From Chloroflexota bacterium (GTDB lineage Bacteria > Chloroflexota > Limnocylindria > Limnocylindrales > CSP1-4): a DNA stretch of 59,193 nucleotides. Below, in pieces: positions 1 to 59,193 of the stretch. The stretch lies in contig JBDTUR010000002.1 in the NCBI GenBank assembly GCA_040007635.1, forward strand, positions 1 through 59,193, read 5' to 3'. Positions within the stretch are counted from its first letter, which is position 1, and every line of letters begins with the position of its first letter. A program made the position numbers and the translations under genes. The notes under the pieces were generated by a model. That model was not told where the DNA came from and made no database searches. It saw nothing but the letters and a program-made list of their open reading frames with translations.

Positions 1-2
1 GC

Positions 3-2261
3 CGCTGGAAGCAGTACCCGGAGATGCACATCTACCACTACGCGCCGTACGAGCCCACGCACCTCAAGATGCTGGCCGGGCGACACGCGACGCGCGAGGA
101 GGAGTTGGACCAGCTGCTGCGCGGCAGGGTGTTCGTGGACCTGTACCGGGTTGTGCGCCAGGGCGTGCGCGTGGGCGCTGAGAGCTACTCGATCAAGAAG
201 CTCGAGCCGCTGTACGGGTACGCGCGAGAGATCGCGCTGCGCGACGCGAACTCATCGATCGTGGAGTTCGAGAGCGTGCTGGAGGAGGGCGACCCGAGTG
301 GCGAGGTGCGCGCGCAGATCCAGCTCTACAACCGCGACGACTGCATCTCGACGGAGCGCCTGCGCGACTGGCTGGAGGAACGTCGGGTCGACGCCGCGCT
401 GGAATTCGGGGTGGAGTTGCCGCGCCTCCCGCTGGGCCCAGAAGCCAAACCTGTGCAGCTGCTTTCCGAACAAGCGCAACGGACGGCCGACCTGATCGCC
501 CGACTCACCGCCGACGAACCGACCAAGCTGCTGGCCAACCTGCTCGACTGGCACAGGCGGGAAGACAAGTCCACCTGGTGGCACTACTACGACCTGATCG
601 AGAAGAGCGACGACGAGTTGCTCGACGAGAAGGCGGCCATTGCGCATCTGGAACTGATCGACCACTACGAGCCCGGCGGAAAGTCGCGCTCCTACGTATG
701 GCGTTACCGGTTCCCGGCGCAGGAGCTCGGCATCGATCTGGGCTATGCCGATGATCCGCAACTGGGTCCGCACAAGTCGACTGGCGAGATCGTGTCGCTC
801 GACGAGAAGGCCGGGATCGTCGAGATACGACGCGTCAAGGAATGGGCCGGACCCCATCCGCGATCAGTCGTCCAGGTCAACGTGATCGACGCAAAGGAGC
901 AGAAGAAGGCCTTGCTGCGGCTTGGCGAGTGGGTCGCGGACAAGGGGATCGAGGCGGAAGGGACTGAGTGGCAGGCCGCGCGCGATCTGCTGATGTGCCA
1001 GCCGCCCAAGGTGGCCGGACAGGTCCGCGGGGAGACGCTGTCGCGCGAGGGAGAGTCGGGGTCCGTGGCAGCGCTGCGGATAGTCGGCCAGCTGGACGGG
1101 ACGACCTTGGCCATCCAGGGGCCGCCCGGGTCGGGCAAGACGTACACGGGCGCGAGGATGATCCTGGGGTTGGTACGCGCCGGCAAGAAGGTCGGGATCA
1201 CGTCAAATAGCCACAAGGTCATCGGCAACCTCATCGAGGCTGTCGTGGAAGCGGCGCGCGACGAAAACGTCGCGGTGCGGATAGTTCAGAAGGCCAAGGA
1301 ACACGAGGCTGTCCGTCATGGCGCGGTACGCCGCGTCGATGACAACAGCGAGGTTGCCGACGCTCTGCGTGAGGACACCGCCGACATTGCCGCGGGCACG
1401 CCCTGGCTGTGGGCGCGCGAAGAGATGGCGGGATCGGTCGAGACGCTTTTCGTCGACGAGGCCGGCCAGGTGTCGCTGGCCAACGTCATTGCGCTGAGCG
1501 GCGCAGCGCGCAACGTCGTCCTGCTGGGCGACCCACAACAGCTCGACCAGCCGACGCAGGGCGTCCACCCGGACGGAGCGGGCGTGTCTGCGTTGACGCA
1601 CCTTCTCGATGGCGCGAAGACGGTGTCGACCGACAAAGGGCTGTTCCTCGAGCGGACGTACCGCATGCATCCGCGGATCACCGAGTTCACGTCTGAGCTG
1701 TTCTACGAAGCCAAACTCAGGGCCGTCGACGGCTTGGACCGGCAAGCGGTGCTGGGTTCGGACTGGCTGGCCGGCTCCGGCCTGCGCTGGGTGCCGGTCG
1801 AGCATGAGGGCAACACGAACGCGTCCGAGGAAGAGGCGCGCAAAGTCGTTGAGATCGTGGCCACGCTCGCCGGCAGGGGCTGGATCAACGCCAAGGGCGA
1901 GCAACACCCCGTCACGCAAGGAGACCTGCGGGTCGTGTCACCTTTCAACGCCCACCGGCTGCTGATCGACGATCTGCTGCGGCGCGCCGGGATGCCTGAC
2001 GTTCAGGTCGGAACGGTCGACAAGTTCCAGGGCCAGCAGGCACCGGTCTCGATCTACTCGATGGCCACGTCGCGGCCGGAGGACGCACCGCGCGGCCTTG
2101 ACTTCCTCTACTCGCCTAACCGGTTGAACGTCGCCACGTCGCGCGCCAAGGCGCTCGCCATCGTGATCGCTTCCCCGCGCCTGCTCGAGGCACTCGCTCA
2201 CTCGCCCGACCAGCTGCGCATGGTCAACGGGCTGTGCGCCTTTGTGGAGGAGGCGGGATAG
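3..2261 (+). CDS. SF1 helicase (Upf1/DNA2-like). It is the 3' part of a TM0106-type RecB-like nuclease-helicase, and the 5' end lies outside the window.
   Basis: The frame is open from base 3 (RWKQYPEMHIYHYAPYE), so the ATG at 24 is internal. Motifs read in the translation: GPPGSGKTYTG (Walker A), LFVDEAGQ (Walker B), LLGDPQQL, VDKFQGQQAPV, LNVATSRAK. Confidence 0.85.
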   Translation, partial: RWKQYPEMHIYHYAPYEPTHLKMLAGRHATREEELDQLLRGRVFVDLYRVVRQGVRVGAESYSIKKLEPLYGYAREIALRDANSSIVEFESVLEEGDPSGEVRAQIQLYNRDDCISTERLRDWLEERRVDAALEFGVELPRLPLGPEAKPVQLLSEQAQRTADLIARLTADEPTKLLANLLDWHRREDKSTWWHYYDLIEKSDDELLDEKAAIAHLELIDHYEPGGKSRSYVWRYRFPAQELGIDLGYADDPQLGPHKSTGEIVSLDEKAGIVEIRRVKEWAGPHPRSVVQVNVIDAKEQKKALLRLGEWVADKGIEAEGTEWQAARDLLMCQPPKVAGQVRGETLSREGESGSVAALRIVGQLDGTTLAIQGPPGSGKTYTGARMILGLVRAGKKVGITSNSHKVIGNLIEAVVEAARDENVAVRIVQKAKEHEAVRHGAVRRVDDNSEVADALREDTADIAAGTPWLWAREEMAGSVETLFVDEAGQVSLANVIALSGAARNVVLLGDPQQLDQPTQGVHPDGAGVSALTHLLDGAKTVSTDKGLFLERTYRMHPRITEFTSELFYEAKLRAVDGLDRQAVLGSDWLAGSGLRWVPVEHEGNTNASEEEARKVVEIVATLAGRGWINAKGEQHPVTQGDLRVVSPFNAHRLLIDDLLRRAGMPDVQVGTVDKFQGQQAPVSIYSMATSRPEDAPRGLDFLYSPNRLNVATSRAKALAIVIASPRLLEALAHSPDQLRMVNGLCAFVEEAG

Positions 2262-2266
2262 GCCGG

Positions 2267-2662
2267 CTACGCCGGCTCCTCGCGACGGATGGTGCCGACA
2301 CGGTCGATCTGCCTGTCAAACGATGCGACAACGCCCACGCCGCTGCGTTCCGCGCTGGCGATCAAGTAGGCCTCGGCGAAGTCGAGGCCGTTGACGTCAT
2401 AGATCTCGACGGTGCGTTGGAGCAGCTCGGGGTCCGTGACTCGCATGGCCGGAAAACCCAGGATCGCGCGCAGGCAGAGAGCGACGTCGGTCCTCGCCGC
2501 CTTGTACACCGATTCGAGGACGTAGGCGACCTCGGCAACGATCAGGTCTTCGAGCAGCAACTCGTTTGCCGCCGCCAGGTAGCGCGTCGCCGCGGCGGCC
2601 TGCCCTGGCGGATCGCCCGTCAGATGACGGACGAAGACGTTCGTGTCGACGTAGGCGGTCAA
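2267..2662 (-). CDS. vapC: PIN-domain toxin (VapC family)
   Basis: A TTG at 2662 overlaps the antitoxin stop (TTGA). The translation is (M)TAYVDTNVFVRHL...IVAEVAYVL...FAEAYLIA...SFD, with the conserved acidic PIN positions. I trimmed the longer 152-aa ORF because its extension overlaps the antitoxin. Confidence 0.8.
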   Translation of the reverse strand: MTAYVDTNVFVRHLTGDPPGQAAAATRYLAAANELLLEDLIVAEVAYVLESVYKAARTDVALCLRAILGFPAMRVTDPELLQRTVEIYDVNGLDFAEAYLIASAERSGVGVVASFDRQIDRVGTIRREEPA

Positions 2663-2919
2663 CGACCCTGACCAAAGCGCTTGCCGAAATAGCGACGGTG
2701 AGCCTCGCTCCTGACTTCGGCCCATGGTTTGCCGCGCACTGAGGCAGGGACGGACAGCGTTCCGGCAAGTGCCAACAGGTCAGGCGTCCGCGCCAGCACG
2801 GCTCGGTCGCCCTCGACCCGAAAGACAAGGGCGTCCCCGTCTTCGAGCGATAGGGCATCCCGCACTGATTTCGGAATTGTGACCTGGCCCTTCGACGTCA
2901 TACGCGCTGACACTTCCAC
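2659..2919 (-). CDS. vapB: AbrB/SpoVT/MazE-fold antitoxin (VapB)
   Basis: MTSKGQVTIPKSVRDAL is the typical SpoVT/AbrB N-terminus. AAGGAG sits 6 nt before the GTG at 2919, and an alternative ATG lies at 2901. The gene is coupled to the PIN gene. Confidence 0.8.
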   Translation of the reverse strand: MEVSARMTSKGQVTIPKSVRDALSLEDGDALVFRVEGDRAVLARTPDLLALAGTLSVPASVRGKPWAEVRSEAHRRYFGKRFGQGR

Positions 2920-2929
2920 GCGCGGGTCT

Positions 2930-2952
2930 CCTTACTAATGCGGACGTGTAAG
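2930..2952. promoter_or_regulatory. Inverted repeat CCTTAC-N11-GTAAGG upstream of vapB; possible autoregulatory operator
   Basis: The repeat was read directly in the sequence and lies 10-30 nt upstream of the vapB start. There is no other support. Confidence 0.25.
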
Positions 2953-2998
2953 GATACCGCGCCAAGCCCGATTGTCGCGACCTCCACTTATCGCGGCC

Positions 2999-4945
2999 TT
3001 ATCCCTTTTTGCTGGAGTTGCGGGCGATGATGGCGAGGATCTGGGCGCCGTATTGGTCGAGCTTGACCAGGCCCATGCCCTTGATGCGGCGGAGGGCGGC
3101 GATCGTGTCCGGCTTGCCGTCGGCGATGGCCGCGAGGGTCGCGTCGTGGGCGACGACGTAGGCCGGCACGGCGTCCTGCCTGGCGCGCTCGCGGCGCCAG
3201 AGCTGGAGCGCTTCGAGGAGCGCGCCATTCGATGACGTGGCTCGCGGGGTGCCGCCGACTGACGGGATGATGCGCACGGTCCGCGCCGAGGGCGGGCGGA
3301 TCTCCGCCAGGAAGCGCGACGGCTTGCGCGACCAAGACAGCGCGAGGTGGGTCCGAGCGCGGGTGATGCCCACGTAGAGCAGCCGTCGCTCTTCGGCCAC
3401 CTGCTCATCCGACTTGGCCTGGCGGATGGGCAGCACCCCCTCCTCTACCGCCGGCAGGAACACGGCGTCCCACTCGAGCCCCTTCGCCCGGTGGTAGGTC
3501 AGCAGGTTGACGCCAACGCCCTGGGCGGCCGCCTCCGCCGCGTCCCGCCGATCCAGCTCTGCCGTCAGGTCAGCCACGCCGGCGTCCGCGTTGGCCTCGG
3601 CCAGGTCCGCGGCAATCGCGAGCAGCAGTTCGAGCGAAGCCGCACGTTCGCGCGCCTCGTCGCCGACCGTCTCCGCACCGGGTTCGTAGCCGAGCCGCTC
3701 CACGAACAGGTCGCGCACGACGTCCACGAGCACCGCGCTCGTCTGCGGCGGTTGGGCCGCGCGGAGAAGCACCCGGGCCTCACGTACCTCCGACCGCTGG
3801 TAGAAGCGCTGCCCGCGCACGGTGTACTCGATCCCACTCCGAGTCAGCGCGTCCTCGATCGGCGGCAGCTGGGCGTTGATCCGCACGAGGACCGCGATCT
3901 CCGACTTGGACACGCCGCTGCCGATCAACCGGCGGATGCCCGCGACCAGGGCGTTGACCTCGACTTCGGGGCCTGCGTATTGGTCGATCATCGGCTGTGG
4001 GCCGGTTGGCTGGGATGTCGTCAGCGCGCCGCGTGGGCCGCCAGCGGTGAGTCGGTTGGCCAGGTGGAGGACCTGGGGGGTGGATCGGTAGTTCTGGGTC
4101 AGCGCGATGGTCTTGGCTGTGGGGTGTTTGTCGGCAAAGCGGAGCAGGTAGCTTGGCGTGGCGCCGGTGAAGGTGTAGATCGTCTGGTCGGGATCGCCCA
4201 CGACCGCGAGGTGTGGCGATTCGCCCCGCCACAGCTCGAGCAGGCGCTCCTGCAGCGGGTTCGTGTCCTGGTACTCGTCGACGCTGATCCAGGTCTTCTG
4301 CGTTTGCACGATCCGGGCGGCGTCGGCGTCCGACTCGAGCAGCTCGACCGTCAGCGCGAGCATGTCCTCGAAGTCGACCCGGTGGGCGCGCTCCTTGGCG
4401 CGCTCGTAGCCGGCGTAGATGCGCGCGAAGAGGTCGGCCGGGATGGGCGTCCGATCAGGGGCTTCCTGCTCCCAACGCTGGGGCGGGATGCGGCGCACCT
4501 TGGCCCACTCGATCGCGTCGGCAATGTCCCTGGATGGCGTGAAGCGGTAGTGGCCGGGCAATCGCTGGACGAGGGGGCGGACCAGGGGCAGCTTCGAGTC
4601 GAGGATCGCTGGTGGGTCAGCGCCGCCGTGGCGGCTGGGCCAGAAGTGCCGGAGTTGCCGGACGGCATGCGAATGGAACGTGCGCGCCATCACCCCCGCG
4701 TGGCCCAGGGCGGCCATCCGCTCGACCATCTCGTGGGCGGCCTTGTCGGTGAACGTCACGAGCAGGATCTGGCCGGCGCTGATCACGCCTGTCTCGATCG
4801 CATACGCGGCGCGGCGGCTGATGACCCGCGTCTTGCCCGTGCCCGCACCAGCGAGGATCACCAGCGGCCCGCTGGTCGCCTGAACGGCCTCGCGTTGGGC
4901 AGAGTTCAGGTCGGCGAGGAGGCGCTCAGGTGGCTCTCGGCTCAC
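2999..4945 (-). CDS. UvrD/PcrA-family SF1 DNA helicase with a C-terminal HRDC domain
   Basis: Motifs: ILAGAGTGKT, SVDEYQDTN, VVGDPDQTIYTFTGA, QNYRS, TYHRAKGLEWDAVFL, LLYVGITRAR. The C-terminal HRDC-like segment reads PAYVVAHDATLAAIADGKP...IKGMGLVKLDQYGAQIL. The GTG start overlaps the stop of the upstream PIN gene (GTGA). Confidence 0.88.
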   Translation of the reverse strand: MSREPPERLLADLNSAQREAVQATSGPLVILAGAGTGKTRVISRRAAYAIETGVISAGQILLVTFTDKAAHEMVERMAALGHAGVMARTFHSHAVRQLRHFWPSRHGGADPPAILDSKLPLVRPLVQRLPGHYRFTPSRDIADAIEWAKVRRIPPQRWEQEAPDRTPIPADLFARIYAGYERAKERAHRVDFEDMLALTVELLESDADAARIVQTQKTWISVDEYQDTNPLQERLLELWRGESPHLAVVGDPDQTIYTFTGATPSYLLRFADKHPTAKTIALTQNYRSTPQVLHLANRLTAGGPRGALTTSQPTGPQPMIDQYAGPEVEVNALVAGIRRLIGSGVSKSEIAVLVRINAQLPPIEDALTRSGIEYTVRGQRFYQRSEVREARVLLRAAQPPQTSAVLVDVVRDLFVERLGYEPGAETVGDEARERAASLELLLAIAADLAEANADAGVADLTAELDRRDAAEAAAQGVGVNLLTYHRAKGLEWDAVFLPAVEEGVLPIRQAKSDEQVAEERRLLYVGITRARTHLALSWSRKPSRFLAEIRPPSARTVRIIPSVGGTPRATSSNGALLEALQLWRRERARQDAVPAYVVAHDATLAAIADGKPDTIAALRRIKGMGLVKLDQYGAQILAIIARNSSKKG

Positions 4946-5430
4946 TCCCCTGCTGCCTCCAATGCCCAGGCGCGGAGCTCATCAGTGGTGCGGAAGCCGA
5001 TCGACTCCAGTTGGGCGAGAGTCTCCGCCAGACTCCCGATCGTGCCGAGCTGCCTGAGCCTGACCAGGATGGCAACGGTGCCGGTGAGCGGCAACCCGCG
5101 CTGGTGAGCGACGCGTCTGGCATCCCGATCATCGAGTACCGCCACGCCGCCCACGGAGGCGGCGAGCTCGATCGTCGCAAGTTCGCCGGCGCCCAGGGCC
5201 AGGCTGCCCGGCTGAGCAGCCTGCTCACCCGGCGGGTCGACGACCTGGATGGTGTTCTCGTCGGCGCCCACCCGGATGGCGTCCGCCGCCGGACGCGACT
5301 CCCCCGTCGCCTCATCGAAAACCGCCCGCGGGACCAGAAGCCGCCCGAAATGCTCGCCCGCGGCCACCAGGAGGTCAAGCCGGGCGAGCGCGATCAACCC
5401 GGCCGTGTCGATCACCAGCGGGCGGCTCAC
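4942..5430 (-). CDS. PIN-like nucleic-acid-binding protein (DUF3368/COG2405 type), putative toxin
   Basis: MSRPLVIDTAGLIALARLDLL...LGAGELATIELA...VLDDRDARRVA...LTGTVAILV matches my memory of the DUF3368 pattern. The gene has 4-nt overlaps with both neighbours. Confidence 0.72.
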   Translation of the reverse strand: MSRPLVIDTAGLIALARLDLLVAAGEHFGRLLVPRAVFDEATGESRPAADAIRVGADENTIQVVDPPGEQAAQPGSLALGAGELATIELAASVGGVAVLDDRDARRVAHQRGLPLTGTVAILVRLRQLGTIGSLAETLAQLESIGFRTTDELRAWALEAAGE

Positions 5431-5753
5431 TCGTCGAGTGCGCGCAGATCCCCTGCCAGCTCCTCCCGGCCCTGCCGGAAGATGGCGATGCCGCGGCTCC
5501 CCAGATGCATGATGAATGCCTCGACAGATATGCCGGCCAAACGGGCGGCGCGACCAAGCGACATTCCGGCCTGGTCGAACAGGATCGTGGCCAGGGTGAG
5601 GCGGACGTCGGGCTCGTGCTCGGCCAATCCGCGCAGCGACAGGAGCAACGCCTCCGGATCGTCACGATTGGTGATCAGCACGGGCTGCTCGCGCGCTGCT
5701 CGCAGGGCACGGGTGGGGTTGTCCTTGAGGTCCCGAATTCCGACTGAACGCAT
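5427..5753 (-). CDS. Antitoxin-like protein: a Phd/YefM-like N-terminus fused to a UPF0175 (COG2886) module
   Basis: The N-terminus MRSVGIRDLKDNPTRALRAAREQPVLITNRDDP is Phd-like. The C-terminal half LFDQAGMSLGRAARLAGISVEAFIMHLGSRGI is UPF0175-like. A 7-bp inverted repeat ATGTTCC/GGAACAT (5752-5776) abuts the start codon. Confidence 0.7.
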   Translation of the reverse strand: MRSVGIRDLKDNPTRALRAAREQPVLITNRDDPEALLLSLRGLAEHEPDVRLTLATILFDQAGMSLGRAARLAGISVEAFIMHLGSRGIAIFRQGREELAGDLRALDE

Positions 5754-5837
5754 GTTCCTACATTAAGTGGGAACATCTCCACGGTCAACCAGCGCCGAAA
5801 CACGAGCGGAGACTATGGACGCGCGCTTACTCCGGGC

Positions 5838-6743
5838 TTATCGAGGAACGCTGACAGGCGCGACGAGGCCGGCGGCGTTAAGGCCATAGGCGCGGTCGTG
5901 GTCCTGGCGCGTGCCGTAGCGGCGGAGCTCGATGACAGGGACGCCGATTGACAGCAGCCGGACCGGCCGGTCGACCAGGGCAGCCGTCACCGCGGCGGCG
6001 GAGGTGCCTTCGAGGTACGGCTCGGCGAGCACGACGTCCGTCCCGGTGACAAACTCGCGCAACCGTCCCGCGTCGAGCGGCCGGGGAGTGGCCGTGTACA
6101 AGATCGTGGCATCCAGCTTGTCCGTGGCAGAAAGCACCGGCTGGAGCATCGGGCCCACGGCCAGAATGGTCGGTGCCCCGGAGCCGCCCTGGCGAACGAC
6201 AGCCAGCCCGGCGCAGCCGTCCAACACCGGCGCCTCGTTGTGGGCGTCGGACAGCCGGATGTAGACCTGTCCGTCGTCGGCAACCGCCGCCCGCAATAGG
6301 GTCTCGAGCTCGTCGGCGTGGCCGGGCACGCGGATCGTCCATTCGGGCAGAGTGCTGATAAGGGCCACGTCGCCCGGTGAATGGTGCGTTCGGCCGCCCT
6401 CGGCCCAGTCGTAGCTGGCACCGACGCTGACGAGGATGCCGCCCACGCCCTGGTGGCCGAAGTCGAGCTTGACCTGCTCGAAGCTGCGCTCAACGAGGAA
6501 CGGCGCGTAGGAGTGGGCGATGGGCCGCAGGCCCTCGAGCGCCATACCCGCGGCGGTGCTGACCATGAGCGCCTCGCGGATGCCCACATTGATCGCCCGC
6601 CGCGGGTGGCGCTCGAACACCCCGAAACCCTCCAGGTAGCCCACGCCGATGTCTGCCAGCACGATCGCCACGCGCGCGTCCGTGTCGAGCAGCTCGGCGC
6701 TCACGCGGTAGAAGCGCTCGCGCATGGTCTCGGCGCTGGTCAC
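5838..6743 (-). CDS. Transketolase, C-terminal (pyrimidine-binding) subunit of a split enzyme
   Basis: The 301-aa protein is typical of the short tkt subunit (VGIREALMVSTAAGMALEG...PFLVERSFEQVKLD). Its GTG start overlaps the stop of the N-terminal subunit gene. Confidence 0.85.
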   Translation of the reverse strand: MTSAETMRERFYRVSAELLDTDARVAIVLADIGVGYLEGFGVFERHPRRAINVGIREALMVSTAAGMALEGLRPIAHSYAPFLVERSFEQVKLDFGHQGVGGILVSVGASYDWAEGGRTHHSPGDVALISTLPEWTIRVPGHADELETLLRAAVADDGQVYIRLSDAHNEAPVLDGCAGLAVVRQGGSGAPTILAVGPMLQPVLSATDKLDATILYTATPRPLDAGRLREFVTGTDVVLAEPYLEGTSAAAVTAALVDRPVRLLSIGVPVIELRRYGTRQDHDRAYGLNAAGLVAPVSVPR

Positions 6744-7414
6744 GAACCCTCCTCCACCCTCGCCACCACGACGTGCGGCCGGCCGGGGTGCGGCTGGGTC
6801 AGCGCCCGCTCAATGGCGTCATGGTCGCGCCCGTCGCACACACAGGTGCTCCAACCCTCGACCGCGAAGCGCGCCTCGATGCCGCCCGGCCAGCCGTGTG
6901 AGGCCGACTGGTTGTCGATGGCGACGACCGTCAGCCGTTCCAATCCGGCGCGGCCGGCGTACGCAATCGCCTCGTGGTTGCTGCCCTCGTCCAGCTCCGC
7001 GTCACCCACGAGCACGAAAACTCGGGCGCCCGCCTGCCCGCGGTAGTCGAGCGCGAGCACCCTGCCGACTGCCAACGGCAGGCCGTGACCAAGCGAGCCA
7101 GCGGCGATCTCGACACCACGGATGTGGTTGCGATCGGGGTGATGGCCCAGGTCCGAATCGAAACTTCCGAAGCCGGGCAGGGCAGCCTCGGGGATGAAGC
7201 CCTTCACCGCCAGCACGGCATAGAAGGCCATCGGCCCGTGGCCCTTGGACAGCAGGAACCGATCGCGCGCCGGATCGTCCGCGGTGGCCGGCGAAACAGC
7301 CAGGACGCGGTCGTAGAGCACCCACAGCACGTCCAGCGTGGACGCCGCCGCGCCCGAATGCTTCTCGTCGCCGGTCAGCAGCCCGAGCAGTCGGGGCAGA
7401 TCGTCAAAACCCAT
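6740..7414 (-). CDS. Transketolase, N-terminal (TPP-binding) subunit
   Basis: Motifs LSKGHGPMAFYAVLA, GSLGHGLPLAVG and VLVGDAELDEGSNHEA form a thiamine-diphosphate binding signature. Confidence 0.85.
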   Translation of the reverse strand: MGFDDLPRLLGLLTGDEKHSGAAASTLDVLWVLYDRVLAVSPATADDPARDRFLLSKGHGPMAFYAVLAVKGFIPEAALPGFGSFDSDLGHHPDRNHIRGVEIAAGSLGHGLPLAVGRVLALDYRGQAGARVFVLVGDAELDEGSNHEAIAYAGRAGLERLTVVAIDNQSASHGWPGGIEARFAVEGWSTCVCDGRDHDAIERALTQPHPGRPHVVVARVEEGS

Positions 7415-7441
7415 TCCGCCGAGCGTACAGCCTCGCTATTG

Positions 7442-7523
7442 GCTGCTGGACTCCGTCGCCCACTCGCCCGCCCAGTTGCGCATGGTCAGCGCTCTGTGCG
7501 CGTTCGAAGAGACTGCCCACTGA
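7442..7523 (+). pseudogene. About 80-nt fossil of the 3' end of a paralogue of the helicase gene that ends at 2261
   Basis: The translation ...LLDSVAHSPAQLRMVSALCAFEETAH* parallels ...LLEALAHSPDQLRMVNGLCAFVEEAG* at 2180-2261. The 44-nt core 7461-7504 matches 2199-2242 at 38 of 44 positions by hand alignment. No upstream helicase sequence remains. Confidence 0.7.
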
Positions 7524-7832
7524 TTGGCATGAGCGTCGACTGCGAACGGCGCGCCAGCCCCCCGCCGTTACTGGAGCTTACCGTTGGCTCCGGATGCGCA
7601 GGCTAGCAGCCGCGTCGAGAGCCAACGCGGTTGCCGCTTTGTTGTTCTTGCGACCGCAGCGCGTGAGCCAGATACGAAGTGCCGGCGAGTCGCATTCCGC
7701 AAGACCTGCCGATAGCCTCGGCTCGCCCGTTGGCGAGACGGGTATCCGCCGTAATAGGGCTTCGCCCACTAGGGTGGCATCTTGAACAGTTCAGGCGGCG
7801 TTAACGCGATAGGCTCATCGACGAGGAGGGCG

Positions 7833-9752
7833 ATGAGCGAACAGGTAGGACGCTACGGCTGGGCTTCAGATTTCTCCAAGTTCCAGCAAACGCCGTCGGT
7901 CGTCGTTCGTGGGTCGCTGAGCGAGTTCGTTCGCGATGCATCTGTGGAGCAAGTGCGGGCTTGGGACGAGTCAATTCCACCGCTCCAGCGCGAAGTGCGC
8001 GAGGTCATCGCACACTACGCAGCAGCATCGGACTATTACGCCCTACTTGAGTACGAGCTACCGCTCGAGTCCCGGCGACCCGACGTGGTGTTCCTCTCAT
8101 CCGGGTCGGTTTTCGTCCTCGAGCTGAAAGGCACCTCGAAGCCGACGCTCGCGGCGCTGGACCAGGCGTCGGCCTACGCGCGCGACCTGCGCGCCTACCA
8201 CGCCGTGTGCCAGGACCGGCCCGTGCATCCAATCCTCGTGCTAACCCATGCGGCAGGCCGTCTCGGAAAGGACGCCGAGGTTGAAGTCACTGGCATCGAC
8301 GCGGTCGACGAGGTAGTAGAGGCCCTGGACACGCCGGACCCTGAACACCCCATCGACTTACAGGACTTCCTCGCGCCAGAGGCATACGCTCCCCTACCAA
8401 CGATCGTTGAAGCGGCCCGCGAGCTCTTCCAAAGCCGTCAATTGCGCCGGATCTGGCGGGCAGCGGTCGCGACCGAGCCCGCACTAGATGCGATTACGGC
8501 AATCACGCACGAGGCTGCCCAGACCAATTCGCGTCGGCTGGTGATCCTCACCGGGGTTCCCGGCGCAGGCAAGACACTCGTCGGCCTGCAGGTCGCGCAT
8601 GCCCGGTTTCTTGACGACCTGGCCGTTGACCGCGGTGACGGCCGACTTCATCCGCCGGCGGTCTACCTATCCGGAAACGGTCCGCTCGTGGAGGTCCTTC
8701 AGTACGAGTTCCGCGGATCGGGCGGCGGGGGCAAAGCGTTCGTCCGCGACGTGAAGGCCTATGTCGAGCGCTACACCCAGAACCCGCGTCTAGTCCCAGA
8801 TGAACACGTGCTTATCTACGACGAGGCGCAACGCGCCTGGGATGCCGAACGGGTTGCCGACAAGCACGGCAGCCGCGGCGACGGCCGGTCGGAGCCCGAG
8901 CACTTCATTGAGTTTGCCGAGCGAATCCCGGGCTGGTGCGTGGTGCTCGCCCTGGTCGGCCAGGGCCAGGAGATCCACATCGGCGAGGAAGCAGGTCTCG
9001 GCCAATGGCGATTGGCGATAGAACGTGCCAGGGGCGACTGGTCGGTCCACGCTCCGTCTCGTGTAGCGGACGCCTTCAGCGGTCTGTCGTCCGTCGCGAT
9101 TTCGGACGATCTCCACCTCCACACGGAGATCCGGTTCCACCTAGCACACCAAGTCGACGCCTTTGTCGAGGCTCTACTCAGAGACAAAGAGGATCCTCAG
9201 ATCGCTGAGCTGGCTCAGATGCTGGAGCGGAATGGCTACCACCTGCGCATCACCCGCGATCTCGAAGTGGCCAAGGCACACATGCGGGAGCGGTATAGCG
9301 GCGACCCGGAGGCGCGGTTCGGCATCCTCGTCTCAGCTCGCGACAAGGAGCTTGCACCGTTTGGGGTCATCGCATCCTCTGGTCGATTTTCACGGTTCGC
9401 CTACGGCCCCTGGTATGTCGAGGGTGACGACGACCCGCTCGGGCGGTCTTGTCGAGCCCTTCGTGAACCGGTAACCGAGTTCGGAGCTCAAGGTCTCGAG
9501 CTCGACAGTGCCCTTCTCGCATGGGGAACAGACTTCATCCGCGACGGCGGCCGATGGTCCAACCAGCTCGCCAAGCGATACCAGAATCCCAAGCGGATCC
9601 GCGATGCCTTCCAGCTGCGCAGGAACGCCTATCGCGTGCTCCTAACCCGCGGCCGTGACGGAACGGTCGTATTCATGCCTCCTTTGCCAGTCCTGGACGA
9701 GACGTACGCATACCTACTAAATGCCGGATTCCGAGCGATCGACCGCGAATGA
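7833..9752 (+). CDS. DUF2075-type protein: an N-terminal PD-(D/E)XK-like nuclease motif plus a P-loop (Schlafen-helicase-like) ATPase
   Basis: The ATG at 7833 is preceded by GAGGAGGG. RRPDVVFLSSGSVFVLELKG gives a D...ELK nuclease motif. VILTGVPGAGKTLVG is Walker A and VLIYDEAQRAWD is Walker B. The DUF2075-like C-terminus reads NAYRVLLTRGRDGTVVF. Confidence 0.8.
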   Translation: MSEQVGRYGWASDFSKFQQTPSVVVRGSLSEFVRDASVEQVRAWDESIPPLQREVREVIAHYAAASDYYALLEYELPLESRRPDVVFLSSGSVFVLELKGTSKPTLAALDQASAYARDLRAYHAVCQDRPVHPILVLTHAAGRLGKDAEVEVTGIDAVDEVVEALDTPDPEHPIDLQDFLAPEAYAPLPTIVEAARELFQSRQLRRIWRAAVATEPALDAITAITHEAAQTNSRRLVILTGVPGAGKTLVGLQVAHARFLDDLAVDRGDGRLHPPAVYLSGNGPLVEVLQYEFRGSGGGGKAFVRDVKAYVERYTQNPRLVPDEHVLIYDEAQRAWDAERVADKHGSRGDGRSEPEHFIEFAERIPGWCVVLALVGQGQEIHIGEEAGLGQWRLAIERARGDWSVHAPSRVADAFSGLSSVAISDDLHLHTEIRFHLAHQVDAFVEALLRDKEDPQIAELAQMLERNGYHLRITRDLEVAKAHMRERYSGDPEARFGILVSARDKELAPFGVIASSGRFSRFAYGPWYVEGDDDPLGRSCRALREPVTEFGAQGLELDSALLAWGTDFIRDGGRWSNQLAKRYQNPKRIRDAFQLRRNAYRVLLTRGRDGTVVFMPPLPVLDETYAYLLNAGFRAIDRE

Positions 9753-10993
9753 CCACCTCTGCGTTCGCCTGGCTTGACTACTCGGACGCCGAGCGGCGGC
9801 GCATGTTCGAGGTTATCGACCTCTTCCGCGAGAAGGGCACCGTCGACGACCTGGGCATCGGCTCCATACGAGACACGTTCGCCGATCGCTTCTTCCCGGC
9901 GATCAGCACGATCCAATCGCGGGGCCGCTACTTCCTCTTCATTCCGTGGCTCTACCAAATGCTGGAACGTGACCGCATTCCGAGCGCACGCGCCAACCAC
10001 CACGCTCGGTGGCTTCAGGCCGGGCTCGTGGAGAGCCTCAAGGCTGGCGGAGAAGCGGAGGCCGCGGGCGTAATCGGAATCTCGTCAGGCGCCAACCTTC
10101 AGAGGCCCCCGAGCATCGCCTACTGGGCCGGTCTGCGTCGCCTCGGCATCCTCGCCTACCCAGGATCGGCTGATCGTTATCACTCGTCGCTCGACGCCCA
10201 CTATCGAGAGAGCCGGCCAGTCCGCTCTGATGGAGAGGAGCTCGTCGAGAGAGCCAAGCACAACTGGAACCCGAGTCTCCCCCCGCCCCCAGACGATCTG
10301 CTGACTTCAGCGACCATGCGCCTGCGACTCGAGGACGCCGAGTTCCTGGCTGAACAGATCCGGCTCAATGCCGGTGACTCCATGCTCGCCGCATGCCTGT
10401 CGCCCAGTGTCCGTCGGGTGAAGACTGCGCCAATGATCTGGGACCTGGGTGGACTTGACACGCTTGACCCCGAGCTCCAGCTGGACATCGAGAACGCGAG
10501 ATGCTTTGCCCTCGTTATGGAGGGGGCCGCCCTCACGTACAACCTGATGCTCGCCGATGCTGTCGAGGCATCTGGCGTCCGAGTCGACGACGCACTCAGT
10601 TCCAGGTACCGCGCCATGCTCGCTCCCTGGTCCGACGAGATGACGGCCAACCATGCCCAACTGAAGGCGTGGGACCGACCTGAAATGTGGGGACGCCTTC
10701 TCACAAGGAATCGTCGGCTCCCATCAGGCGCGCAGGCTTTCTCGGAGCATTGGATCACCGCGGCGATCTCCGGACCGCACAAGGTCATCGACAACCCGAC
10801 GATGCGTCAGGTCATCACCAACCGGGAGCGTCGGATGAAAGGCGGACTTGCCAGGCTGAGCAACCCCCGCGCTCTGGAGCGCTGGGGCGGCGACTCCGGC
10901 CTCGGCCGGCTCAGCTACCGATGGCAGCCCGTTGGACGACAGACGGTCATGGACATCCTCGCCGGCCTCGCTCGGCCACCTGCGGACGACTGA
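9749..10993 (+). CDS. Uncharacterised 414-aa protein, second gene of the four-gene operon (possibly the ZacA-like/DUF6361-like component; unverified)
   Basis: ATGA overlap with the DUF2075 gene stop. The N-terminus reads WLDYSDAERRRMFEVIDLFREKGTVDDLGIGSIRDTFADRFFPAISTIQSRGRYFLFIPW. I recognise no catalytic motif. Confidence 0.7.
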   Translation: MTTSAFAWLDYSDAERRRMFEVIDLFREKGTVDDLGIGSIRDTFADRFFPAISTIQSRGRYFLFIPWLYQMLERDRIPSARANHHARWLQAGLVESLKAGGEAEAAGVIGISSGANLQRPPSIAYWAGLRRLGILAYPGSADRYHSSLDAHYRESRPVRSDGEELVERAKHNWNPSLPPPPDDLLTSATMRLRLEDAEFLAEQIRLNAGDSMLAACLSPSVRRVKTAPMIWDLGGLDTLDPELQLDIENARCFALVMEGAALTYNLMLADAVEASGVRVDDALSSRYRAMLAPWSDEMTANHAQLKAWDRPEMWGRLLTRNRRLPSGAQAFSEHWITAAISGPHKVIDNPTMRQVITNRERRMKGGLARLSNPRALERWGGDSGLGRLSYRWQPVGRQTVMDILAGLARPPADD

Positions 10994-10995
10994 CC

Positions 10996-12888
10996 ATGCT
11001 GGATCCGGATGGCCGCCACCTCCTACTCGACGCCCTTCGGCCACCGCCGGGCTACGAGCTGGACGTGGCTGTCGGCACGACTTACACCCTCGACCTCTAC
11101 TCGCTGCTGACCGCGCCTGTCGCGTTCGCGATGTTCGACCGAGAGGCCGAGGATGGGTCGTCGCGGGTTGATCCGATCGCAGCACTCCAGGCACTCCGCC
11201 GCTACGCGGGCCGCATCACTTTGTTCTGCGATACAGCGGGCGTTTCAGTTCCGCGCGACTACCGAGCTCTCCTTGTCTATCTCGAGCAGAGCGTCGTGCC
11301 GGTCAGACCGCCAAACCCGCAAGCGATCTTCCATCCCAAGGTCTGGTTCATTCGATACCGACAGCCAAACGCCGAAACGACCACGTATCGGCTCCTCTGC
11401 ATGAGCCGCAACCTCACCTTCGATCGCTCGTGGGACACCATCCTGCGACTCGAAGGCACGATTTCGGACACCGCTCACCATCCGGAGCTGCGCGAGTTCG
11501 CGGCGGCACTCCCCGGGCTAGCCGACCCTGTCAAGCCCATCTCCGCCGAGCGCCGAGCCGCAATCCTGGAGCTGGCTGCGGAACTGGAGCGCGTCGCATG
11601 GCAGGCCCCAGATGGGATGGCGATCGAGAGGTTCTGGCCAATCGGCCACGACGGTCGCGCCGCGTGGCCTTTCCAGGGGCGATCGGATCGCTACTTCGTG
11701 GCATCTCCGTTCGTGACGCAGGGTGCTCTGACCCGGCTGGCCGGCAAAGTACGGGGATCCGTCCTGTTGTCCCGGCCCGAGACCTTCGACCAGCTTGGCG
11801 GCAAAGCCACTAACTTTCTACGTGAGCGGTTGGTGCTCAGCGCGGATGTGCGCGAGACAACGCTTGACCAGGAGGTGGCTTCCGATGCCGACGCCGGCCA
11901 CCCTACCTCCGACTCGGAGGCGCCAGGACTGGTCCTTGAGGGTCTGCACGCCAAGCTCGTCGTTGCGGATGTTCCATACGGCGGCCGGGTCTGGACTGGA
12001 TCGGCCAATCTGACCGATGCCGCCTTTGGCGGAAACGTCGAATTCGTGACGGAGCTGCGCGGACCGAAGAAGGTGTGCGGCGTCGACGCCGTGATTGGCG
12101 ACCAGAAGCAGCGTATGGGCCTGCGGAAACTGGTTGAGCCGTACACACCGGCGAGCGACGAAGGGCGCGATCTGACGGACGTTGAGCAGGCGGAGCGACG
12201 GCTTGACGCAGCGCGCCGGATGCTGGGTCGCCTGCGATACACGGCCACCTGCCACAAGGACGAGGCGGGCAGATTTGAGCTCGAGCTGACGGGAGTTCCA
12301 CCAGAGAACGGTCCGTTCCAACCAGCTGGCTTGGACGGGCTGGTGTCCACGATTCGCCCAGTGACGCTTGGCGACGCTGTGGCGACCGTGATCGATGTCC
12401 AGCCCACAGGTCTCACGGTTCGCTTTGGCGTTTCATACGAGGCAATCACGCCGTTCTTTGCCGTCCGCATACGACCTGTTGAGGCGGTAATCCCACTGGA
12501 CACGAGCTTCCTCATCAACGCGGAGCTTGTTGGCGCACCGGAGGATCGTGCCGAGAACGTGATGGTCGGGCTGCTCAGAAACCGGGCCGACCTGATCAGG
12601 TTCCTGCTCCTGCTGCTCGGCAACGTCGACGATGCAATGGCGGCGATCGCCAGCGACGAGCCGTCCACTTGGGACGGCGGCGGATCCTGGGGTTCAGGCG
12701 CTGCATCGGAGGCTCTGCTCGAGCCACTCGTGCGTGCGTATTCGCGCGACCGCACACGGCTTCACGAGATCCGTAGCGTCATGGAGGAGCTGGCCAAGAC
12801 GGAGACGGGCCGCGAGATCCTCCCGGACGGCTGGGACGCGGTCTGGTTACCGATCCAGGCAGCCCTCGAGTCGGAGCCTCGCCCGTGA
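10996..12888 (+). CDS. Phospholipase D (HKD) superfamily protein, putative nuclease
   Basis: The ATG at 10996 lies 2 nt after the previous stop (MLDPDGRHLLLDALRPPPGYELDVAVGTTYTLDL). It has two HKD-type motifs: IFHPKVWFIRY and GLHAKLVVAD...GSANLTDAAF. The track ORF start at 10687 overlaps the previous gene and was rejected. Confidence 0.82.
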   Translation: MLDPDGRHLLLDALRPPPGYELDVAVGTTYTLDLYSLLTAPVAFAMFDREAEDGSSRVDPIAALQALRRYAGRITLFCDTAGVSVPRDYRALLVYLEQSVVPVRPPNPQAIFHPKVWFIRYRQPNAETTTYRLLCMSRNLTFDRSWDTILRLEGTISDTAHHPELREFAAALPGLADPVKPISAERRAAILELAAELERVAWQAPDGMAIERFWPIGHDGRAAWPFQGRSDRYFVASPFVTQGALTRLAGKVRGSVLLSRPETFDQLGGKATNFLRERLVLSADVRETTLDQEVASDADAGHPTSDSEAPGLVLEGLHAKLVVADVPYGGRVWTGSANLTDAAFGGNVEFVTELRGPKKVCGVDAVIGDQKQRMGLRKLVEPYTPASDEGRDLTDVEQAERRLDAARRMLGRLRYTATCHKDEAGRFELELTGVPPENGPFQPAGLDGLVSTIRPVTLGDAVATVIDVQPTGLTVRFGVSYEAITPFFAVRIRPVEAVIPLDTSFLINAELVGAPEDRAENVMVGLLRNRADLIRFLLLLLGNVDDAMAAIASDEPSTWDGGGSWGSGAASEALLEPLVRAYSRDRTRLHEIRSVMEELAKTETGREILPDGWDAVWLPIQAALESEPRP

Positions 12889-15800
12889 CAGCAGTTGAGA
12901 TCGACGGCACGGAGATCGTCGCCGATGTGATGGCGGGCCTCAAGGGCTTCCAGCGCAAGACCGTCGATCACGTGTTCCGCCGGATGTTCGAGAGCCATGA
13001 GCCGTCGACGCGCTTCCTAGTCGCCGACGAAGTGGGCCTGGGCAAGACCCTTGTGGCCAGAGGCCTTATCGCCAAGACCATTGAATGGCACCAGAAGCGC
13101 AAGACGAAGCGCATTGACGTTATCTACATCTGCTCCAACGCGGACATTGCGCGCCAGAACATCCGGCGCCTCAACGTCACGGACCAGTCGGACTTCTCCC
13201 TGGCTACGCGGATCACGCTGCTTCCTCTGCAGCTCCAGCAACTGAACGACAACGGCCTGAACTTCATCTCGTTCACCCCGGGGACCAGCTTCAACATGGC
13301 CTCCCGAGGCGGTATTGCTCAAGAGCGGGCCGTCATCTTCCACCTTCTGAAAAAGGCGCTCGGGCCCGATGCCGTCGACCACGACGGCACCTACCGACTG
13401 CTGAAGGGCGGCAAGGGTGAGCAGGGCTTCCGCAATCAAGTCGCCTGGGTCGGTACTCAGCCGCTGGACAAGGGACTGACCAAGGCATTCGTCACGGAGT
13501 TCCGCGCCCGCCCGGAGCTGCGAAAGCGGGTTCGTCAAACGATACGGAAGCTTCGCGAGTCCGAAGCGGCCGTCGACTGGAACACGAAATGGAACGTCAT
13601 CAGCGAACTGCGCCAGACGCTGGCGAAGAGCTGCGTGGAGGCCCTCGAGCCTGATCTTGTGATCCTCGACGAGTTCCAGCGCTTCAAGGATCTGCTCGAC
13701 GAGCCAAACCCGGACGATTCGGACGATATCCGCGCTCTGGCCCATCACCTGTTCGCCCAGAAGGACGTGCGCATTCTTCTGCTTTCGGCGACGCCGTACA
13801 AGATGTACACGTTGTCGGACGAGCCGGGCGACGACCACTACGCCGACTTCCTCCAGACGTGCCGTTTCCTGATGTCGAAGGAGGACGCCACCGAGTTCAC
13901 CGGCGAGCTGCGCGACTTTCGACGAGCGCTGTTCAACTTCGAGACGGTCGGCGAAGAAGGCCTTCTGCGCCGTAAGCGCTCCGTGGAACGACGACTGCGC
14001 CACGTCATGGTCCGCACGGAGCGGCTCGCTGTGACCGAGGACCGCAGCGGCATGCTGGCAGACCGCAAGCTCACTGCCCGACTCGAGCCGAATGACGTCC
14101 GCAACTTCGCGATGGTGGACCGACTCAGCCGGGCGCTCTCCGCTGGCGATCCGACCGACTACTGGAAGTCTGCGCCGTACCTGCTCAACTTCATGGAGGG
14201 CTACCAGCTCAAGCGCAACCTGAAAGCAGCCCTCGCGACGGGGGACGGAGTTGATTTGGCCGCCGCCATCGACCCCGATCTGCTCATCCCTGCCGGTCGG
14301 CTGGGGCGATACGGAGCGTTGGACCCGGGAAACGCACGGCTTAGGGGGGTCGCCGACGATCTGCTCGACTCGGAGTCATGGCGACTGCTCTGGATGCCGC
14401 CGTCTCTGCCGTACTACGAGCCTGGCGGTCCGTTCGCACACCCACAGGCAGCATCTCTGACCAAGCGACTGATTTTCTCGAGCTGGGCGATGGTTCCTCC
14501 CGCCATATCTGCGGTGCTGAGTTACGACGCAGAACGGCAGATGATGCGCAGTCGCGACCGCCAGGCAAGAAACAATGCAGCGGCGCGGCGCCGGATCCGT
14601 GGTCTGCTGGCGCTCAACCGCGCGGAAGGCGAGCCCGCAGGAATGTCGACGTTCGCGTTGCTGTACCCGAGCCCTTCCCTCGCCGAGCTCGGCGACCCAC
14701 TGGCTATCGCTCGCGACCTCGGCGCCGCGGACGGGCCGGTTTCACGTGATGCGCTTTCAGCAGAAGTAAAGCGGCGGATCGAAAAGGCACTCTCTCCTCT
14801 CGTCAAGCGGGCTCCGCAGGAAGGCCCGGAGGACGAACGCTGGTACTGGGCGGCCGCGCTCCTGCTGGATCGGAAACGCGACAGCGACTCAACCGAGAGG
14901 TGGCTGACGCAATCCACCGCCTTCAGGGGTCTTTCTCATGGCGCGTCGACCGAAGAAGGCGAAGATAGTTCGGGTTGGCTGACTCACGTCGACCGGGCTA
15001 TCAGCGCCGTACGGGAGGAACTCGACCTCAGTCGCGTGCCCGCCGACCTTGCCAGCGCGCTGACAGCGCTTGCGATCGCCGGGCCAGGAGTGTGCGGCCT
15101 GCGAACGACCGCTCGAGTGCTCGCGCGCGTCCGAGCACAACGCATTGACTATCGAGCGGCCGAGTCACGCGACGCCGGCGCGCGGATCGCGTGGGGGCTG
15201 CGCTCGCTGTTCAACGTGCCTGAAGTGATGTCCCTCGTCCGCGGGCCGGTCGGAGATGAGTCTGTGTACTGGCGGGCAGTGCTCGACTACTCGATCGATG
15301 GAAATATCCAGGCGATGCTGGACGAATACGGCCACGTTCTGCCGGAGTGGCTGGGCCTCTTGGACCGCGACTCGCACGCGATTGCCCAGGCAATGAGCGA
15401 GGCCATTACAGAGACGGCATCTGTCCGGGCGGTCAACTACGGTGCAGACGACGTCCGGATCAACGACGGCAAGATCTCGCTGTCGCCAATGCGCTTGCGA
15501 GTCCGATTCGCGATGCGCTTCGGTGCCGACCAGAGCGATGAGGAGAAGGTCCTCCAACGTTCGGGCGCCGTGCGAGCCGCCTTCAACTCTCCCTTCTGGC
15601 CGTTTGTGCTGACGTCGACTTCAGTTGGACAGGAAGGTCTCGACTTTCACCAGTACTGCCACGCCGTCGTCCACTGGAACCTGCCCTCCAATCCGGTCGA
15701 CCTGGAGCAGCGCGAGGGCCGCGTCCACCGCTACAAGGGCCACGCCATCCGCAAGAACGTGGCGACTCGTCACCGGTCAATGGCGTTCGGCCGCCGCGTG

Positions 15801-16100
15801 ACTGATCCGTGGACAGCGATGTTCACCGAGGCGAGCCGCGGCGTCGCCCGACGCGACCACAAGGACATTGAGCCCTTCTGGGTCTACGACGGACCCGCGC
15901 AAATCGAGCGTCTCGTACCGCTCATCCCGCTCAGCCGCGAGGTCGAGCGATTGGAACGCCTCAAGCGATCATTGGCCGTCTACCGGATGGTTTTCGGGCA
16001 ACCCCGGCAGGAGGACCTGATCGCCTTCCTCGGAAACAAGCTCACCCCAGCGGAGTTGACGGAGCTGAGCCAGGTGTTGCGAATCAATCTGGCGCCGTAG
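12885..16100 (+). CDS. SF2 (SNF2/DEAD-like) helicase, 1071 aa
   Basis: GTGA overlap with the PLD gene. Motifs: VADEVGLGKTLVA (I), LVILDEFQRF (II), LLLSATPYK (III), STSVGQEGLDFH (V), LEQREGRVHRYKGH (VI). Confidence 0.85.
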   Translation: MTAVEIDGTEIVADVMAGLKGFQRKTVDHVFRRMFESHEPSTRFLVADEVGLGKTLVARGLIAKTIEWHQKRKTKRIDVIYICSNADIARQNIRRLNVTDQSDFSLATRITLLPLQLQQLNDNGLNFISFTPGTSFNMASRGGIAQERAVIFHLLKKALGPDAVDHDGTYRLLKGGKGEQGFRNQVAWVGTQPLDKGLTKAFVTEFRARPELRKRVRQTIRKLRESEAAVDWNTKWNVISELRQTLAKSCVEALEPDLVILDEFQRFKDLLDEPNPDDSDDIRALAHHLFAQKDVRILLLSATPYKMYTLSDEPGDDHYADFLQTCRFLMSKEDATEFTGELRDFRRALFNFETVGEEGLLRRKRSVERRLRHVMVRTERLAVTEDRSGMLADRKLTARLEPNDVRNFAMVDRLSRALSAGDPTDYWKSAPYLLNFMEGYQLKRNLKAALATGDGVDLAAAIDPDLLIPAGRLGRYGALDPGNARLRGVADDLLDSESWRLLWMPPSLPYYEPGGPFAHPQAASLTKRLIFSSWAMVPPAISAVLSYDAERQMMRSRDRQARNNAAARRRIRGLLALNRAEGEPAGMSTFALLYPSPSLAELGDPLAIARDLGAADGPVSRDALSAEVKRRIEKALSPLVKRAPQEGPEDERWYWAAALLLDRKRDSDSTERWLTQSTAFRGLSHGASTEEGEDSSGWLTHVDRAISAVREELDLSRVPADLASALTALAIAGPGVCGLRTTARVLARVRAQRIDYRAAESRDAGARIAWGLRSLFNVPEVMSLVRGPVGDESVYWRAVLDYSIDGNIQAMLDEYGHVLPEWLGLLDRDSHAIAQAMSEAITETASVRAVNYGADDVRINDGKISLSPMRLRVRFAMRFGADQSDEEKVLQRSGAVRAAFNSPFWPFVLTSTSVGQEGLDFHQYCHAVVHWNLPSNPVDLEQREGRVHRYKGHAIRKNVATRHRSMAFGRRVTDPWTAMFTEASRGVARRDHKDIEPFWVYDGPAQIERLVPLIPLSREVERLERLKRSLAVYRMVFGQPRQEDLIAFLGNKLTPAELTELSQVLRINLAP

Positions 16101-16161
16101 GCTCGTGAGCGGCGTCGACGTGAGGCAGGCAACCATAACGGCGTCCCTGTCCGTGGTCGTC

Positions 16162-16944
16162 CTACGAGGCCGGGAGGGGCTTGAGCAACTCGCGATCGAT
16201 CAAGGCACGGAAATGACCGGACACACTCAACGCTAGGGCACGGTCACGCACGACCAGGCCCAGCTCGATGTTGCGGTCCAGGGCGGCCGCAGTCAGGTTG
16301 GCAGACGTGATGTACACGGACTCATCGTCGGTCACGACCGCCTTCGCATGTAGCACCCCTGCTGGACCGTCCAGCTCGATCGATCGCGGGTCGTAGTAGA
16401 CCAACGGCCGGGATGTTCCGGGCCAGTCGCTGCCCCAGAAGCGGTCGGCGAAGCGGCGCACCAAATCATGGGCTGCTGTGGTGTCTCCCCACCGCCGCTG
16501 GATGTTCAGGAAGAGTGTCGCCTGGAGCTTGGGCACCGCATCCATGCGCCGCGACAGAACCTCAAAGGCTTTCGGGCCATCGAAGTAGGCAAAGCTCGAG
16601 ACCCATACCGAGCGCTCGGCCGAGCTGAGGAGTTCCTCGTACACCTGACGCGTATCCCTTGCCTGGACGCCTGGGACGTCGGGACCGGACCACACGAGGT
16701 CGGGCCGTGGGGTCCGAGAGGCGACTTGGTCGACGCTGTGTATCCAGGCCGCAATTGCCCGGTCGGTGAGCTCGAGTCGTCGCAGATCCAAAAGCGCAGA
16801 CGCCAGCTCATCGCCTCCCTCATCGATTCCGATTGCCGAGCGCAAGGAGGCGAGCGAAGCAGGGACGGTCAACTGGCCGGCCGACAGAGCATCCACAAGC
16901 CTGCGACGCAAGTGCGCCGGCATTGCGAAAAGCGCGTCGGTCAC
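16162..16944 (-). CDS. drmC: DISARM DrmC, PLD-family nuclease
   Basis: HKD motif VLHAKAVVTDDESVYITSANLTAAAL. It has a 4-nt overlap with drmB and is the last gene of the drm operon. Confidence 0.85.
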   Translation of the reverse strand: MTDALFAMPAHLRRRLVDALSAGQLTVPASLASLRSAIGIDEGGDELASALLDLRRLELTDRAIAAWIHSVDQVASRTPRPDLVWSGPDVPGVQARDTRQVYEELLSSAERSVWVSSFAYFDGPKAFEVLSRRMDAVPKLQATLFLNIQRRWGDTTAAHDLVRRFADRFWGSDWPGTSRPLVYYDPRSIELDGPAGVLHAKAVVTDDESVYITSANLTAAALDRNIELGLVVRDRALALSVSGHFRALIDRELLKPLPAS

Positions 16945-18740
16945 AATGCGGTCCCAAAGAACGAAGCCCCAGGCACGCCTATCACTGGCACAACCTGCGC
17001 GCGATCCAGGTAGTCGTTGTGCGTTTCACACGATGTCTCGGCGATCAGCGTGCAGCCGTGGCACGCCGCGCCATGGAGCCAGCGCCGCTCGATGCTTTCG
17101 CCCGGTTCGTGCTGAGCGCAGATTGGGTCGTTGGAACAGAGCGCTGCCATCTGCATCGCGAAGGTGACGTGCGCATCGATGTGCCGAGCCTGCTGGACGA
17201 GGCCCCCAAGCGTTCCGTCGGCGTCCGGGCTGCCGGTGTACAACAGGATTCCGTATCGCCCGGCCTGGCTATCCACGTAGATTCGTTCCCGGAGTGAGCT
17301 CGCAGGGTAGCCGCAACGCATCGACAGTGACTCGATGAGCAAATGGGAAAGCGTATGCAGGAGGACGTACGGTCCGCCCGGGAATGGCCGATCGGACTTC
17401 CCGTTCATCTGCGTGAGCCAGGCCTCATGACCGCGCATGAGCCGGTCGACACGATCAATGACTCCGGGGCGCGTGAGCCAGTCCGCAACATACCCTGCGT
17501 TTAACTGGATGAAGACTCCCTCGCCACGATTCTCAACCGCGGGGAACCAACTCGGGTCGAGGGCCAGCACTGCCCGTTCTACGTCCGATTCATACTCGCC
17601 ATCAATGTCCGGCGAGACGGCTTCGAATCGCGTGAACCCGACCAGCGCGAGCACCTCGCGTAGGCGATGCAGTTGGATCACAGCCTCGATGCCAGGCAGG
17701 CGACCCAGTCGCCGCCACGCCCGGTCGGGCAGGCGTCGCGCATGGAAGTCGCGATCAATGGGGACGTCGTCTCCGTAGCCTTCTGGCGCCGCCAGCAAGG
17801 CGTCCAACTCAACCTGCTTGACCGGTCGCTCGCTGCCGGGGCCAGCCTTGTGCTCTTGAATGGCAGTAAGGATCTCGTCGCTCCCATATGGGGCGAGCTC
17901 TTCTGCGATCCGCGGCTTCCTTTTGATGAGCGCGAGGTCGTCTGCGTCACCGACGATCTGCAAGTCGTCCCACAGCTTCGTGACTGTCTGTTGAATGGCG
18001 CTCCCGCGATCAGGCAGCGACAAGACGCTCATCACCTGTGGGAAATACGCGTTCGAAGCCGTGCGGATAAGCAACCGGCTCGGCAGGTCGCAGTCTTCTG
18101 CAGCCTTGGGACCCAACCATGGACGTTTGCCTCGACACGACCCGAGAGGGTTGTCTTCGAGCACAGTCGTCTCATACATACTGCGTCGCTTGCCACACTC
18201 GCAACGGACTGCGAGATCACCAAGGTCGCCACCACTTCCTTGCTCATCGAGCCAGAGCGGACGGCGGCAGGGATCTTCGAGACCATGGACAAACCGGTAC
18301 CAGTCGAGATCGTCCACATGTCCCTTCGGGCAGGCACGAACGAATCGGATCGGCACGACTGGATGGCCATCCATCCTGCTCCGGCCGTCTAGGGCCGTGC
18401 GATGCACGAGGCGTCGTGAGCGCTCACGGTCCTCGCTGCCCCTGTCCTCCTGGACGAGGAACCATTCCGGGAAGCGGTACGCCCCGATCCCCTTTTGGCG
18501 AGCCCCAGGACTGTCCGACTCGACGGGCGGCGCGAAGAGCCTTGGGACCGGGATCCCGGTAATCGTCTGCAGCTTGCCCGACAGACGCTGCTCGATAATC
18601 TCCTCGAGATCGCTCGTCCTCGGCCAGGTCTCCAGGCCGCCGACGATCGCCGCGTACTTAGGGAGGTCCAGGAGCGCACCCGGACCCCAGGTCGTGATGA
18701 TCTGTCCACGGCGAACCTGGCCATGCGCCTTGTGGCTCAT
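16941..18740 (-). CDS. drmB: DISARM DrmB (DUF1998 protein)
   Basis: The N-terminus is RRGQIITTWGPGALLDLP. Internal Cys/His clusters include CPKGHVDDLDW and CECGKRRS. The C-terminal DUF1998 signature is LHGAACHGCTLIAETSCETHNDYLDR. It is coupled to drmA and drmC. Confidence 0.85.
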   Translation of the reverse strand: MSHKAHGQVRRGQIITTWGPGALLDLPKYAAIVGGLETWPRTSDLEEIIEQRLSGKLQTITGIPVPRLFAPPVESDSPGARQKGIGAYRFPEWFLVQEDRGSEDRERSRRLVHRTALDGRSRMDGHPVVPIRFVRACPKGHVDDLDWYRFVHGLEDPCRRPLWLDEQGSGGDLGDLAVRCECGKRRSMYETTVLEDNPLGSCRGKRPWLGPKAAEDCDLPSRLLIRTASNAYFPQVMSVLSLPDRGSAIQQTVTKLWDDLQIVGDADDLALIKRKPRIAEELAPYGSDEILTAIQEHKAGPGSERPVKQVELDALLAAPEGYGDDVPIDRDFHARRLPDRAWRRLGRLPGIEAVIQLHRLREVLALVGFTRFEAVSPDIDGEYESDVERAVLALDPSWFPAVENRGEGVFIQLNAGYVADWLTRPGVIDRVDRLMRGHEAWLTQMNGKSDRPFPGGPYVLLHTLSHLLIESLSMRCGYPASSLRERIYVDSQAGRYGILLYTGSPDADGTLGGLVQQARHIDAHVTFAMQMAALCSNDPICAQHEPGESIERRWLHGAACHGCTLIAETSCETHNDYLDRAQVVPVIGVPGASFFGTAL

Positions 18741-21700
18741 GAAGGTTCGTCCACATCTCGGCCGTTGAGCTCCTTGAGGAAGATGTCGACCTGCGGCTCC
18801 ACATCGCGAAGTGACCGATTCACCCGGAACTTCTGCTGGTCCGGAGATTCAATCGACGTGTCGAGCATCTCGTGCAGCAATGGTTTCGGTCCATCCGACT
18901 CATATCGCTGGAATTGCACCTGCACCCCTGCAGCCGCGTAGTCCTCGACCACCGCGCGCCAAGAGTCGAGCAGATCCCCTACGCGATTCTGGACGCTACG
19001 CAGGCGCTCGTTGCGTTCGTCCTCGTCGTCTATGGGCTGCCGCCGCACGCGGTCAAGAAACGCGTCCTGAAGTGCGCGTTCCAGCGAGGCCCGCACCGCC
19101 GCGATCTCCGCGGCACCCCGCGCTGGCGTGAGCCTAGGCTCACCGTGGCGCGCGAGGCTGACCAGCGCGCCTGCGAAGCCACGGTCAAGCGCACCTGCGG
19201 AGAATGGCGTGACGCTCGTGACCTCGACCGAGCGGTAGAAGGTCTCGTGATAGTGTCGGAACCGTTCGTAGTGGGACCGGTCGCGCGGTTTGTGCATGTT
19301 GAGCAGCGTGACGACGAGGCCTGGTCGCTGGTCGTCACGGCCGACGCGGCTCGTGGCCTGGATGTACTCGGCATGCGTCTTCGGCTGGCCGAGTACGACC
19401 ATCAGGCCGAGCCGCTGGATGTCCAGACCGACTGAGATCATGTTTGTGGCGATCGCACAGTCCACCCGATCGCGCTCGAAGAACCGAGCCTCGAGCCGGC
19501 GTCGCGCTTCTGCCACCTTGTCGGTCGTCACGCGCGACGTGAGCTCCAGGACCTCCGAAAACGTTCGGCGATCACGGAAAAGCCCGCGATCCTCGCCTAC
19601 CCGCTTGCGGATCCCATAACTCTTGATGGTGTTCTGAACCTGTTCCTCAAGGATGCGACGTGCCCCACCGAGCTCCCGCAGGCTATTGAAGTAACCGATC
19701 GTGGTCATGTAAGGATCCGAGGGGTTGTCCTTGTTCTCGTGGCCACCTGCGTCGCGATAGGCTTGTTCAGCTGCCCCCATGAGCGCCAGCCAGGCCCTCC
19801 GCATGAACTCCTTGGGGTTGCGGCCCTGGGAGGCGATTCCCATGTATAGACGCGCCGGCGTCTCACTCGCGGGTACGGTCCGAGCGAAGAAGGAGTCCCG
19901 CCGGTCGGTGCCGGGTGGCGGGAACACTTGCGTCAACGACCGCCCGAAGAGTGCCTGGATCTGGTCCCGAGCCCTCCGCACCGTTGCGGTCGATGCGACG
20001 ATCTTGGGCCGCACGATCCGGCCGTTGATCTCCCTGACACACAGCGCCTCGATGGCCGTCTCATATAGGCCGACCATCGTGCCCAGCGGCCCGGCGATGA
20101 GATGCAGCTCGTCCTGGATCACCATGTCAGGCGGTGGCAGCGGCACTACAAGGCGTGCGCCCCTGCCTGGCTCCGAGGCCCCGTAAAAGCCGGCGCCGTC
20201 ATGCCGCTCGGCTCCGCCGAGCAATGCACCTGACGGACCGACCCACGGCAGCGAAGCGAACTTGTCGACTGTGGCGATGAGGAAGGCCGGCAGCCGCCGA
20301 TAGATGGGCTCATCCACGGCTACGATCGGGAGGGCACGGTCGCGCGTGAAGTCGCACACCGGGTTGATGCAAACGATTCGCAGTTCTCGCGGCGCATCGT
20401 CGTTAGGCTGCAGCGCAAAGGAGTCCGGCCCGAACGACGTGCCGCACCACGGACACTCCTCCAGCGGGATGGGCGACGGTTTTCCCTTAGGGTCGTTCTT
20501 GTACTGGCGGACCTTCGTGCGCGCCGTGTCCTGCCGGTTATCGCCCTTCCGGCCGAGCACGTTAGGGGTGGCGGTTTTGCCAACCCACAGTCCAATCTCG
20601 AATGGCCATGTGCCGTATCGGGCAGGTGCCTGTCCACGTTCGAGCTCCAGCGCGCAGACGAGGCCCGCGGCGCGGCTCAGCTGGTCCAGGGTAAGGAGCC
20701 GCAGGGTGTAGCGCATGACGACGCATACCCCGGCACCTTCGAGCCCGCTCTCGCCAGGATGACGCAGTCGGCGCAGCACCATCGTGAAAGCCGCGAGCCC
20801 GAGGTATGCCTCTGTCTTGCCGCCACCGGTCGGGAAGAAGAGAAGGTCCACAATCTCGCGCTCGCCATCGGTCGGGTCTGCGAGCCCAGGCAGGTTCAGA
20901 AGGATGAACGCGAGCTGGAACGCTCGCCATCGCGGCGTCTCGATGTCGAGCCTCTTCCGGAGCGCCCGAGCCATCGCGCGGTTGGCAACGCGAAACGCAT
21001 CTAGGGCATCTTTATCATGCGTCAGGACCGTGATGCCGTGGTCGATCCGCGAGGCTGCTAGGTCGGCCAGGCGCAGCAGCTCCGTTGCTGTCTCCGCGCG
21101 AGTCCCACTGAGAGCCGCGACATCCGCTGCGGACGCGACGATCCAGTCCCTGTAGTGAGCCGCGAGCGGTCGCAGCGCAGCCTCGACGGCGGTGCCATCG
21201 CTTAGCGCCCCGAGGGTCTCCATCGTGAGCTCGACATCCGGGACGTCCACGGTGATCGTCTTCTCCACCTCAGCCGTGGGTATCCAGGCGGTGCGCAGGA
21301 CCCGACACACTCCGTCGAGGACGTCCCATTCGGCAGAGACGCCGTGCCCGGTCGCGTACTCGGGGGAGTCCGCATAGTGCAGGTCGGCGACCTGCTCGTC
21401 CCAGCCCATGGCGTGGGTGCCACGGAGATCCGGCCGTGCCACAAAGGGCTCATCGCCGCGCACCTCGATCTGCGGCTGGAATGCGTGGCCGAGATCAGAC
21501 GCTCCTGAGTCGACCGGTGGCGGTGGCCGGTGGTTGACGAGGAACACCGAGACGGAGCGCGTGCCCGCTGGCAGGTAACCATCCAGATCGTGTTCTGGAA
21601 CCAGCCGGTCCAGGACCTGCAGCTGCAGTCCACCCGACGCAGGGACCTCGTGGACGGCCGCGGCGCCGTCCGAGGTGCCGAGTGGGACGTCGACGACCTC

Positions 21701-22147
21701 GGTGCGCGGCGTGCGGCGCCACACCTTGAGCGGTTCGCCATCAGCAACCGGCATCACATCAGGTGTGTATTCACCCCAATCCACCGTGACTGCCAGTAAA
21801 CGCGTGTCGTTCGCGACCAGGAAGCTGAGGCCCATCGAGGAGGAGAAGAAGCCCTTCCTGGCCGCTCGACGCTCCTCGCTCGACTCCTCGGCCAGACCCG
21901 CAGTGACCGGAACCTCACCGATGTCGTCGTCCTCGTCAGCGTCAGCGCGGTGTTCCGGTGGCGTGGCCGAGGGGATCAAGAAACCGGTCAGGTACCAGTT
22001 CGATGGGCGCACCCAGCCCGGCAATCGTTCCTCGGCGAGTTCATGGCCTGGCCACGGTCCCACGAGGTCCAGCCGCAGGGCGTCGACCAGCCGTCGTCGG
22101 ACGTCCAGGGAGTTTTCGGGTGCGGGAGGCGTGACAGGCATCTTCAT
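18737..22147 (-). CDS. drmA: DISARM DrmA, DExH-type helicase (1136 aa)
   Basis: Motifs: LLFFPTGGGKTEAYLGLA (I), MVIQDELHLIAGPLG (II), IVASTATVRRA (III), ATNMISVGLDIQRLG...QPKTHAEYIQATSRVGR (V-VI). It has an ATGA overlap with the upstream methylase fragment. Confidence 0.88.
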   Translation of the reverse strand: MKMPVTPPAPENSLDVRRRLVDALRLDLVGPWPGHELAEERLPGWVRPSNWYLTGFLIPSATPPEHRADADEDDDIGEVPVTAGLAEESSEERRAARKGFFSSSMGLSFLVANDTRLLAVTVDWGEYTPDVMPVADGEPLKVWRRTPRTEVVDVPLGTSDGAAAVHEVPASGGLQLQVLDRLVPEHDLDGYLPAGTRSVSVFLVNHRPPPPVDSGASDLGHAFQPQIEVRGDEPFVARPDLRGTHAMGWDEQVADLHYADSPEYATGHGVSAEWDVLDGVCRVLRTAWIPTAEVEKTITVDVPDVELTMETLGALSDGTAVEAALRPLAAHYRDWIVASAADVAALSGTRAETATELLRLADLAASRIDHGITVLTHDKDALDAFRVANRAMARALRKRLDIETPRWRAFQLAFILLNLPGLADPTDGEREIVDLLFFPTGGGKTEAYLGLAAFTMVLRRLRHPGESGLEGAGVCVVMRYTLRLLTLDQLSRAAGLVCALELERGQAPARYGTWPFEIGLWVGKTATPNVLGRKGDNRQDTARTKVRQYKNDPKGKPSPIPLEECPWCGTSFGPDSFALQPNDDAPRELRIVCINPVCDFTRDRALPIVAVDEPIYRRLPAFLIATVDKFASLPWVGPSGALLGGAERHDGAGFYGASEPGRGARLVVPLPPPDMVIQDELHLIAGPLGTMVGLYETAIEALCVREINGRIVRPKIVASTATVRRARDQIQALFGRSLTQVFPPPGTDRRDSFFARTVPASETPARLYMGIASQGRNPKEFMRRAWLALMGAAEQAYRDAGGHENKDNPSDPYMTTIGYFNSLRELGGARRILEEQVQNTIKSYGIRKRVGEDRGLFRDRRTFSEVLELTSRVTTDKVAEARRRLEARFFERDRVDCAIATNMISVGLDIQRLGLMVVLGQPKTHAEYIQATSRVGRDDQRPGLVVTLLNMHKPRDRSHYERFRHYHETFYRSVEVTSVTPFSAGALDRGFAGALVSLARHGEPRLTPARGAAEIAAVRASLERALQDAFLDRVRRQPIDDEDERNERLRSVQNRVGDLLDSWRAVVEDYAAAGVQVQFQRYESDGPKPLLHEMLDTSIESPDQQKFRVNRSLRDVEPQVDIFLKELNGRDVDEPS

Positions 22148-23139
22148 GAAAAGAGACGCCCCGTATCAGCTTCCTCGATCAGGTGCGCGGTGTTCACCTT
22201 TCCGAGCCTTTTTGACGGAGCTGCGGCACCAGAACGAGCCTCTTCCCGGGCAAGATCGGCGTTGAGCTCCAGGAGCCGTGCTAGCACCTCGTCCCCGACC
22301 TCGTCAGGCCAGCGGAGGCGGTAGGGCTTCTTCTTGGAGCCCCACTCGGCCTCATCGATCTCGTAGTCCAGGAGAAACTCGCAGTCAGTCGAGATGTCAT
22401 TCCAACCGTACGCATCAAGCACTGAGCGGTCCATGGCGGCATGCAGCTCGCGAAGCTTCAGGATCTCCGGCATGCGCTCGTCGGGGTCGTGGAACCGGTT
22501 ATATGTCTTGGTGAGCCCGTCGTTATTGCTAACCATCAGCGCAGCGCGGAACTCGTAATAGGCGTTGCCTGCGATCTCGAGGTCGGCCCGCGTCTCCCAG
22601 CCGAGCGGGAAGGGGAATGTCTCGAAGCAGTCGGATGGGGTGTAGCGGAGTCGATCCTCCAGCGACGAACCGAAGAATCGCGCCCAGATCTCGTGCGGAC
22701 GAGCCTGGAGAGTGGCAAAGGCCGCATAGGTCGACTCTGCAAAGACGGCCAACGAGTTGGCGAAAACCATTCGCGCCGGGAGGAACACAAACCCAAGATG
22801 CTGTGTCGCTCCGCAGTTAACGACCAGTACGCGATCCATCCCGGCGATTGCGGAATAGAGTTCTCTCGCATGGTGGTAGTGCTGCCACCAGATGCCAGCC
22901 CGCAGGCCGTGGGCCGACTTGCTTCGCTGAGCCGAGAGAAGTCGCTCTGGGCGGACGTTGGCTTCAACGATGGCCATTAGGTCTGGCCAGCGTTGCCGAC
23001 ATTCGTCCTCGGGTCGATCGCCGAAGTTGATCACGTAGCGACGATGGATATTGGTCGGGCTGGTGTTCACTTCCTCGCCGCCGATGTACGGAAAGATTAC
23101 TTCTTGGTTGTGCACGTCCTTGAGGATGAGCCGCCGCAT
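22144..23139 (-). CDS. drmMI: DISARM DrmMI, C-terminal (target-recognition-like) fragment separated from the catalytic part by a frameshift
   Basis: MRRLILKDVHNQEVIFPYIGGEEVNTSPT...RYVINFGD resembles the region that follows the catalytic domain in MmeI/PglX-type single-chain methylases. This frame stays open upstream to 23169 (GTGVASPLAEM) and overlaps the end of the catalytic ORF. Confidence 0.75.
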   Translation of the reverse strand: MRRLILKDVHNQEVIFPYIGGEEVNTSPTNIHRRYVINFGDRPEDECRQRWPDLMAIVEANVRPERLLSAQRSKSAHGLRAGIWWQHYHHARELYSAIAGMDRVLVVNCGATQHLGFVFLPARMVFANSLAVFAESTYAAFATLQARPHEIWARFFGSSLEDRLRYTPSDCFETFPFPLGWETRADLEIAGNAYYEFRAALMVSNNDGLTKTYNRFHDPDERMPEILKLRELHAAMDRSVLDAYGWNDISTDCEFLLDYEIDEAEWGSKKKPYRLRWPDEVGDEVLARLLELNADLAREEARSGAAAPSKRLGKVNTAHLIEEADTGRLFS

Positions 23140-23144
23140 CTCGG

Positions 23145-26141
23145 CTAATGGGCTGGCGACACCTGTCCCTCAGTGTCATCAAACGTGAATCCCATCCCGA
23201 GGATGATGCAGCCCTGGAAGCTCAGGCCGGTGCTGGCTGCGAGGCGGATCGGGTCGGTGTCCCCTCCTCGATGAAAGAGAAACGCCGTGATTGTCTCGAC
23301 ATCCCGATCATCAAGCCGCTTGGGACCAGGCAACTGGCCCTTGATGAGATGGACCACGCTGACGATTACTGCAGCTTGGCCCGGCCACTTCACCCGTTTG
23401 CGCGTCCTATAAATCTCGCCGCCGTTCTGGCAAATCCAACTGAGACCACTCGCTCTGGTGTCACCCTGGGCGATCGTGTTCGTCGCGATGAGGCCCATCG
23501 TCCCGCCGTGTCGGAGGAGATCAAACGAACGACGGAAGAAATGAGCGACGATGTCGCACTTGCCTGCGCTACTTTCGTGCAGATCACGGAGCCAGTCGGT
23601 ATAGCCATCGGCGTTACCAGCGACCACTGACACGTGACCGGCGAACGGTGGATTGCCGACGATCGCGTCGAAGCCCGAGTCCTGCCGCTCGAAGACCTCC
23701 GGGAACTCGATCTCCCAATGGAACGGGGCGAGCGGCCGCTCGGCGTGTCGCCACTCCGTGAGTCGCGCGCTCTCGCTGCTGGCGCGGCCGCTGAGCACAT
23801 CCAGCGCGTATCCCTTCCGCTTGGCCTCTCGCTCTTTCGGCCTCTCGCCCTCGAAGAACGCCGCAATTACGAGGTCCCCAAATAGCCGCGCCGCGCGCAA
23901 CTCAGAGTCCACTGCGGCCCACATCTCGCGTAGGTCCTGGTCTGAGACCTTCTCGTCAGCCTCGCGGATGGCACGACGCAATACGACGACCTTGGCAACC
24001 TGCTCGCGCACCTGCATCGTCTCGAAGCCGGCCTGGAACCGGGGCGCGTCTGGAGCCCAATGGAACGCCTCGATTTGGCTCTGGGACAGCCCTACCAGCG
24101 AGTCCCCGTGCCGGAGTGCGTGGTCCACGAAGGTGAGGGCGTGATTCTTGGCCAGCGTCACGAGCCATAACGAGACCTTGGCGAGGTCCACCGCAACTGG
24201 ATTGCGGTCGACACCGTAGAGGCAGCGCTGGGCGATGAGCCGCCTCGCGAAGATCACCTCGTCCTCGTCTGGTGGAATCGCGGGCAGCCCATCATGGGCA
24301 TGCCAGGCCTCGACCAACGCGTCACCCAGCTGGCGGCATGCTTCGACCAGGAACGCGCCAGAGCCCATCGCGGGGTCGCAGACCTTGAGGTCCAATAGCT
24401 GCGCCGGTGTTGGTGACATCCCACCTGAGTCACGCAGCCTCGTGAGGACGGGTCCGAGTGTCGTGCGAACGATCGGCTCGGTAAGTTCACGGGGTGTGTA
24501 ATGCGAGCCTGATCGCCGCCGCTCTTGGCTCGGCTGGAGGATCATCGCGCCCCCCTGCACCAGGTCGGGTGTGGCCGCGTTATCGATGACCGGCTGGAGC
24601 GCAGCGTGCAGATCTTCAATCGTGCTTGCCAAGGTGACGACCCTCTTGAGCTTGTCGCTAAGCTTCCGGTCGGCTTTCTCCTGAAGCCACCTCTCGCGCT
24701 TCGCTGACGGCTCAGCGAGCAGCGTTTCGAGGTCGACGGTGGTGGGTGCGCCGTGCGGCTTCGGAGCTTTTATGGCCACCGAGCGACCTGTGGCGGTCTC
24801 GAGCCGAAACCCCATCATCGTCTCGTAGACGGAGCCAATCTGCTCCACATCGAGTGCCCGGTAGGAGATGCGCTCGCCGTCCAGGATGAGGAGCTTGTCC
24901 AGTGCCCTGTAGATCGTTCCGTCGGGTACTAGCGGCGACTCGATACGACCGGAGGCCTGCATCGAGTCGCTGGCACGGCGGCCCTCAAGGAATGAGTAGC
25001 GGTCCGGATCGAACAGAACGCCATGGCGCGGAGGCAGGCTCATCGTGCCCGCCTGTGCGCCGTCATTGACCATTCGGAATAGCACGGTCAGCTGAGCCCA
25101 CGCCCCATATCGCTGGTCCATGGTGTCCGGGAACAGCGCCGCGTCCTCTCGCAGACGTTCGAAGAGCCCGAGGAGCGAGTAGTAGCGCTGGAACGTCTCG
25201 TCGCCAGGCAGCATGTCCCGCTCTTCGGCGTAAAGCAGGAAGACGAGCCGCAGGAGCACGGTCAGGAGTCCGCGGTAGACCTCATCGGGACGCTCGGTGA
25301 GCGGCTCCCGCAGAACCTCGCCCTTCGAGGCATCGTGGGCAGCCTGGAAGCCCCGAAGCAGCTCGTAGAGAGCGTGGAGTACCTGTTCGGCCAGTCGCTC
25401 ACTCACCTCGTTCTGGAACTGGCGGCTGTCCTCGAGCAGCGCGGCAAGGCGCTGCGAACGCGGCAGACTCAGCAGTCGCGTCTGGCTCAGGAGGAGTCGA
25501 ATCGCGGTCGAGATCGGCCGCCCGGGAGTCTGGATCATGTCTTCGACACGGAAGTCCAGCCAGCCCGAGCTCTCGCCGCGCGGCGCGGATACCAATCGGA
25601 GCGTGCGGCCATTGAACAATAGCCCGGCCGAGACGCCGGTCTGGCGTAGCAGCCGCTCCATCCGGCTGTGCTCTGAAGCCTCGAGTTGCCCATGACCACG
25701 CACGATGTCGTCGAATCCCTCGCCCAGTTCGAGAGTACGTACGAGCATCTGCCAAGGGTTGGCGCCATCCTTAGGCTCGACCTCGCGCACCGCGAAGTCT
25801 GGTCGCAGCGTCTCGCCATACTCCGGCAGCGCCACCTCGAGCTCGGGCGGGATGGGGCTCTCGGGGGTGCCGGCGTAACCCGTCTGCGCGAAGCTCCAGC
25901 CGAGTACGGACTGCGCGAAGGCGCGGAAATCGGGCAGGTACTTGACCGGCCCATCCTTGGTGTCGAACGTCCGCTCCTGCACGCACGCGCTCAACAGCCG
26001 CTGGCCCTCGACGTCACGCCGATCGAGGATTGCCCCCGCTCGAACGAGGGCCGGAGCCGAGACTACGAGCCCTATCGGGCGAACGAACCCGAGCCACTCC
26101 AGGTGAGCCAGGATCTCAGGATCGAGTTTTGATCTGGCCAT
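23145..26141 (-). CDS. drmMI: DISARM DrmMI, N6-adenine DNA methyltransferase, N-terminal and catalytic fragment
   Basis: Motif I is VCDPAMGSGAFLVEA and motif IV is IVGNPPFAG. The likely start ATG at 26141 (MARSKLDPEIL) shares one base with the drmD stop (TGATG); an alternative start lies at 26159. The ORF ends ...MGFTFDDTEGQVSPAH* at TAG 23145-23147. Confidence 0.85.
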   Translation of the reverse strand: MARSKLDPEILAHLEWLGFVRPIGLVVSAPALVRAGAILDRRDVEGQRLLSACVQERTFDTKDGPVKYLPDFRAFAQSVLGWSFAQTGYAGTPESPIPPELEVALPEYGETLRPDFAVREVEPKDGANPWQMLVRTLELGEGFDDIVRGHGQLEASEHSRMERLLRQTGVSAGLLFNGRTLRLVSAPRGESSGWLDFRVEDMIQTPGRPISTAIRLLLSQTRLLSLPRSQRLAALLEDSRQFQNEVSERLAEQVLHALYELLRGFQAAHDASKGEVLREPLTERPDEVYRGLLTVLLRLVFLLYAEERDMLPGDETFQRYYSLLGLFERLREDAALFPDTMDQRYGAWAQLTVLFRMVNDGAQAGTMSLPPRHGVLFDPDRYSFLEGRRASDSMQASGRIESPLVPDGTIYRALDKLLILDGERISYRALDVEQIGSVYETMMGFRLETATGRSVAIKAPKPHGAPTTVDLETLLAEPSAKRERWLQEKADRKLSDKLKRVVTLASTIEDLHAALQPVIDNAATPDLVQGGAMILQPSQERRRSGSHYTPRELTEPIVRTTLGPVLTRLRDSGGMSPTPAQLLDLKVCDPAMGSGAFLVEACRQLGDALVEAWHAHDGLPAIPPDEDEVIFARRLIAQRCLYGVDRNPVAVDLAKVSLWLVTLAKNHALTFVDHALRHGDSLVGLSQSQIEAFHWAPDAPRFQAGFETMQVREQVAKVVVLRRAIREADEKVSDQDLREMWAAVDSELRAARLFGDLVIAAFFEGERPKEREAKRKGYALDVLSGRASSESARLTEWRHAERPLAPFHWEIEFPEVFERQDSGFDAIVGNPPFAGHVSVVAGNADGYTDWLRDLHESSAGKCDIVAHFFRRSFDLLRHGGTMGLIATNTIAQGDTRASGLSWICQNGGEIYRTRKRVKWPGQAAVIVSVVHLIKGQLPGPKRLDDRDVETITAFLFHRGGDTDPIRLAASTGLSFQGCIILGMGFTFDDTEGQVSPAH

Positions 26142-29100
26142 CAGTTCGTATCCGGCCACAGATACACGAGCCCGATGGGTTCGATGCGAGTGGCCCGCAC
26201 TTCGTATGACTTACGGATGCGTACAGGCTCGCTCTCGAGCTCGCGGTCGAACTGATCGAGTCGTCGATGCCAGGACCGGATGTCCGATTCGAGCTGGCGC
26301 GTCTCCTCGTCCGAGAAGCGAAGGACGAGCTGCTGAGTCTGACCGTCGTGCCTCGCGAGCTCCTCGCGGACGCGGTCGCGCTGCCGCTCTAAGGTCTCAC
26401 GCAGGTCTTTCTCCTCCCGCTCGCCCCGCTTCCGGAGTTTGTCGATCGCCAGGGCAGCAAGCTCCTCGGCGCGCGGCTCGAGTTGCGGCAACAGATCAAC
26501 GATGTCACGGGGTGCGGACGCAAGGAGCCGTCGCTGTACCGGTTCCCCAGGCATATGGCGCTCCGCATCGGACAGTGAGCGTGCCAGAAGGTCGAGTGTC
26601 CTTACCTCTGCATCCCGCGCATACGCTTGGAGCGGACCCGTGCGTTGGGATGGCTCGAGCCAACGAGCCGCGAGCGGCACGAGCTCTTCATGGAGCCGTT
26701 CTGCTCCGCGTCCGTAGAGCGAGAGTCGCCCTAGGAGGAGCACGCGGGGGATCGAATCGGCAGCTTGAGCCAGGCATGCCCGCGACAGGTCGTGATAGAT
26801 GAAGCCCTGAGAGCGGAATCGGGCTAGCAATCGTTGCGCCACCCGCTGCTCGAGGTGCAGGTGGACGGTGTCTTCGGTGAGGACGCCAGCATCTTCGAAG
26901 ACGACCGGCCGGATGGGTGCCTCGCGGCGCCACTCCGCCACCTTCTGGTCCTGCTTCCGCGGCTCTCGCAGCGTATCGAGGGTCGTGGCCCAACTCGCAT
27001 CCGACTGCCCTCGCCGGTCGAGCTGCGGAAAGGTCCAGACCCGCCGACCGTCATCGTCGGTGCTCTCCGTTAGGGGCGGTGCACCCAATAGCTCCAGGGA
27101 GCAGGAGAGAGCATCCCGAAACGGTGCCGGCTCGAAACCGACCCAAGCGCGCGAAGCCTCGAGCAGGGTCTGACAGCGCTCGATTTGTGCCTGTAGGTCC
27201 TCCCTGCGCTCCCGGGCGCCGCCTAGCTCCTCCTCGGTGACACGTTTCGTCTCGGCGTCGAGATCCGCCTTCTCGATCTGGCGTGCCAGCTGCGCGGCGT
27301 CACGGTGGCGGATGCCCTGGCCCAGTCGGCGTTCGATGTCGTCGTCGATGACCTTTGAGAGACTCCCCAGCTCCCGCTTGATCGTTTCGGTCTTCTTGAC
27401 GAGCACTTCGAGCACGCGGTCCTCAATGCGCTGTGGGAGCACGAAGTAGTGGCAGCGGACTTCGTCGGCCGGCTGGAGCTTTCGGTCGATGCGGCCGTTG
27501 CGTTGCTCGATGCGTCCCGGGTTCCAGGGCAGGTCAAAGTGGAAGAGATCGGTGCAGTGCGCCTGAAAGTTGAGGCCCTCGCGTGCAGCGTCCGTGGCAA
27601 GCAGGATGCGCAAGGGTTCCTTGGCTGGATCGGTGTTGAATCGGCGCTGGATCTCCTTCCGTCGCTCGCCGGTCGTCAGGCCGTCGATGACCTCAATGCG
27701 CTCGTCGGCGAGGTCGGTGCCCTCGATGGCCTGCTCGAGGATTGTCTTGAGGAAGCGCTTGGTGCCTTCGCGGTTCTCCGTGAAGATGAGGACGCGGCGG
27801 TCGTTCCACTCCGGGGTCAGGCCCATGGGCTGCTTGCCGAACGGCGGCAAGTTTGCGCACAAGTTGTCGCGTATCCAGTCGATGAGTCGCCGTGCTTTGG
27901 CGTCAGGCAGGTACCGGGATCGCTCCGCAATCTCGCGCATCTGATCAAGCAACGCCAGCTCACGGCGCCACATCGCCGCCGCGGCAGCATCGCGTGGCGA
28001 CGACGCTTCCGCGGTCGCGGTAACGGCGTCCATCTGGGCCGCCTCGTCGGCTTCCAGCTCGTCGGCGGACCATTCGCTGCGCTCGTCATCCGCGTCGGGT
28101 GTCGTGATGAGCAGTTGCATGTCCGTGTCGACCGCAGCTGCATTCTCGGCTGCGGCCGCTCGGCCTCTCTCCCATTGCCGTTCGACGGTCGCGCGATGAA
28201 CCTTGAGGCTGCGAGCGAACGCCTCGATCGAAGACAGGAGGCGCTGCTGTAACCCGACTACGAGGAGCCCCGACGCCGACTGTGCTCGACGTGAAGTGCT
28301 CGCGAAGCGCTCCTCCCTGGCGGTCCGGTACTCGTCGAGGAGGCGAGACAGCACTAGCTCAGGAGCTCCGGCGGGCAAGCCATCGATGACCACGCGGTCG
28401 ACGACCCGGCGAGGAAAGCCGCCCTGGACCTCGCGGATGTCCTCCTTGAGACGACGGACCATCACCTCGTCAAGAGCCTTCTTGCCACGTACCTTGACGC
28501 CGCGCGTGAAGCGATAGGGGTCGAGCAACTCGAGGAGCGTGGAAAAGCTATTCGAGTGGCCGTTGTGCGGGGTGGCCGATAGGAAGAGGCGGTGCTCGAA
28601 CCGTCCACTCAGGTCACGCACGGCGCGCGTGAACTTGGTCTCGATGCCGTACTTGCCACCACTCGACGGCGCCGCATGGTGCGCTTCGTCGAGGATCAGA
28701 AGGCTCCCCGCCAGCATCTCGCCGAGCCACTCACGCAGCGGGTCCGTGTATGTCGTGTCGATGAGCAAGTTGTGCGAGACGAGGAAACGGCTATGCGTGC
28801 GCCAGGGGTTCACACCGAAGCCACGCTCCCGGCGCATGCGCGTTAGATATGCTCGGTCCAGGATCTCGAAGATGAGCCCGAAACGTTCCTCGAGTTCCGC
28901 CTTCCATTGCTCCAAGACCGAAGGTGGTGCCGCCACGACGATGGTCTTTACCTTCTTGCGGAGCAGCAGCTCGCGCGCGATGAGGCCCGCCTCAATGGTT
29001 TTGCCGAGCCCAGTGTCGTCAGCGATAAAGAGGTTGACGCGCGGCAAGCGGAGCGCTTTGCGGAGCGGCTCCATCTGGTAGGCGTCGATCTTGATGCCGG

Positions 29101-29437
29101 CGCGGAAAGGCGCCTGAAACAAGTTCGGATCCGTGGCCGTAACGCAGTTCCAGCGTAGCGTGTGCAGGAACGCGGCGAACTGGCGCGGAGCATCGAAGCC
29201 CTTCGTGGCCAGGTCCTGCCAGCCCTCCTCCTCAAGGATGCGGCGGTCTAGCTCATAGTCCCAGTAGACATCGAGTGTCTGGCCCTGGTTGTCGTCGTCA
29301 GCACAGGCCAGCCGCACCAATCGCGATTCGCCGGCTATCGCCGGCTCAACCACTTCCTCAACGAGCCATCGCCGCGAGCGCACCTGTACGAGCTCGCCCA
29401 CCGCGGGCGGGCGCGAGGCCAGAATCTGTTGCGCCAT
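26141..29437 (-). CDS. drmD: DISARM DrmD, SNF2-family helicase
   Basis: Motifs: LFIADDTGLGKTIEAG, LLILDEAHHAAPS, RLFLSATPHNG, LLATDAAREGLNFQ, WNPGRIEQRNGRIDR. I chose the start ATG at 29437 (MAQQILASRPP). The track start at 29530 adds an Arg-rich extension that I doubt. Confidence 0.88.
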   Translation of the reverse strand: MAQQILASRPPAVGELVQVRSRRWLVEEVVEPAIAGESRLVRLACADDDNQGQTLDVYWDYELDRRILEEEGWQDLATKGFDAPRQFAAFLHTLRWNCVTATDPNLFQAPFRAGIKIDAYQMEPLRKALRLPRVNLFIADDTGLGKTIEAGLIARELLLRKKVKTIVVAAPPSVLEQWKAELEERFGLIFEILDRAYLTRMRRERGFGVNPWRTHSRFLVSHNLLIDTTYTDPLREWLGEMLAGSLLILDEAHHAAPSSGGKYGIETKFTRAVRDLSGRFEHRLFLSATPHNGHSNSFSTLLELLDPYRFTRGVKVRGKKALDEVMVRRLKEDIREVQGGFPRRVVDRVVIDGLPAGAPELVLSRLLDEYRTAREERFASTSRRAQSASGLLVVGLQQRLLSSIEAFARSLKVHRATVERQWERGRAAAAENAAAVDTDMQLLITTPDADDERSEWSADELEADEAAQMDAVTATAEASSPRDAAAAAMWRRELALLDQMREIAERSRYLPDAKARRLIDWIRDNLCANLPPFGKQPMGLTPEWNDRRVLIFTENREGTKRFLKTILEQAIEGTDLADERIEVIDGLTTGERRKEIQRRFNTDPAKEPLRILLATDAAREGLNFQAHCTDLFHFDLPWNPGRIEQRNGRIDRKLQPADEVRCHYFVLPQRIEDRVLEVLVKKTETIKRELGSLSKVIDDDIERRLGQGIRHRDAAQLARQIEKADLDAETKRVTEEELGGARERREDLQAQIERCQTLLEASRAWVGFEPAPFRDALSCSLELLGAPPLTESTDDDGRRVWTFPQLDRRGQSDASWATTLDTLREPRKQDQKVAEWRREAPIRPVVFEDAGVLTEDTVHLHLEQRVAQRLLARFRSQGFIYHDLSRACLAQAADSIPRVLLLGRLSLYGRGAERLHEELVPLAARWLEPSQRTGPLQAYARDAEVRTLDLLARSLSDAERHMPGEPVQRRLLASAPRDIVDLLPQLEPRAEELAALAIDKLRKRGEREEKDLRETLERQRDRVREELARHDGQTQQLVLRFSDEETRQLESDIRSWHRRLDQFDRELESEPVRIRKSYEVRATRIEPIGLVYLWPDTN

Positions 29438-29632
29438 CTCGCCCGTCAACGCGGAACGACCTGCACGTCGTCGCATCCGATGGTGTCGAAGCGCAGCGTC
29501 GCCTCGGGTTGCCAGGGTTTCGCCACGCACACAACGCTATCGGTAGGGCAGTTCGTCCCCATCACTTGCCCAAAACCACCCTCGCTATTTTGGATTCCTT
29601 GACGTGGGCCTCGAAGCGCAGCGAAAGCTGAA

Positions 29633-32600
29633 CTAGTCCGCTCGGACTGGGCACATTCTCGCGTAGTCGCACCACCGGCATACGTCCCCTGGAGACGCTG
29701 CGAAGTCGCCCGTTCGCATGCGCGCTAATCGCGCCAGAATGTCGGCGCGGGCGAGGTCAAGCTGCTCGTCAGTTCGGGTCGTGGATATCCGCAACGCCGA
29801 CTCGGTGAAGTAGAGGGTCACCTTCTGCGGCGTGCCCAGGTCGAGGGCGTCGCGGCAGGCGAGCGCGTAGATCGACAACTGGAGGCTCTCGTCGACGCCC
29901 TTCTGCGTTGACGCTCGACCAGTCTTGTAGTCGATGACCTCAATGCCACCCGAAGGCAGCCTATCGATCCGATCGATTTGCCCAGTGACGATCACCGCCG
30001 GAGATCCATCTTCGGGCTCAAGTGTCAGCTGGAAATCAAGCTCTTCGTGCAGCGCCTCACTCAGACTGCTGACCTCGCCCTGCCAGAAGTTGTCCAGCAG
30101 GGAGGCGACCCTTCGCTGGTACCCCTCCTCTGTGGTCTTGTCGCCGAACGCCACCGGCACCCAGCGTGATCGGAACTCGTGCTCGAGGTCCTCGCGCGAA
30201 GGCGGCGGGTCACCGCGCGCAGCGCGTTCGCGACGCTCTCTGGTGAAGGTTTCGAAGGCCTCATGCGCCGTCGAGCCGAACGTGAACGCCGGCGCCGGAT
30301 CGTCTGGCCTGGGCATGCGGTACACATAGTTGAACGCGTACTGCAGCCCACACTTGTCGTAAGCGCTCAGCGACGTGTAGCTGTGCGTCCGCGGCAACGG
30401 GGCCACCCTGAGCAGGTTCGCGCCCGCGCCCGAGTCGAGCCCGATCGTGCGAAGGGTCAACGGATCAAGCCCCTGCGCCCGCGCGGCATCGGCGGTGGTC
30501 GCGGCTGTGCGAATGAGGATGCCCAACTCCGCCGCCAGATCATCACGGGCTCCAGCCATCTCTGGATCGTCCTTGTTCGTCGCCTCTATCAGCCCGACGA
30601 TCTCGCTTGCGCGTAGCCGGAGGGCCAGCCGTCTCTCGCGGGCTGTGGGCAGCGGCATCACGCGCCTGACGGCGGCAATCTGGCGCTCGATGTCTATCTC
30701 GGCGTCCTCGTCCTCGTCGGGCCCATCCGGATGCTCGATCCCCGCGTCCTGCACTATTTCGGTCGCTGTCCGGTCGATCCGAACAAGCTCAACGCCAGCG
30801 CCATCGAGGATCTCGCCGACGAAGCGAGACGCTTGCTTGACGGCGGCCTGTCCGCCGTGCGTGGTGAGGATGAGGCGCTCCTGCGCACGTGTCAGGGCCA
30901 CGTACAGCAGTCGGCGTTCCTCGTCTGTGTGTATGTCCCCGGCCGGTACGGCCCCGCGCAGCAGCTCGCGCGGGAAAAGGCCGCCGCCCTGCTCCTTCAC
31001 GGGCCATTCCCCGTCAAGCAGACTCGGGACGATGACGATCGGAAACTCGAGCCCCTTCGCCTGGTAGAGCGTCATCAAGCGCACGCCATCTACGTCCTCA
31101 GACAGCTCAACACTCGTCGGGAGTTCGCCACCGGCGGCCTGATACGCGTCGAGGTAGGCCACAAAGCCGCCAAGTGTTCCGTTGGGGTTGGCCTGTTGCC
31201 AATCGGCGGCGAAACGCATGAAGCTGGCGACGTTCGTGACGGTGCGCTTGGACTCGAGCGTGTCGGCGGCGATCAGGTCCAGCACCTGGCTGGTCCGCTC
31301 CAGGTAACGCTCGAGGATCGTGTGCGGACCTTCGCGAAACGTCAGCGGATTCAGCTCATCCAGGGCATTTGTGAGCTGGCGTAGCTTGGCCCGAGTTCCG
31401 TCTGGAACCGGGACGACGGCGGCATCTGCGCGTGCGGTCGCAGGCGCCTCCGTCGAGCTGCCCCCGACTTGATCCACCTCCAGTTGACCTGAGGCCACGA
31501 TCCGCTTGGCGGTGTCTAAGAGGTGCGCCCTGTCGAACCTGGCCATCCGACTGACACGCAGGATCTCGAGGGCGTCCAGCCGCCACGGCCCGGCGGTCAT
31601 CGTCCGCACCAACGCAACATCGTCGTGCGGGTCTGCGATTGCCCGCAGCGCCTGCTCGAGGTCACGGATCTCGGGTGTGTCGAATAGGCTCAGCCCGCCG
31701 ACGACGGTGTACGGAATGTCCTCGTCGCGCAGCCGCGCCACGATCGACTCGCGGTGCTTGTGCTTGCGGTACAGGACCGCGACATCCGTCCACTTACGAT
31801 CACTGCCGTGGCCGACGAATGATTTGATCGCGTCCACGATCGCAACTGCCTCGTCCTCCGGTCCGGCGCAGACCAGGAGTTCGATCGGATCCCCGTCGCT
31901 CTTATCGGTGACGAGGCGCTTGTCCGGGTCGAAGCGCGTCTCGTTCCGCTGGATCAGCCGATTGGCGACCGCGAGAACGTGACCCACAGAGCGAAAGTTC
32001 TGCTCGATCCGAAGTCGTGCCGGTGGGCCTGGTGGACTGGCATCTGGAGAGTGTGTAGGCGGCCGCGAGAATCTGGTGTCGAACTCGGCGAAGGCAGCGA
32101 AGCTCGCGCCACGAAAGCGGTAGATCGACTGGTCGTCGTCACCGACGACCATGACGTTGTCTGGCCGGTCCGGCGTTCTGCCGAGCAATTCGATCAGCTC
32201 GATCTGGGCGATGTTGGCGTCCTGGAACTCGTCGACCAGGATGTAGCGGAACTGCCGTTGCCAGCGGCGAAGAACGTTGGTTCGGGTCTTGAACAGCTTG
32301 GTCACCGCGGCGATCTGTTCACCGAAGTCGAGAGCGCCACGGCGGGCGAGCTCGTCCTCGTAGGCTCGGTACACGGTCGCCAACTCGGTCAGCCGGAGGA
32401 CCTCCAGGGCGGCGCCGTCGACAACGTAGCTGGCGGCCAAAGCATCGATGCGTGGCCGATCCTCCTCCGAGAACGAGTTCCGACCCTGGGCTCTACCAGT
32501 GCCGGCGATGGTGCGACGAGCTTCGCGATCGGCCGTTTTGTTGGCAGCCTCAGGGTCGTACGTGGGCTCCTCGCCGCGAGCCTCAGCCCGCTCGTTCGTG

Positions 32601-33265
32601 CGGATCCACGCATGGGCACTGCGAACGTCGCGTATGGGTTTGAGGTTGCCCTGGATATCGAGGCGAGCCGCCGCCGCCTCGAAGCTTTCGTATCTGTCTT
32701 CGAAGACCCTGCGCTCCTCGGCGACGAATGCGTCGAATTCGTCGGGGTGAACCAGCTCATCCTTCGCCCGGTTGATTAACTGGACGAAGCCGCCGAGCCA
32801 CCAGTCCGAGTGGTAGACCAGGTGCAGGCTTGGGCGGATGTCCTTGAGAAGCAGCACCTGTGCGACGCCGTCGAGAACGTCTGGTCGCGGCGGCAGGCCT
32901 GCGTCGGCAGCGTTCTCGGTCAGGATCCGCTGGCAGAAGCTGTGGAAGTTGCTGACCGCGATTCGGGCACGCGTCTGTGGGCCCACCGCCTTATCCAGCT
33001 CGTCTTGGAGCTTGCGCGCCGCTTTGACGTTGTAGGTCAGGACGAGCACGTTCTCGGGGAGCAGGTCCGCTTGGTGTTCGAGCAGGTACTTGACCCGCTC
33101 GACGATGACCCGCGTCTTGCCAGTGCCGGCTCCAGCGATCACCACGACAGGGCCGTCACCCCATTCGACAATGCGCCGCTGATCGGGGGTGAGCTGGTCA
33201 GCGATTTTGTTCACTGGCCGAATCAGTGACGTTTGAGCCAGTCCACTTCTTCGTTTCTGCCTCAA
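29633..33265 (-). CDS. UvrD-like SF1 helicase fused to a C-terminal Cas4/AddB-type PD-(D/E)XK nuclease with a putative Fe-S cluster
   Basis: Helicase motifs: VIAGAGTGKT, ILVDEFQDAN, VVGDDDQSIYRFRGA, QNFRS, TLYQAKGLEFPIVIV, LLYVALTRAQ. Nuclease motifs: GQIDRIDRL...IEVIDYKTG, LQLSIYALA. Cysteine pattern: DKCG...CRWCDYARMC. The TTG start overlaps the upstream stop (TTGA). Confidence 0.85.
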   Translation of the reverse strand: MRQKRRSGLAQTSLIRPVNKIADQLTPDQRRIVEWGDGPVVVIAGAGTGKTRVIVERVKYLLEHQADLLPENVLVLTYNVKAARKLQDELDKAVGPQTRARIAVSNFHSFCQRILTENAADAGLPPRPDVLDGVAQVLLLKDIRPSLHLVYHSDWWLGGFVQLINRAKDELVHPDEFDAFVAEERRVFEDRYESFEAAAARLDIQGNLKPIRDVRSAHAWIRTNERAEARGEEPTYDPEAANKTADREARRTIAGTGRAQGRNSFSEEDRPRIDALAASYVVDGAALEVLRLTELATVYRAYEDELARRGALDFGEQIAAVTKLFKTRTNVLRRWQRQFRYILVDEFQDANIAQIELIELLGRTPDRPDNVMVVGDDDQSIYRFRGASFAAFAEFDTRFSRPPTHSPDASPPGPPARLRIEQNFRSVGHVLAVANRLIQRNETRFDPDKRLVTDKSDGDPIELLVCAGPEDEAVAIVDAIKSFVGHGSDRKWTDVAVLYRKHKHRESIVARLRDEDIPYTVVGGLSLFDTPEIRDLEQALRAIADPHDDVALVRTMTAGPWRLDALEILRVSRMARFDRAHLLDTAKRIVASGQLEVDQVGGSSTEAPATARADAAVVPVPDGTRAKLRQLTNALDELNPLTFREGPHTILERYLERTSQVLDLIAADTLESKRTVTNVASFMRFAADWQQANPNGTLGGFVAYLDAYQAAGGELPTSVELSEDVDGVRLMTLYQAKGLEFPIVIVPSLLDGEWPVKEQGGGLFPRELLRGAVPAGDIHTDEERRLLYVALTRAQERLILTTHGGQAAVKQASRFVGEILDGAGVELVRIDRTATEIVQDAGIEHPDGPDEDEDAEIDIERQIAAVRRVMPLPTARERRLALRLRASEIVGLIEATNKDDPEMAGARDDLAAELGILIRTAATTADAARAQGLDPLTLRTIGLDSGAGANLLRVAPLPRTHSYTSLSAYDKCGLQYAFNYVYRMPRPDDPAPAFTFGSTAHEAFETFTRERRERAARGDPPPSREDLEHEFRSRWVPVAFGDKTTEEGYQRRVASLLDNFWQGEVSSLSEALHEELDFQLTLEPEDGSPAVIVTGQIDRIDRLPSGGIEVIDYKTGRASTQKGVDESLQLSIYALACRDALDLGTPQKVTLYFTESALRISTTRTDEQLDLARADILARLARMRTGDFAASPGDVCRWCDYARMCPVRAD

Positions 33266-34578
33266 TACCAGATCGCGATTGGGCGGCCCCGCTCATCCTT
33301 GCCCGGCTTGTCCGGTAGCGTCTGCCCCATATCGCTTGCGAGCCGGCGGGCCGACCATGCGGCGGCGGCCGCGTCGAGGACGTCGTCGGGTGCCACGCCT
33401 CGCCAACCAAAGGCATCGCCTGGAAGCCAAACGCCGTTTCGCATGAGAAGTTTGTGTCGCTCGGCGAATCCGGCTGGAGTCTTCTTGGCATGGTGCAAGT
33501 CCGCCCCTCCGTTCATGGCCTTAAACGACACCTCGGGATGAACCTCGCGAACCCGATCGTCCGGCTTCACCAGCGCGTCAGCCTCAAGGATTTTCCTCCG
33601 CAACGCAAACGCTTGAGCCGATATCAACGGCAGGCCGTGCGCCTTGAGCCAAGCCAACGCCGCCTCATACGAAGGTGCCTCAAGCGCCGGCCGTAGCGGG
33701 GTCATGAAGACGCGTGCGGCGTTTCGACCGAGGAACGCCTTGGCCGCAAGGTCGGCTGCTCGTCTGGCCTCAGGCTCCAGCCCAATCGGGATGTCGACGG
33801 CGACGATCTCGGCGTCCGGAAACCTCGCCAATACCGTTGCGAGATGGCGGTTCGCCTCCACACGAATCCAGCAGTCATCGTGCAGCGCGACAGCGACCCA
33901 GCCCGCGGGCGCACCGTCAACGCCGACCACAGGCCGGCGCTCCGGCACGCGTCCAATCAATTGCTCCATCTCGCGGATGGTTTCGGCCAGTTCCCGGTGG
34001 AGCGCGAACGATCCCCGCTGACGGAACGCGCGCACCAGGCCGCGGTAGTACCACAGCAAGTCGATCGGGCCGGCGTTGAAGCGCGTCAGCATCGCAGGCC
34101 CATGAGTCTTCAGGTCGGCGACGATCTCCCGAGAGTTGTGGAGCTTGTCGGCAAGGGCCACCCGAAGGATCGACTCGTCGGTTTCGGCCGCGATGTGAGC
34201 GATCGCCGCGCCCTTGCGCTCGCACCAGTCCGGCTTGTCGTCCGGCCCTTGGCCGGGCTCCTGGATCCACTCGCTACAGCCAGCGACGATCTGCGCAACG
34301 CGCCATCCGAAACGATGCTCGACGTCGTCCAGTCGCCGACGACCACCCTGATCCTCCACCGTGTCGTGCAGCAGGGCTGCAACGGCCTCGGTCTCGGTAC
34401 CGCCGTCGCGGAGGACAAGTTCGGCAACCGCGACCGGATGGGTGATGTAGGGCGTGTCGGTGCCCTTGCGAACCTGCGCCGCATGGGCGATCGTCGCGTA
34501 CTCGAGCGCTGCCCGATATGCAGGCCCAAGCGCGCCGGTTGCGTCTGACAAGTACCCCTCCTGTTGCCAGCGTAGCAA
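33262..34578 (-). CDS. Fusion protein: an N-terminal RelA/SpoT-type HD (alarmone-hydrolase-like) domain and a C-terminal DUF429 (predicted RNase-H-fold nuclease)
   Basis: HD part: YATIAHAAQVRKG, ITHPVAVAELV, ALLHDTVEDQG, LADKLHNSREI. DUF429 part: VVGVDGAPAGWVAVAL, IVAVDIPIGL, EVHPEVSF, PDDVLDAAAAAWSA. The start at 34578 is a TTG, so the exact start is uncertain. Confidence 0.8.
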   Translation of the reverse strand: MLRWQQEGYLSDATGALGPAYRAALEYATIAHAAQVRKGTDTPYITHPVAVAELVLRDGGTETEAVAALLHDTVEDQGGRRRLDDVEHRFGWRVAQIVAGCSEWIQEPGQGPDDKPDWCERKGAAIAHIAAETDESILRVALADKLHNSREIVADLKTHGPAMLTRFNAGPIDLLWYYRGLVRAFRQRGSFALHRELAETIREMEQLIGRVPERRPVVGVDGAPAGWVAVALHDDCWIRVEANRHLATVLARFPDAEIVAVDIPIGLEPEARRAADLAAKAFLGRNAARVFMTPLRPALEAPSYEAALAWLKAHGLPLISAQAFALRRKILEADALVKPDDRVREVHPEVSFKAMNGGADLHHAKKTPAGFAERHKLLMRNGVWLPGDAFGWRGVAPDDVLDAAAAAWSARRLASDMGQTLPDKPGKDERGRPIAIWY

Positions 34579-34604
34579 GACACACCCCCAAGTACCTTCC
34601 TCAA

Positions 34605-35651
34605 ATGCGATCGTCAGCTGAGGGTCAGGTGAGGGATCTAGACAACGGTCTGCTGATCATCGAGGTCAAGGGCGGTCAAATCCGCCGCGACGGAACAGGG
34701 CGTTGGTCGCCGGGCGAGCATCAGCTCAACCCTCCGCCGTTCGAGCAGGCGGAGCGGAGCAAGCACGCTCTCCGCGAGAAGCTCGCCTCCCTCCCTGACT
34801 GGCCCGGCAACCCCGACGACGTTCGCATAGGCCCTGCCGTCGCATTCCCCGATGTCAGCGTGCGGGGCGGGCCGCGGGCGATCGGTCTTGGTCCCGACGC
34901 CCCGCTCGAGCTGGTGATCGATCAGTCGGACCTGACGTCGGTGGAGGATGCGCGGCAGGCTGTCGATCGGGCGTACGACTACTGGCTGGGAGATCGCCGG
35001 CGCGGAAGCCCGCTCAGCCCACGCCATCTCGAGTCGCTCTACCTGATGCTCACCGACCCGAACGATGACGTCCTGTACGTCTTCCACGATCCGGAGCAGA
35101 CGCTTTACCGCGACGACGTCGTCGACACGCTTGGGCTGCCTGGGTACTAGCTCGACCGGAACTGTCGCAACTCGGGGCCAATCCATCGCTTTGCCGGCCG
35201 CTACGCACCAGGGCTTGCGTCGGCGGAGGTGCTGCGCCCGGAAGGACGCGGGGTCGAGGAAATCGACGCCTCTGCCGAGGGCAGGGTGGTCGAGGCGATG
35301 CGGAAAGTCCTCCACCGGCTGGTCGTCGAGGAGCGTCTGGCGCCGTGGCAGATCTGCGTACTGACCGGCGTGCCGCTGTCGCGGAGCGAGGTCTGGAGGC
35401 ATCGGCGGTTCGGCAACCAGGTGCTGTGGAACGGTTCGTACGACGACGAGGGCCACTCGTTGGGGTTGGCCGCAGACGTAGTGCCCGAACAGCCGACCGA
35501 CACGATCCTCTGCGACTCGATCCGGCGCTTCAAAGGCCTCGAACGTGAGGTGATCGTCCTGGTCGAACTCGACGAGTCAGATCGCCGGTTCACTCAACAG
35601 ATGTACGTGGGCGCCACCCGGGCGCGCCAGCACCTGGTGGTCGCGCACTAG
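34605..35651 (+). pseudogene. Degraded NERD-nuclease/UvrD-like helicase gene (in-frame TAG; N-terminus and P-loop region missing)
   Basis: ORFs 34518-35150 and 35229-35651 share one frame and are separated only by the TAG at 35148-35150. Read-through gives ...GLPGY*LDRNCRNSGPIHRFAG (helicase motif IV-like). Also present: LLIIEVKGG (NERD/PD-ExK), YVFHDPEQTLY (motif III-like), RRFKGLEREVIVLV and MYVGATRAR (motifs V/VI). No Walker A is found anywhere in the frame. Confidence 0.7.
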
Positions 35652-36475
35652 GTGCGGGCCAGGCGGAGCAGCTGATCGACTCGCGCATAAGCCAGTGCCT
35701 GGATCTGATCGGCCGCAGGGCTGCCGAGTTGTACCCGACGGTAGAGCGCAACGCTGGTCGGCCCAAGCGCGTCGAGCGACCTGAACTTCTCGGCCAGGAT
35801 CGCCAGAGCCTTCGCTACAGGCTCGATGCTTCCGAAATCCCTGATGCCGTCAGCGACTTCATCCATGCCAACGTGTCGCAATAGATAGTCGACGTCGTAT
35901 GCATCCTTGAGCTTGTCCCGTTGGGACATCGCCAGGGATTTCAGGATCACGAGGGTGGCGGGCGTGGCAACTCGTACATCCACTCGGTTGTGGCGACCGT
36001 CCGGCAGCATGCCGGCAAGCTCACGGTCGACGTGTCCGGTCCGGACAAGCTCGGCGCCCTCCGTCCGCCGCGCAAGCGGTTCGCCCCCAATCCATTCGTG
36101 GCGATGTGTTCCGCCCGAGCGCGCAGTGATCGGCGCCAGCAGATCAACTTCGACATCAATCGACCGACCGTCGATCGTCACAGAGCGCAGCCAGCGAAAT
36201 GGTTGGTCCATCTGCACGTAGCCGCGCCCCCGTAGCAGCTCGGCAATCGACCGGTACGTCTCTTCCGGGACGGAGAGCGGGTCGACCACTAGGTCCACGT
36301 CCAGCGTCCCGATGTAGGGATCGTCGGGACGATAGCCAGCAAGCAGGGGCGGAGCACTTCCGCCTACGATCGTCATGGCGTCCGCGAAGCCGGTCAGGAT
36401 CGTCGCCAGCTCGAGCATCACGCGCTGGGCCGCCACTACTGACGCGGGATGGTCGCGTGGATCTAGCGTTTCCAC
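35648..36475 (-). CDS. abiEii: AbiEii/AbiGii-family nucleotidyltransferase toxin (type IV TA)
   Basis: The nucleotidyltransferase signature reads IVGGSAPPLL...IGTLDVDLVVD. The 275-aa size fits, and it overlaps the upstream AbiEi-like gene by 13 nt. Confidence 0.72.
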   Translation of the reverse strand: METLDPRDHPASVVAAQRVMLELATILTGFADAMTIVGGSAPPLLAGYRPDDPYIGTLDVDLVVDPLSVPEETYRSIAELLRGRGYVQMDQPFRWLRSVTIDGRSIDVEVDLLAPITARSGGTHRHEWIGGEPLARRTEGAELVRTGHVDRELAGMLPDGRHNRVDVRVATPATLVILKSLAMSQRDKLKDAYDVDYLLRHVGMDEVADGIRDFGSIEPVAKALAILAEKFRSLDALGPTSVALYRRVQLGSPAADQIQALAYARVDQLLRLART

Positions 36476-37509
36476 AGCTTGCCTCGCTCCCGCAGAAAGG
36501 CAGCTGCTTCGGCCGCAGCGCCACCGCGGCGCATCAGGTCGACGACCAGCTGCGGTCGGCTGACGAGGCGCAGTCCTTCGCGCTCGAACAACCCGTCGAA
36601 CACGCCCAGGTCGGCTGGCTTGATGAGGACGAGGTTGCCGCCCCGTGGCACCTCAGTGAGCCCCAGCACCCGGTCCCACGCCTTCACGTCGTCCGTATAC
36701 ATCTCAACGCGGCTGTACAGGGCGAACGGCGCGAGTCTGTCTGCGGCTGCTTCGGCCGTGACTGCATACAGACTGGGGACTGAGGTGGTCCGGAGGATCT
36801 CCAGCAACCGCTCTGCCTTGACAGTAGTCGCCACGCGCTCAAAGACGGTGTCGGCGGGGCGACGGGCCGATGCCCACGCGTCGAGCAGCGCATCTCGATC
36901 GCGGACTCGATTGTCCCCGCGTGCACGGTCCAGATAAGCATCGCGCGCCAGCGTCTTGAGGATCCGGCTCACGAAACCCAGGCTGAGGCTTGTTTTTGCC
37001 GCCAGGTCGTCCAGCGTCCATGGCCGTTCCGGCTCGATGAGCAGCCACCTAACAACTCGCAAGGGACCTCCCGAGAACAGGTCGGCCACGTACCTGGTAT
37101 CGGGTGAGCCTTTGGGCCGGCGCGGCCGGTCCTTAGTCAGCCGTTCGATGAATAGGCTGCCCAGGCTCATTCGGCAGTCGCCATCCGGCTCGAACCAACT
37201 GATGCTGGCTTGGGAGAGGATTTCGCGTGTCCGAGCCCCCACGACTGGAGCAACAAGGATGGAGGGCCTGCAGCCCTGCAACCACGGAACGAGCCGTACG
37301 ACCTCTGCCGGCTCTGCCCTGGATTTGAACTCGACACAGGCCTCGATCCGGTCACCGCTGGGCGAGGTCAGAACCAGATAAACGTCGCCTCTCAGGTCCT
37401 TGGCTACAGGCTCGGACTGCCACGCGATGCGCCAGCCCGTTGGCAGTATCCGTGCCAGCGCTGATCGGAAGGCTTCTTGCGGTTTGTTTTCAGACGCTGT
37501 TTGTACCAT
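36463..37509 (-). CDS. abiEi: AbiEi-like antitoxin/transcriptional regulator (wHTH plus C-terminal domain)
   Basis: wHTH-like segment WTLDDLAAKTSLSLGFVSRILKTLARDAYLD. It sits directly upstream of the nucleotidyltransferase gene. The C-terminal half LVLIKPADLGVFDG...RPQLVVDLMRRGG is typical of AbiEi_3-like regions as I recall them. Confidence 0.65.
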   Translation of the reverse strand: MVQTASENKPQEAFRSALARILPTGWRIAWQSEPVAKDLRGDVYLVLTSPSGDRIEACVEFKSRAEPAEVVRLVPWLQGCRPSILVAPVVGARTREILSQASISWFEPDGDCRMSLGSLFIERLTKDRPRRPKGSPDTRYVADLFSGGPLRVVRWLLIEPERPWTLDDLAAKTSLSLGFVSRILKTLARDAYLDRARGDNRVRDRDALLDAWASARRPADTVFERVATTVKAERLLEILRTTSVPSLYAVTAEAAADRLAPFALYSRVEMYTDDVKAWDRVLGLTEVPRGGNLVLIKPADLGVFDGLFEREGLRLVSRPQLVVDLMRRGGAAAEAAAFLRERGKLWKR

Positions 37510-37554
37510 TGTTGGCCACTATACCACAGCGGTTCATCAGCCTGGTGTGGTACA
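37502..37554. promoter_or_regulatory. Three copies of a TGTACCACA-like motif (two direct, one inverted) at the abiEi start and promoter; candidate AbiEi operator
   Basis: tgtaccatt (37502-37510, overlaps the start codon), tataccaca (37520-37528) and the inverted tgtggtaca (37546-37554) were read directly. AbiEi antitoxins are known to autoregulate through inverted repeats. Confidence 0.35.
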
Positions 37555-37833
37555 GCATAAGCAACGGGAGCGCAGTCGCGGAGGCAGCCGTCATTGGTGC
37601 GAACAAGGCTCCGCGCTCAATCGTCTGCCGCACGAGGGCCCGGCGGCAGCGTCGTGATGTAGTCAACTGCGCCCGCGGCGTCCTGCGGGAGCACATAGGG
37701 CGGCCGCCAGGGCAACGACAGCCACGGGTTGCTTGACTCGTGCCGTTGGTCAGCGTTCATCAGTCGTCCTCGTCTTCGAGAGGCTCGAACTCGATGATGG
37801 CGCGCATGAATTCGTCGTCTTCGAACTCGCCAA

Positions 37834-38145
37834 TCACGGGGAGGAGCCGTCGCCGCCGAAGTTCGATAGCAAGACCACCGGCTGGGCGGCAAGCTGGTAC
37901 GCGGGTGCGCCGATGAGGTCGGGCATCGCGGCGTAGTCGATACCTGGCTTGCCCTCTTCGGCGCTTGGCAGCGCGTACGCAGGATCGCCAGGCGGCTGAT
38001 CCCACGAACCGCGCGCGCCGAACCTGACTGCCGCAGCATCAACCGCGGGCCGGAACTCGTACGGCACGCCCAGCGCCTCACCAACAAGGTGTCCCCACAC
38101 AGCCCCCGACAAACGGTCCTGCAGCGCGATCACACCAGTGCCCAC
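37834..38145 (-). pseudogene. Possible remnant of an ADP-ribosylglycohydrolase-family gene (N-terminal motif only)
   Basis: LQDRLSGAVWGHLVGEALGVPYEFR resembles the ARH N-terminal DRxxGxxxGxxxGDALGxPxEF motif. The ORF is only 103 aa. Downstream sequence continues in another frame (...VIGEFEDDEFMRAIIEFEPLEDEDD*, ending at 37760), which suggests a frameshift and truncation. Confidence 0.3.
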
Positions 38146-38152
38146 GCTGGCC

Positions 38153-38644
38153 TCAGATCAGCTCGAGGCAGGGCAGATCGGCACAGCGGGGTTGGTCGGA
38201 TATCCAAGCCGTCATCAGCAGCTCGAGCGCGCGGAAGCCATCCCGAACTGGTGGTCCGAAGAGGTGCGGGCACGGCGCTGTGCCAAGCGGCGACTCGCAG
38301 TGCTCGTGGACAACGACCCCGTAGCGCCCCAGGAAATCCTTCTCGTGGTGCCGATGGAATGCCCGGCGGAAACCACGCTCGTGGTCGACCAATTCATACA
38401 GGTACGCAGAACGCTCAAAGGCGTCCGTGTCGATGGGGCGCCAGATTTCCGAGACTTTGATGGCCGACCCGTTCGGCTGCGCGGCTGGCAACGTGCCGCT
38501 GACGGTGATCCGGCGCACGTCACGATTGTCAACCTCAACGATGGGCCACCGACCTTCCGCCAGCGCAAACTCAACGCCGTAGCGCTCGGCCAGCTCAGTC
38601 AGATCGAGCAGATAGTCGTCGATCTCGCGACCGCTGAGGCGCAC
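38153..38644 (-). CDS. Hypothetical 163-aa protein, middle gene of an HTH-unknown-ARH-like trio
   Basis: A clean ORF sits 1 nt after the HTH gene stop and 7 nt before the ARH-like ORF. It has a His-rich segment (FRRAFHRHHEKDF...VVHEHCESP). I can assign no family. Confidence 0.55.
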   Translation of the reverse strand: MRLSGREIDDYLLDLTELAERYGVEFALAEGRWPIVEVDNRDVRRITVSGTLPAAQPNGSAIKVSEIWRPIDTDAFERSAYLYELVDHERGFRRAFHRHHEKDFLGRYGVVVHEHCESPLGTAPCPHLFGPPVRDGFRALELLMTAWISDQPRCADLPCLELI

Positions 38645-38645
38645 T

Positions 38646-38894
38646 TCAGGTGACGCCCTCGTCCGCGCCGAAATCGTCGATCTGGTCGATGTTTTGGTAC
38701 TCGACCCGGCGCCGATCCACCGGCCCGGCGATGAACCTGGCGAATGCTGGTGCGGGAATCCGGTACAGGCGCTCCGACACCCTTAGCGCAGGCAGCGTGC
38801 CACTCTGAATGAGGCGCAGCACCGTGTCAGTGCTGACGCGCAGCTCTGCAGCAACCTCCGTAGTTGTCAGGTACCGCTTATTAGTGGCTGTCAT
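38646..38894 (-). CDS. Excisionase/MerR-superfamily helix-turn-helix DNA-binding protein
   Basis: LTTTEVAAELRVSTDTVLRLIQSGTLPALRVSERLYRIP is the classic HTH_17-type motif. Confidence 0.75.
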   Translation of the reverse strand: MTATNKRYLTTTEVAAELRVSTDTVLRLIQSGTLPALRVSERLYRIPAPAFARFIAGPVDRRRVEYQNIDQIDDFGADEGVT

Positions 38895-38917
38895 CTTCTC
38901 GTCTGCGTTTCGTGCGT

Positions 38918-39271
38918 CTAATGCGGTACGTCGTCCGATACCGCTTGTGCCGCATCATATCCCGCCGGCCACTTATCTACGAATCGGCCGGAGCGAACCG
39001 TCGCCAGCGTCTGGAAAGCTCCGACGCGGGGATCGGAGGCCACGACGGCAAGGTCGGCCGGTCCGCCCACTTCGAGCTTGCCTTCCAGCGGGACGACGAA
39101 CGCGCCGTGCAGATCGATGAAGTGCGAGTCGCCGCGGGAGACGGCGCGGGCCTCCGCGTCTGTCCCCAGGAGCAGCACCGTGTCGTGCGCCCAGCAGATG
39201 GCCGAGCACACGGGCGCTTCGGCTCCCGCCAGCACTGTGCCGCCAAAGAGGATCGTGTACTCGTGCGTCAC
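38918..39271 (-). CDS. Small amidohydrolase-like protein or remnant (only the N- and C-terminal beta-sandwich segments)
   Basis: The N-terminus FGGTVLAG...WAHDTVLLLG and the C-terminus LEVGGPADLAVVASDP...VRSGRFV resemble the two ends of metal-dependent amidohydrolases. The catalytic barrel is absent. Confidence 0.35.
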   Translation of the reverse strand: MTHEYTILFGGTVLAGAEAPVCSAICWAHDTVLLLGTDAEARAVSRGDSHFIDLHGAFVVPLEGKLEVGGPADLAVVASDPRVGAFQTLATVRSGRFVDKWPAGYDAAQAVSDDVPH

Positions 39272-39365
39272 AGCCGTAGAAGGTAAACGGTGGTGATCGG
39301 TCGATAAGCCCGCGGTAAGCGACGACGGGTAATGTCAGAGGGTGCCTGCGCTAGAATCACCACAA

Positions 39366-39623
39366 ATGGCAGACATGGTGAAAACTCCACGCGCTGAGCG
39401 GACGCGCCTGGACGGTCAAGGCCGCCTAGTCATTCCGGCGCGCATCCGTGCTGCAGCCGGGTGGACGCCGGGCAGCACGCTCGCGGTACGGGTGAGCCAC
39501 GGCCGGGTCATTGTCGAGGCGCTCGACTCGATAGAGCGCAAGATGTGGCGCGCCGCCGGGCGGGGACCTCGAGGCGACGCCACGGCTGAACTCTTGGCCG
39601 ACCGTAGGCGCGAGTCCCTATAA
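39366..39623 (+). CDS. vapB: AbrB/SpoVT-fold antitoxin (VapB)
   Basis: The AbrB-type looped-hinge motif reads LDGQGRLVIPARIRAAAGWTPGSTLAVRV. It lies upstream of a PIN gene. Confidence 0.75.
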   Translation: MADMVKTPRAERTRLDGQGRLVIPARIRAAAGWTPGSTLAVRVSHGRVIVEALDSIERKMWRAAGRGPRGDATAELLADRRRESL

Positions 39624-39667
39624 CGACCGCTCGCGCTGAGCTGACCGGGCTGGGCGACCCGCGCGTC

Positions 39668-40051
39668 GTGCTCGATGCGTCGGCCCTCGTCGCGTATGCA
39701 CGGCGCGAACCTGGGGCGAATGTCGTGGCGGCCCGTCTGCGCAGGGCCGATCGCGTCCTTGTATCCGCAGTGAACTGGGCAGAGGCCGCAGGAAAGCTGC
39801 GCGACTATCGCATGACGCCGCTCATCCTCCGCCAGGCGCTGGCCGCCGCTGATGCAGAGATCGTCCCCTTCTTGGAGGCCGATGCCGACCATGTGGCCCT
39901 GCTCACCCCGGAGTTGCGGCGACTGGGACTGTCCCTTGGCGATCGCGCGTGCATCAGCCTCGCGATCAGTCACGGTGCGGTGGCACTGACAGCGGAAAAG
40001 GCGTGGAGCAAGGTTGATATCAGCGGGCTAAGCGTCGAGTTGATCCGCTGA
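39668..40051 (+). CDS. vapC: PIN-domain toxin (VapC)
   Basis: (M)LDASALVAYARREPG...SAVNWAEAAGKL...LSLGDRACISLA is PIN-like with the conserved D/E/D positions. The start is a GTG. Confidence 0.75.
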   Translation: MLDASALVAYARREPGANVVAARLRRADRVLVSAVNWAEAAGKLRDYRMTPLILRQALAAADAEIVPFLEADADHVALLTPELRRLGLSLGDRACISLAISHGAVALTAEKAWSKVDISGLSVELIR

Positions 40052-40124
40052 TCGGTCGGCCGTTGGGCGGGTGGTAGGATCTCGGCGGGGAAGTAGGATC
40101 AGGTCTAAGTAGTAGGTATTGCTG

Positions 40125-40382
40125 ATGCCAAGCAGAGTTGGCGAGCGTGGTCAGATCACGATTGACAAGCGGATCCGCGAGGAGCTGGGGGTTTACGCCG
40201 GAGATCGCGCAGTTCAGCACGTCGAGGACGGGCGCGTCATCGTCGAGTTTGTGCCCGCGCCGCATCGGCGTTCACTGGCAGGGGTTCTAGCGTCCAAGGT
40301 CACGCGCCAGCCCCAGAGCGAGGATTGGCCCAGCATTCGTCAGGAGGCTGAGAACGCGCCCGATCCTGACCGCCGCGCATGA
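40125..40382 (+). CDS. vapB: AbrB/MazE-fold antitoxin (VapB)
   Basis: MPSRVGERGQITIDKRIREELGV. The upstream region carries repeated GTAGGAT/GTAGGTAT motifs (40075-40118). It overlaps the downstream PIN gene by 4 nt. Confidence 0.78.
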   Translation: MPSRVGERGQITIDKRIREELGVYAGDRAVQHVEDGRVIVEFVPAPHRRSLAGVLASKVTRQPQSEDWPSIRQEAENAPDPDRRA

Positions 40383-40774
40383 TCGCCGTCGACACGTCCG
40401 TCGTCGTCCGGTACCTGGTCGGCACGCCGGCAGAGCAGGCCGGCAGGGCCATGGCGCTGATGGAGGCAGACCAGGAAATCGGGCTGCCGCTCGTGGCGCT
40501 GGTCGAGACCGCGCATGTGCTGCGCGCGGTTTACGGCGTTGAGCGCGGCGCGGTCGTGACAACGCTCATCGACCTCCTGACCCGCGAAAACATTCGGCTC
40601 ATTGGTCTCTCCTCGACCGATGCGCTTGCCGCACTTGCTTCTGCCCGGACCCTGGCCGACGGCCCTATCGCCGACGCCCTGATTGCCGGACAAGCCCAAT
40701 CCGCGGGTGCATTGCCGGTCTACAGCTTCGACAAGGATTTCCATCGGATGGGCGTCCAGGTAAGGCAGCCGTAG
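40379..40774 (+). CDS. vapC: PIN-domain toxin (VapC)
   Basis: MIAVDTSVVVRYLVGTP...LVALVETAHVL...IADALIAGQA...YSFDKDF. Confidence 0.8.
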   Translation: MIAVDTSVVVRYLVGTPAEQAGRAMALMEADQEIGLPLVALVETAHVLRAVYGVERGAVVTTLIDLLTRENIRLIGLSSTDALAALASARTLADGPIADALIAGQAQSAGALPVYSFDKDFHRMGVQVRQP

Positions 40775-40796
40775 CAACGTGGTCGACGCCGAGCCG

Positions 40797-40958
40797 ATGT
40801 ACTGCCTCATCTGCGGCAACGAGCTCGTCGGCCTGCCGGACGATCAACCCGACTGGCCAGGTGGCCCCATGTGCGGCGATTGCTACCAGGCGCGCGAAAC
40901 CGACAACGACATCTGGGCAAGCGAGCTCGAGGACGACGAGAACGCGGATAACATGTAA
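40797..40958 (+). CDS. Small (53-aa) CxxC...CxxC zinc-ribbon-like protein with an acidic tail, copy 1
   Basis: The translation is MYCLICGNELVGLPDDQPDWPGGPMCGDCYQARETDNDIWASELEDDENADNM*. It is absent from the ORF track because it is too short. It is paralogous to 47986-48174 and shares an identical 32-nt run (40881-40912 = 48097-48128). Confidence 0.6.
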   Translation: MYCLICGNELVGLPDDQPDWPGGPMCGDCYQARETDNDIWASELEDDENADNM

Positions 40959-40975
40959 CTGCCGCGCGACGGAGA

Positions 40976-40997
40976 GCGCGGCACCTATCCAGAGCGG
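40976..40997. repeat. Intergenic 22-nt repeat GCGCGGCACCTATCCAGAGCGG, copy 1
   Basis: It matches 42474-42495 at 21 of 22 positions, with weaker similarity over about 45 nt. Both copies lie shortly after a plus-strand stop codon. Confidence 0.5.
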
Positions 40998-41090
40998 CCC
41001 GAGAGTCCTGGCTCGTTGACGGCCCGGCAACCAGCGACGTCCCTCAACGTCGCCGCGGTGCCACTGCCAGGTGCGATAGGAGACAGAGGG

Positions 41091-41582
41091 ATGCATCCCT
41101 TCCCGCGCTCGATCAGCCATGGCGCGCCTCTCGACGAGGTCGCCCAAGCCATCGCGGCTACCAACGGCCTGATCCGTTTTATTTACGTCGAACGCCTGGG
41201 CGCCGACCTCTACCGCTGGAGTCCCGCCCACCGCGGCGGGCCCTACCCGCTGATGCGCGAAACGGCCAGGTACCTGGGCGTCAACCACCACGGCTTGGTC
41301 CTCCCCTTCCGATCACTGGCCGACACCGGGCTGACCGTGATCCCGGCCGACGCGTCAGAGCCGGCCAGACCTCCCGAGGAGTGGACAGTCCTGGAGTTCG
41401 AGTCGGCCGTGCCGGTCGAAACGGTGCGGCGACTCATCTTGAAGAACCAGGGCCCTGACTCGGACGATCGGCCGCTGACGCCAGACGAGATTCAGGCGCT
41501 CTATGACGAGATGGGCTCGGTCCTTCTGGATGACGACGCGGCCGAGATCCTGCCCGTCCCGAGGGCGCCCCGCTCCAGCTGA
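41091..41582 (+). CDS. Hypothetical protein (163 aa)
   Basis: The ATG at 41091 is preceded by GGAGACAGAGGG. The translation MHPFPRSISHGAPLDEVAQAIAATNGLIRFIYVERLG... looks globular. I recognise no family. Confidence 0.5.
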   Translation: MHPFPRSISHGAPLDEVAQAIAATNGLIRFIYVERLGADLYRWSPAHRGGPYPLMRETARYLGVNHHGLVLPFRSLADTGLTVIPADASEPARPPEEWTVLEFESAVPVETVRRLILKNQGPDSDDRPLTPDEIQALYDEMGSVLLDDDAAEILPVPRAPRSS

Positions 41583-41815
41583 TACGCGTGCATGCGCCGG
41601 CATGAGGCGCGCATCGGCTTCGCCGATCCCCCCTTGCCATGGCGGCACAACCTGTCTAACGAAACCAACTACCCGCCAGGGAGGCACCCACTCATGACCA
41701 CTCAGCACACTGTCACGGCCGCCCGTGAGATGCCGTAACGGACGAATAAGTCGGTGGTAAGCGGATATGCCTAGAGTCGGCTGACCGCTAGCGTGTCAAT
41801 CGGACGTATGGCAAT

Positions 41816-42043
41816 ATGTATGGTATGGAGAAGACGACGGTCTACCTTCCGAAACCCTTGAAGGAAGCGTTGGCCGCGGCTGCCAAGCGCCGGCAGATAA
41901 GCGAAGCCGAGCTGATCCGCGAGGGCATCGCGTTAGTCACGAGCGAGAAGCCACCTCGTCCCAAGTTGCCCCTGTTTGCGAGCGGGAAGCCGGATTTGGC
42001 TCGGCGGTTCGACGAACTTCTGGAGGGTTTTGGCGAGAATTGA
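41816..42043 (+). CDS. vapB: Ribbon-helix-helix (CopG-type) antitoxin (VapB)
   Basis: KTTVYLPKPLKEALAAAAKRRQISEAELIREGI is an RHH motif. It overlaps the PIN gene (TTGA). Confidence 0.78.
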   Translation: MYGMEKTTVYLPKPLKEALAAAAKRRQISEAELIREGIALVTSEKPPRPKLPLFASGKPDLARRFDELLEGFGEN

Positions 42044-42450
42044 TCCTCGTTGACTCGAGCGGGCTGTTAGCGGCAATCGATTCAAGCGAAGAAGATCACG
42101 CGCGCGCACTTCGCGCCCTCGCAGCGGCAGAGGCGCCACTGCTGCTCTCTCCGTTCGTTCTCGCGGAATTGGACTACTTCCTCGCGAAACGCATCGGCAG
42201 CAGCGCCGGAATCGCGCTGCTGGAACAGGTGAGCGCGGGCGCTTACCAGCTGGAGCCCTTTGATAAGGACGATATCGCCACGGCCATCGAAGTCCTGGGC
42301 AGATACGGCGACCTTGGCATTGGACTGGCGGACGCGTCGATCGTCGTGCTCGCGGATCGCCACGATGTCTCCGATGTCCTAACGCTCGATGAACGTCATT
42401 TCCGCACCCTGCGTAGGCGCGGCGGCGAGCCGTTCCGGCTGCTTCCCTAG
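42040..42450 (+). CDS. vapC: PIN-domain toxin (VapC)
   Basis: (M)ILVDSSGLLAAIDSSEEDH...SPFVLAELDYFL...GLADASIVVLA...LTLDERHF. Confidence 0.8.
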   Translation: MILVDSSGLLAAIDSSEEDHARALRALAAAEAPLLLSPFVLAELDYFLAKRIGSSAGIALLEQVSAGAYQLEPFDKDDIATAIEVLGRYGDLGIGLADASIVVLADRHDVSDVLTLDERHFRTLRRRGGEPFRLLP

Positions 42451-42473
42451 AATTACTTCGTCGCGCCCCGATG

Positions 42474-42495
42474 GCGCGGCGCCTATCCAGAGCGG
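42474..42495. repeat. Intergenic 22-nt repeat GCGCGGCGCCTATCCAGAGCGG, copy 2
   Basis: See copy 1 at 40976-40997. Confidence 0.5.
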
Positions 42496-42537
42496 TCGAA
42501 GCCGTCCGCGATCACATCCTCCGCGTGGCGGCTGAGC

Positions 42538-45294
42538 CTAGTAGTGCTCCGCGGCCGCACGGGCGAGCTCGATGTTCACAGCGTCCGTGTCCGGATTGAA
42601 GACGTCCACGTACTGCATGTCGATCAGCGTGTCACCCACCACCGCGGTTATGTTGATGCCGGGGTCAAGGACGGCTTCGTCGCCGACGCCGGCAACCGGC
42701 TGGAGGCCGGGCCAGGTCACCAGGTACTCGTCGTAGGCGGCGCGGCCGCCGGGTGACTGGACGTTGAGATAGATCTCCGCGAAGTTGTCCAGGCCGCCGG
42801 TTTCGAGCGTCCAGTAGCAACCCGCTGTGTAGGTGCCGCTGCTGGGAATCCCAGGCTGCCTGTTCAGCACCACCAAGCCGGTGATCACCAGGATCTGCTC
42901 GTCGCTCAGCGTCCCGCACGCGTCCTCGCCGGGCAGCGGCTCTGGCGTCGCCGGTGGCTCGAAGGCCTGCGGCCCAAGCGCCTGTTCGGTCTGCTCGTAA
43001 GCGCCCACGAACCCGTCATCACCGGTGACTGCTACGTCAAAGGCGCACTGCTCCAGCAGCGCTGGCGCCGTGATGCTGGCGCATGCCGAGCGACCGGCCT
43101 GCTGCTGCGCCGCAGGCAGCTCTCTGAAGCTGTGGGGCGAGCCCGGCTCGGGTATCGACGGGTCGCGGAACGTGACAGAACTCTCGCCCGCCTCGTAGTC
43201 GAAAAGCGATATCTGCGGCGTGACTTCCCACGCAGGCGCGAGCGTGCCGTAGACAGCAGCGGCATAGTCGGCACCAAGCTCCACGGCCGATCCATCGGGC
43301 ATGGCCGGCAACGAACTTCCATCCGGCACCGGTCCCAGGAGGCCTGAACCGCTCGAGAGCAGGTCGTCAGCTGGATCGACGATCACGTTGAGACCCCACG
43401 GGCCGATGCCCATGATCCAGACGATCGCCCCGTCAATCGCCCGGAGCTCGAGGCCGTTGGGAATCGCCTTGATGGACAGCCCGCCCGCGGTTGTTGGCTC
43501 CGCCATGGGCACCTCGGCGCCGTTGACCAGCAGCCGCGTCCCGGTGGTCGTGACATAGACCGCCGCCCTGTCACCGCCCAGCCCAACGGCGACCGCGGAG
43601 TTGAACGACACTCTCTTCGAGCTGCGCCACGCTTTCTGCCGGACCTGGAGCTGGAAGTGTGAGTCGGCACTGCGCAACAGGGTGAACTCGCCCACCGCCT
43701 GGAAGTCGTAGGCGTGGCCGTCGACGGTGATCAGGTGCGGGTCGCCGTTGCTGGCGCCGCAGCCCTTCTTGCACCACTCGACCGGCTCCTCGTCGCAGAA
43801 GTTGCCCAGGTTGTAGCCGACGAGGGTCGCGCTGACGCTCGTGTCGTGTCCGGTCACACCAATCTGGAGCACGGTGTCGAACGACACGTTCCAGAAATCG
43901 CCGCTGTAGCCCGGGCAGACGCAGCCGCCGGGCACGGTGCAGAAGGGCCTGCTCGCAGCTACCTCCAGCGTTTGCTCGCCCACCTCTGAGAGCACGAGGC
44001 CGTAGCCACCGGCGGTCTCGATCTCCACCACGTCTGCACGCAGCGCCGAGCTCAGGTCATTCGCCGCGTAGGGATCTGCGGACACGTTCTCAGCTGTTCC
44101 CGGCGTGATCGGCACGAACGGGATCGAGAAGTACGGCGCGCTGACGTTCAGGCCCGCGCCGACGTAGCGCCAGTGCTCATGGGTCGCGAACGGATCCATG
44201 AAGTAGCGGCTGCCCCAGGTGTTCAGGAACCACTCCCCGCCCACGCCGCTCAGCACCTGGTACGCGGGCTCCGTGCCGCCGCGCGCGGCCTGCAGTATGT
44301 CGTCCATCGCTTCCCATGGGTCGACGCCCGTGTCCTGCAACAGGAAGAAGATCCCGAACGCGTCGTACGAGCGGGCGTAGAGCGGAAACGGTGGGTTCTT
44401 GAGCCACGATTGCCAGCGGGCCACGGCCCAGTGGGACTTGCCGTCCGACAGGACCGTCCCTGCCCACTCGGCGGCTCCCTCCTTCACCCAGGGCGGCATC
44501 TTGGCGCGGTCGGCGAGCGCGCTCAGGTCCTGGTCGAAGCAGTGGAACATCTCGTGCGCGATCACCTCGCGCGCGTCAGCACCCGTATACGAGAGCGCGT
44601 CGGGGTGGATGTAGATCGTGCACTTGACCGACTTGCCCTTGAACTCGCCGTTAGCGTCCTGGCCGGCCACCCAGGCATCTGCGTGCCACTCGTCCGCCCC
44701 CACTTCGATCAGCGATTCCAGCGGTGCGGTCTTGAGTTCCGCCTCCAGCTCGCGGCCCAGGTGCGCGCTGATGATCGAGCGCAATTCCGCGGCGAGCGAC
44801 TTCCAATCCGTAGGCAGGGCCGCCGGCGGCGCGGGCCTCGCGGCCGGTGGCGCGGCAACGGCAGCAATTACCGCGGGAGCCCGGGCTGCCGTGGGCGGCT
44901 CACCGCGGATCAGCTTGTCGGCGAAGGCCTGCTGCTCGGCGGTCAGGGTGTCCCAGAAGTGGTGAATCCACATGACGGCGAGCGTCCCGTCGTGCAGCCT
45001 GGTGATCTCACCCGGCGGCGCGCTGGTGCCGGGCAGCGGCGTGAAGGCGATCGCGAAGGCATCGAGCGCGGCCTGCCGATCTGCCTCGCCGGCAGCGCCG
45101 ACCCGGGCCATGAGCCGCTGCCAAGCGGTCGCGTCCGGGGGGAGCGCCGGCTCAGGGAAGAGTGGACCGGGCGGCTGGGTGGGCGTTGGTGACGGTGTCA
45201 GGGACGGGCTCGAACTACAGCCAGCCATGAGTAGTGTCGCGATGACGAGTGGCCACAGCCTGCGGCTTGATCCGTGGTGCCTGGGAGCACTCAT
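42538..45294 (-). CDS. Lipoprotein with a gluzincin-like HExxH peptidase domain and a von Willebrand factor type D (VWD) domain (918 aa)
   Basis: The signal peptide and lipobox read LWPLVIATLLMAGCSS. VIAHEMFHCF, followed about 20 residues later by PPWVKEGAAEW, fits an HExxH...E arrangement. The VWD signature is CGASNGDPHLITVDGHAYDFQAVGEFTLL. It is paralogous to the ORF at 51057-54650. Confidence 0.8.
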   Translation of the reverse strand: MSAPRHHGSSRRLWPLVIATLLMAGCSSSPSLTPSPTPTQPPGPLFPEPALPPDATAWQRLMARVGAAGEADRQAALDAFAIAFTPLPGTSAPPGEITRLHDGTLAVMWIHHFWDTLTAEQQAFADKLIRGEPPTAARAPAVIAAVAAPPAARPAPPAALPTDWKSLAAELRSIISAHLGRELEAELKTAPLESLIEVGADEWHADAWVAGQDANGEFKGKSVKCTIYIHPDALSYTGADAREVIAHEMFHCFDQDLSALADRAKMPPWVKEGAAEWAGTVLSDGKSHWAVARWQSWLKNPPFPLYARSYDAFGIFFLLQDTGVDPWEAMDDILQAARGGTEPAYQVLSGVGGEWFLNTWGSRYFMDPFATHEHWRYVGAGLNVSAPYFSIPFVPITPGTAENVSADPYAANDLSSALRADVVEIETAGGYGLVLSEVGEQTLEVAASRPFCTVPGGCVCPGYSGDFWNVSFDTVLQIGVTGHDTSVSATLVGYNLGNFCDEEPVEWCKKGCGASNGDPHLITVDGHAYDFQAVGEFTLLRSADSHFQLQVRQKAWRSSKRVSFNSAVAVGLGGDRAAVYVTTTGTRLLVNGAEVPMAEPTTAGGLSIKAIPNGLELRAIDGAIVWIMGIGPWGLNVIVDPADDLLSSGSGLLGPVPDGSSLPAMPDGSAVELGADYAAAVYGTLAPAWEVTPQISLFDYEAGESSVTFRDPSIPEPGSPHSFRELPAAQQQAGRSACASITAPALLEQCAFDVAVTGDDGFVGAYEQTEQALGPQAFEPPATPEPLPGEDACGTLSDEQILVITGLVVLNRQPGIPSSGTYTAGCYWTLETGGLDNFAEIYLNVQSPGGRAAYDEYLVTWPGLQPVAGVGDEAVLDPGINITAVVGDTLIDMQYVDVFNPDTDAVNIELARAAAEHY

Positions 45295-45438
45295 GGGTGG
45301 ACCTCAAACGAACGACAGCGACTCGATCTTAGTCCCCGGCGCCAAGCGGACTTCCCCAAGCTCTTGGGATCGAGCCCCGGGGCCGCTGAAGACGGTTCGC
45401 GCGCGCATACGTAGCGTGCGGTGGCCTACGGCCACAAC

Positions 45439-45469
45439 TTGACAGTAGGACGCGACACTGTCATGATAG
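45439..45469 (+). promoter_or_regulatory. Candidate MerR-type promoter: TTGACA, an internal palindrome GACAGT-N10-ACTGTC, then a CATGAT/TGATAG -10-like element, feeding a probably leaderless merR-family mRNA
   Basis: TTGACA lies at 45439-45444, the palindrome arms at 45441-45446 and 45457-45462, and the -10-like hexamers at 45462-45469. The ATG at 45474 has no Shine-Dalgarno sequence. Confidence 0.4.
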
Positions 45470-45473
45470 CGGC

Positions 45474-46013
45474 ATGCCGGAGTACTCCCTCAATGAGCTC
45501 GCCGCCCTCGCTGATGTGACGCCGCGGACCATCCGCTTCTACATCGAGCAAGGGCTGTTGCCTGCCCCCGCGTCGCTCGGCCCCAAGAGCCGGTACACGG
45601 ATGAGCACCTCGAGCGATTGCTGGCGATCAAGAAGTTCCAGGCCGGTCACCTGCCGCTCGCGGAGATCCGCGCGCAACTGCGCGGCATGCCAAACGAGGC
45701 CGTCGCAGAGCTGGCCGTCCAGAGTCCGCCTCCCCCGTCCCAGTCGGCCGTCGACTACATCCGCGGCGTGCTGGGCGACCGCGTCGCACCGGCACCAGCG
45801 GCCCAGTCGGTGCCTTCGCCAGCCGCTGCCGCGCCAGCCACTACCCCACCACAAATGCCACAGACCACGGAACCCGACCGCTCCCAGTGGGACCGGGTCC
45901 AGATCAATCCAGACATTGAGCTCCATGTCCGCCGTCCGCTGACGCGTGGTGACAACAAGCGTGTTTCCCGGCTCATCGAGTACGCGCGCCAACTCTTCGA
46001 GGAGGACCTGTAA
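45474..46013 (+). CDS. MerR-family transcriptional regulator
   Basis: YSLNELAALADVTPRTIRFYIEQGLLP is a MerR HTH. It is followed by a Pro/Ala-rich linker and a conserved C-terminal segment. Confidence 0.85.
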   Translation: MPEYSLNELAALADVTPRTIRFYIEQGLLPAPASLGPKSRYTDEHLERLLAIKKFQAGHLPLAEIRAQLRGMPNEAVAELAVQSPPPPSQSAVDYIRGVLGDRVAPAPAAQSVPSPAAAAPATTPPQMPQTTEPDRSQWDRVQINPDIELHVRRPLTRGDNKRVSRLIEYARQLFEEDL

Positions 46014-47287
46014 TGCCCTGTAGAACGATCAACCTGCGCGCCAAGTCCGATCGGCGCTTCATCCGCTCCGCCTACCGCAGCAACCGCTTCGTCCTGGCCG
46101 AGCTCACCGCGCCGCACATGCACACCGACGCCAACGCCCCCCAGCGCAAGCGTCCGCCCGTCAACCTCGCCTTCGTGCTCGATCGGTCGGGCTCCATGGC
46201 CGGTCAGAAGATCGCTTTGGCCAAGCAGGCGGTGGAGCAGTCGATCGCGCGGCTCCAGGCTGACGATAGGTTCGCGGTGGTGGTCTACGACGACCAGATC
46301 GACGTCGTCATCCGCTCCACCCTGGCCAGTTCGGAGGCCAAGCGCGATGCCCTGGCGCTCCTCTCGCGCATCGAAGCCCGCAACGCGACCAACCTGGGCG
46401 AAGGCTGGCTGCGCGGCGCCGAGCAGGTTGCCCAGGACCTGATGCCTGAGGGCATCAACCGCGTCCTGCTGCTTACGGACGGCCTGGCCAACAAGGGCAT
46501 CACCAGCCGCGACGAGCTGGCCCGCCACGCTTCCGAGCTCCGGACGAGGGGCGTTCAGACCACCACCTTTGGCGTGGGCACCGACTTTGACGAGGTGCTC
46601 CTCACCGCCATGTCGAATGCCGGCGGTGGGAACTTCTACTACATCGCGGACGGTCGGCAGATCGTCGACTACATCACCAGCGAGGTGGGCGAGGCGCTTG
46701 ATGTCGTCGCACGTGATGTGACGCTCAACGTGGTCACGCCGCGCGGTGTGACGGTGGAGTCGCTCTCGCCCTTCCCGTTCTCGTCGAGCGTCCCGGGGCG
46801 CACCGCCGTGTCGATCGGTTCGCTCGTCGCCGAGCAGGTGGTCCAGGTCGTGCTGCGGCTGAACTTCCCGCTGGGCGAATTGGGCCGCGACACGGGCGCG
46901 GTGCTGTCCGTGGGCGAGGACGCGTCGGCGTCGCTCTCTTGGACGTATGCCGACGACGATCTGAATGACGCCCAAGAGCGCGATGCGGAGGTCGACCGCG
47001 CGGTTGCTTCGCTCTTTGCAGGCCGCGCCAGGCAGGAGGCCACTGCGCTCAACCGCGCTGGCGACTACCGCGCGGCGCAGGCCGCGTTGGCGAGCGTCGC
47101 GAGGAGGATCGGCTCATACGCCGGCCGCGACAAGGAGATGCGCGCCCTCATCGCCCAGCTCGAGCAGGATTCGATGGTCCTCACCGCGCCAATGGCCGAG
47201 CTCAGCCGCAAGGAGATGTACTTCAGGCAATACGCCTCGATGAAGTCGCGCGACCTGGAGGGCAGGGCGCAGCGCCGGAAGCCGTAA
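46013..47287 (+). CDS. von Willebrand factor type A (vWA) domain protein
   Basis: The MIDAS motif is NLAFVLDRSGSMAG; LLLTDGLANKG is also present. It overlaps the merR-family gene stop by 1 nt (TAATG). Confidence 0.85.
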   Translation: MPCRTINLRAKSDRRFIRSAYRSNRFVLAELTAPHMHTDANAPQRKRPPVNLAFVLDRSGSMAGQKIALAKQAVEQSIARLQADDRFAVVVYDDQIDVVIRSTLASSEAKRDALALLSRIEARNATNLGEGWLRGAEQVAQDLMPEGINRVLLLTDGLANKGITSRDELARHASELRTRGVQTTTFGVGTDFDEVLLTAMSNAGGGNFYYIADGRQIVDYITSEVGEALDVVARDVTLNVVTPRGVTVESLSPFPFSSSVPGRTAVSIGSLVAEQVVQVVLRLNFPLGELGRDTGAVLSVGEDASASLSWTYADDDLNDAQERDAEVDRAVASLFAGRARQEATALNRAGDYRAAQAALASVARRIGSYAGRDKEMRALIAQLEQDSMVLTAPMAELSRKEMYFRQYASMKSRDLEGRAQRRKP

Positions 47288-47289
47288 GT

Positions 47290-47685
47290 TCACCGCGCTC
47301 GCGAATGCGTGGCGACCCATGCGGCGAGCTCACTCTCCGATAGGTCGCCGGCCGCTAGAGCGAGCATGACGCCAGCTGCTTCTGCATTGCTTGCCGTCAG
47401 AACGTGCCCGTTGCGCTCCAAGAAGGCAACCATGGCGATAAGAGCGATGCGCTTGTTGCCATCGATGTAGGGATGGTTTGCGCTGAGGCCGTAGGCATAC
47501 GTCGAGGCTAGGTCCGTGACGCTCGCTGTCTCGTCGTAATGCCAGCGTTGCATCGGGCGGGCCAATGCGGACTCAAGCGCGTTTTCATCGCGCAGGCCAT
47601 AGGCGCCACCGTGTTCGCGAATCTGGCGGAAGTGGGCCTCGTCGATGACCAACCGCCCGAGCCAGCGTGGCTCGGGCCGCTTCAT
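47290..47685 (-). CDS. doc: Doc (death-on-curing) Fic-fold toxin
   Basis: YGLRDENALESALARP and the Doc-type Fic motif NHPYIDGNKRIAL are present. Confidence 0.85.
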   Translation of the reverse strand: MKRPEPRWLGRLVIDEAHFRQIREHGGAYGLRDENALESALARPMQRWHYDETASVTDLASTYAYGLSANHPYIDGNKRIALIAMVAFLERNGHVLTASNAEAAGVMLALAAGDLSESELAAWVATHSRAR

Positions 47686-47909
47686 TTGGAGAGTTCGCGC
47701 AGTGCCGCGCGATATTGCTTCGCGGCCGCGCGCGTCGCCGCGAGATCGGCCGCGAGTTCTTCGTCGTAGGGCGTGAGCAGGATGCCCTGTTCCGTTTCGA
47801 TAGCCAGGACCTTGTCGCCGGCGGCCAGGTCAAGCCGATCGACCATCTCCTTGGGCAGCGTCGTCCCGACCGATCCGCCCACTTTCCGCAGCGTGATTGC
47901 TTTCGCCAT
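47682..47909 (-). CDS. AbrB/MazE-fold antitoxin partnered with Doc
   Basis: MAKAITLRKVGGSVGTTLPKEMVDRLDL. It overlaps doc by 4 nt. Confidence 0.78.
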   Translation of the reverse strand: MAKAITLRKVGGSVGTTLPKEMVDRLDLAAGDKVLAIETEQGILLTPYDEELAADLAATRAAAKQYRAALRELSK

Positions 47910-47985
47910 GCGACGCACAGTAGCATAAATGTGCTACTCAGGGCGTCGTGGCGGTGAGTTGCCGACGGTCCTACAGTCGCTAGCG

Positions 47986-48174
47986 ATGACTGACTTTGAA
48001 GAGGCCCAGCCGCTGTTCTGCCTTATCTGCGGCCGGGAGCTCGTCGGTGAGCCGGACGATCAGCCTGACTGGCCAGGTGGCAGCATGTGCGGCGACTGCT
48101 ACCAGGCGCGCGAAACCGACAACGACATATGGGCCAGCGAGCTCACTGACGACGACGATGCCGACAATCTTTGA
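47986..48174 (+). CDS. Small (62-aa) CxxC...CxxC zinc-ribbon-like protein with an acidic tail, copy 2
   Basis: The translation is MTDFEEAQPLFCLICGRELVGEPDDQPDWPGGSMCGDCYQARETDNDIWASELTDDDDADNL*. It is paralogous to 40797-40958. Confidence 0.6.
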   Translation: MTDFEEAQPLFCLICGRELVGEPDDQPDWPGGSMCGDCYQARETDNDIWASELTDDDDADNL

Positions 48175-48189
48175 GTGTCGTGAGTCGAT

Positions 48190-48915
48190 CTAGCGCCTGA
48201 TGCCCAGGCGGGCGACCAGGTCTACCGCCAGCATCAGCAGCGCGCCTCGAGCCAGCGCCGGCCGGTGCGAGAACCCGGATCCGCCATCGGGAGCGGCGGC
48301 GCCAACAGCCTTCTCCGGTGCCACAGGGACTGCCACGAAATTCGGTGCATACGTTGGGCCGGTTAGTCGGAGCAATTTGGCCTGAGGTGACAAACCCCTC
48401 GGGCGCCTCCTGGCCTTGGTGGCCGAACGCTGGCGAGACGTGCTCGTCGGCTTCTGGGCGGCTGCTTTACGGTCGCGCGCCGTCTGCACCGACACGGCGA
48501 TCGGCGCCTTGTCCGAGGGGGCAGCGGGCACGGACAGCGGCTCGGGCCACGGCAGCTGGGGCCGTGTCAGCTCGGGCCGACCGCCCCACACCGGCACCGT
48601 CACCATGGTCGGTGTGCCGGGCACTTCGATCGCTACGAATGCAACGGCCGACAGGCATGTCCGGCAGGGTGGGTTCAGCTCCGTGGGTGGAGCCAGGGGG
48701 ACCGGTATTGAGCGTCGCCAACGAAACGGCCGGTACCTGCACAGCGCCATCGTGTCGTGGCCCAGGTAGTAGGCGTGCTGCGTAATGCCGCGATGGCGCC
48801 ACGGGTCGTCCGCGTCGTAGCCCATCTTGCGTCGGACGCCCCAGAGAACGTCATACGGGCTGACCCACTGTTCAACCGGTCGTCCTTTGCGCCAAGCCGG
48901 GAGCCGAAATTGCAC
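48190..48915 (-). CDS. Hypothetical protein (241 aa): a Trp/Cys-containing N-terminal domain, a low-complexity basic middle and a hydrophobic C-terminus
   Basis: It is the longest ORF in a region with no better alternative. The N-terminal 90 aa look globular (HAYYLGHDTMALCRY...PPCRTCLS). I recognise no family, and shadow ORFs are common at this GC content. Confidence 0.4.
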   Translation of the reverse strand: MQFRLPAWRKGRPVEQWVSPYDVLWGVRRKMGYDADDPWRHRGITQHAYYLGHDTMALCRYRPFRWRRSIPVPLAPPTELNPPCRTCLSAVAFVAIEVPGTPTMVTVPVWGGRPELTRPQLPWPEPLSVPAAPSDKAPIAVSVQTARDRKAAAQKPTSTSRQRSATKARRRPRGLSPQAKLLRLTGPTYAPNFVAVPVAPEKAVGAAAPDGGSGFSHRPALARGALLMLAVDLVARLGIRR

Positions 48916-49165
48916 GATTCCGTCCTTCTAGTCGGCCCGCCCGCTCCATGTGGGGCGACCGCAACACGTACTTCAGTACTAGTACCTTTGCCGGCTTCGG
49001 CTCGCAACTACCGCAGACCGCACCTTGCCACCCACACCCGGCCCAAGGCGGGAGCCAACAACCGATTCCGGTGGGTCAGCGCACCGCGCGGCCCAGCGCG
49101 AGATTCCAAAAATGGCGCAGCCAGGATTGTCGGCCCGTACGCTTGGATGTATGCTTGGACGTACG

Positions 49166-49453
49166 ATGAAGTCGATCGCTGTTACCGATCTCCGGCAGCG
49201 CACAGCGCAGGTGCTCGAGGAAGTCCGTGCGTCGGAGGAGCCGTACGTAATCCTGCAGCGCTCGCAAAAGGCCGCCTACCTGGTCGATGCGACGACCTAC
49301 GACGCACAGATGGAAGAGCTGCGCCAGGCTCGCCGGCAACTATTCCTGCGCGAAGTCCGCGAGGCGGAGGCTGAGCTCGCGGCAGGTAAGGGGACCGAGT
49401 ACGGGAATGTCGAGGACCTCATTGGGGCACTGGATCGACAAGCGGGCAAATGA
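49166..49453 (+). CDS. Phd/YefM-family antitoxin
   Basis: MKSIAVTDLRQRTAQVLEEVRASEEPYVILQRSQKAAYLV. Upstream lies the symmetric element CGTACG-GCTTGGA-TGTAT-GCTTGGA-CGTACG (49136-49165). It overlaps the toxin gene by 4 nt. Confidence 0.8.
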   Translation: MKSIAVTDLRQRTAQVLEEVRASEEPYVILQRSQKAAYLVDATTYDAQMEELRQARRQLFLREVREAEAELAAGKGTEYGNVEDLIGALDRQAGK

Positions 49454-49704
49454 AGCTCGTCACGTCGCCCCGATTTGAGCGGCGTGCCCGAAAACTCAAA
49501 CCGCCAAAGGACCGCTTCCTGCGGGCCGCCCTGCGGCGCTTCGCGGTTGGTCCTCTCGACCCTTTGTTGCGGACGCACAAGCTGAAGGGCGACCTCGACG
49601 GCTACTGGGCGTTTTCAGTCGACGACGATCTTCGAGTGCTGTTCCGATGGGACGATGAGACCTTCACCCTCATCGGTCTTGGGTCCCACGACGAGATCTA
49701 CTGA
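49450..49704 (+). CDS. RelE/YafQ-type mRNA interferase toxin
   Basis: THKLKGDLDGYWAFSVDDDLRVLFRWDDETFTLIGLGSHDEIY is a typical RelE-superfamily C-terminal pattern. Confidence 0.78.
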   Translation: MKLVTSPRFERRARKLKPPKDRFLRAALRRFAVGPLDPLLRTHKLKGDLDGYWAFSVDDDLRVLFRWDDETFTLIGLGSHDEIY

Positions 49705-49746
49705 AAGGCGGTCAGGCACTTCTAGCCATCTAGATATCTGGATGGT

Positions 49747-50016
49747 ATGGTGGGTCCCATGAAGGTGACCGTCGCATTCGCGAACGATGAGCTCTATCGG
49801 GCTGTGCAAATCCGTGCCGTCCAGTCGGGCCGGCCCATCCGCGACCTGATCGAGGAAGCGCTTGAAATGTGGCTCACGGCCCAAGAGGACAAAGAGGATG
49901 ACCTGGCGGCGGTGGAGGCACTCGCGGAGCCGGGCGATGACATCGACGCCAAGGAGCTATTCCAAAAGTTGGTGGCTGAAGGTCGGGCGCGCTACGGCGA
50001 CGATCGACAAGGCTGA
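49747..50016 (+). CDS. Ribbon-helix-helix-type antitoxin
   Basis: MKVTVAFANDELYRAVQIRAVQSGRPIRDLIEEALEMWL. It ends 6 nt before a RelE/ParE toxin gene. Confidence 0.7.
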   Translation: MVGPMKVTVAFANDELYRAVQIRAVQSGRPIRDLIEEALEMWLTAQEDKEDDLAAVEALAEPGDDIDAKELFQKLVAEGRARYGDDRQG

Positions 50017-50021
50017 AACCT

Positions 50022-50300
50022 ATGACCTATCGGGTCACGTTGCGGCCTGCCGCTGCGCGCGATCTCAGCAGGCAACGGGCTTGGGCACAACTGGCATTGG
50101 AAGGCGCCATCCTGTCGCTCGGAGACGATCCTCGACCGCGTGGGGCCATCAAGCTGAGCGGTTCTTCGGGCGCCTGGCGAGTGCGCGTCACCATCGACGG
50201 GATCCAGTGGCGCCTCGTCTACGAAATCAATGATCCGCAGCAGTCCGTGAGGGTCTTGCGCATCACCCGACGCAACGAGAGCACATACCGAGGTATGTAG
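50022..50300 (+). CDS. RelE/ParE-family toxin
   Basis: IKLSGSSGAWRVRVTIDGIQWRLVYEINDPQQSVRVLRITRRNE. Confidence 0.78.
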   Translation: MTYRVTLRPAAARDLSRQRAWAQLALEGAILSLGDDPRPRGAIKLSGSSGAWRVRVTIDGIQWRLVYEINDPQQSVRVLRITRRNESTYRGM

Positions 50301-50385
50301 GATTGCCCTGCCGCACAACCAAGAGCGCAGCGCCTACTGTCCTTCTCACACCGATCGAGTTCTAATCGGCGCAAGGAGGGGCACC

Positions 50386-50982
50386 ATGTTCGTCCGCAGT
50401 CTGCGAACGTTGGTTGTCGTCGCGATTGTCGGGGCCGCCGCGCTCGCGGCCACGCAGCCGGCCTTGGCCTACGAAACTGGCCACACCGGTACCGTGGGCG
50501 TCCATTCGGTGACAGATACGTCGAGCCATCCGGGTGCGATCGGTCGCTACAAGTACTACAGCTCCGACGGGTTCGGCTGGCTGAATCGGTTCTTCATCAA
50601 CCCGCCGCATATGCGCGCGGTCGCGGGCAAGACCAGCCAGACGGTCGGTTGGCGGTACAAGGTCGAGCGCAGGGATTGTGGCATCAAGAGCTGCGGCCCC
50701 TGGATGCTCCGGTTCACCAGCGTGGAGATGACCGCGGTCACGGACGACGCGCATAACGCGTCATTCAGTCAGGCATCCGTCAGTGTCAATGTCCCGTGCG
50801 GACACGACTGCTACGGATCGGGATCGAAGTACCGCATCACCGTGAAGATGATCTGGCACCGACCCAATGGCAACGTTCAAGGCACCGTGAACAACCGGAT
50901 CTACTGGTATGGCGCACAGATGACGACCGGGGAATACGGCGTCCAGGAGAAAGTTGCGTTCGACAGGTGGTCGGCTAACTGA
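50386..50982 (+). CDS. Secreted hypothetical protein (198 aa)
   Basis: AAGGAGGGG precedes the ATG. The signal peptide reads MFVRSLRTLVVVAIVGAAALAATQPALAYE. The mature part contains Cys pairs. Confidence 0.65.
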   Translation: MFVRSLRTLVVVAIVGAAALAATQPALAYETGHTGTVGVHSVTDTSSHPGAIGRYKYYSSDGFGWLNRFFINPPHMRAVAGKTSQTVGWRYKVERRDCGIKSCGPWMLRFTSVEMTAVTDDAHNASFSQASVSVNVPCGHDCYGSGSKYRITVKMIWHRPNGNVQGTVNNRIYWYGAQMTTGEYGVQEKVAFDRWSAN

Positions 50983-51056
50983 TAAGCCCGCGGCAAGGGT
51001 GGGTGGTTGAGCTCATCCGTTGACGGAGCTCAGGGTTACCATTCGTCGCAGTCCGA

Positions 51057-54000
51057 TTGCCCGGTCAGGCCATCCCCATTGGCAGCGCTAGGCGCGAGGA
51101 GCACCCGTTGGCCGACGAAGGCCGCAGCCTAGCCATCCCCGCCCCCATCAGGCAGCGGCCCATGCTCGCGCTGGCGGTCGTACTCCTGCTCATCGTCGTT
51201 GTGGTGGGCGCGGGGATCGTGATCTTTGCCAACCCCTTCGGCGCGAAGGCGCCGACCGCGAGCGACCAGACGACCTGGCAGGCAATCACTGGCCAGATCC
51301 GCGACGGCAAGCCCTCCAAGGAAGTCGCGCTCCAGGCGTTCGCCTACGTCTACAAGATCAACATTCCGGGCGTCCAGGTGCCCAATGGCATGGACGGCAG
51401 CGACGTGCCGCAGAGTGGCACCGGCGTCTCGAGCTGGGTGCGTGGGATCTGGGACCAGCTGACGCCAGACCAGCAGGCTGCGATCAACCCATACCTCGAA
51501 CCCGGACCCAACGACACGGTGCTCACCTTTGACCTGACCAAGCCCAGCGGTTCCAGCAGCAGCCAATTCCCCGGCACGCGGGCGTTCGCCGTAAGCGCCG
51601 CCCGGGACCAGATGCCCGCACGCCCGCGTCCCGTGGCCGCTCCCGCAGACGCGCCAAGTGACGCCTTGCAGAAGGCCTTCAACCTCGATCTGCTCGCGGA
51701 CATTGCTCACATCGGTGAGCGACTGGGCTTGCCTCCCATAAGCGATGAGGTGGGCTTCCTTCCCTGGTCGCGCGTCACGCTGGACTTCAGCGAGGAGGAC
51801 GGCGGCAACGCGGCCATGGAGACCTTCGGCATCAACTGGAACGGTATCTACACGCCCTGCAACATCACCATCTACCGCAACACCTGGCAGGGCCAGCAAG
51901 CGAACGGGGAAGCCTTGCCCGACGTGCTGCACGTCCAGCTGACCCATGAGGTAGTCCACTGCTACCAAAGGAGCATCTGGGGCAGCGTCGCCATCGCCAA
52001 CTCCATCCCCGCGTGGATCAAGGAGGGAACTGCGATATGGCTGGCGGCAGATGACACAAAGCTGCTCGAGCCGCTGGTCGCCTCGCAGTGGCGCTACGGC
52101 TACTTCCGCTACCCGGAACGGGCACTCACCAACCGCACCTACGACGCGTACGGCTATTACGCGCTGCTCGACCACCAGGGCCGCGATCTGTGGAGCCTGA
52201 TGGTGCCGGCCTGGCAAGCTGCCAAAGCCGCGGCAGCCACGGTGGGTGAAAACTCATCCGATGCGTTCATCGGCGTGCTGGACGGCGACGGAACCGACGT
52301 TCGCAACGCTTGGGCGCCGTCATACGTGCGCCAAGACGGGTGGGGTGATCCGTGGATCGCCTATGGGTTTGGCCTCCCGGACGACGCCCAGGTCCTCCGC
52401 CGTCCGATCGGGGCCTACCTGGAACCCGGCTACCTGGGGGAGCAGGACGGCAGGTCCAACGCCATCGACGAGGTGCAGGAATCGGCCGGCGAGATCGTGC
52501 TCGTCAACACCAGTGGGATAGCCAGTGCGCGGGACAACGCCGGCCACGGTGCGCTGGCGTTCGAGTCGGCCAAGTTCTGCGTCGAGGGCGACTGCATCTG
52601 TCCCGCCAACACCGCGCGCGCCGGACAGCACATGGCCGACGAGAAGATGACGCTGCCCTTCGTGCTGGCGCTCAACGCACCGTCCGGCGGGGCGAAGTAC
52701 CAGGTGGTCGGGCGCAAGCTCGACGACGAGTGCGGCAAGCAGAAGCCAGACGAGCCGTGGGCGCCGCCGGGCAACCCCGGCGGTCGCGATCCCGTCTGCG
52801 GCGCGGGCTGCGCGGGCAGCAACGGCGACCCGCACATGCGCACCGTGAACAACGTCTATTACGAGTTCCAGGCGGCGGGCGAGTTCACCATGCTCCGCTC
52901 CGTTGACGGCAGCGTGGAGATCCAGGCCCGCCAGGAGCCGTACGAGGATTCCGACCACGTATCGATCAACACCGCCGTGGTCGTGCGCGACAACGGTCAT
53001 AAGGTCGGGGTCTACTTCAACGGTGGCGCGCTCACCGCGCGCCTCGATGGCAGCGTCATCGACGCCAGCGTGCCAATCGATCTGGGCAACGGCGCGCAGA
53101 TTTCGCATCACGAGCGCGGTTTCGAGATCGACTTCCCGGACGGGACTCAGCTCTGGGCGCTACAGGTGGGCTCGTATGGGATCAACGTCCAGGTTCGGCC
53201 GTCAGAGGGTCTGCGCGCGAGCGGTGTGGGACTCCTGGGTCAGGTCGTTCCCGGCGGCCTGCCACTGCCTAAGCTGCCCGACGGTACGCGCCTGCCGCGT
53301 CCCACCGATGAGCACCAGCGCTTCCAGCTGACCTACCAGAACTTCGCCAACGCCTGGCGGGTCACTGCCGCATCAAGCTTGTTTGATTACGACCCGGGCA
53401 ATTCAACGACGACGTACACCAACCAGGCCTTCCCCACCGAAGCGTCCCAGCTCACGCCGGCCCAGTTGACCGACGCGCAACGCAGCCAGGCCGCCGGCGC
53501 ATGCTCCGCTACGACCGACCTTGGCCTGCTCGAGCAGTGCCTGTTCGACGTCTCGGTCACCCGCGATGCTGGATTCGCGACCGTCTACAGCATGGTCGGA
53601 CAGCTGATGGCACTCGGACCGGGCTCGCTCGACCAGCCGATTGGACCAGGCCCGTCACCGTCGCCTGGGCCCACCCCCGGCCAGTCGGGTAGTCCGGGAC
53701 CAACCGGGACGCCGGGTCCGTTGCCGGCGGACGCGGTGCTGACCGGCCTCGACGGCCTCAAGGGCTCCGCCGTGGGTCCTGACGGGACGCTCTACCTGTC
53801 GATCCTCATCTCCTATCAAGACGATACGTACAAGCTCGTCGCCGTTGACCCGGCCACCGGGCAGATCCGCAACGAGATCGACGCGCAGGGCGGCGGGCAG
53901 GTGGCAGTCGCGGCGGGATCGGTCTGGGTGGGTGAGTTCACGGGCCGCGCCGATTGCTCGATCACCCGGCTCGACGCTTCCACCCTCGCCGTGCAGACGA

Positions 54001-54650
54001 CCATCCCCACGCCGTGCGACTTCAACGGCACGACGCTGGCCTCGACCACAGACGCGGTGTGGTTCATCGACAACACGCTCGAGAGCTTCGCGAAAGACGG
54101 CGTGCGCCGAATTGACCCGCAGACGAACACCCCGGGCGACCCGGTGATCCTGCCGTTCTTCAATGGCTCTTTGTACGGGACGAGCACGGGCCTGATCTAC
54201 GGCGCGGGGCTCGACCAGGGCTGGTTCCGGCTGCCGGTCGGCCAGACCCAGCTGCAGCCGCTTGGCGTCCATCGCGCACCCGTCTTTCCCGCGGGTCCCG
54301 GACTGTGGAATCAGAACGAGCAGGTCGCGCAGTTCTTCAACGCCGATGGACCGGCGACGCAGTCAATTCCGATCGATGGGTCGGTCGTTGGCGCCGATGA
54401 CCAGGCGGTCTATGTCGAACAATCTTCGACGCTCGATTCATCCAGCCGGCTGTGGCGCTATCCGCTGGACGGCTCCGACGCGGTCCTCGTCGCTTCAACG
54501 CCGGAACCGTACGGCGACAAGACATTCAGCTACTTCGATAACGACCCGCTGCTGGTGAGCCCGGGCGGCCTGGTCAAGATCTGGCTCAGTCCGGCTACCG
54601 CCACGGCCGTGAGCGCGCTCTTCGCGCAGGCGATCCCAACCTCGCCCTGA
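51057..54650 (+). CDS. Membrane-anchored or secreted protein with a gluzincin-like HExxH domain, a VWD domain and a C-terminal repeat region (about 1160-1197 aa)
   Basis: The TM/signal anchor is MLALAVVLLLIVVVVGAGIVIF, with a possible true start at ATG 51162. LTHEVVHCYQ is followed by IPAWIKEGTAIW. The VWD signature is CAGSNGDPHMRTVNNVYYEFQAAGEFTML. It is paralogous to 42538-45294. Confidence 0.8.
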   Translation: MPGQAIPIGSARREEHPLADEGRSLAIPAPIRQRPMLALAVVLLLIVVVVGAGIVIFANPFGAKAPTASDQTTWQAITGQIRDGKPSKEVALQAFAYVYKINIPGVQVPNGMDGSDVPQSGTGVSSWVRGIWDQLTPDQQAAINPYLEPGPNDTVLTFDLTKPSGSSSSQFPGTRAFAVSAARDQMPARPRPVAAPADAPSDALQKAFNLDLLADIAHIGERLGLPPISDEVGFLPWSRVTLDFSEEDGGNAAMETFGINWNGIYTPCNITIYRNTWQGQQANGEALPDVLHVQLTHEVVHCYQRSIWGSVAIANSIPAWIKEGTAIWLAADDTKLLEPLVASQWRYGYFRYPERALTNRTYDAYGYYALLDHQGRDLWSLMVPAWQAAKAAAATVGENSSDAFIGVLDGDGTDVRNAWAPSYVRQDGWGDPWIAYGFGLPDDAQVLRRPIGAYLEPGYLGEQDGRSNAIDEVQESAGEIVLVNTSGIASARDNAGHGALAFESAKFCVEGDCICPANTARAGQHMADEKMTLPFVLALNAPSGGAKYQVVGRKLDDECGKQKPDEPWAPPGNPGGRDPVCGAGCAGSNGDPHMRTVNNVYYEFQAAGEFTMLRSVDGSVEIQARQEPYEDSDHVSINTAVVVRDNGHKVGVYFNGGALTARLDGSVIDASVPIDLGNGAQISHHERGFEIDFPDGTQLWALQVGSYGINVQVRPSEGLRASGVGLLGQVVPGGLPLPKLPDGTRLPRPTDEHQRFQLTYQNFANAWRVTAASSLFDYDPGNSTTTYTNQAFPTEASQLTPAQLTDAQRSQAAGACSATTDLGLLEQCLFDVSVTRDAGFATVYSMVGQLMALGPGSLDQPIGPGPSPSPGPTPGQSGSPGPTGTPGPLPADAVLTGLDGLKGSAVGPDGTLYLSILISYQDDTYKLVAVDPATGQIRNEIDAQGGGQVAVAAGSVWVGEFTGRADCSITRLDASTLAVQTTIPTPCDFNGTTLASTTDAVWFIDNTLESFAKDGVRRIDPQTNTPGDPVILPFFNGSLYGTSTGLIYGAGLDQGWFRLPVGQTQLQPLGVHRAPVFPAGPGLWNQNEQVAQFFNADGPATQSIPIDGSVVGADDQAVYVEQSSTLDSSSRLWRYPLDGSDAVLVASTPEPYGDKTFSYFDNDPLLVSPGGLVKIWLSPATATAVSALFAQAIPTSP

Positions 54651-54659
54651 CATCGCCGT

Positions 54660-54695
54660 CCCGCCCGCTCCCTGAGAACCCCGATCGCGGGCGGG
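54660..54695 (+). terminator. GC-rich hairpin CCCGCCCGC-N18-GCGGGCGGG, 10 nt after the stop codon; candidate intrinsic terminator without a U-tract
   Basis: A perfect 9-bp stem was read directly. No T-run follows, which is common in high-GC genomes. Confidence 0.4.
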
Positions 54696-54732
54696 TATCG
54701 CCGAGTCCGGCGCGAGCCGCCATAATTGGCAG

Positions 54733-54990
54733 ATGAAGACGCAATCCAAAGCAGGGCGCGAGCGGCGCAAGCGCCAGAACGACGACGTCACGCGGATCCA
54801 GTCGGCGTGGCAGGCCAGCGTGCCCGCGGCACGCGCCAAGGAATTCGAGGCGGCAGTGGCAGAGGCGCGGGCCCGCGGCCCCCTCAAGCCGCCGCCGGAC
54901 CAGGAAAAGGGCACACTGCCCAATCCGCCGCGGCCGGGCCGGGAGCCCAAGCCCAAAAAGGATCCAACCCGCACCAAGAAGCGCTACTAG
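54733..54990 (+). CDS. Small, highly basic hypothetical protein (85 aa)
   Basis: The ORF has an ATG start and a Lys/Arg/Pro-rich composition. I recognise no family. Confidence 0.4.
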   Translation: MKTQSKAGRERRKRQNDDVTRIQSAWQASVPAARAKEFEAAVAEARARGPLKPPPDQEKGTLPNPPRPGREPKPKKDPTRTKKRY

Positions 54991-55000
54991 GTGACGCACA

Positions 55001-55324
55001 GTGCCTAAGCGCAGGAACAATGTCTCGATCAGCAAGGTCGGCCAGAAGCGCCTGCCACCCCAGGTGTCGGAAGACACGATCGAGCGCCCAAACCTCGCCC
55101 GGATCAACCTGTCCGCAACTGCGGGGAAGACTGGCCTGAAGGTGGGCGATCGGGTGCGTATCGGTTCGACCGGCGTCTATTCGGGCCAGATTGGGGTCAT
55201 CGAGCGCCTCAGTAGCGGGGCGATCCCCTCAGCGCTGGTGCGCGTAGATGGCGGCGGCAGCCGCCAGGTCCGAACGATCGACCTGGCAGTGGTGACTGAC
55301 CCGAAGGTGACCGACCCGAACTAG
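55001..55324 (+). CDS. Small hypothetical protein with a KOW-like beta segment
   Basis: GDRVRIGSTGVYSGQIGVIERL...ALVRVDGGGSRQVRTIDL. The start is a GTG. Confidence 0.45.
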   Translation: MPKRRNNVSISKVGQKRLPPQVSEDTIERPNLARINLSATAGKTGLKVGDRVRIGSTGVYSGQIGVIERLSSGAIPSALVRVDGGGSRQVRTIDLAVVTDPKVTDPN

Positions 55325-55489
55325 TCGCTGATCGCCCTGGCGAGGGCGCGCAACATGGTTCCACCTTTTGAGACCATTAGCAGTGTGCCGCACGCTAACG
55401 CCCCCGCAGCGAGGAGGGCTACCGCGGTGGCAGACTGCGGGTGTAGTGTTCGCCCGCGCGCGAGGGTTTTGAGCGCGACGGAGGGGGAT

Positions 55490-57898
55490 ATGCGGCTTCT
55501 GCCTGGCGTTCGGGGATTGGGGGCGTTCGTCGCTGCCTGCCTCGTAGCCACGCTCGCTCCCTATGTCGCCCTCGCGAACGCGCCTGGCGCACCGCACCTC
55601 TGGTCCCAAGACGCGCCCTTCACGCGCAACCAGAGCGTCTCGATCGACTTTATCCAGCCAACTGGCGACGCGATCGAGACCTACCTGCTGAACAACGACA
55701 GCGGCGAGCTCGACGACACCACGAGCCAGATCGCGGGCGCCACGACCGTGTCGAGCCACGTTCAATGGACGCTGCCCGACAGTGACGGTCCGCACACCGT
55801 TTACGGCCAAGTCAAATACACGAGCTTCGGCTGGACAGCGCCTTTCCATTTGGACTTCAACCTCGATCGCGACACGGTCGGCGCGCTGTACGTGGACTTC
55901 GATGTCGTCAATGCCGGCGGCCAGGACGGTCATGCCCTTTCGAGCTCGTCGGCCGCCACTTTCACGGCATGGAAGACGCCCGTGGATCAAAGCCCAGCCA
56001 CGGGCTTCCAGGTCTCGGATGGAACCTGGATCGTGGGCTTCTACAACGGGGCCACGGACTTCTCGCCCGGCCCGTACACGATCGGCCCCACCATCAGCGC
56101 CACGATCATGCATGCGCCGCTGCACACGACCTGCACGGTTACGGGGGGCAGTTTCACCATCAACCAGGTAGCCCTCTATAACCAGGAGCAGGACGTCGAT
56201 ACGGCGGATGTCGATTTCCGGCTGCTGTGCGGCACCAATGTGATGGCTGGCTCCGTGCGCTACGGGTCGGCCGACGCGATTACCGCACTTGACCAGGACG
56301 TCAATTCGCTCTCCTTTGGCCAGGCGCACATCGGCGTGCCGGCGGCGACACAGACGGCCACAGTCACCAACCTCGGCAGCTCGGCCACGACTCTTGGCAA
56401 TGCCGCAATCTCGGGCACTGATTCGGCCGACTTCAGCCTGGGCTCCGACTCCTGCTCGGGTGCCAGCCTAGGGTCGGCTACCAGTCTTCTGCCGGCTGAC
56501 CACTGCCAGATGGGAGTCGTCTTTACCCCATCGGCGCGCGGCGTTCGCACCGCGGTCCTGACCCTTCCCGATGGCACGGCGCGCGGCGCGCGAACGTTCC
56601 GCTTGTCGGGTACGGGCGACCAGCCGACCACGACCGTGATCGAAATCCCCAATCTGACTGACACAGGGCAGCAGACGCTCGACGTGCTCGTGACGATCAC
56701 GCCACCGGCACCAGGCAGTCCCACTCTTAAAGTTGACGACTCGCAGAAGTTTGGGCCGGACAAGCAGACCCTCGCCGAGCCCGCGCGCGATGTCTATACG
56801 TTCCACAACATCACACTGACCCCGGGCAACCGCAGCGTCACCGCGAGCTATGGCGGCCAGGACTACTACCTAGCTTCAACCGCCGACCCGTGGAACTTCA
56901 CCATCGGCAACAACGGCGACACGACGCCACCGGTCGGCAACATCGTCATCGTGAGCACCCAGGCTCAAACGGGCTACACGAACGACCCATACCTCGTGAT
57001 CCAGTACCCCGCTACGGACGACAAGAGTGCCGTCGCGGAGGTCGGCATCCGCTGGACGACACCGACCGACACCAGCGGATGGATCTACGTCCCCTACACC
57101 GCCGACCTCGATTCGAAGATGCTCCAAACCGATGTCCCGACGACGCTCGAGGTGAAGTGGCGTGACACCATGGGCAACTGGTCGGACGTCCAGTCAGCGG
57201 TGATCACTGTCGATCAGACGGCACCCACAGTGGACCAGCCCACGCAGGTCTTGGTTGCGGGCACGACTGTCAGCGGTGGCAAAGTCTCCGTGAACGTGCC
57301 CTGGTCGGGCGACGACGCACTGTCGGGTATCGCCGACTACACGCTCAACGAGAAGGTCGACGCGAAGGCGTGGAAGGACGTGCCTGTCGCTGCGCCGACG
57401 GTGAACGCGCTGCAGGACAACGCGTCCGTAGATCTGGCGCTGACCCCTGGCCATGCCTACACGTTCCGGGTCAAGGCAGACGATAACGCCACCAATGCGT
57501 GCAACTGGGTCGTCGGTCCGCGGCTATCGCTCAAGACGTACCAAGAGGCGAATTGGGCCGTCACCTACAAGGGCAAGTGGATCAAGAAGACGGGGCAGTC
57601 CTTCTGGGGCGGTGCCACCAAGGCGTCAGTCAAGTCGGGCGCAACTGCGTCGGTAACTTTCACAGGACGGTCGTTCGGTTGGGTGACGATGTACGGCCCG
57701 GATCGCGGCAAGGCCGAGGTTTACGTGAACGGCGTCCTCGCGGCAACGGTCGATCTGTACTCACCAACGGCCACGAGCAAGGTAGTGGCCTGGGCCGGCA
57801 GCTGGGACACGGCGTCGGCGCGGACAGTCACGATCAAGGTCCTGGGCACGTCGGGCAGACCGCGCGTCGATCTCGACGCGTTCCTGATCATCAAGTAG
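55490..57898 (+). CDS. Secreted multi-domain surface protein (Ig-like / choice-of-anchor-D-like repeats, C-terminal beta-sandwich domain)
   Basis: GGAGGGGG precedes the ATG at 55490. The signal peptide reads MRLLPGVRGLGAFVAACLVATLAPYVALANA. LSFGQAHIGVPAATQTATVTNLGSSATTLGNAAISGTDSADFSL...CQMGVVFTP is typical of HYDIN/choice-of-anchor-D domains. Confidence 0.75.
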   Translation: MRLLPGVRGLGAFVAACLVATLAPYVALANAPGAPHLWSQDAPFTRNQSVSIDFIQPTGDAIETYLLNNDSGELDDTTSQIAGATTVSSHVQWTLPDSDGPHTVYGQVKYTSFGWTAPFHLDFNLDRDTVGALYVDFDVVNAGGQDGHALSSSSAATFTAWKTPVDQSPATGFQVSDGTWIVGFYNGATDFSPGPYTIGPTISATIMHAPLHTTCTVTGGSFTINQVALYNQEQDVDTADVDFRLLCGTNVMAGSVRYGSADAITALDQDVNSLSFGQAHIGVPAATQTATVTNLGSSATTLGNAAISGTDSADFSLGSDSCSGASLGSATSLLPADHCQMGVVFTPSARGVRTAVLTLPDGTARGARTFRLSGTGDQPTTTVIEIPNLTDTGQQTLDVLVTITPPAPGSPTLKVDDSQKFGPDKQTLAEPARDVYTFHNITLTPGNRSVTASYGGQDYYLASTADPWNFTIGNNGDTTPPVGNIVIVSTQAQTGYTNDPYLVIQYPATDDKSAVAEVGIRWTTPTDTSGWIYVPYTADLDSKMLQTDVPTTLEVKWRDTMGNWSDVQSAVITVDQTAPTVDQPTQVLVAGTTVSGGKVSVNVPWSGDDALSGIADYTLNEKVDAKAWKDVPVAAPTVNALQDNASVDLALTPGHAYTFRVKADDNATNACNWVVGPRLSLKTYQEANWAVTYKGKWIKKTGQSFWGGATKASVKSGATASVTFTGRSFGWVTMYGPDRGKAEVYVNGVLAATVDLYSPTATSKVVAWAGSWDTASARTVTIKVLGTSGRPRVDLDAFLIIK

Positions 57899-58787
57899 TC
57901 GCGGCCGGGTTGGCGCGGCGGCGCGGCCAGATAGCGACGGCGAGGCCCGCGAGGATGATGAGTCCCGCGGCCAACTCGATCAGCGTGAACCGCTCGCCTA
58001 GGAGCAGCGCGGCGCTGCTGATCCCCGCGAACGGCACGAGCAGCGCGAACGGGGTGACCGCCGCGGCCGTGTAGCGGCGCAGCATCTGGTTCCACGTCGC
58101 GAAACCCCACAGGGTGGCCCCGATCACGATGAAGGCGATGCTCGCCCACGCCAACCAGCCGGCAGTGGCCAGTTTGCCCAGCGGCGCGAGGCCGCCCTCG
58201 AGGAAGTAGGACATCAGCGCCAGCGGGATTGGTGACGCGAGACTCGACCACACCACCAGCGAGAAGCCGTCGACGTGGTAGGTCCGGCCAACGTGGCGGG
58301 CGATGATGTTGGCGACGCCCCAGAGTCCGGCCGCCACGACCACGATCAACAGCGGCAACAAGGGCGCAGAAGCTCCCTTCCCGAGCCGCTCCCAGATCAA
58401 CAACGCGATGCCCACGCCGCCCAGCCCAGCGCCGACGACCTGCGCCATCCCCGACCTATCGCCCAGGAACCACGCCGCGAGCCCAATGGTGAAAAACACC
58501 TGGAGCTGCGTCAGCAGCGACGTCAGCCCGGTGCTCATTCCCAGGCTTATCGCGAGGAAGAGGAGGCCGAATTGGCCGACTCCGATGAACAGCCCGTAGG
58601 CCACCACCAGGCGCACTGGAGCCGCGGGCCGACGGACGAAGAAGACCATGGGGACGCTCGCCAGGAAGAAGCGCGTCGCGGCCAGCGCGAACGGCGGCAC
58701 GGCGTCGAGCGCCCAGCGGATGGGGACGAAGTTGAAGCCCCAGATTGCCGCGACGGCGACGAGCAGAACTACGTCGCGCGGCCGCAC
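57891..58787 (-). CDS. EamA-family (DMT superfamily) transporter
   Basis: The protein is about 10 hydrophobic helices. The N-terminus LLVAVAAIWGFNFVPIRWAL is a typical EamA signature, and the two halves look duplicated. Confidence 0.85.
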   Translation of the reverse strand: MRPRDVVLLVAVAAIWGFNFVPIRWALDAVPPFALAATRFFLASVPMVFFVRRPAAPVRLVVAYGLFIGVGQFGLLFLAISLGMSTGLTSLLTQLQVFFTIGLAAWFLGDRSGMAQVVGAGLGGVGIALLIWERLGKGASAPLLPLLIVVVAAGLWGVANIIARHVGRTYHVDGFSLVVWSSLASPIPLALMSYFLEGGLAPLGKLATAGWLAWASIAFIVIGATLWGFATWNQMLRRYTAAAVTPFALLVPFAGISSAALLLGERFTLIELAAGLIILAGLAVAIWPRRRANPAATT

Positions 58788-58885
58788 CGCGGAAGGCTAC
58801 GACACTTTCCGGGGCACCCTGCCACGCCAGGTGCATGTGCCGAGCCGACTAGTTATGCGCCAACATGGCTTGTCATGCAGCCGGC

Positions 58886-58930
58886 CACATATTCAGTCGG
58901 ATCGGCACATATTCAGTCGGATCGGCACAT
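58886..58930. repeat. Tandem direct repeat of a 20-nt unit CACATATTCAGTCGGATCGG, 2.25 copies
   Basis: The copies are perfect at 58886-58905 and 58906-58925, plus CACAT at 58926-58930. The repeat lies in the intergenic region about 100 nt upstream of the EamA gene start. Confidence 0.9.
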
Positions 58931-58951
58931 CACGCCCGCGTTCGCGACGGA

Positions 58952-59193
58952 CTACTCGCTGAGGGCGGCCTCGGCCTGGACGGACGCGGAACGAGGTGTG
59001 CGGGCGCTGGTCGCCCCAGCGGCGCCGGCGGCAGCAGCCGCCGCCTCAAGCCGATCGAGATATGGCTTGGCGCCCAGCCGCTCCAGGATTTCGCGGGACG
59101 CCCCGATAGCCGCGGCCACTTCCGGCTCGGAAGGGTCGAGCAGCAGCGCCATGTCGACGCCGGTCAAGGCCTCATCGAGGACCGAGTGGCTTG
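58952..59193 (-). CDS. 3' end of an unidentified gene whose start lies beyond the right window edge
   Basis: The frame is open to the window end. The codon at 59167 is an internal TTG, and the upstream reading is SHSVLDEA. The Ala-rich C-terminus ...ILERLGAKPYLDRLEAAAAA has no assignable function. Confidence 0.5.
   Translation of the reverse strand, partial: SHSVLDEALTGVDMALLLDPSEPEVAAAIGASREILERLGAKPYLDRLEAAAAAAGAAGATSARTPRSASVQAEAALSE

What the first reader, a model, noticed from the sequence alone, without database searches (positions are those of the whole stretch)
7833..16100. Four-gene translationally coupled operon: DUF2075 nuclease/ATPase, 414-aa unknown, PLD-family protein, SF2 helicase
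Seen in the sequence: four plus-strand genes are joined by an ATGA overlap (9749-9752), a 2-nt gap (10993 to 10996) and a GTGA overlap (12885-12888). Gene 1 has a D...ELK PD-(D/E)XK motif plus Walker A and B motifs. Gene 3 has two HKD motifs. Gene 4 has the full set of SF2 helicase motifs. Gene 2 has no motif I recognise.

Knowledge and memory: a three-gene unknown + PLD + helicase architecture resembles what I recall of the Azaca (ZacABC) system. I cannot verify that from here. I do not recall a DUF2075-type protein as part of it.

Inference: this is either a known three-gene system that has recruited a fourth nuclease/ATPase gene, or an undescribed four-component helicase/nuclease system.
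Basis: partly seen in the sequence, partly recalled or inferred. Interest (0 to 1): 0.72.

Follow-up and report, generated by a model that had tools for sequence, protein, structure and literature searches.

The report
Azaca defence operon plus Nhi-like neighbour
Three of the four genes are a standard copy of the known anti-phage system Azaca (ZacA, ZacB, ZacC), and the first gene is a separate, widespread nuclease-helicase gene that sits directly upstream of it only in a few close relatives, so this is an ordinary defence-island arrangement and not a new four-part system.

Summary
Four plus-strand genes lie at 7833-16100, joined by an ATGA overlap, a 2-nt gap and a GTGA overlap, and all the catalytic motifs named are present.

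Genes 2-4 match the PADLOC ZacA, ZacB and ZacC models over nearly their full length (E = 2e-115, 5e-160, 0). They form an intact Azaca system, a known defence whose ZacABC complex cleaves phage T4 DNA.

Gene 1 matches PADLOC's single-gene candidate PDC-S41. It combines a PD-(D/E)XK nuclease with a DUF2075, Schlafen-type SF1B ATPase. This is the domain organisation of the validated single-gene defences Nhi and Nhi-like, but no Nhi model matched its sequence.

Comparative genomics separates gene 1 from Azaca in both directions:
- 0 of 80 Azaca loci in other genomes carry a gene 1 homologue.
- 0 of 80 gene 1 family loci carry Azaca.
- Among 13 close lineages (ZacA at least 66% identical), 3 have gene 1 co-directional, 1 has a gene 1 family member on the opposite strand, and 9 show none.
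- An 86%-identical gene 1 orthologue sits beside Druantia-type genes with no Azaca.

The locus lies in a probable Chloroflexota defence island next to a complete class 1 DISARM system. Verdict: a new member of a known kind, with a lineage-specific operon fusion. Interest is low.

The parts
7833..9752 (+). Gene 1: a 639-aa PDC-S41 family protein. It has an N-terminal PD-(D/E)XK nuclease domain (about aa 60-140; E73, D84, E97, K99) and a DUF2075 / Schlafen-group-3-type SF1B ATPase domain (aa 235-616; Walker A 241-248, Walker B 330-333). It is probably an autonomous single-gene defence that has become fused into the Azaca operon.
   Evidence: - PADLOC PDC-S41: E = 7e-127, profile positions 3-632 of 657.
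- Pfam PF09848: E = 5e-60.
- The N-terminus gives only weak matches to NERD (E = 0.019) and Cas4 (E = 0.015).
- The catalytic motifs are invariant.
- The AlphaFold2 model (mean pLDDT 79.7) is closest to SLFN11, SLFN14, RecD, nsp13, RecD2, Upf1 and Dda.
- A GAGGAGG Shine-Dalgarno precedes ATG 7833.
9749..10993 (+). zacA: a 414-aa DUF6361 protein, the first gene of the Azaca core. Its start overlaps the gene 1 stop codon (ATGA), and it has no Shine-Dalgarno sequence of its own.
   Evidence: - PADLOC ZacA: E = 2.4e-115, profile positions 2-395 of 396.
- Pfam DUF6361: E = 5e-59.
- The AlphaFold2 model (mean pLDDT 85.6) is all-helical and has no PDB fold match.
10996..12888 (+). zacB: a 630-aa PLD-family nuclease with two HKD motifs (H113/K115 and H318/K320). 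It is the predicted DNA-cleaving effector.
   Evidence: - PADLOC ZacB: E = 5e-160, profile positions 1-584 of 586.
- Both HKD motifs are invariant in 71 sequences.
12885..16100 (+). zacC: a 1071-aa SF2 helicase/ATPase. Motif I is DEVGLGKT (48-55), motif II DEFQ (262-265), motif III SAT (301-303) and motif VI QREGRVHR (942-949). Its GTG start overlaps the zacB stop codon.
   Evidence: - PADLOC ZacC: E = 0, 1156 bits, profile positions 6-1016 of 1019.
- The helicase motifs are invariant in 60 sequences.
7415..7832 (.). A 418-nt intergenic region upstream of gene 1, and the presumed promoter region of the four-gene transcript. DNA homology with other gene 1 loci begins only at about 7806, which covers the ribosome binding site.
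   Evidence: - Coordinates and homology limits.
- The consensus promoter scan found nothing above chance.
16162..29530 (-). Context only, not part of the operon: a complete class 1 DISARM system that converges on zacC.
- DrmC 16162-16944
- DrmB 16941-18740
- DrmA 18737-22147
- DrmMI, split into 22144-23139 and 23145-26159
- DrmD 26141-29530
   Evidence: - NCBIfam scores for DrmA, DrmB and DrmC are above their curated cut-offs.
- PADLOC matches DrmD and DrmMI.

Best explanation
The locus holds two defence modules in one operon.

**Genes 2-4 are a canonical Azaca system.** By homology with the characterised Bacillus system, ZacA, ZacB and ZacC assemble into a complex. In that complex the ATPase of the SF2 helicase ZacC is needed for the PLD nuclease ZacB to cut invading phage DNA. 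BmAzaca prefers the glucosyl-hydroxymethylcytosine DNA of phage T4. Whether this copy has the same specificity is unknown.

**Gene 1 is a separate module.** It belongs to the large PDC-S41 family and has the Nhi-like domain organisation of a PD-(D/E)XK nuclease plus a DUF2075 SF1B helicase. It most likely acts on its own as a nuclease-helicase against phage nucleic acid.

**The link between them is expression, not function.** In this Chloroflexota sub-lineage gene 1 lies directly upstream of zacA. Its stop codon has come to overlap the zacA start, and zacA has no ribosome binding site of its own. The two modules are therefore co-expressed, and zacA translation probably depends on gene 1 translation. 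They are not obligate partners.

**Shown here:** the family assignments, the intact motifs, the gene order and the pattern of co-occurrence.
**Inferred:** the biochemical activities (by homology and architecture), the functional independence of gene 1 (from its dissociation from Azaca in both directions) and the translational coupling (from the sequence).
For: **Family assignment**
- Genes 2-4 match ZacA, ZacB and ZacC over nearly their full length, with DUF6361 for gene 2.
- The zacA-zacB-zacC order holds in every one of 80 loci from many phyla that has enough DNA. Junctions are tight in 78 of 79 and 65 of 66.
- The catalytic motifs are invariant and present in the window.

**Published biochemistry** (bioRxiv 10.1101/2025.07.10.664194)
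- All three proteins are needed to cleave T4 DNA.
- The nuclease active site and the ZacC Walker A motif are both required.
- Protection against T4 exceeds 1,000,000-fold.

**Gene 1**
- It matches PDC-S41 at E = 7e-127, and its motifs are intact.
- Its model has a Schlafen/SF1B fold.
- Nhi and Nhi-like, both single-gene defences, have the same domain organisation.

**Independence of the two modules**
- 0 of 80 Azaca loci have gene 1, and 0 of 80 gene 1 loci have Azaca.
- Gene 1 family members have no recurrent neighbour. The commonest family appears in 5 of 104 flanking ORFs.
- In 9 of 13 close lineages no gene 1 is seen.
- The 86% gene 1 orthologue in L169 lies beside DruA and a DruE-like gene.
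- In the ZacA tree, each locus with gene 1 is sister to one without it.
- DNA homology shared with L169 and L170 is confined to gene 1 plus its ribosome binding site, 7806-9743.
- The gene 1-zacA junction varies: a 4-nt overlap, a 29-nt gap, or divergent orientation.
Against: - The ATGA overlap, and the missing Shine-Dalgarno before zacA in the window (L173 and L172 have GGAGG there), make zacA expression depend on gene 1. That is what a genuine subunit relationship would also look like.
- A gene 1 family member lies next to this Azaca clade in 4 of 13 lineages against 0 of 80 elsewhere. One case is a different, 59%-identical copy on the opposite strand, which suggests a second, independent association. 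This could reflect functional affinity and not only shared defence-island residence.
- Nothing has been tested experimentally for this locus, for PDC-S41, or for any Chloroflexota Azaca.
- L173 and L088 show only 269 and 555 nt upstream of zacA, so a more distant or divergent gene 1 cannot be excluded in those two.
Confidence: 0.78

Rival explanations
1. This is a lineage-specific four-component Azaca variant. The PDC-S41 nuclease-helicase has been recruited as a working partner of ZacABC, for example as a sensor or loader that licenses the complex, or as a second effector. The four genes would then act as one system in this sub-clade.
For: - Gene 1 and zacA overlap by ATGA in the window and by 4 nt in L081.
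- zacA has no Shine-Dalgarno of its own in the window.
- The co-directional arrangement is kept in three lineages whose ZacA proteins have diverged to 80-83% identity from the window's.
- A second, divergent association occurs in L084/L085.
- The function of ZacA is unknown, and mutating its conserved residues did not affect in-vitro cleavage. This leaves room for additional inputs.
Against: - The two modules dissociate in both directions. The sister loci L173, L172 and L082 keep an intact zacABC without gene 1, within the sequence available for L173. L169 keeps gene 1 (86%) without Azaca.
- 0 of 80 Azaca loci have gene 1, and 0 of 80 gene 1 loci have Azaca.
- The junction is not conserved: overlap, 29-nt gap, or opposite strand.
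- The position upstream of zacA holds unrelated genes in other close relatives.
- BmAzaca works as a three-protein complex.
Confidence: 0.14
2. Gene 1 is not a defence gene at all. It would be a housekeeping or mobile-element DNA repair/recombination helicase-nuclease that happens to lie upstream of Azaca, and the operon fusion would have no immune significance.
For: - PDC-S41 is only a computational candidate, and no paper in the library mentions it.
- The family is very large: at least 7962 clusters.
- Most of its flanking ORFs (104 sampled) did not match any one defence family. The commonest family was seen in only 5.
Against: - Its domain organisation is that of two experimentally validated single-gene defences, Nhi and Nhi-like.
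- Here it lies inside a dense defence island with Azaca and DISARM.
- Its closest orthologue lies beside Druantia-type genes.
- Other family members have Mokosh-, Dpd-, BrxH- and type I RM-like neighbours.
- PADLOC built the model as a defence-island-associated candidate (my own knowledge of how PDC models were defined; not checked here).
Confidence: 0.06

Closest known systems
Azaca (ZacABC), first described by Millman et al. 2022 and characterised biochemically for Bacillus BmAzaca in bioRxiv 10.1101/2025.07.10.664194
   Same: - The three proteins match: DUF6361 ZacA, a double-HKD PLD nuclease ZacB, and an SF2 helicase ZacC.
- The gene order is the same, with tightly packed junctions.
- All three give near-full-length PADLOC matches.
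- The catalytic residues shown to be essential in BmAzaca (the PLD site and the ZacC Walker A motif) are present.
   Different: - The host is probably Chloroflexota, not Bacillus.
- An extra gene is translationally coupled upstream, and zacA has no ribosome binding site of its own.
- Phage specificity is untested. Whether it targets glucosyl-hmC DNA is unknown.
PDC-S41 (PADLOC-DB v2 single-gene 'phage defence candidate')
   Same: - Gene 1 matches the model at E = 7e-127 over profile positions 3-632 of 657.
- Family members elsewhere occur without any fixed partner, as expected of a single-gene module.
   Different: - Here, and in two close relatives, the gene is joined to the Azaca operon and is not free-standing.
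- The candidate itself has no experimental support that I could find.
Nhi (Staphylococcus epidermidis SERP2475; Bari et al.) and Nhi-like (Millman et al. 2022)
   Same: - The domain organisation is the same: an N-terminal PD-(D/E)XK nuclease followed by a DUF2075-overlapping SF1B helicase.
- Both are single-protein anti-phage nuclease-helicases.
   Different: - No Nhi model was returned for gene 1, even at E up to 10.
- A PDB sequence search found no relative.
- Nhi and Nhi-like themselves share no sequence identity, so this is a resemblance of architecture and not membership of the family.
Schlafen group 3 proteins (SLFN11, SLFN14)
   Same: - The Pfam PF09848 helicase domain is shared.
- They are the best structural matches to the gene 1 model (7zel at E = 1e-7, and 9nyy).
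- They too are antiviral nuclease-plus-helicase proteins.
   Different: - Schlafens are eukaryotic, and the N-terminal domain of SLFN11 and SLFN14 is described as a tRNA/rRNA-targeting RNase, not a PD-(D/E)XK nuclease (from my own knowledge; not checked here).
- Global TM-scores are low (about 0.3).
Class 1 DISARM (DrmD, DrmMI, DrmA, DrmB, DrmC), the adjacent system
   Same: It also pairs a PLD protein with SF2/SNF2 helicases. ZacB and ZacC give short local matches to DrmC and DrmD at the HKD motif and the helicase C-terminal motif.
   Different: - Those matches cover only 40-60 residues.
- DISARM is complete on its own, on the opposite strand.
- Azaca relatives occur without DISARM.

Membership tests
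Azaca (ZacABC) | A ZacA protein of the DUF6361 family | tested here: met
   PADLOC ZacA: E = 2.4e-115, profile positions 2-395 of 396. Pfam PF19888: 200.6 bits against a cut-off of 25.
Azaca (ZacABC) | A ZacB PLD-family nuclease with intact HKD active-site motifs | tested here: met
   PADLOC ZacB: E = 5e-160, full length. H113/K115 and H318/K320 are present and invariant in 71 homologues.
Azaca (ZacABC) | [quoted passage not shown] | tested here: met
   PADLOC ZacC: 1156 bits, profile positions 6-1016 of 1019. GLGKT 51-55 and DEFQ 262-265 are invariant in 60 homologues.
Azaca (ZacABC) | The three genes are adjacent, on one strand, in the order zacA-zacB-zacC | tested here: met
   The window junctions are a 2-nt gap and a 4-nt overlap. 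The same order is found in all related loci with enough DNA, and the junctions are tight.
Azaca (ZacABC) | Anti-phage activity, and DNA cleavage that depends on all three proteins | not testable with these tools
   Shown only for BmAzaca (paper 10.1101/2025.07.10.664194). It would need cloning and phage assays.
PDC-S41 (PADLOC candidate) | A full-length match to the family model | tested here: met
   E = 7.2e-127, protein residues 7-624, profile positions 3-632 of 657.
PDC-S41 (PADLOC candidate) | A single-gene module with no obligate partner gene | tested here: met
   No recurrent neighbour was found among 104 flanking ORFs of family members; the commonest family appears in 5. 0 of 80 family loci carry Azaca. 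L169 has the 86% orthologue in a different context. In the window itself the gene is fused into the Azaca operon.
PDC-S41 (PADLOC candidate) | Demonstrated anti-phage function | not testable with these tools
   No paper in the searched library mentions PDC-S41.
Nhi / Nhi-like | An N-terminal PD-(D/E)XK nuclease plus a DUF2075-overlapping SF1 helicase in one polypeptide | tested here: met
   E73, D84, E97 and K99 are invariant, with Walker A and B inside the PF09848 domain. The model has an SF1B fold. The architecture of Nhi and Nhi-like is described.
Nhi / Nhi-like | Sequence-level similarity to Nhi family models | tested here: not met
   A PADLOC scan at E up to 10 returned only PDC-S41 and a marginal Cas4 hit. 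Caveat: I did not verify which Nhi models the library holds.
Class 1 DISARM (considered as the owner of genes 3 and 4) | Full-length DrmC and DrmD matches for genes 3 and 4 | tested here: not met
   There are only local hits of 40-60 residues, far below the NCBIfam cut-offs: 27 bits against 133, and 65 bits against 610. True DrmA, DrmB, DrmC, DrmD and DrmMI are encoded separately at 16162-29530.

The most novel reading that the evidence does not exclude
In this Chloroflexota sub-clade the Nhi-like PDC-S41 nuclease-helicase has been recruited as a functional fourth component of Azaca, for example as a sensor or DNA-end processor that feeds or licenses the ZacABC nuclease complex. zacA translation would then be mechanically tied to it through the ATGA overlap. 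That would be an example of two defence modules in the act of merging into one system.
Probability: 0.12. Interest if true: 0.55.

Novelty: new member of a known kind. Interest (0 to 1): 0.24.

Why it matters
The practical value is correct filing. Annotation pipelines should call 9749-16100 as Azaca and 7833-9752 as a separate PDC-S41 (Nhi-like architecture) candidate. No new four-gene system should be named.

Two modest points of interest remain:
- **Operon fusion between independent defence modules.** The downstream system has lost its own ribosome binding site, so this locus is a clean natural example. It could be used to study how composite defence systems arise, and whether co-expression gives synergy.
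- **A construct for testing PDC-S41.** The locus, or the Azaca-free orthologue in L169, offers a ready-made construct for testing PDC-S41, which has no experimental support that I could find.

Azaca has been studied in Bacillus systems expressed in E. coli. A Chloroflexota copy next to DISARM adds taxonomic breadth but no new principle.

Tried and rejected
- **Promoter and terminator scans of 7300-16300.** They found 0 promoter-like and 4 terminator-like sites, no more than in shuffled sequence. This says nothing about transcription units in a probable Chloroflexota genome.
- **Sequence search of gene 1 against the PDB.** No hits.
- **Fold search of the ZacA model against the PDB.** Nothing better than E = 1, so it gave no functional clue for ZacA.
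- **Metagenome-contig scan for close ZacA relatives.** Only one locus came back, L088. The close clade had to be assembled from 12 single-protein context look-ups instead.
- **tRNA scan of the window.** None found, so no integration-site evidence for a mobile island.
- **First neighbour scan.** It exceeded the residue limit and was repeated on 104 ORFs. Those ORFs came from a crude longest-ORF caller on GC-rich DNA, so some may be spurious. The result supports only 'no recurrent partner', not a measured defence enrichment.
- **Genes 3 and 4 as DISARM, Dpd or BREX components.** Considered and rejected, because the hits are only short and local at the HKD and helicase-C motifs.
- **The four genes as part of the adjacent DISARM system.** Considered and rejected. 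DISARM is complete on the other strand, and Azaca relatives occur without it.
- **A Dnd/Pbe-type association** (recalled from memory). Considered and not pursued, because no such model matched genes 1-4.
- **L081 zacC.** It is split over three frames. I could not tell pseudogenisation from long-read assembly error and drew no conclusion from it.

Full report
**1. The observation**

The four plus-strand ORFs exist as described.
- Gene 1's ORF opens at TTG 7782. The ATG at 7833 is preceded by GAGGAGG, and homologues align from its first residues.
- Gene 2 is 9749-10993.
- Gene 3's ORF opens at 10687. All relatives align from the Met at 10996.
- Gene 4 is 12885-16100, with a GTG start.
- The junctions read ATGA (9749-9752), TGA-CC-ATG (10991-10998) and GTGA (12885-12888).

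- Gene 1: E73, D84, E97, K99, Walker A 241-248 and Walker B 330-331.
- Gene 3: two HKD motifs.
- Gene 4: helicase motifs I, II, III and VI.

**2. What the genes are**

PADLOC models give near-full-length matches:
- Gene 2 is ZacA (E = 2.4e-115).
- Gene 3 is ZacB (E = 5e-160).
- Gene 4 is ZacC (1156 bits).
- Gene 1 is PDC-S41 (E = 7e-127), a single-gene 'phage defence candidate'.

Pfam agrees: DUF6361 for gene 2, weak PLDc_2 for gene 3, DEAD and Helicase_C for gene 4, and PF09848 (DUF2075 / Schlafen group 3 helicase) for residues 235-616 of gene 1. NCBIfam has no model for genes 1 and 2. For genes 3 and 4 it gives only short local hits to DrmC, DrmD and DpdE.

The N-terminal third of gene 1 has only marginal matches to NERD and Cas4, both in the PD-(D/E)XK superfamily. 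An AlphaFold2 model of gene 1 (mean pLDDT 79.7) is closest to SLFN11, SLFN14, RecD, nsp13, RecD2, Upf1 and Dda, which is an SF1B fold.

ZacA gives a confident all-helical model (mean pLDDT 85.6) with no PDB fold match.

**3. What is known**

Azaca is an established three-gene defence system. A 2025 preprint (10.1101/2025.07.10.664194) reports the following for the Bacillus system:
- It gives more than 1,000,000-fold protection against T4.
- The purified complex preferentially degrades T4 DNA, which carries glucosyl-hmC.
- All three proteins are needed.
- The nuclease active site and the ZacC Walker A motif are essential.
- Mutating conserved ZacA residues had no effect in vitro.

No paper in the library mentions PDC-S41. 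The domain organisation of gene 1 is that of Nhi (10.1101/776245) and Nhi-like (10.1101/2022.05.11.491447), both single-gene defences. No Nhi model was returned for gene 1.

**4. Is gene 1 a partner of Azaca?**

*Distant relatives.* A ZacA alignment found 353 loci in GTDB representative genomes. The best 80 (36-54% identity, many phyla, two archaeal lineages) were examined.
- All with enough DNA have zacA-zacB-zacC in order.
- None has a gene 1 homologue within 10 kb (tblastn E up to 1e-5).
- In the reverse direction, 80 loci of gene 1 relatives (44-68% identity) have no zacA, zacB or zacC within 8 kb.
- The nearest flanking ORFs of those loci show no recurrent partner. The commonest family, MkoA-like, appears in 5 of 104, with scattered Dpd, BrxH and type I RM genes.
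- Gene 1's family is far larger than ZacA's: at least 7962 clusters against 249.

*Close relatives.* Thirteen lineages have ZacA at least 66% identical to the window's.

| Arrangement | Lineages (ZacA identity to the window) |
|---|---|
| Gene 1 co-directional | window (4-nt overlap); L081, 80% (4-nt overlap); L170/L171, 83% (29-nt gap) |
| Gene 1 family member on the opposite strand, 273 nt away, only 59% identical to window gene 1 | L084/L085, 72% |
| No gene 1 seen | L173, 87% (269 nt upstream seen); L172, 83%; L088, 81% (555 nt seen); L082/L083, 77%; L086/L087, 72%; L254, 73%; L255, 72%; L256, 70%; the P0025 contig, 66% |

- In a ZacA neighbour-joining tree, each locus with gene 1 is sister to one without it: window with L173, L170 with L172, and L081 with L082.
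- An 86%-identical gene 1 orthologue (L169) is followed by a DruA gene, and on the other strand by a PDDEXK_1 gene and a DruE-like helicase. There is no Azaca.
- DNA similarity between the window and L169, L170 and L171 runs only from about 7806 to 9743, which is gene 1 with its ribosome binding site.
- Similarity among the loci upstream of zacA stops at the zacA ATG.
- The position upstream of zacA holds unrelated genes in other relatives: HD_4/DUF8328/DUF8255 genes, three unknown genes, NERD genes, or divergent helicases.

*Conclusion.* Azaca persists without gene 1, and gene 1 persists without Azaca, so the two are separable modules.

The junctions inside the Azaca core are nearly always 20 nt or less, or overlapping (78 of 79 and 65 of 66). 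The gene 1-zacA junction is not conserved.

The window shows one real sign of integration at the level of expression. L173 and L172 have GGAGG just before zacA, but the window has none and instead has the ATGA overlap. In this lineage zacA translation probably relies on ribosomes finishing gene 1. This is an inference from sequence only.

**5. Context**

The locus lies in a defence island.
- A complete class 1 DISARM system (DrmD, DrmMI, DrmA, DrmB, DrmC) lies on the minus strand at 16162-29530 and converges on zacC.
- Beyond it are a UvrD/PD-(D/E)XK gene and an HD_4-DUF429 fusion gene.
- Upstream are split transketolase genes and a small toxin-antitoxin-like gene pair.
- The transketolase subunit is most similar to Chloroflexota MAGs (77% and 72%). 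ZacA's nearest named relatives are from Dehalococcoidia, Chloroflexota and Thermomicrobiales. The window is therefore probably from an uncultured Chloroflexota bacterium.
- No tRNA gene was found.

**6. Mechanism, novelty and scores**

The most likely reading (about 0.78) is Azaca plus an independent PDC-S41 nuclease-helicase of Nhi-like architecture, co-expressed from one operon.
- Azaca: an ATP-dependent ZacC licenses the ZacB PLD nuclease, within a ZacABC complex, to cut phage DNA.
- Gene 1: it acts separately on phage nucleic acid.

The main rival, that gene 1 is a working fourth component in this sub-clade, keeps about 0.14. This is because of the coupling and the repeated adjacency within the clade.

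The Azaca part is a new member of a known kind. The fusion is a local variation in operon structure. Interest is low (0.24). If the fourth gene were shown to be functionally integrated, the interest would be moderate (about 0.55).

Noticed in passing
window 22144-26159 (minus strand): The DISARM methyltransferase DrmMI is split into two ORFs, 23145-26159 (1004 aa) and 22144-23139 (331 aa). A TAG stop is followed 5 nt later by an ATG in a different frame. The two parts match consecutive positions (9-1039 and 1041-1333) of one PADLOC DrmMI model. This could be a frameshift (a pseudogene or a sequencing error) or a natural split. If the methyltransferase is dead, the DISARM system may be inactive or toxic.
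   Followed up: partly
window 29633-34578 (minus strand): A 1210-aa UvrD-helicase/PD-(D/E)XK protein with strong GajB-like PADLOC hits overlaps by 4 nt with a 438-aa HD_4-DUF429 fusion protein. This may be another defence pair. In L086, an Azaca relative, a 1214-aa UvrD/PDDEXK_1 gene and a separate HD_4 gene lie just upstream of zacA, so these genes may travel with this Azaca clade.
   Followed up: partly
L086 8427-9943; L172 408-2837; L255 3739-5924; L082 3350-9664; L254 2641-4734: The position immediately upstream of zacA varies among close relatives. It holds HD_4+DUF8328+DUF8255 genes, three unknown genes (186, 254 and 367 aa), NERD plus small genes, or divergent DUF4011 or DEAD helicases. 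Homology between the loci ends exactly at the zacA ATG.
   Followed up: partly
L169 398-10326: The 86%-identical orthologue of gene 1 is followed, after 123 nt, by a DruA-family gene. On the other strand it faces a PDDEXK_1 gene and an 1833-aa DEAD/YjiV_N/MZB (DruE-like) helicase. This is a Druantia-type neighbourhood in place of Azaca.
   Followed up: no
L081 8012-11235: In the relative with the same gene 1-zacA overlap, zacC is spread over three reading frames, and the gene caller fuses zacB with the zacC N-terminus (968 aa). This is either decay of the system or indel errors in a long-read assembly.
   Followed up: no
window 9749-10993: ZacA (DUF6361) gives a confident, almost entirely helical AlphaFold2 model (mean pLDDT 85.6, pTM 0.84). 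It has no significant structural match in the PDB (best E = 1.0), so its fold and role remain uncharacterised.
   Followed up: yes
window 4942-5753 (minus strand): Two small genes overlap by 4 nt. One is a 108-aa UPF0175 / Phd-YefM-like protein. The other is a 162-aa protein with DUF3368 and a weak PIN-domain match. Together they look like a type II toxin-antitoxin pair at the edge of the island.
   Followed up: partly
window 24-2261 and 2999-4945: The left end of the window holds two more helicase genes. One is a 745-aa protein with an RNase_H_2-superfamily domain plus an AAA_11/AAA_12 SF1 helicase. The other is a 648-aa UvrD-type helicase with an HRDC domain, on the minus strand. Whether either is related to defence was not examined.
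   Followed up: no
L011, L019, L030, L048, L052: Complete zacA-zacB-zacC operons occur in Methanothrix/Methanotrichaceae and Methanocrinis archaeal genomes (ZacA 37-40% identical to the window's), so Azaca is not confined to bacteria.
   Followed up: no
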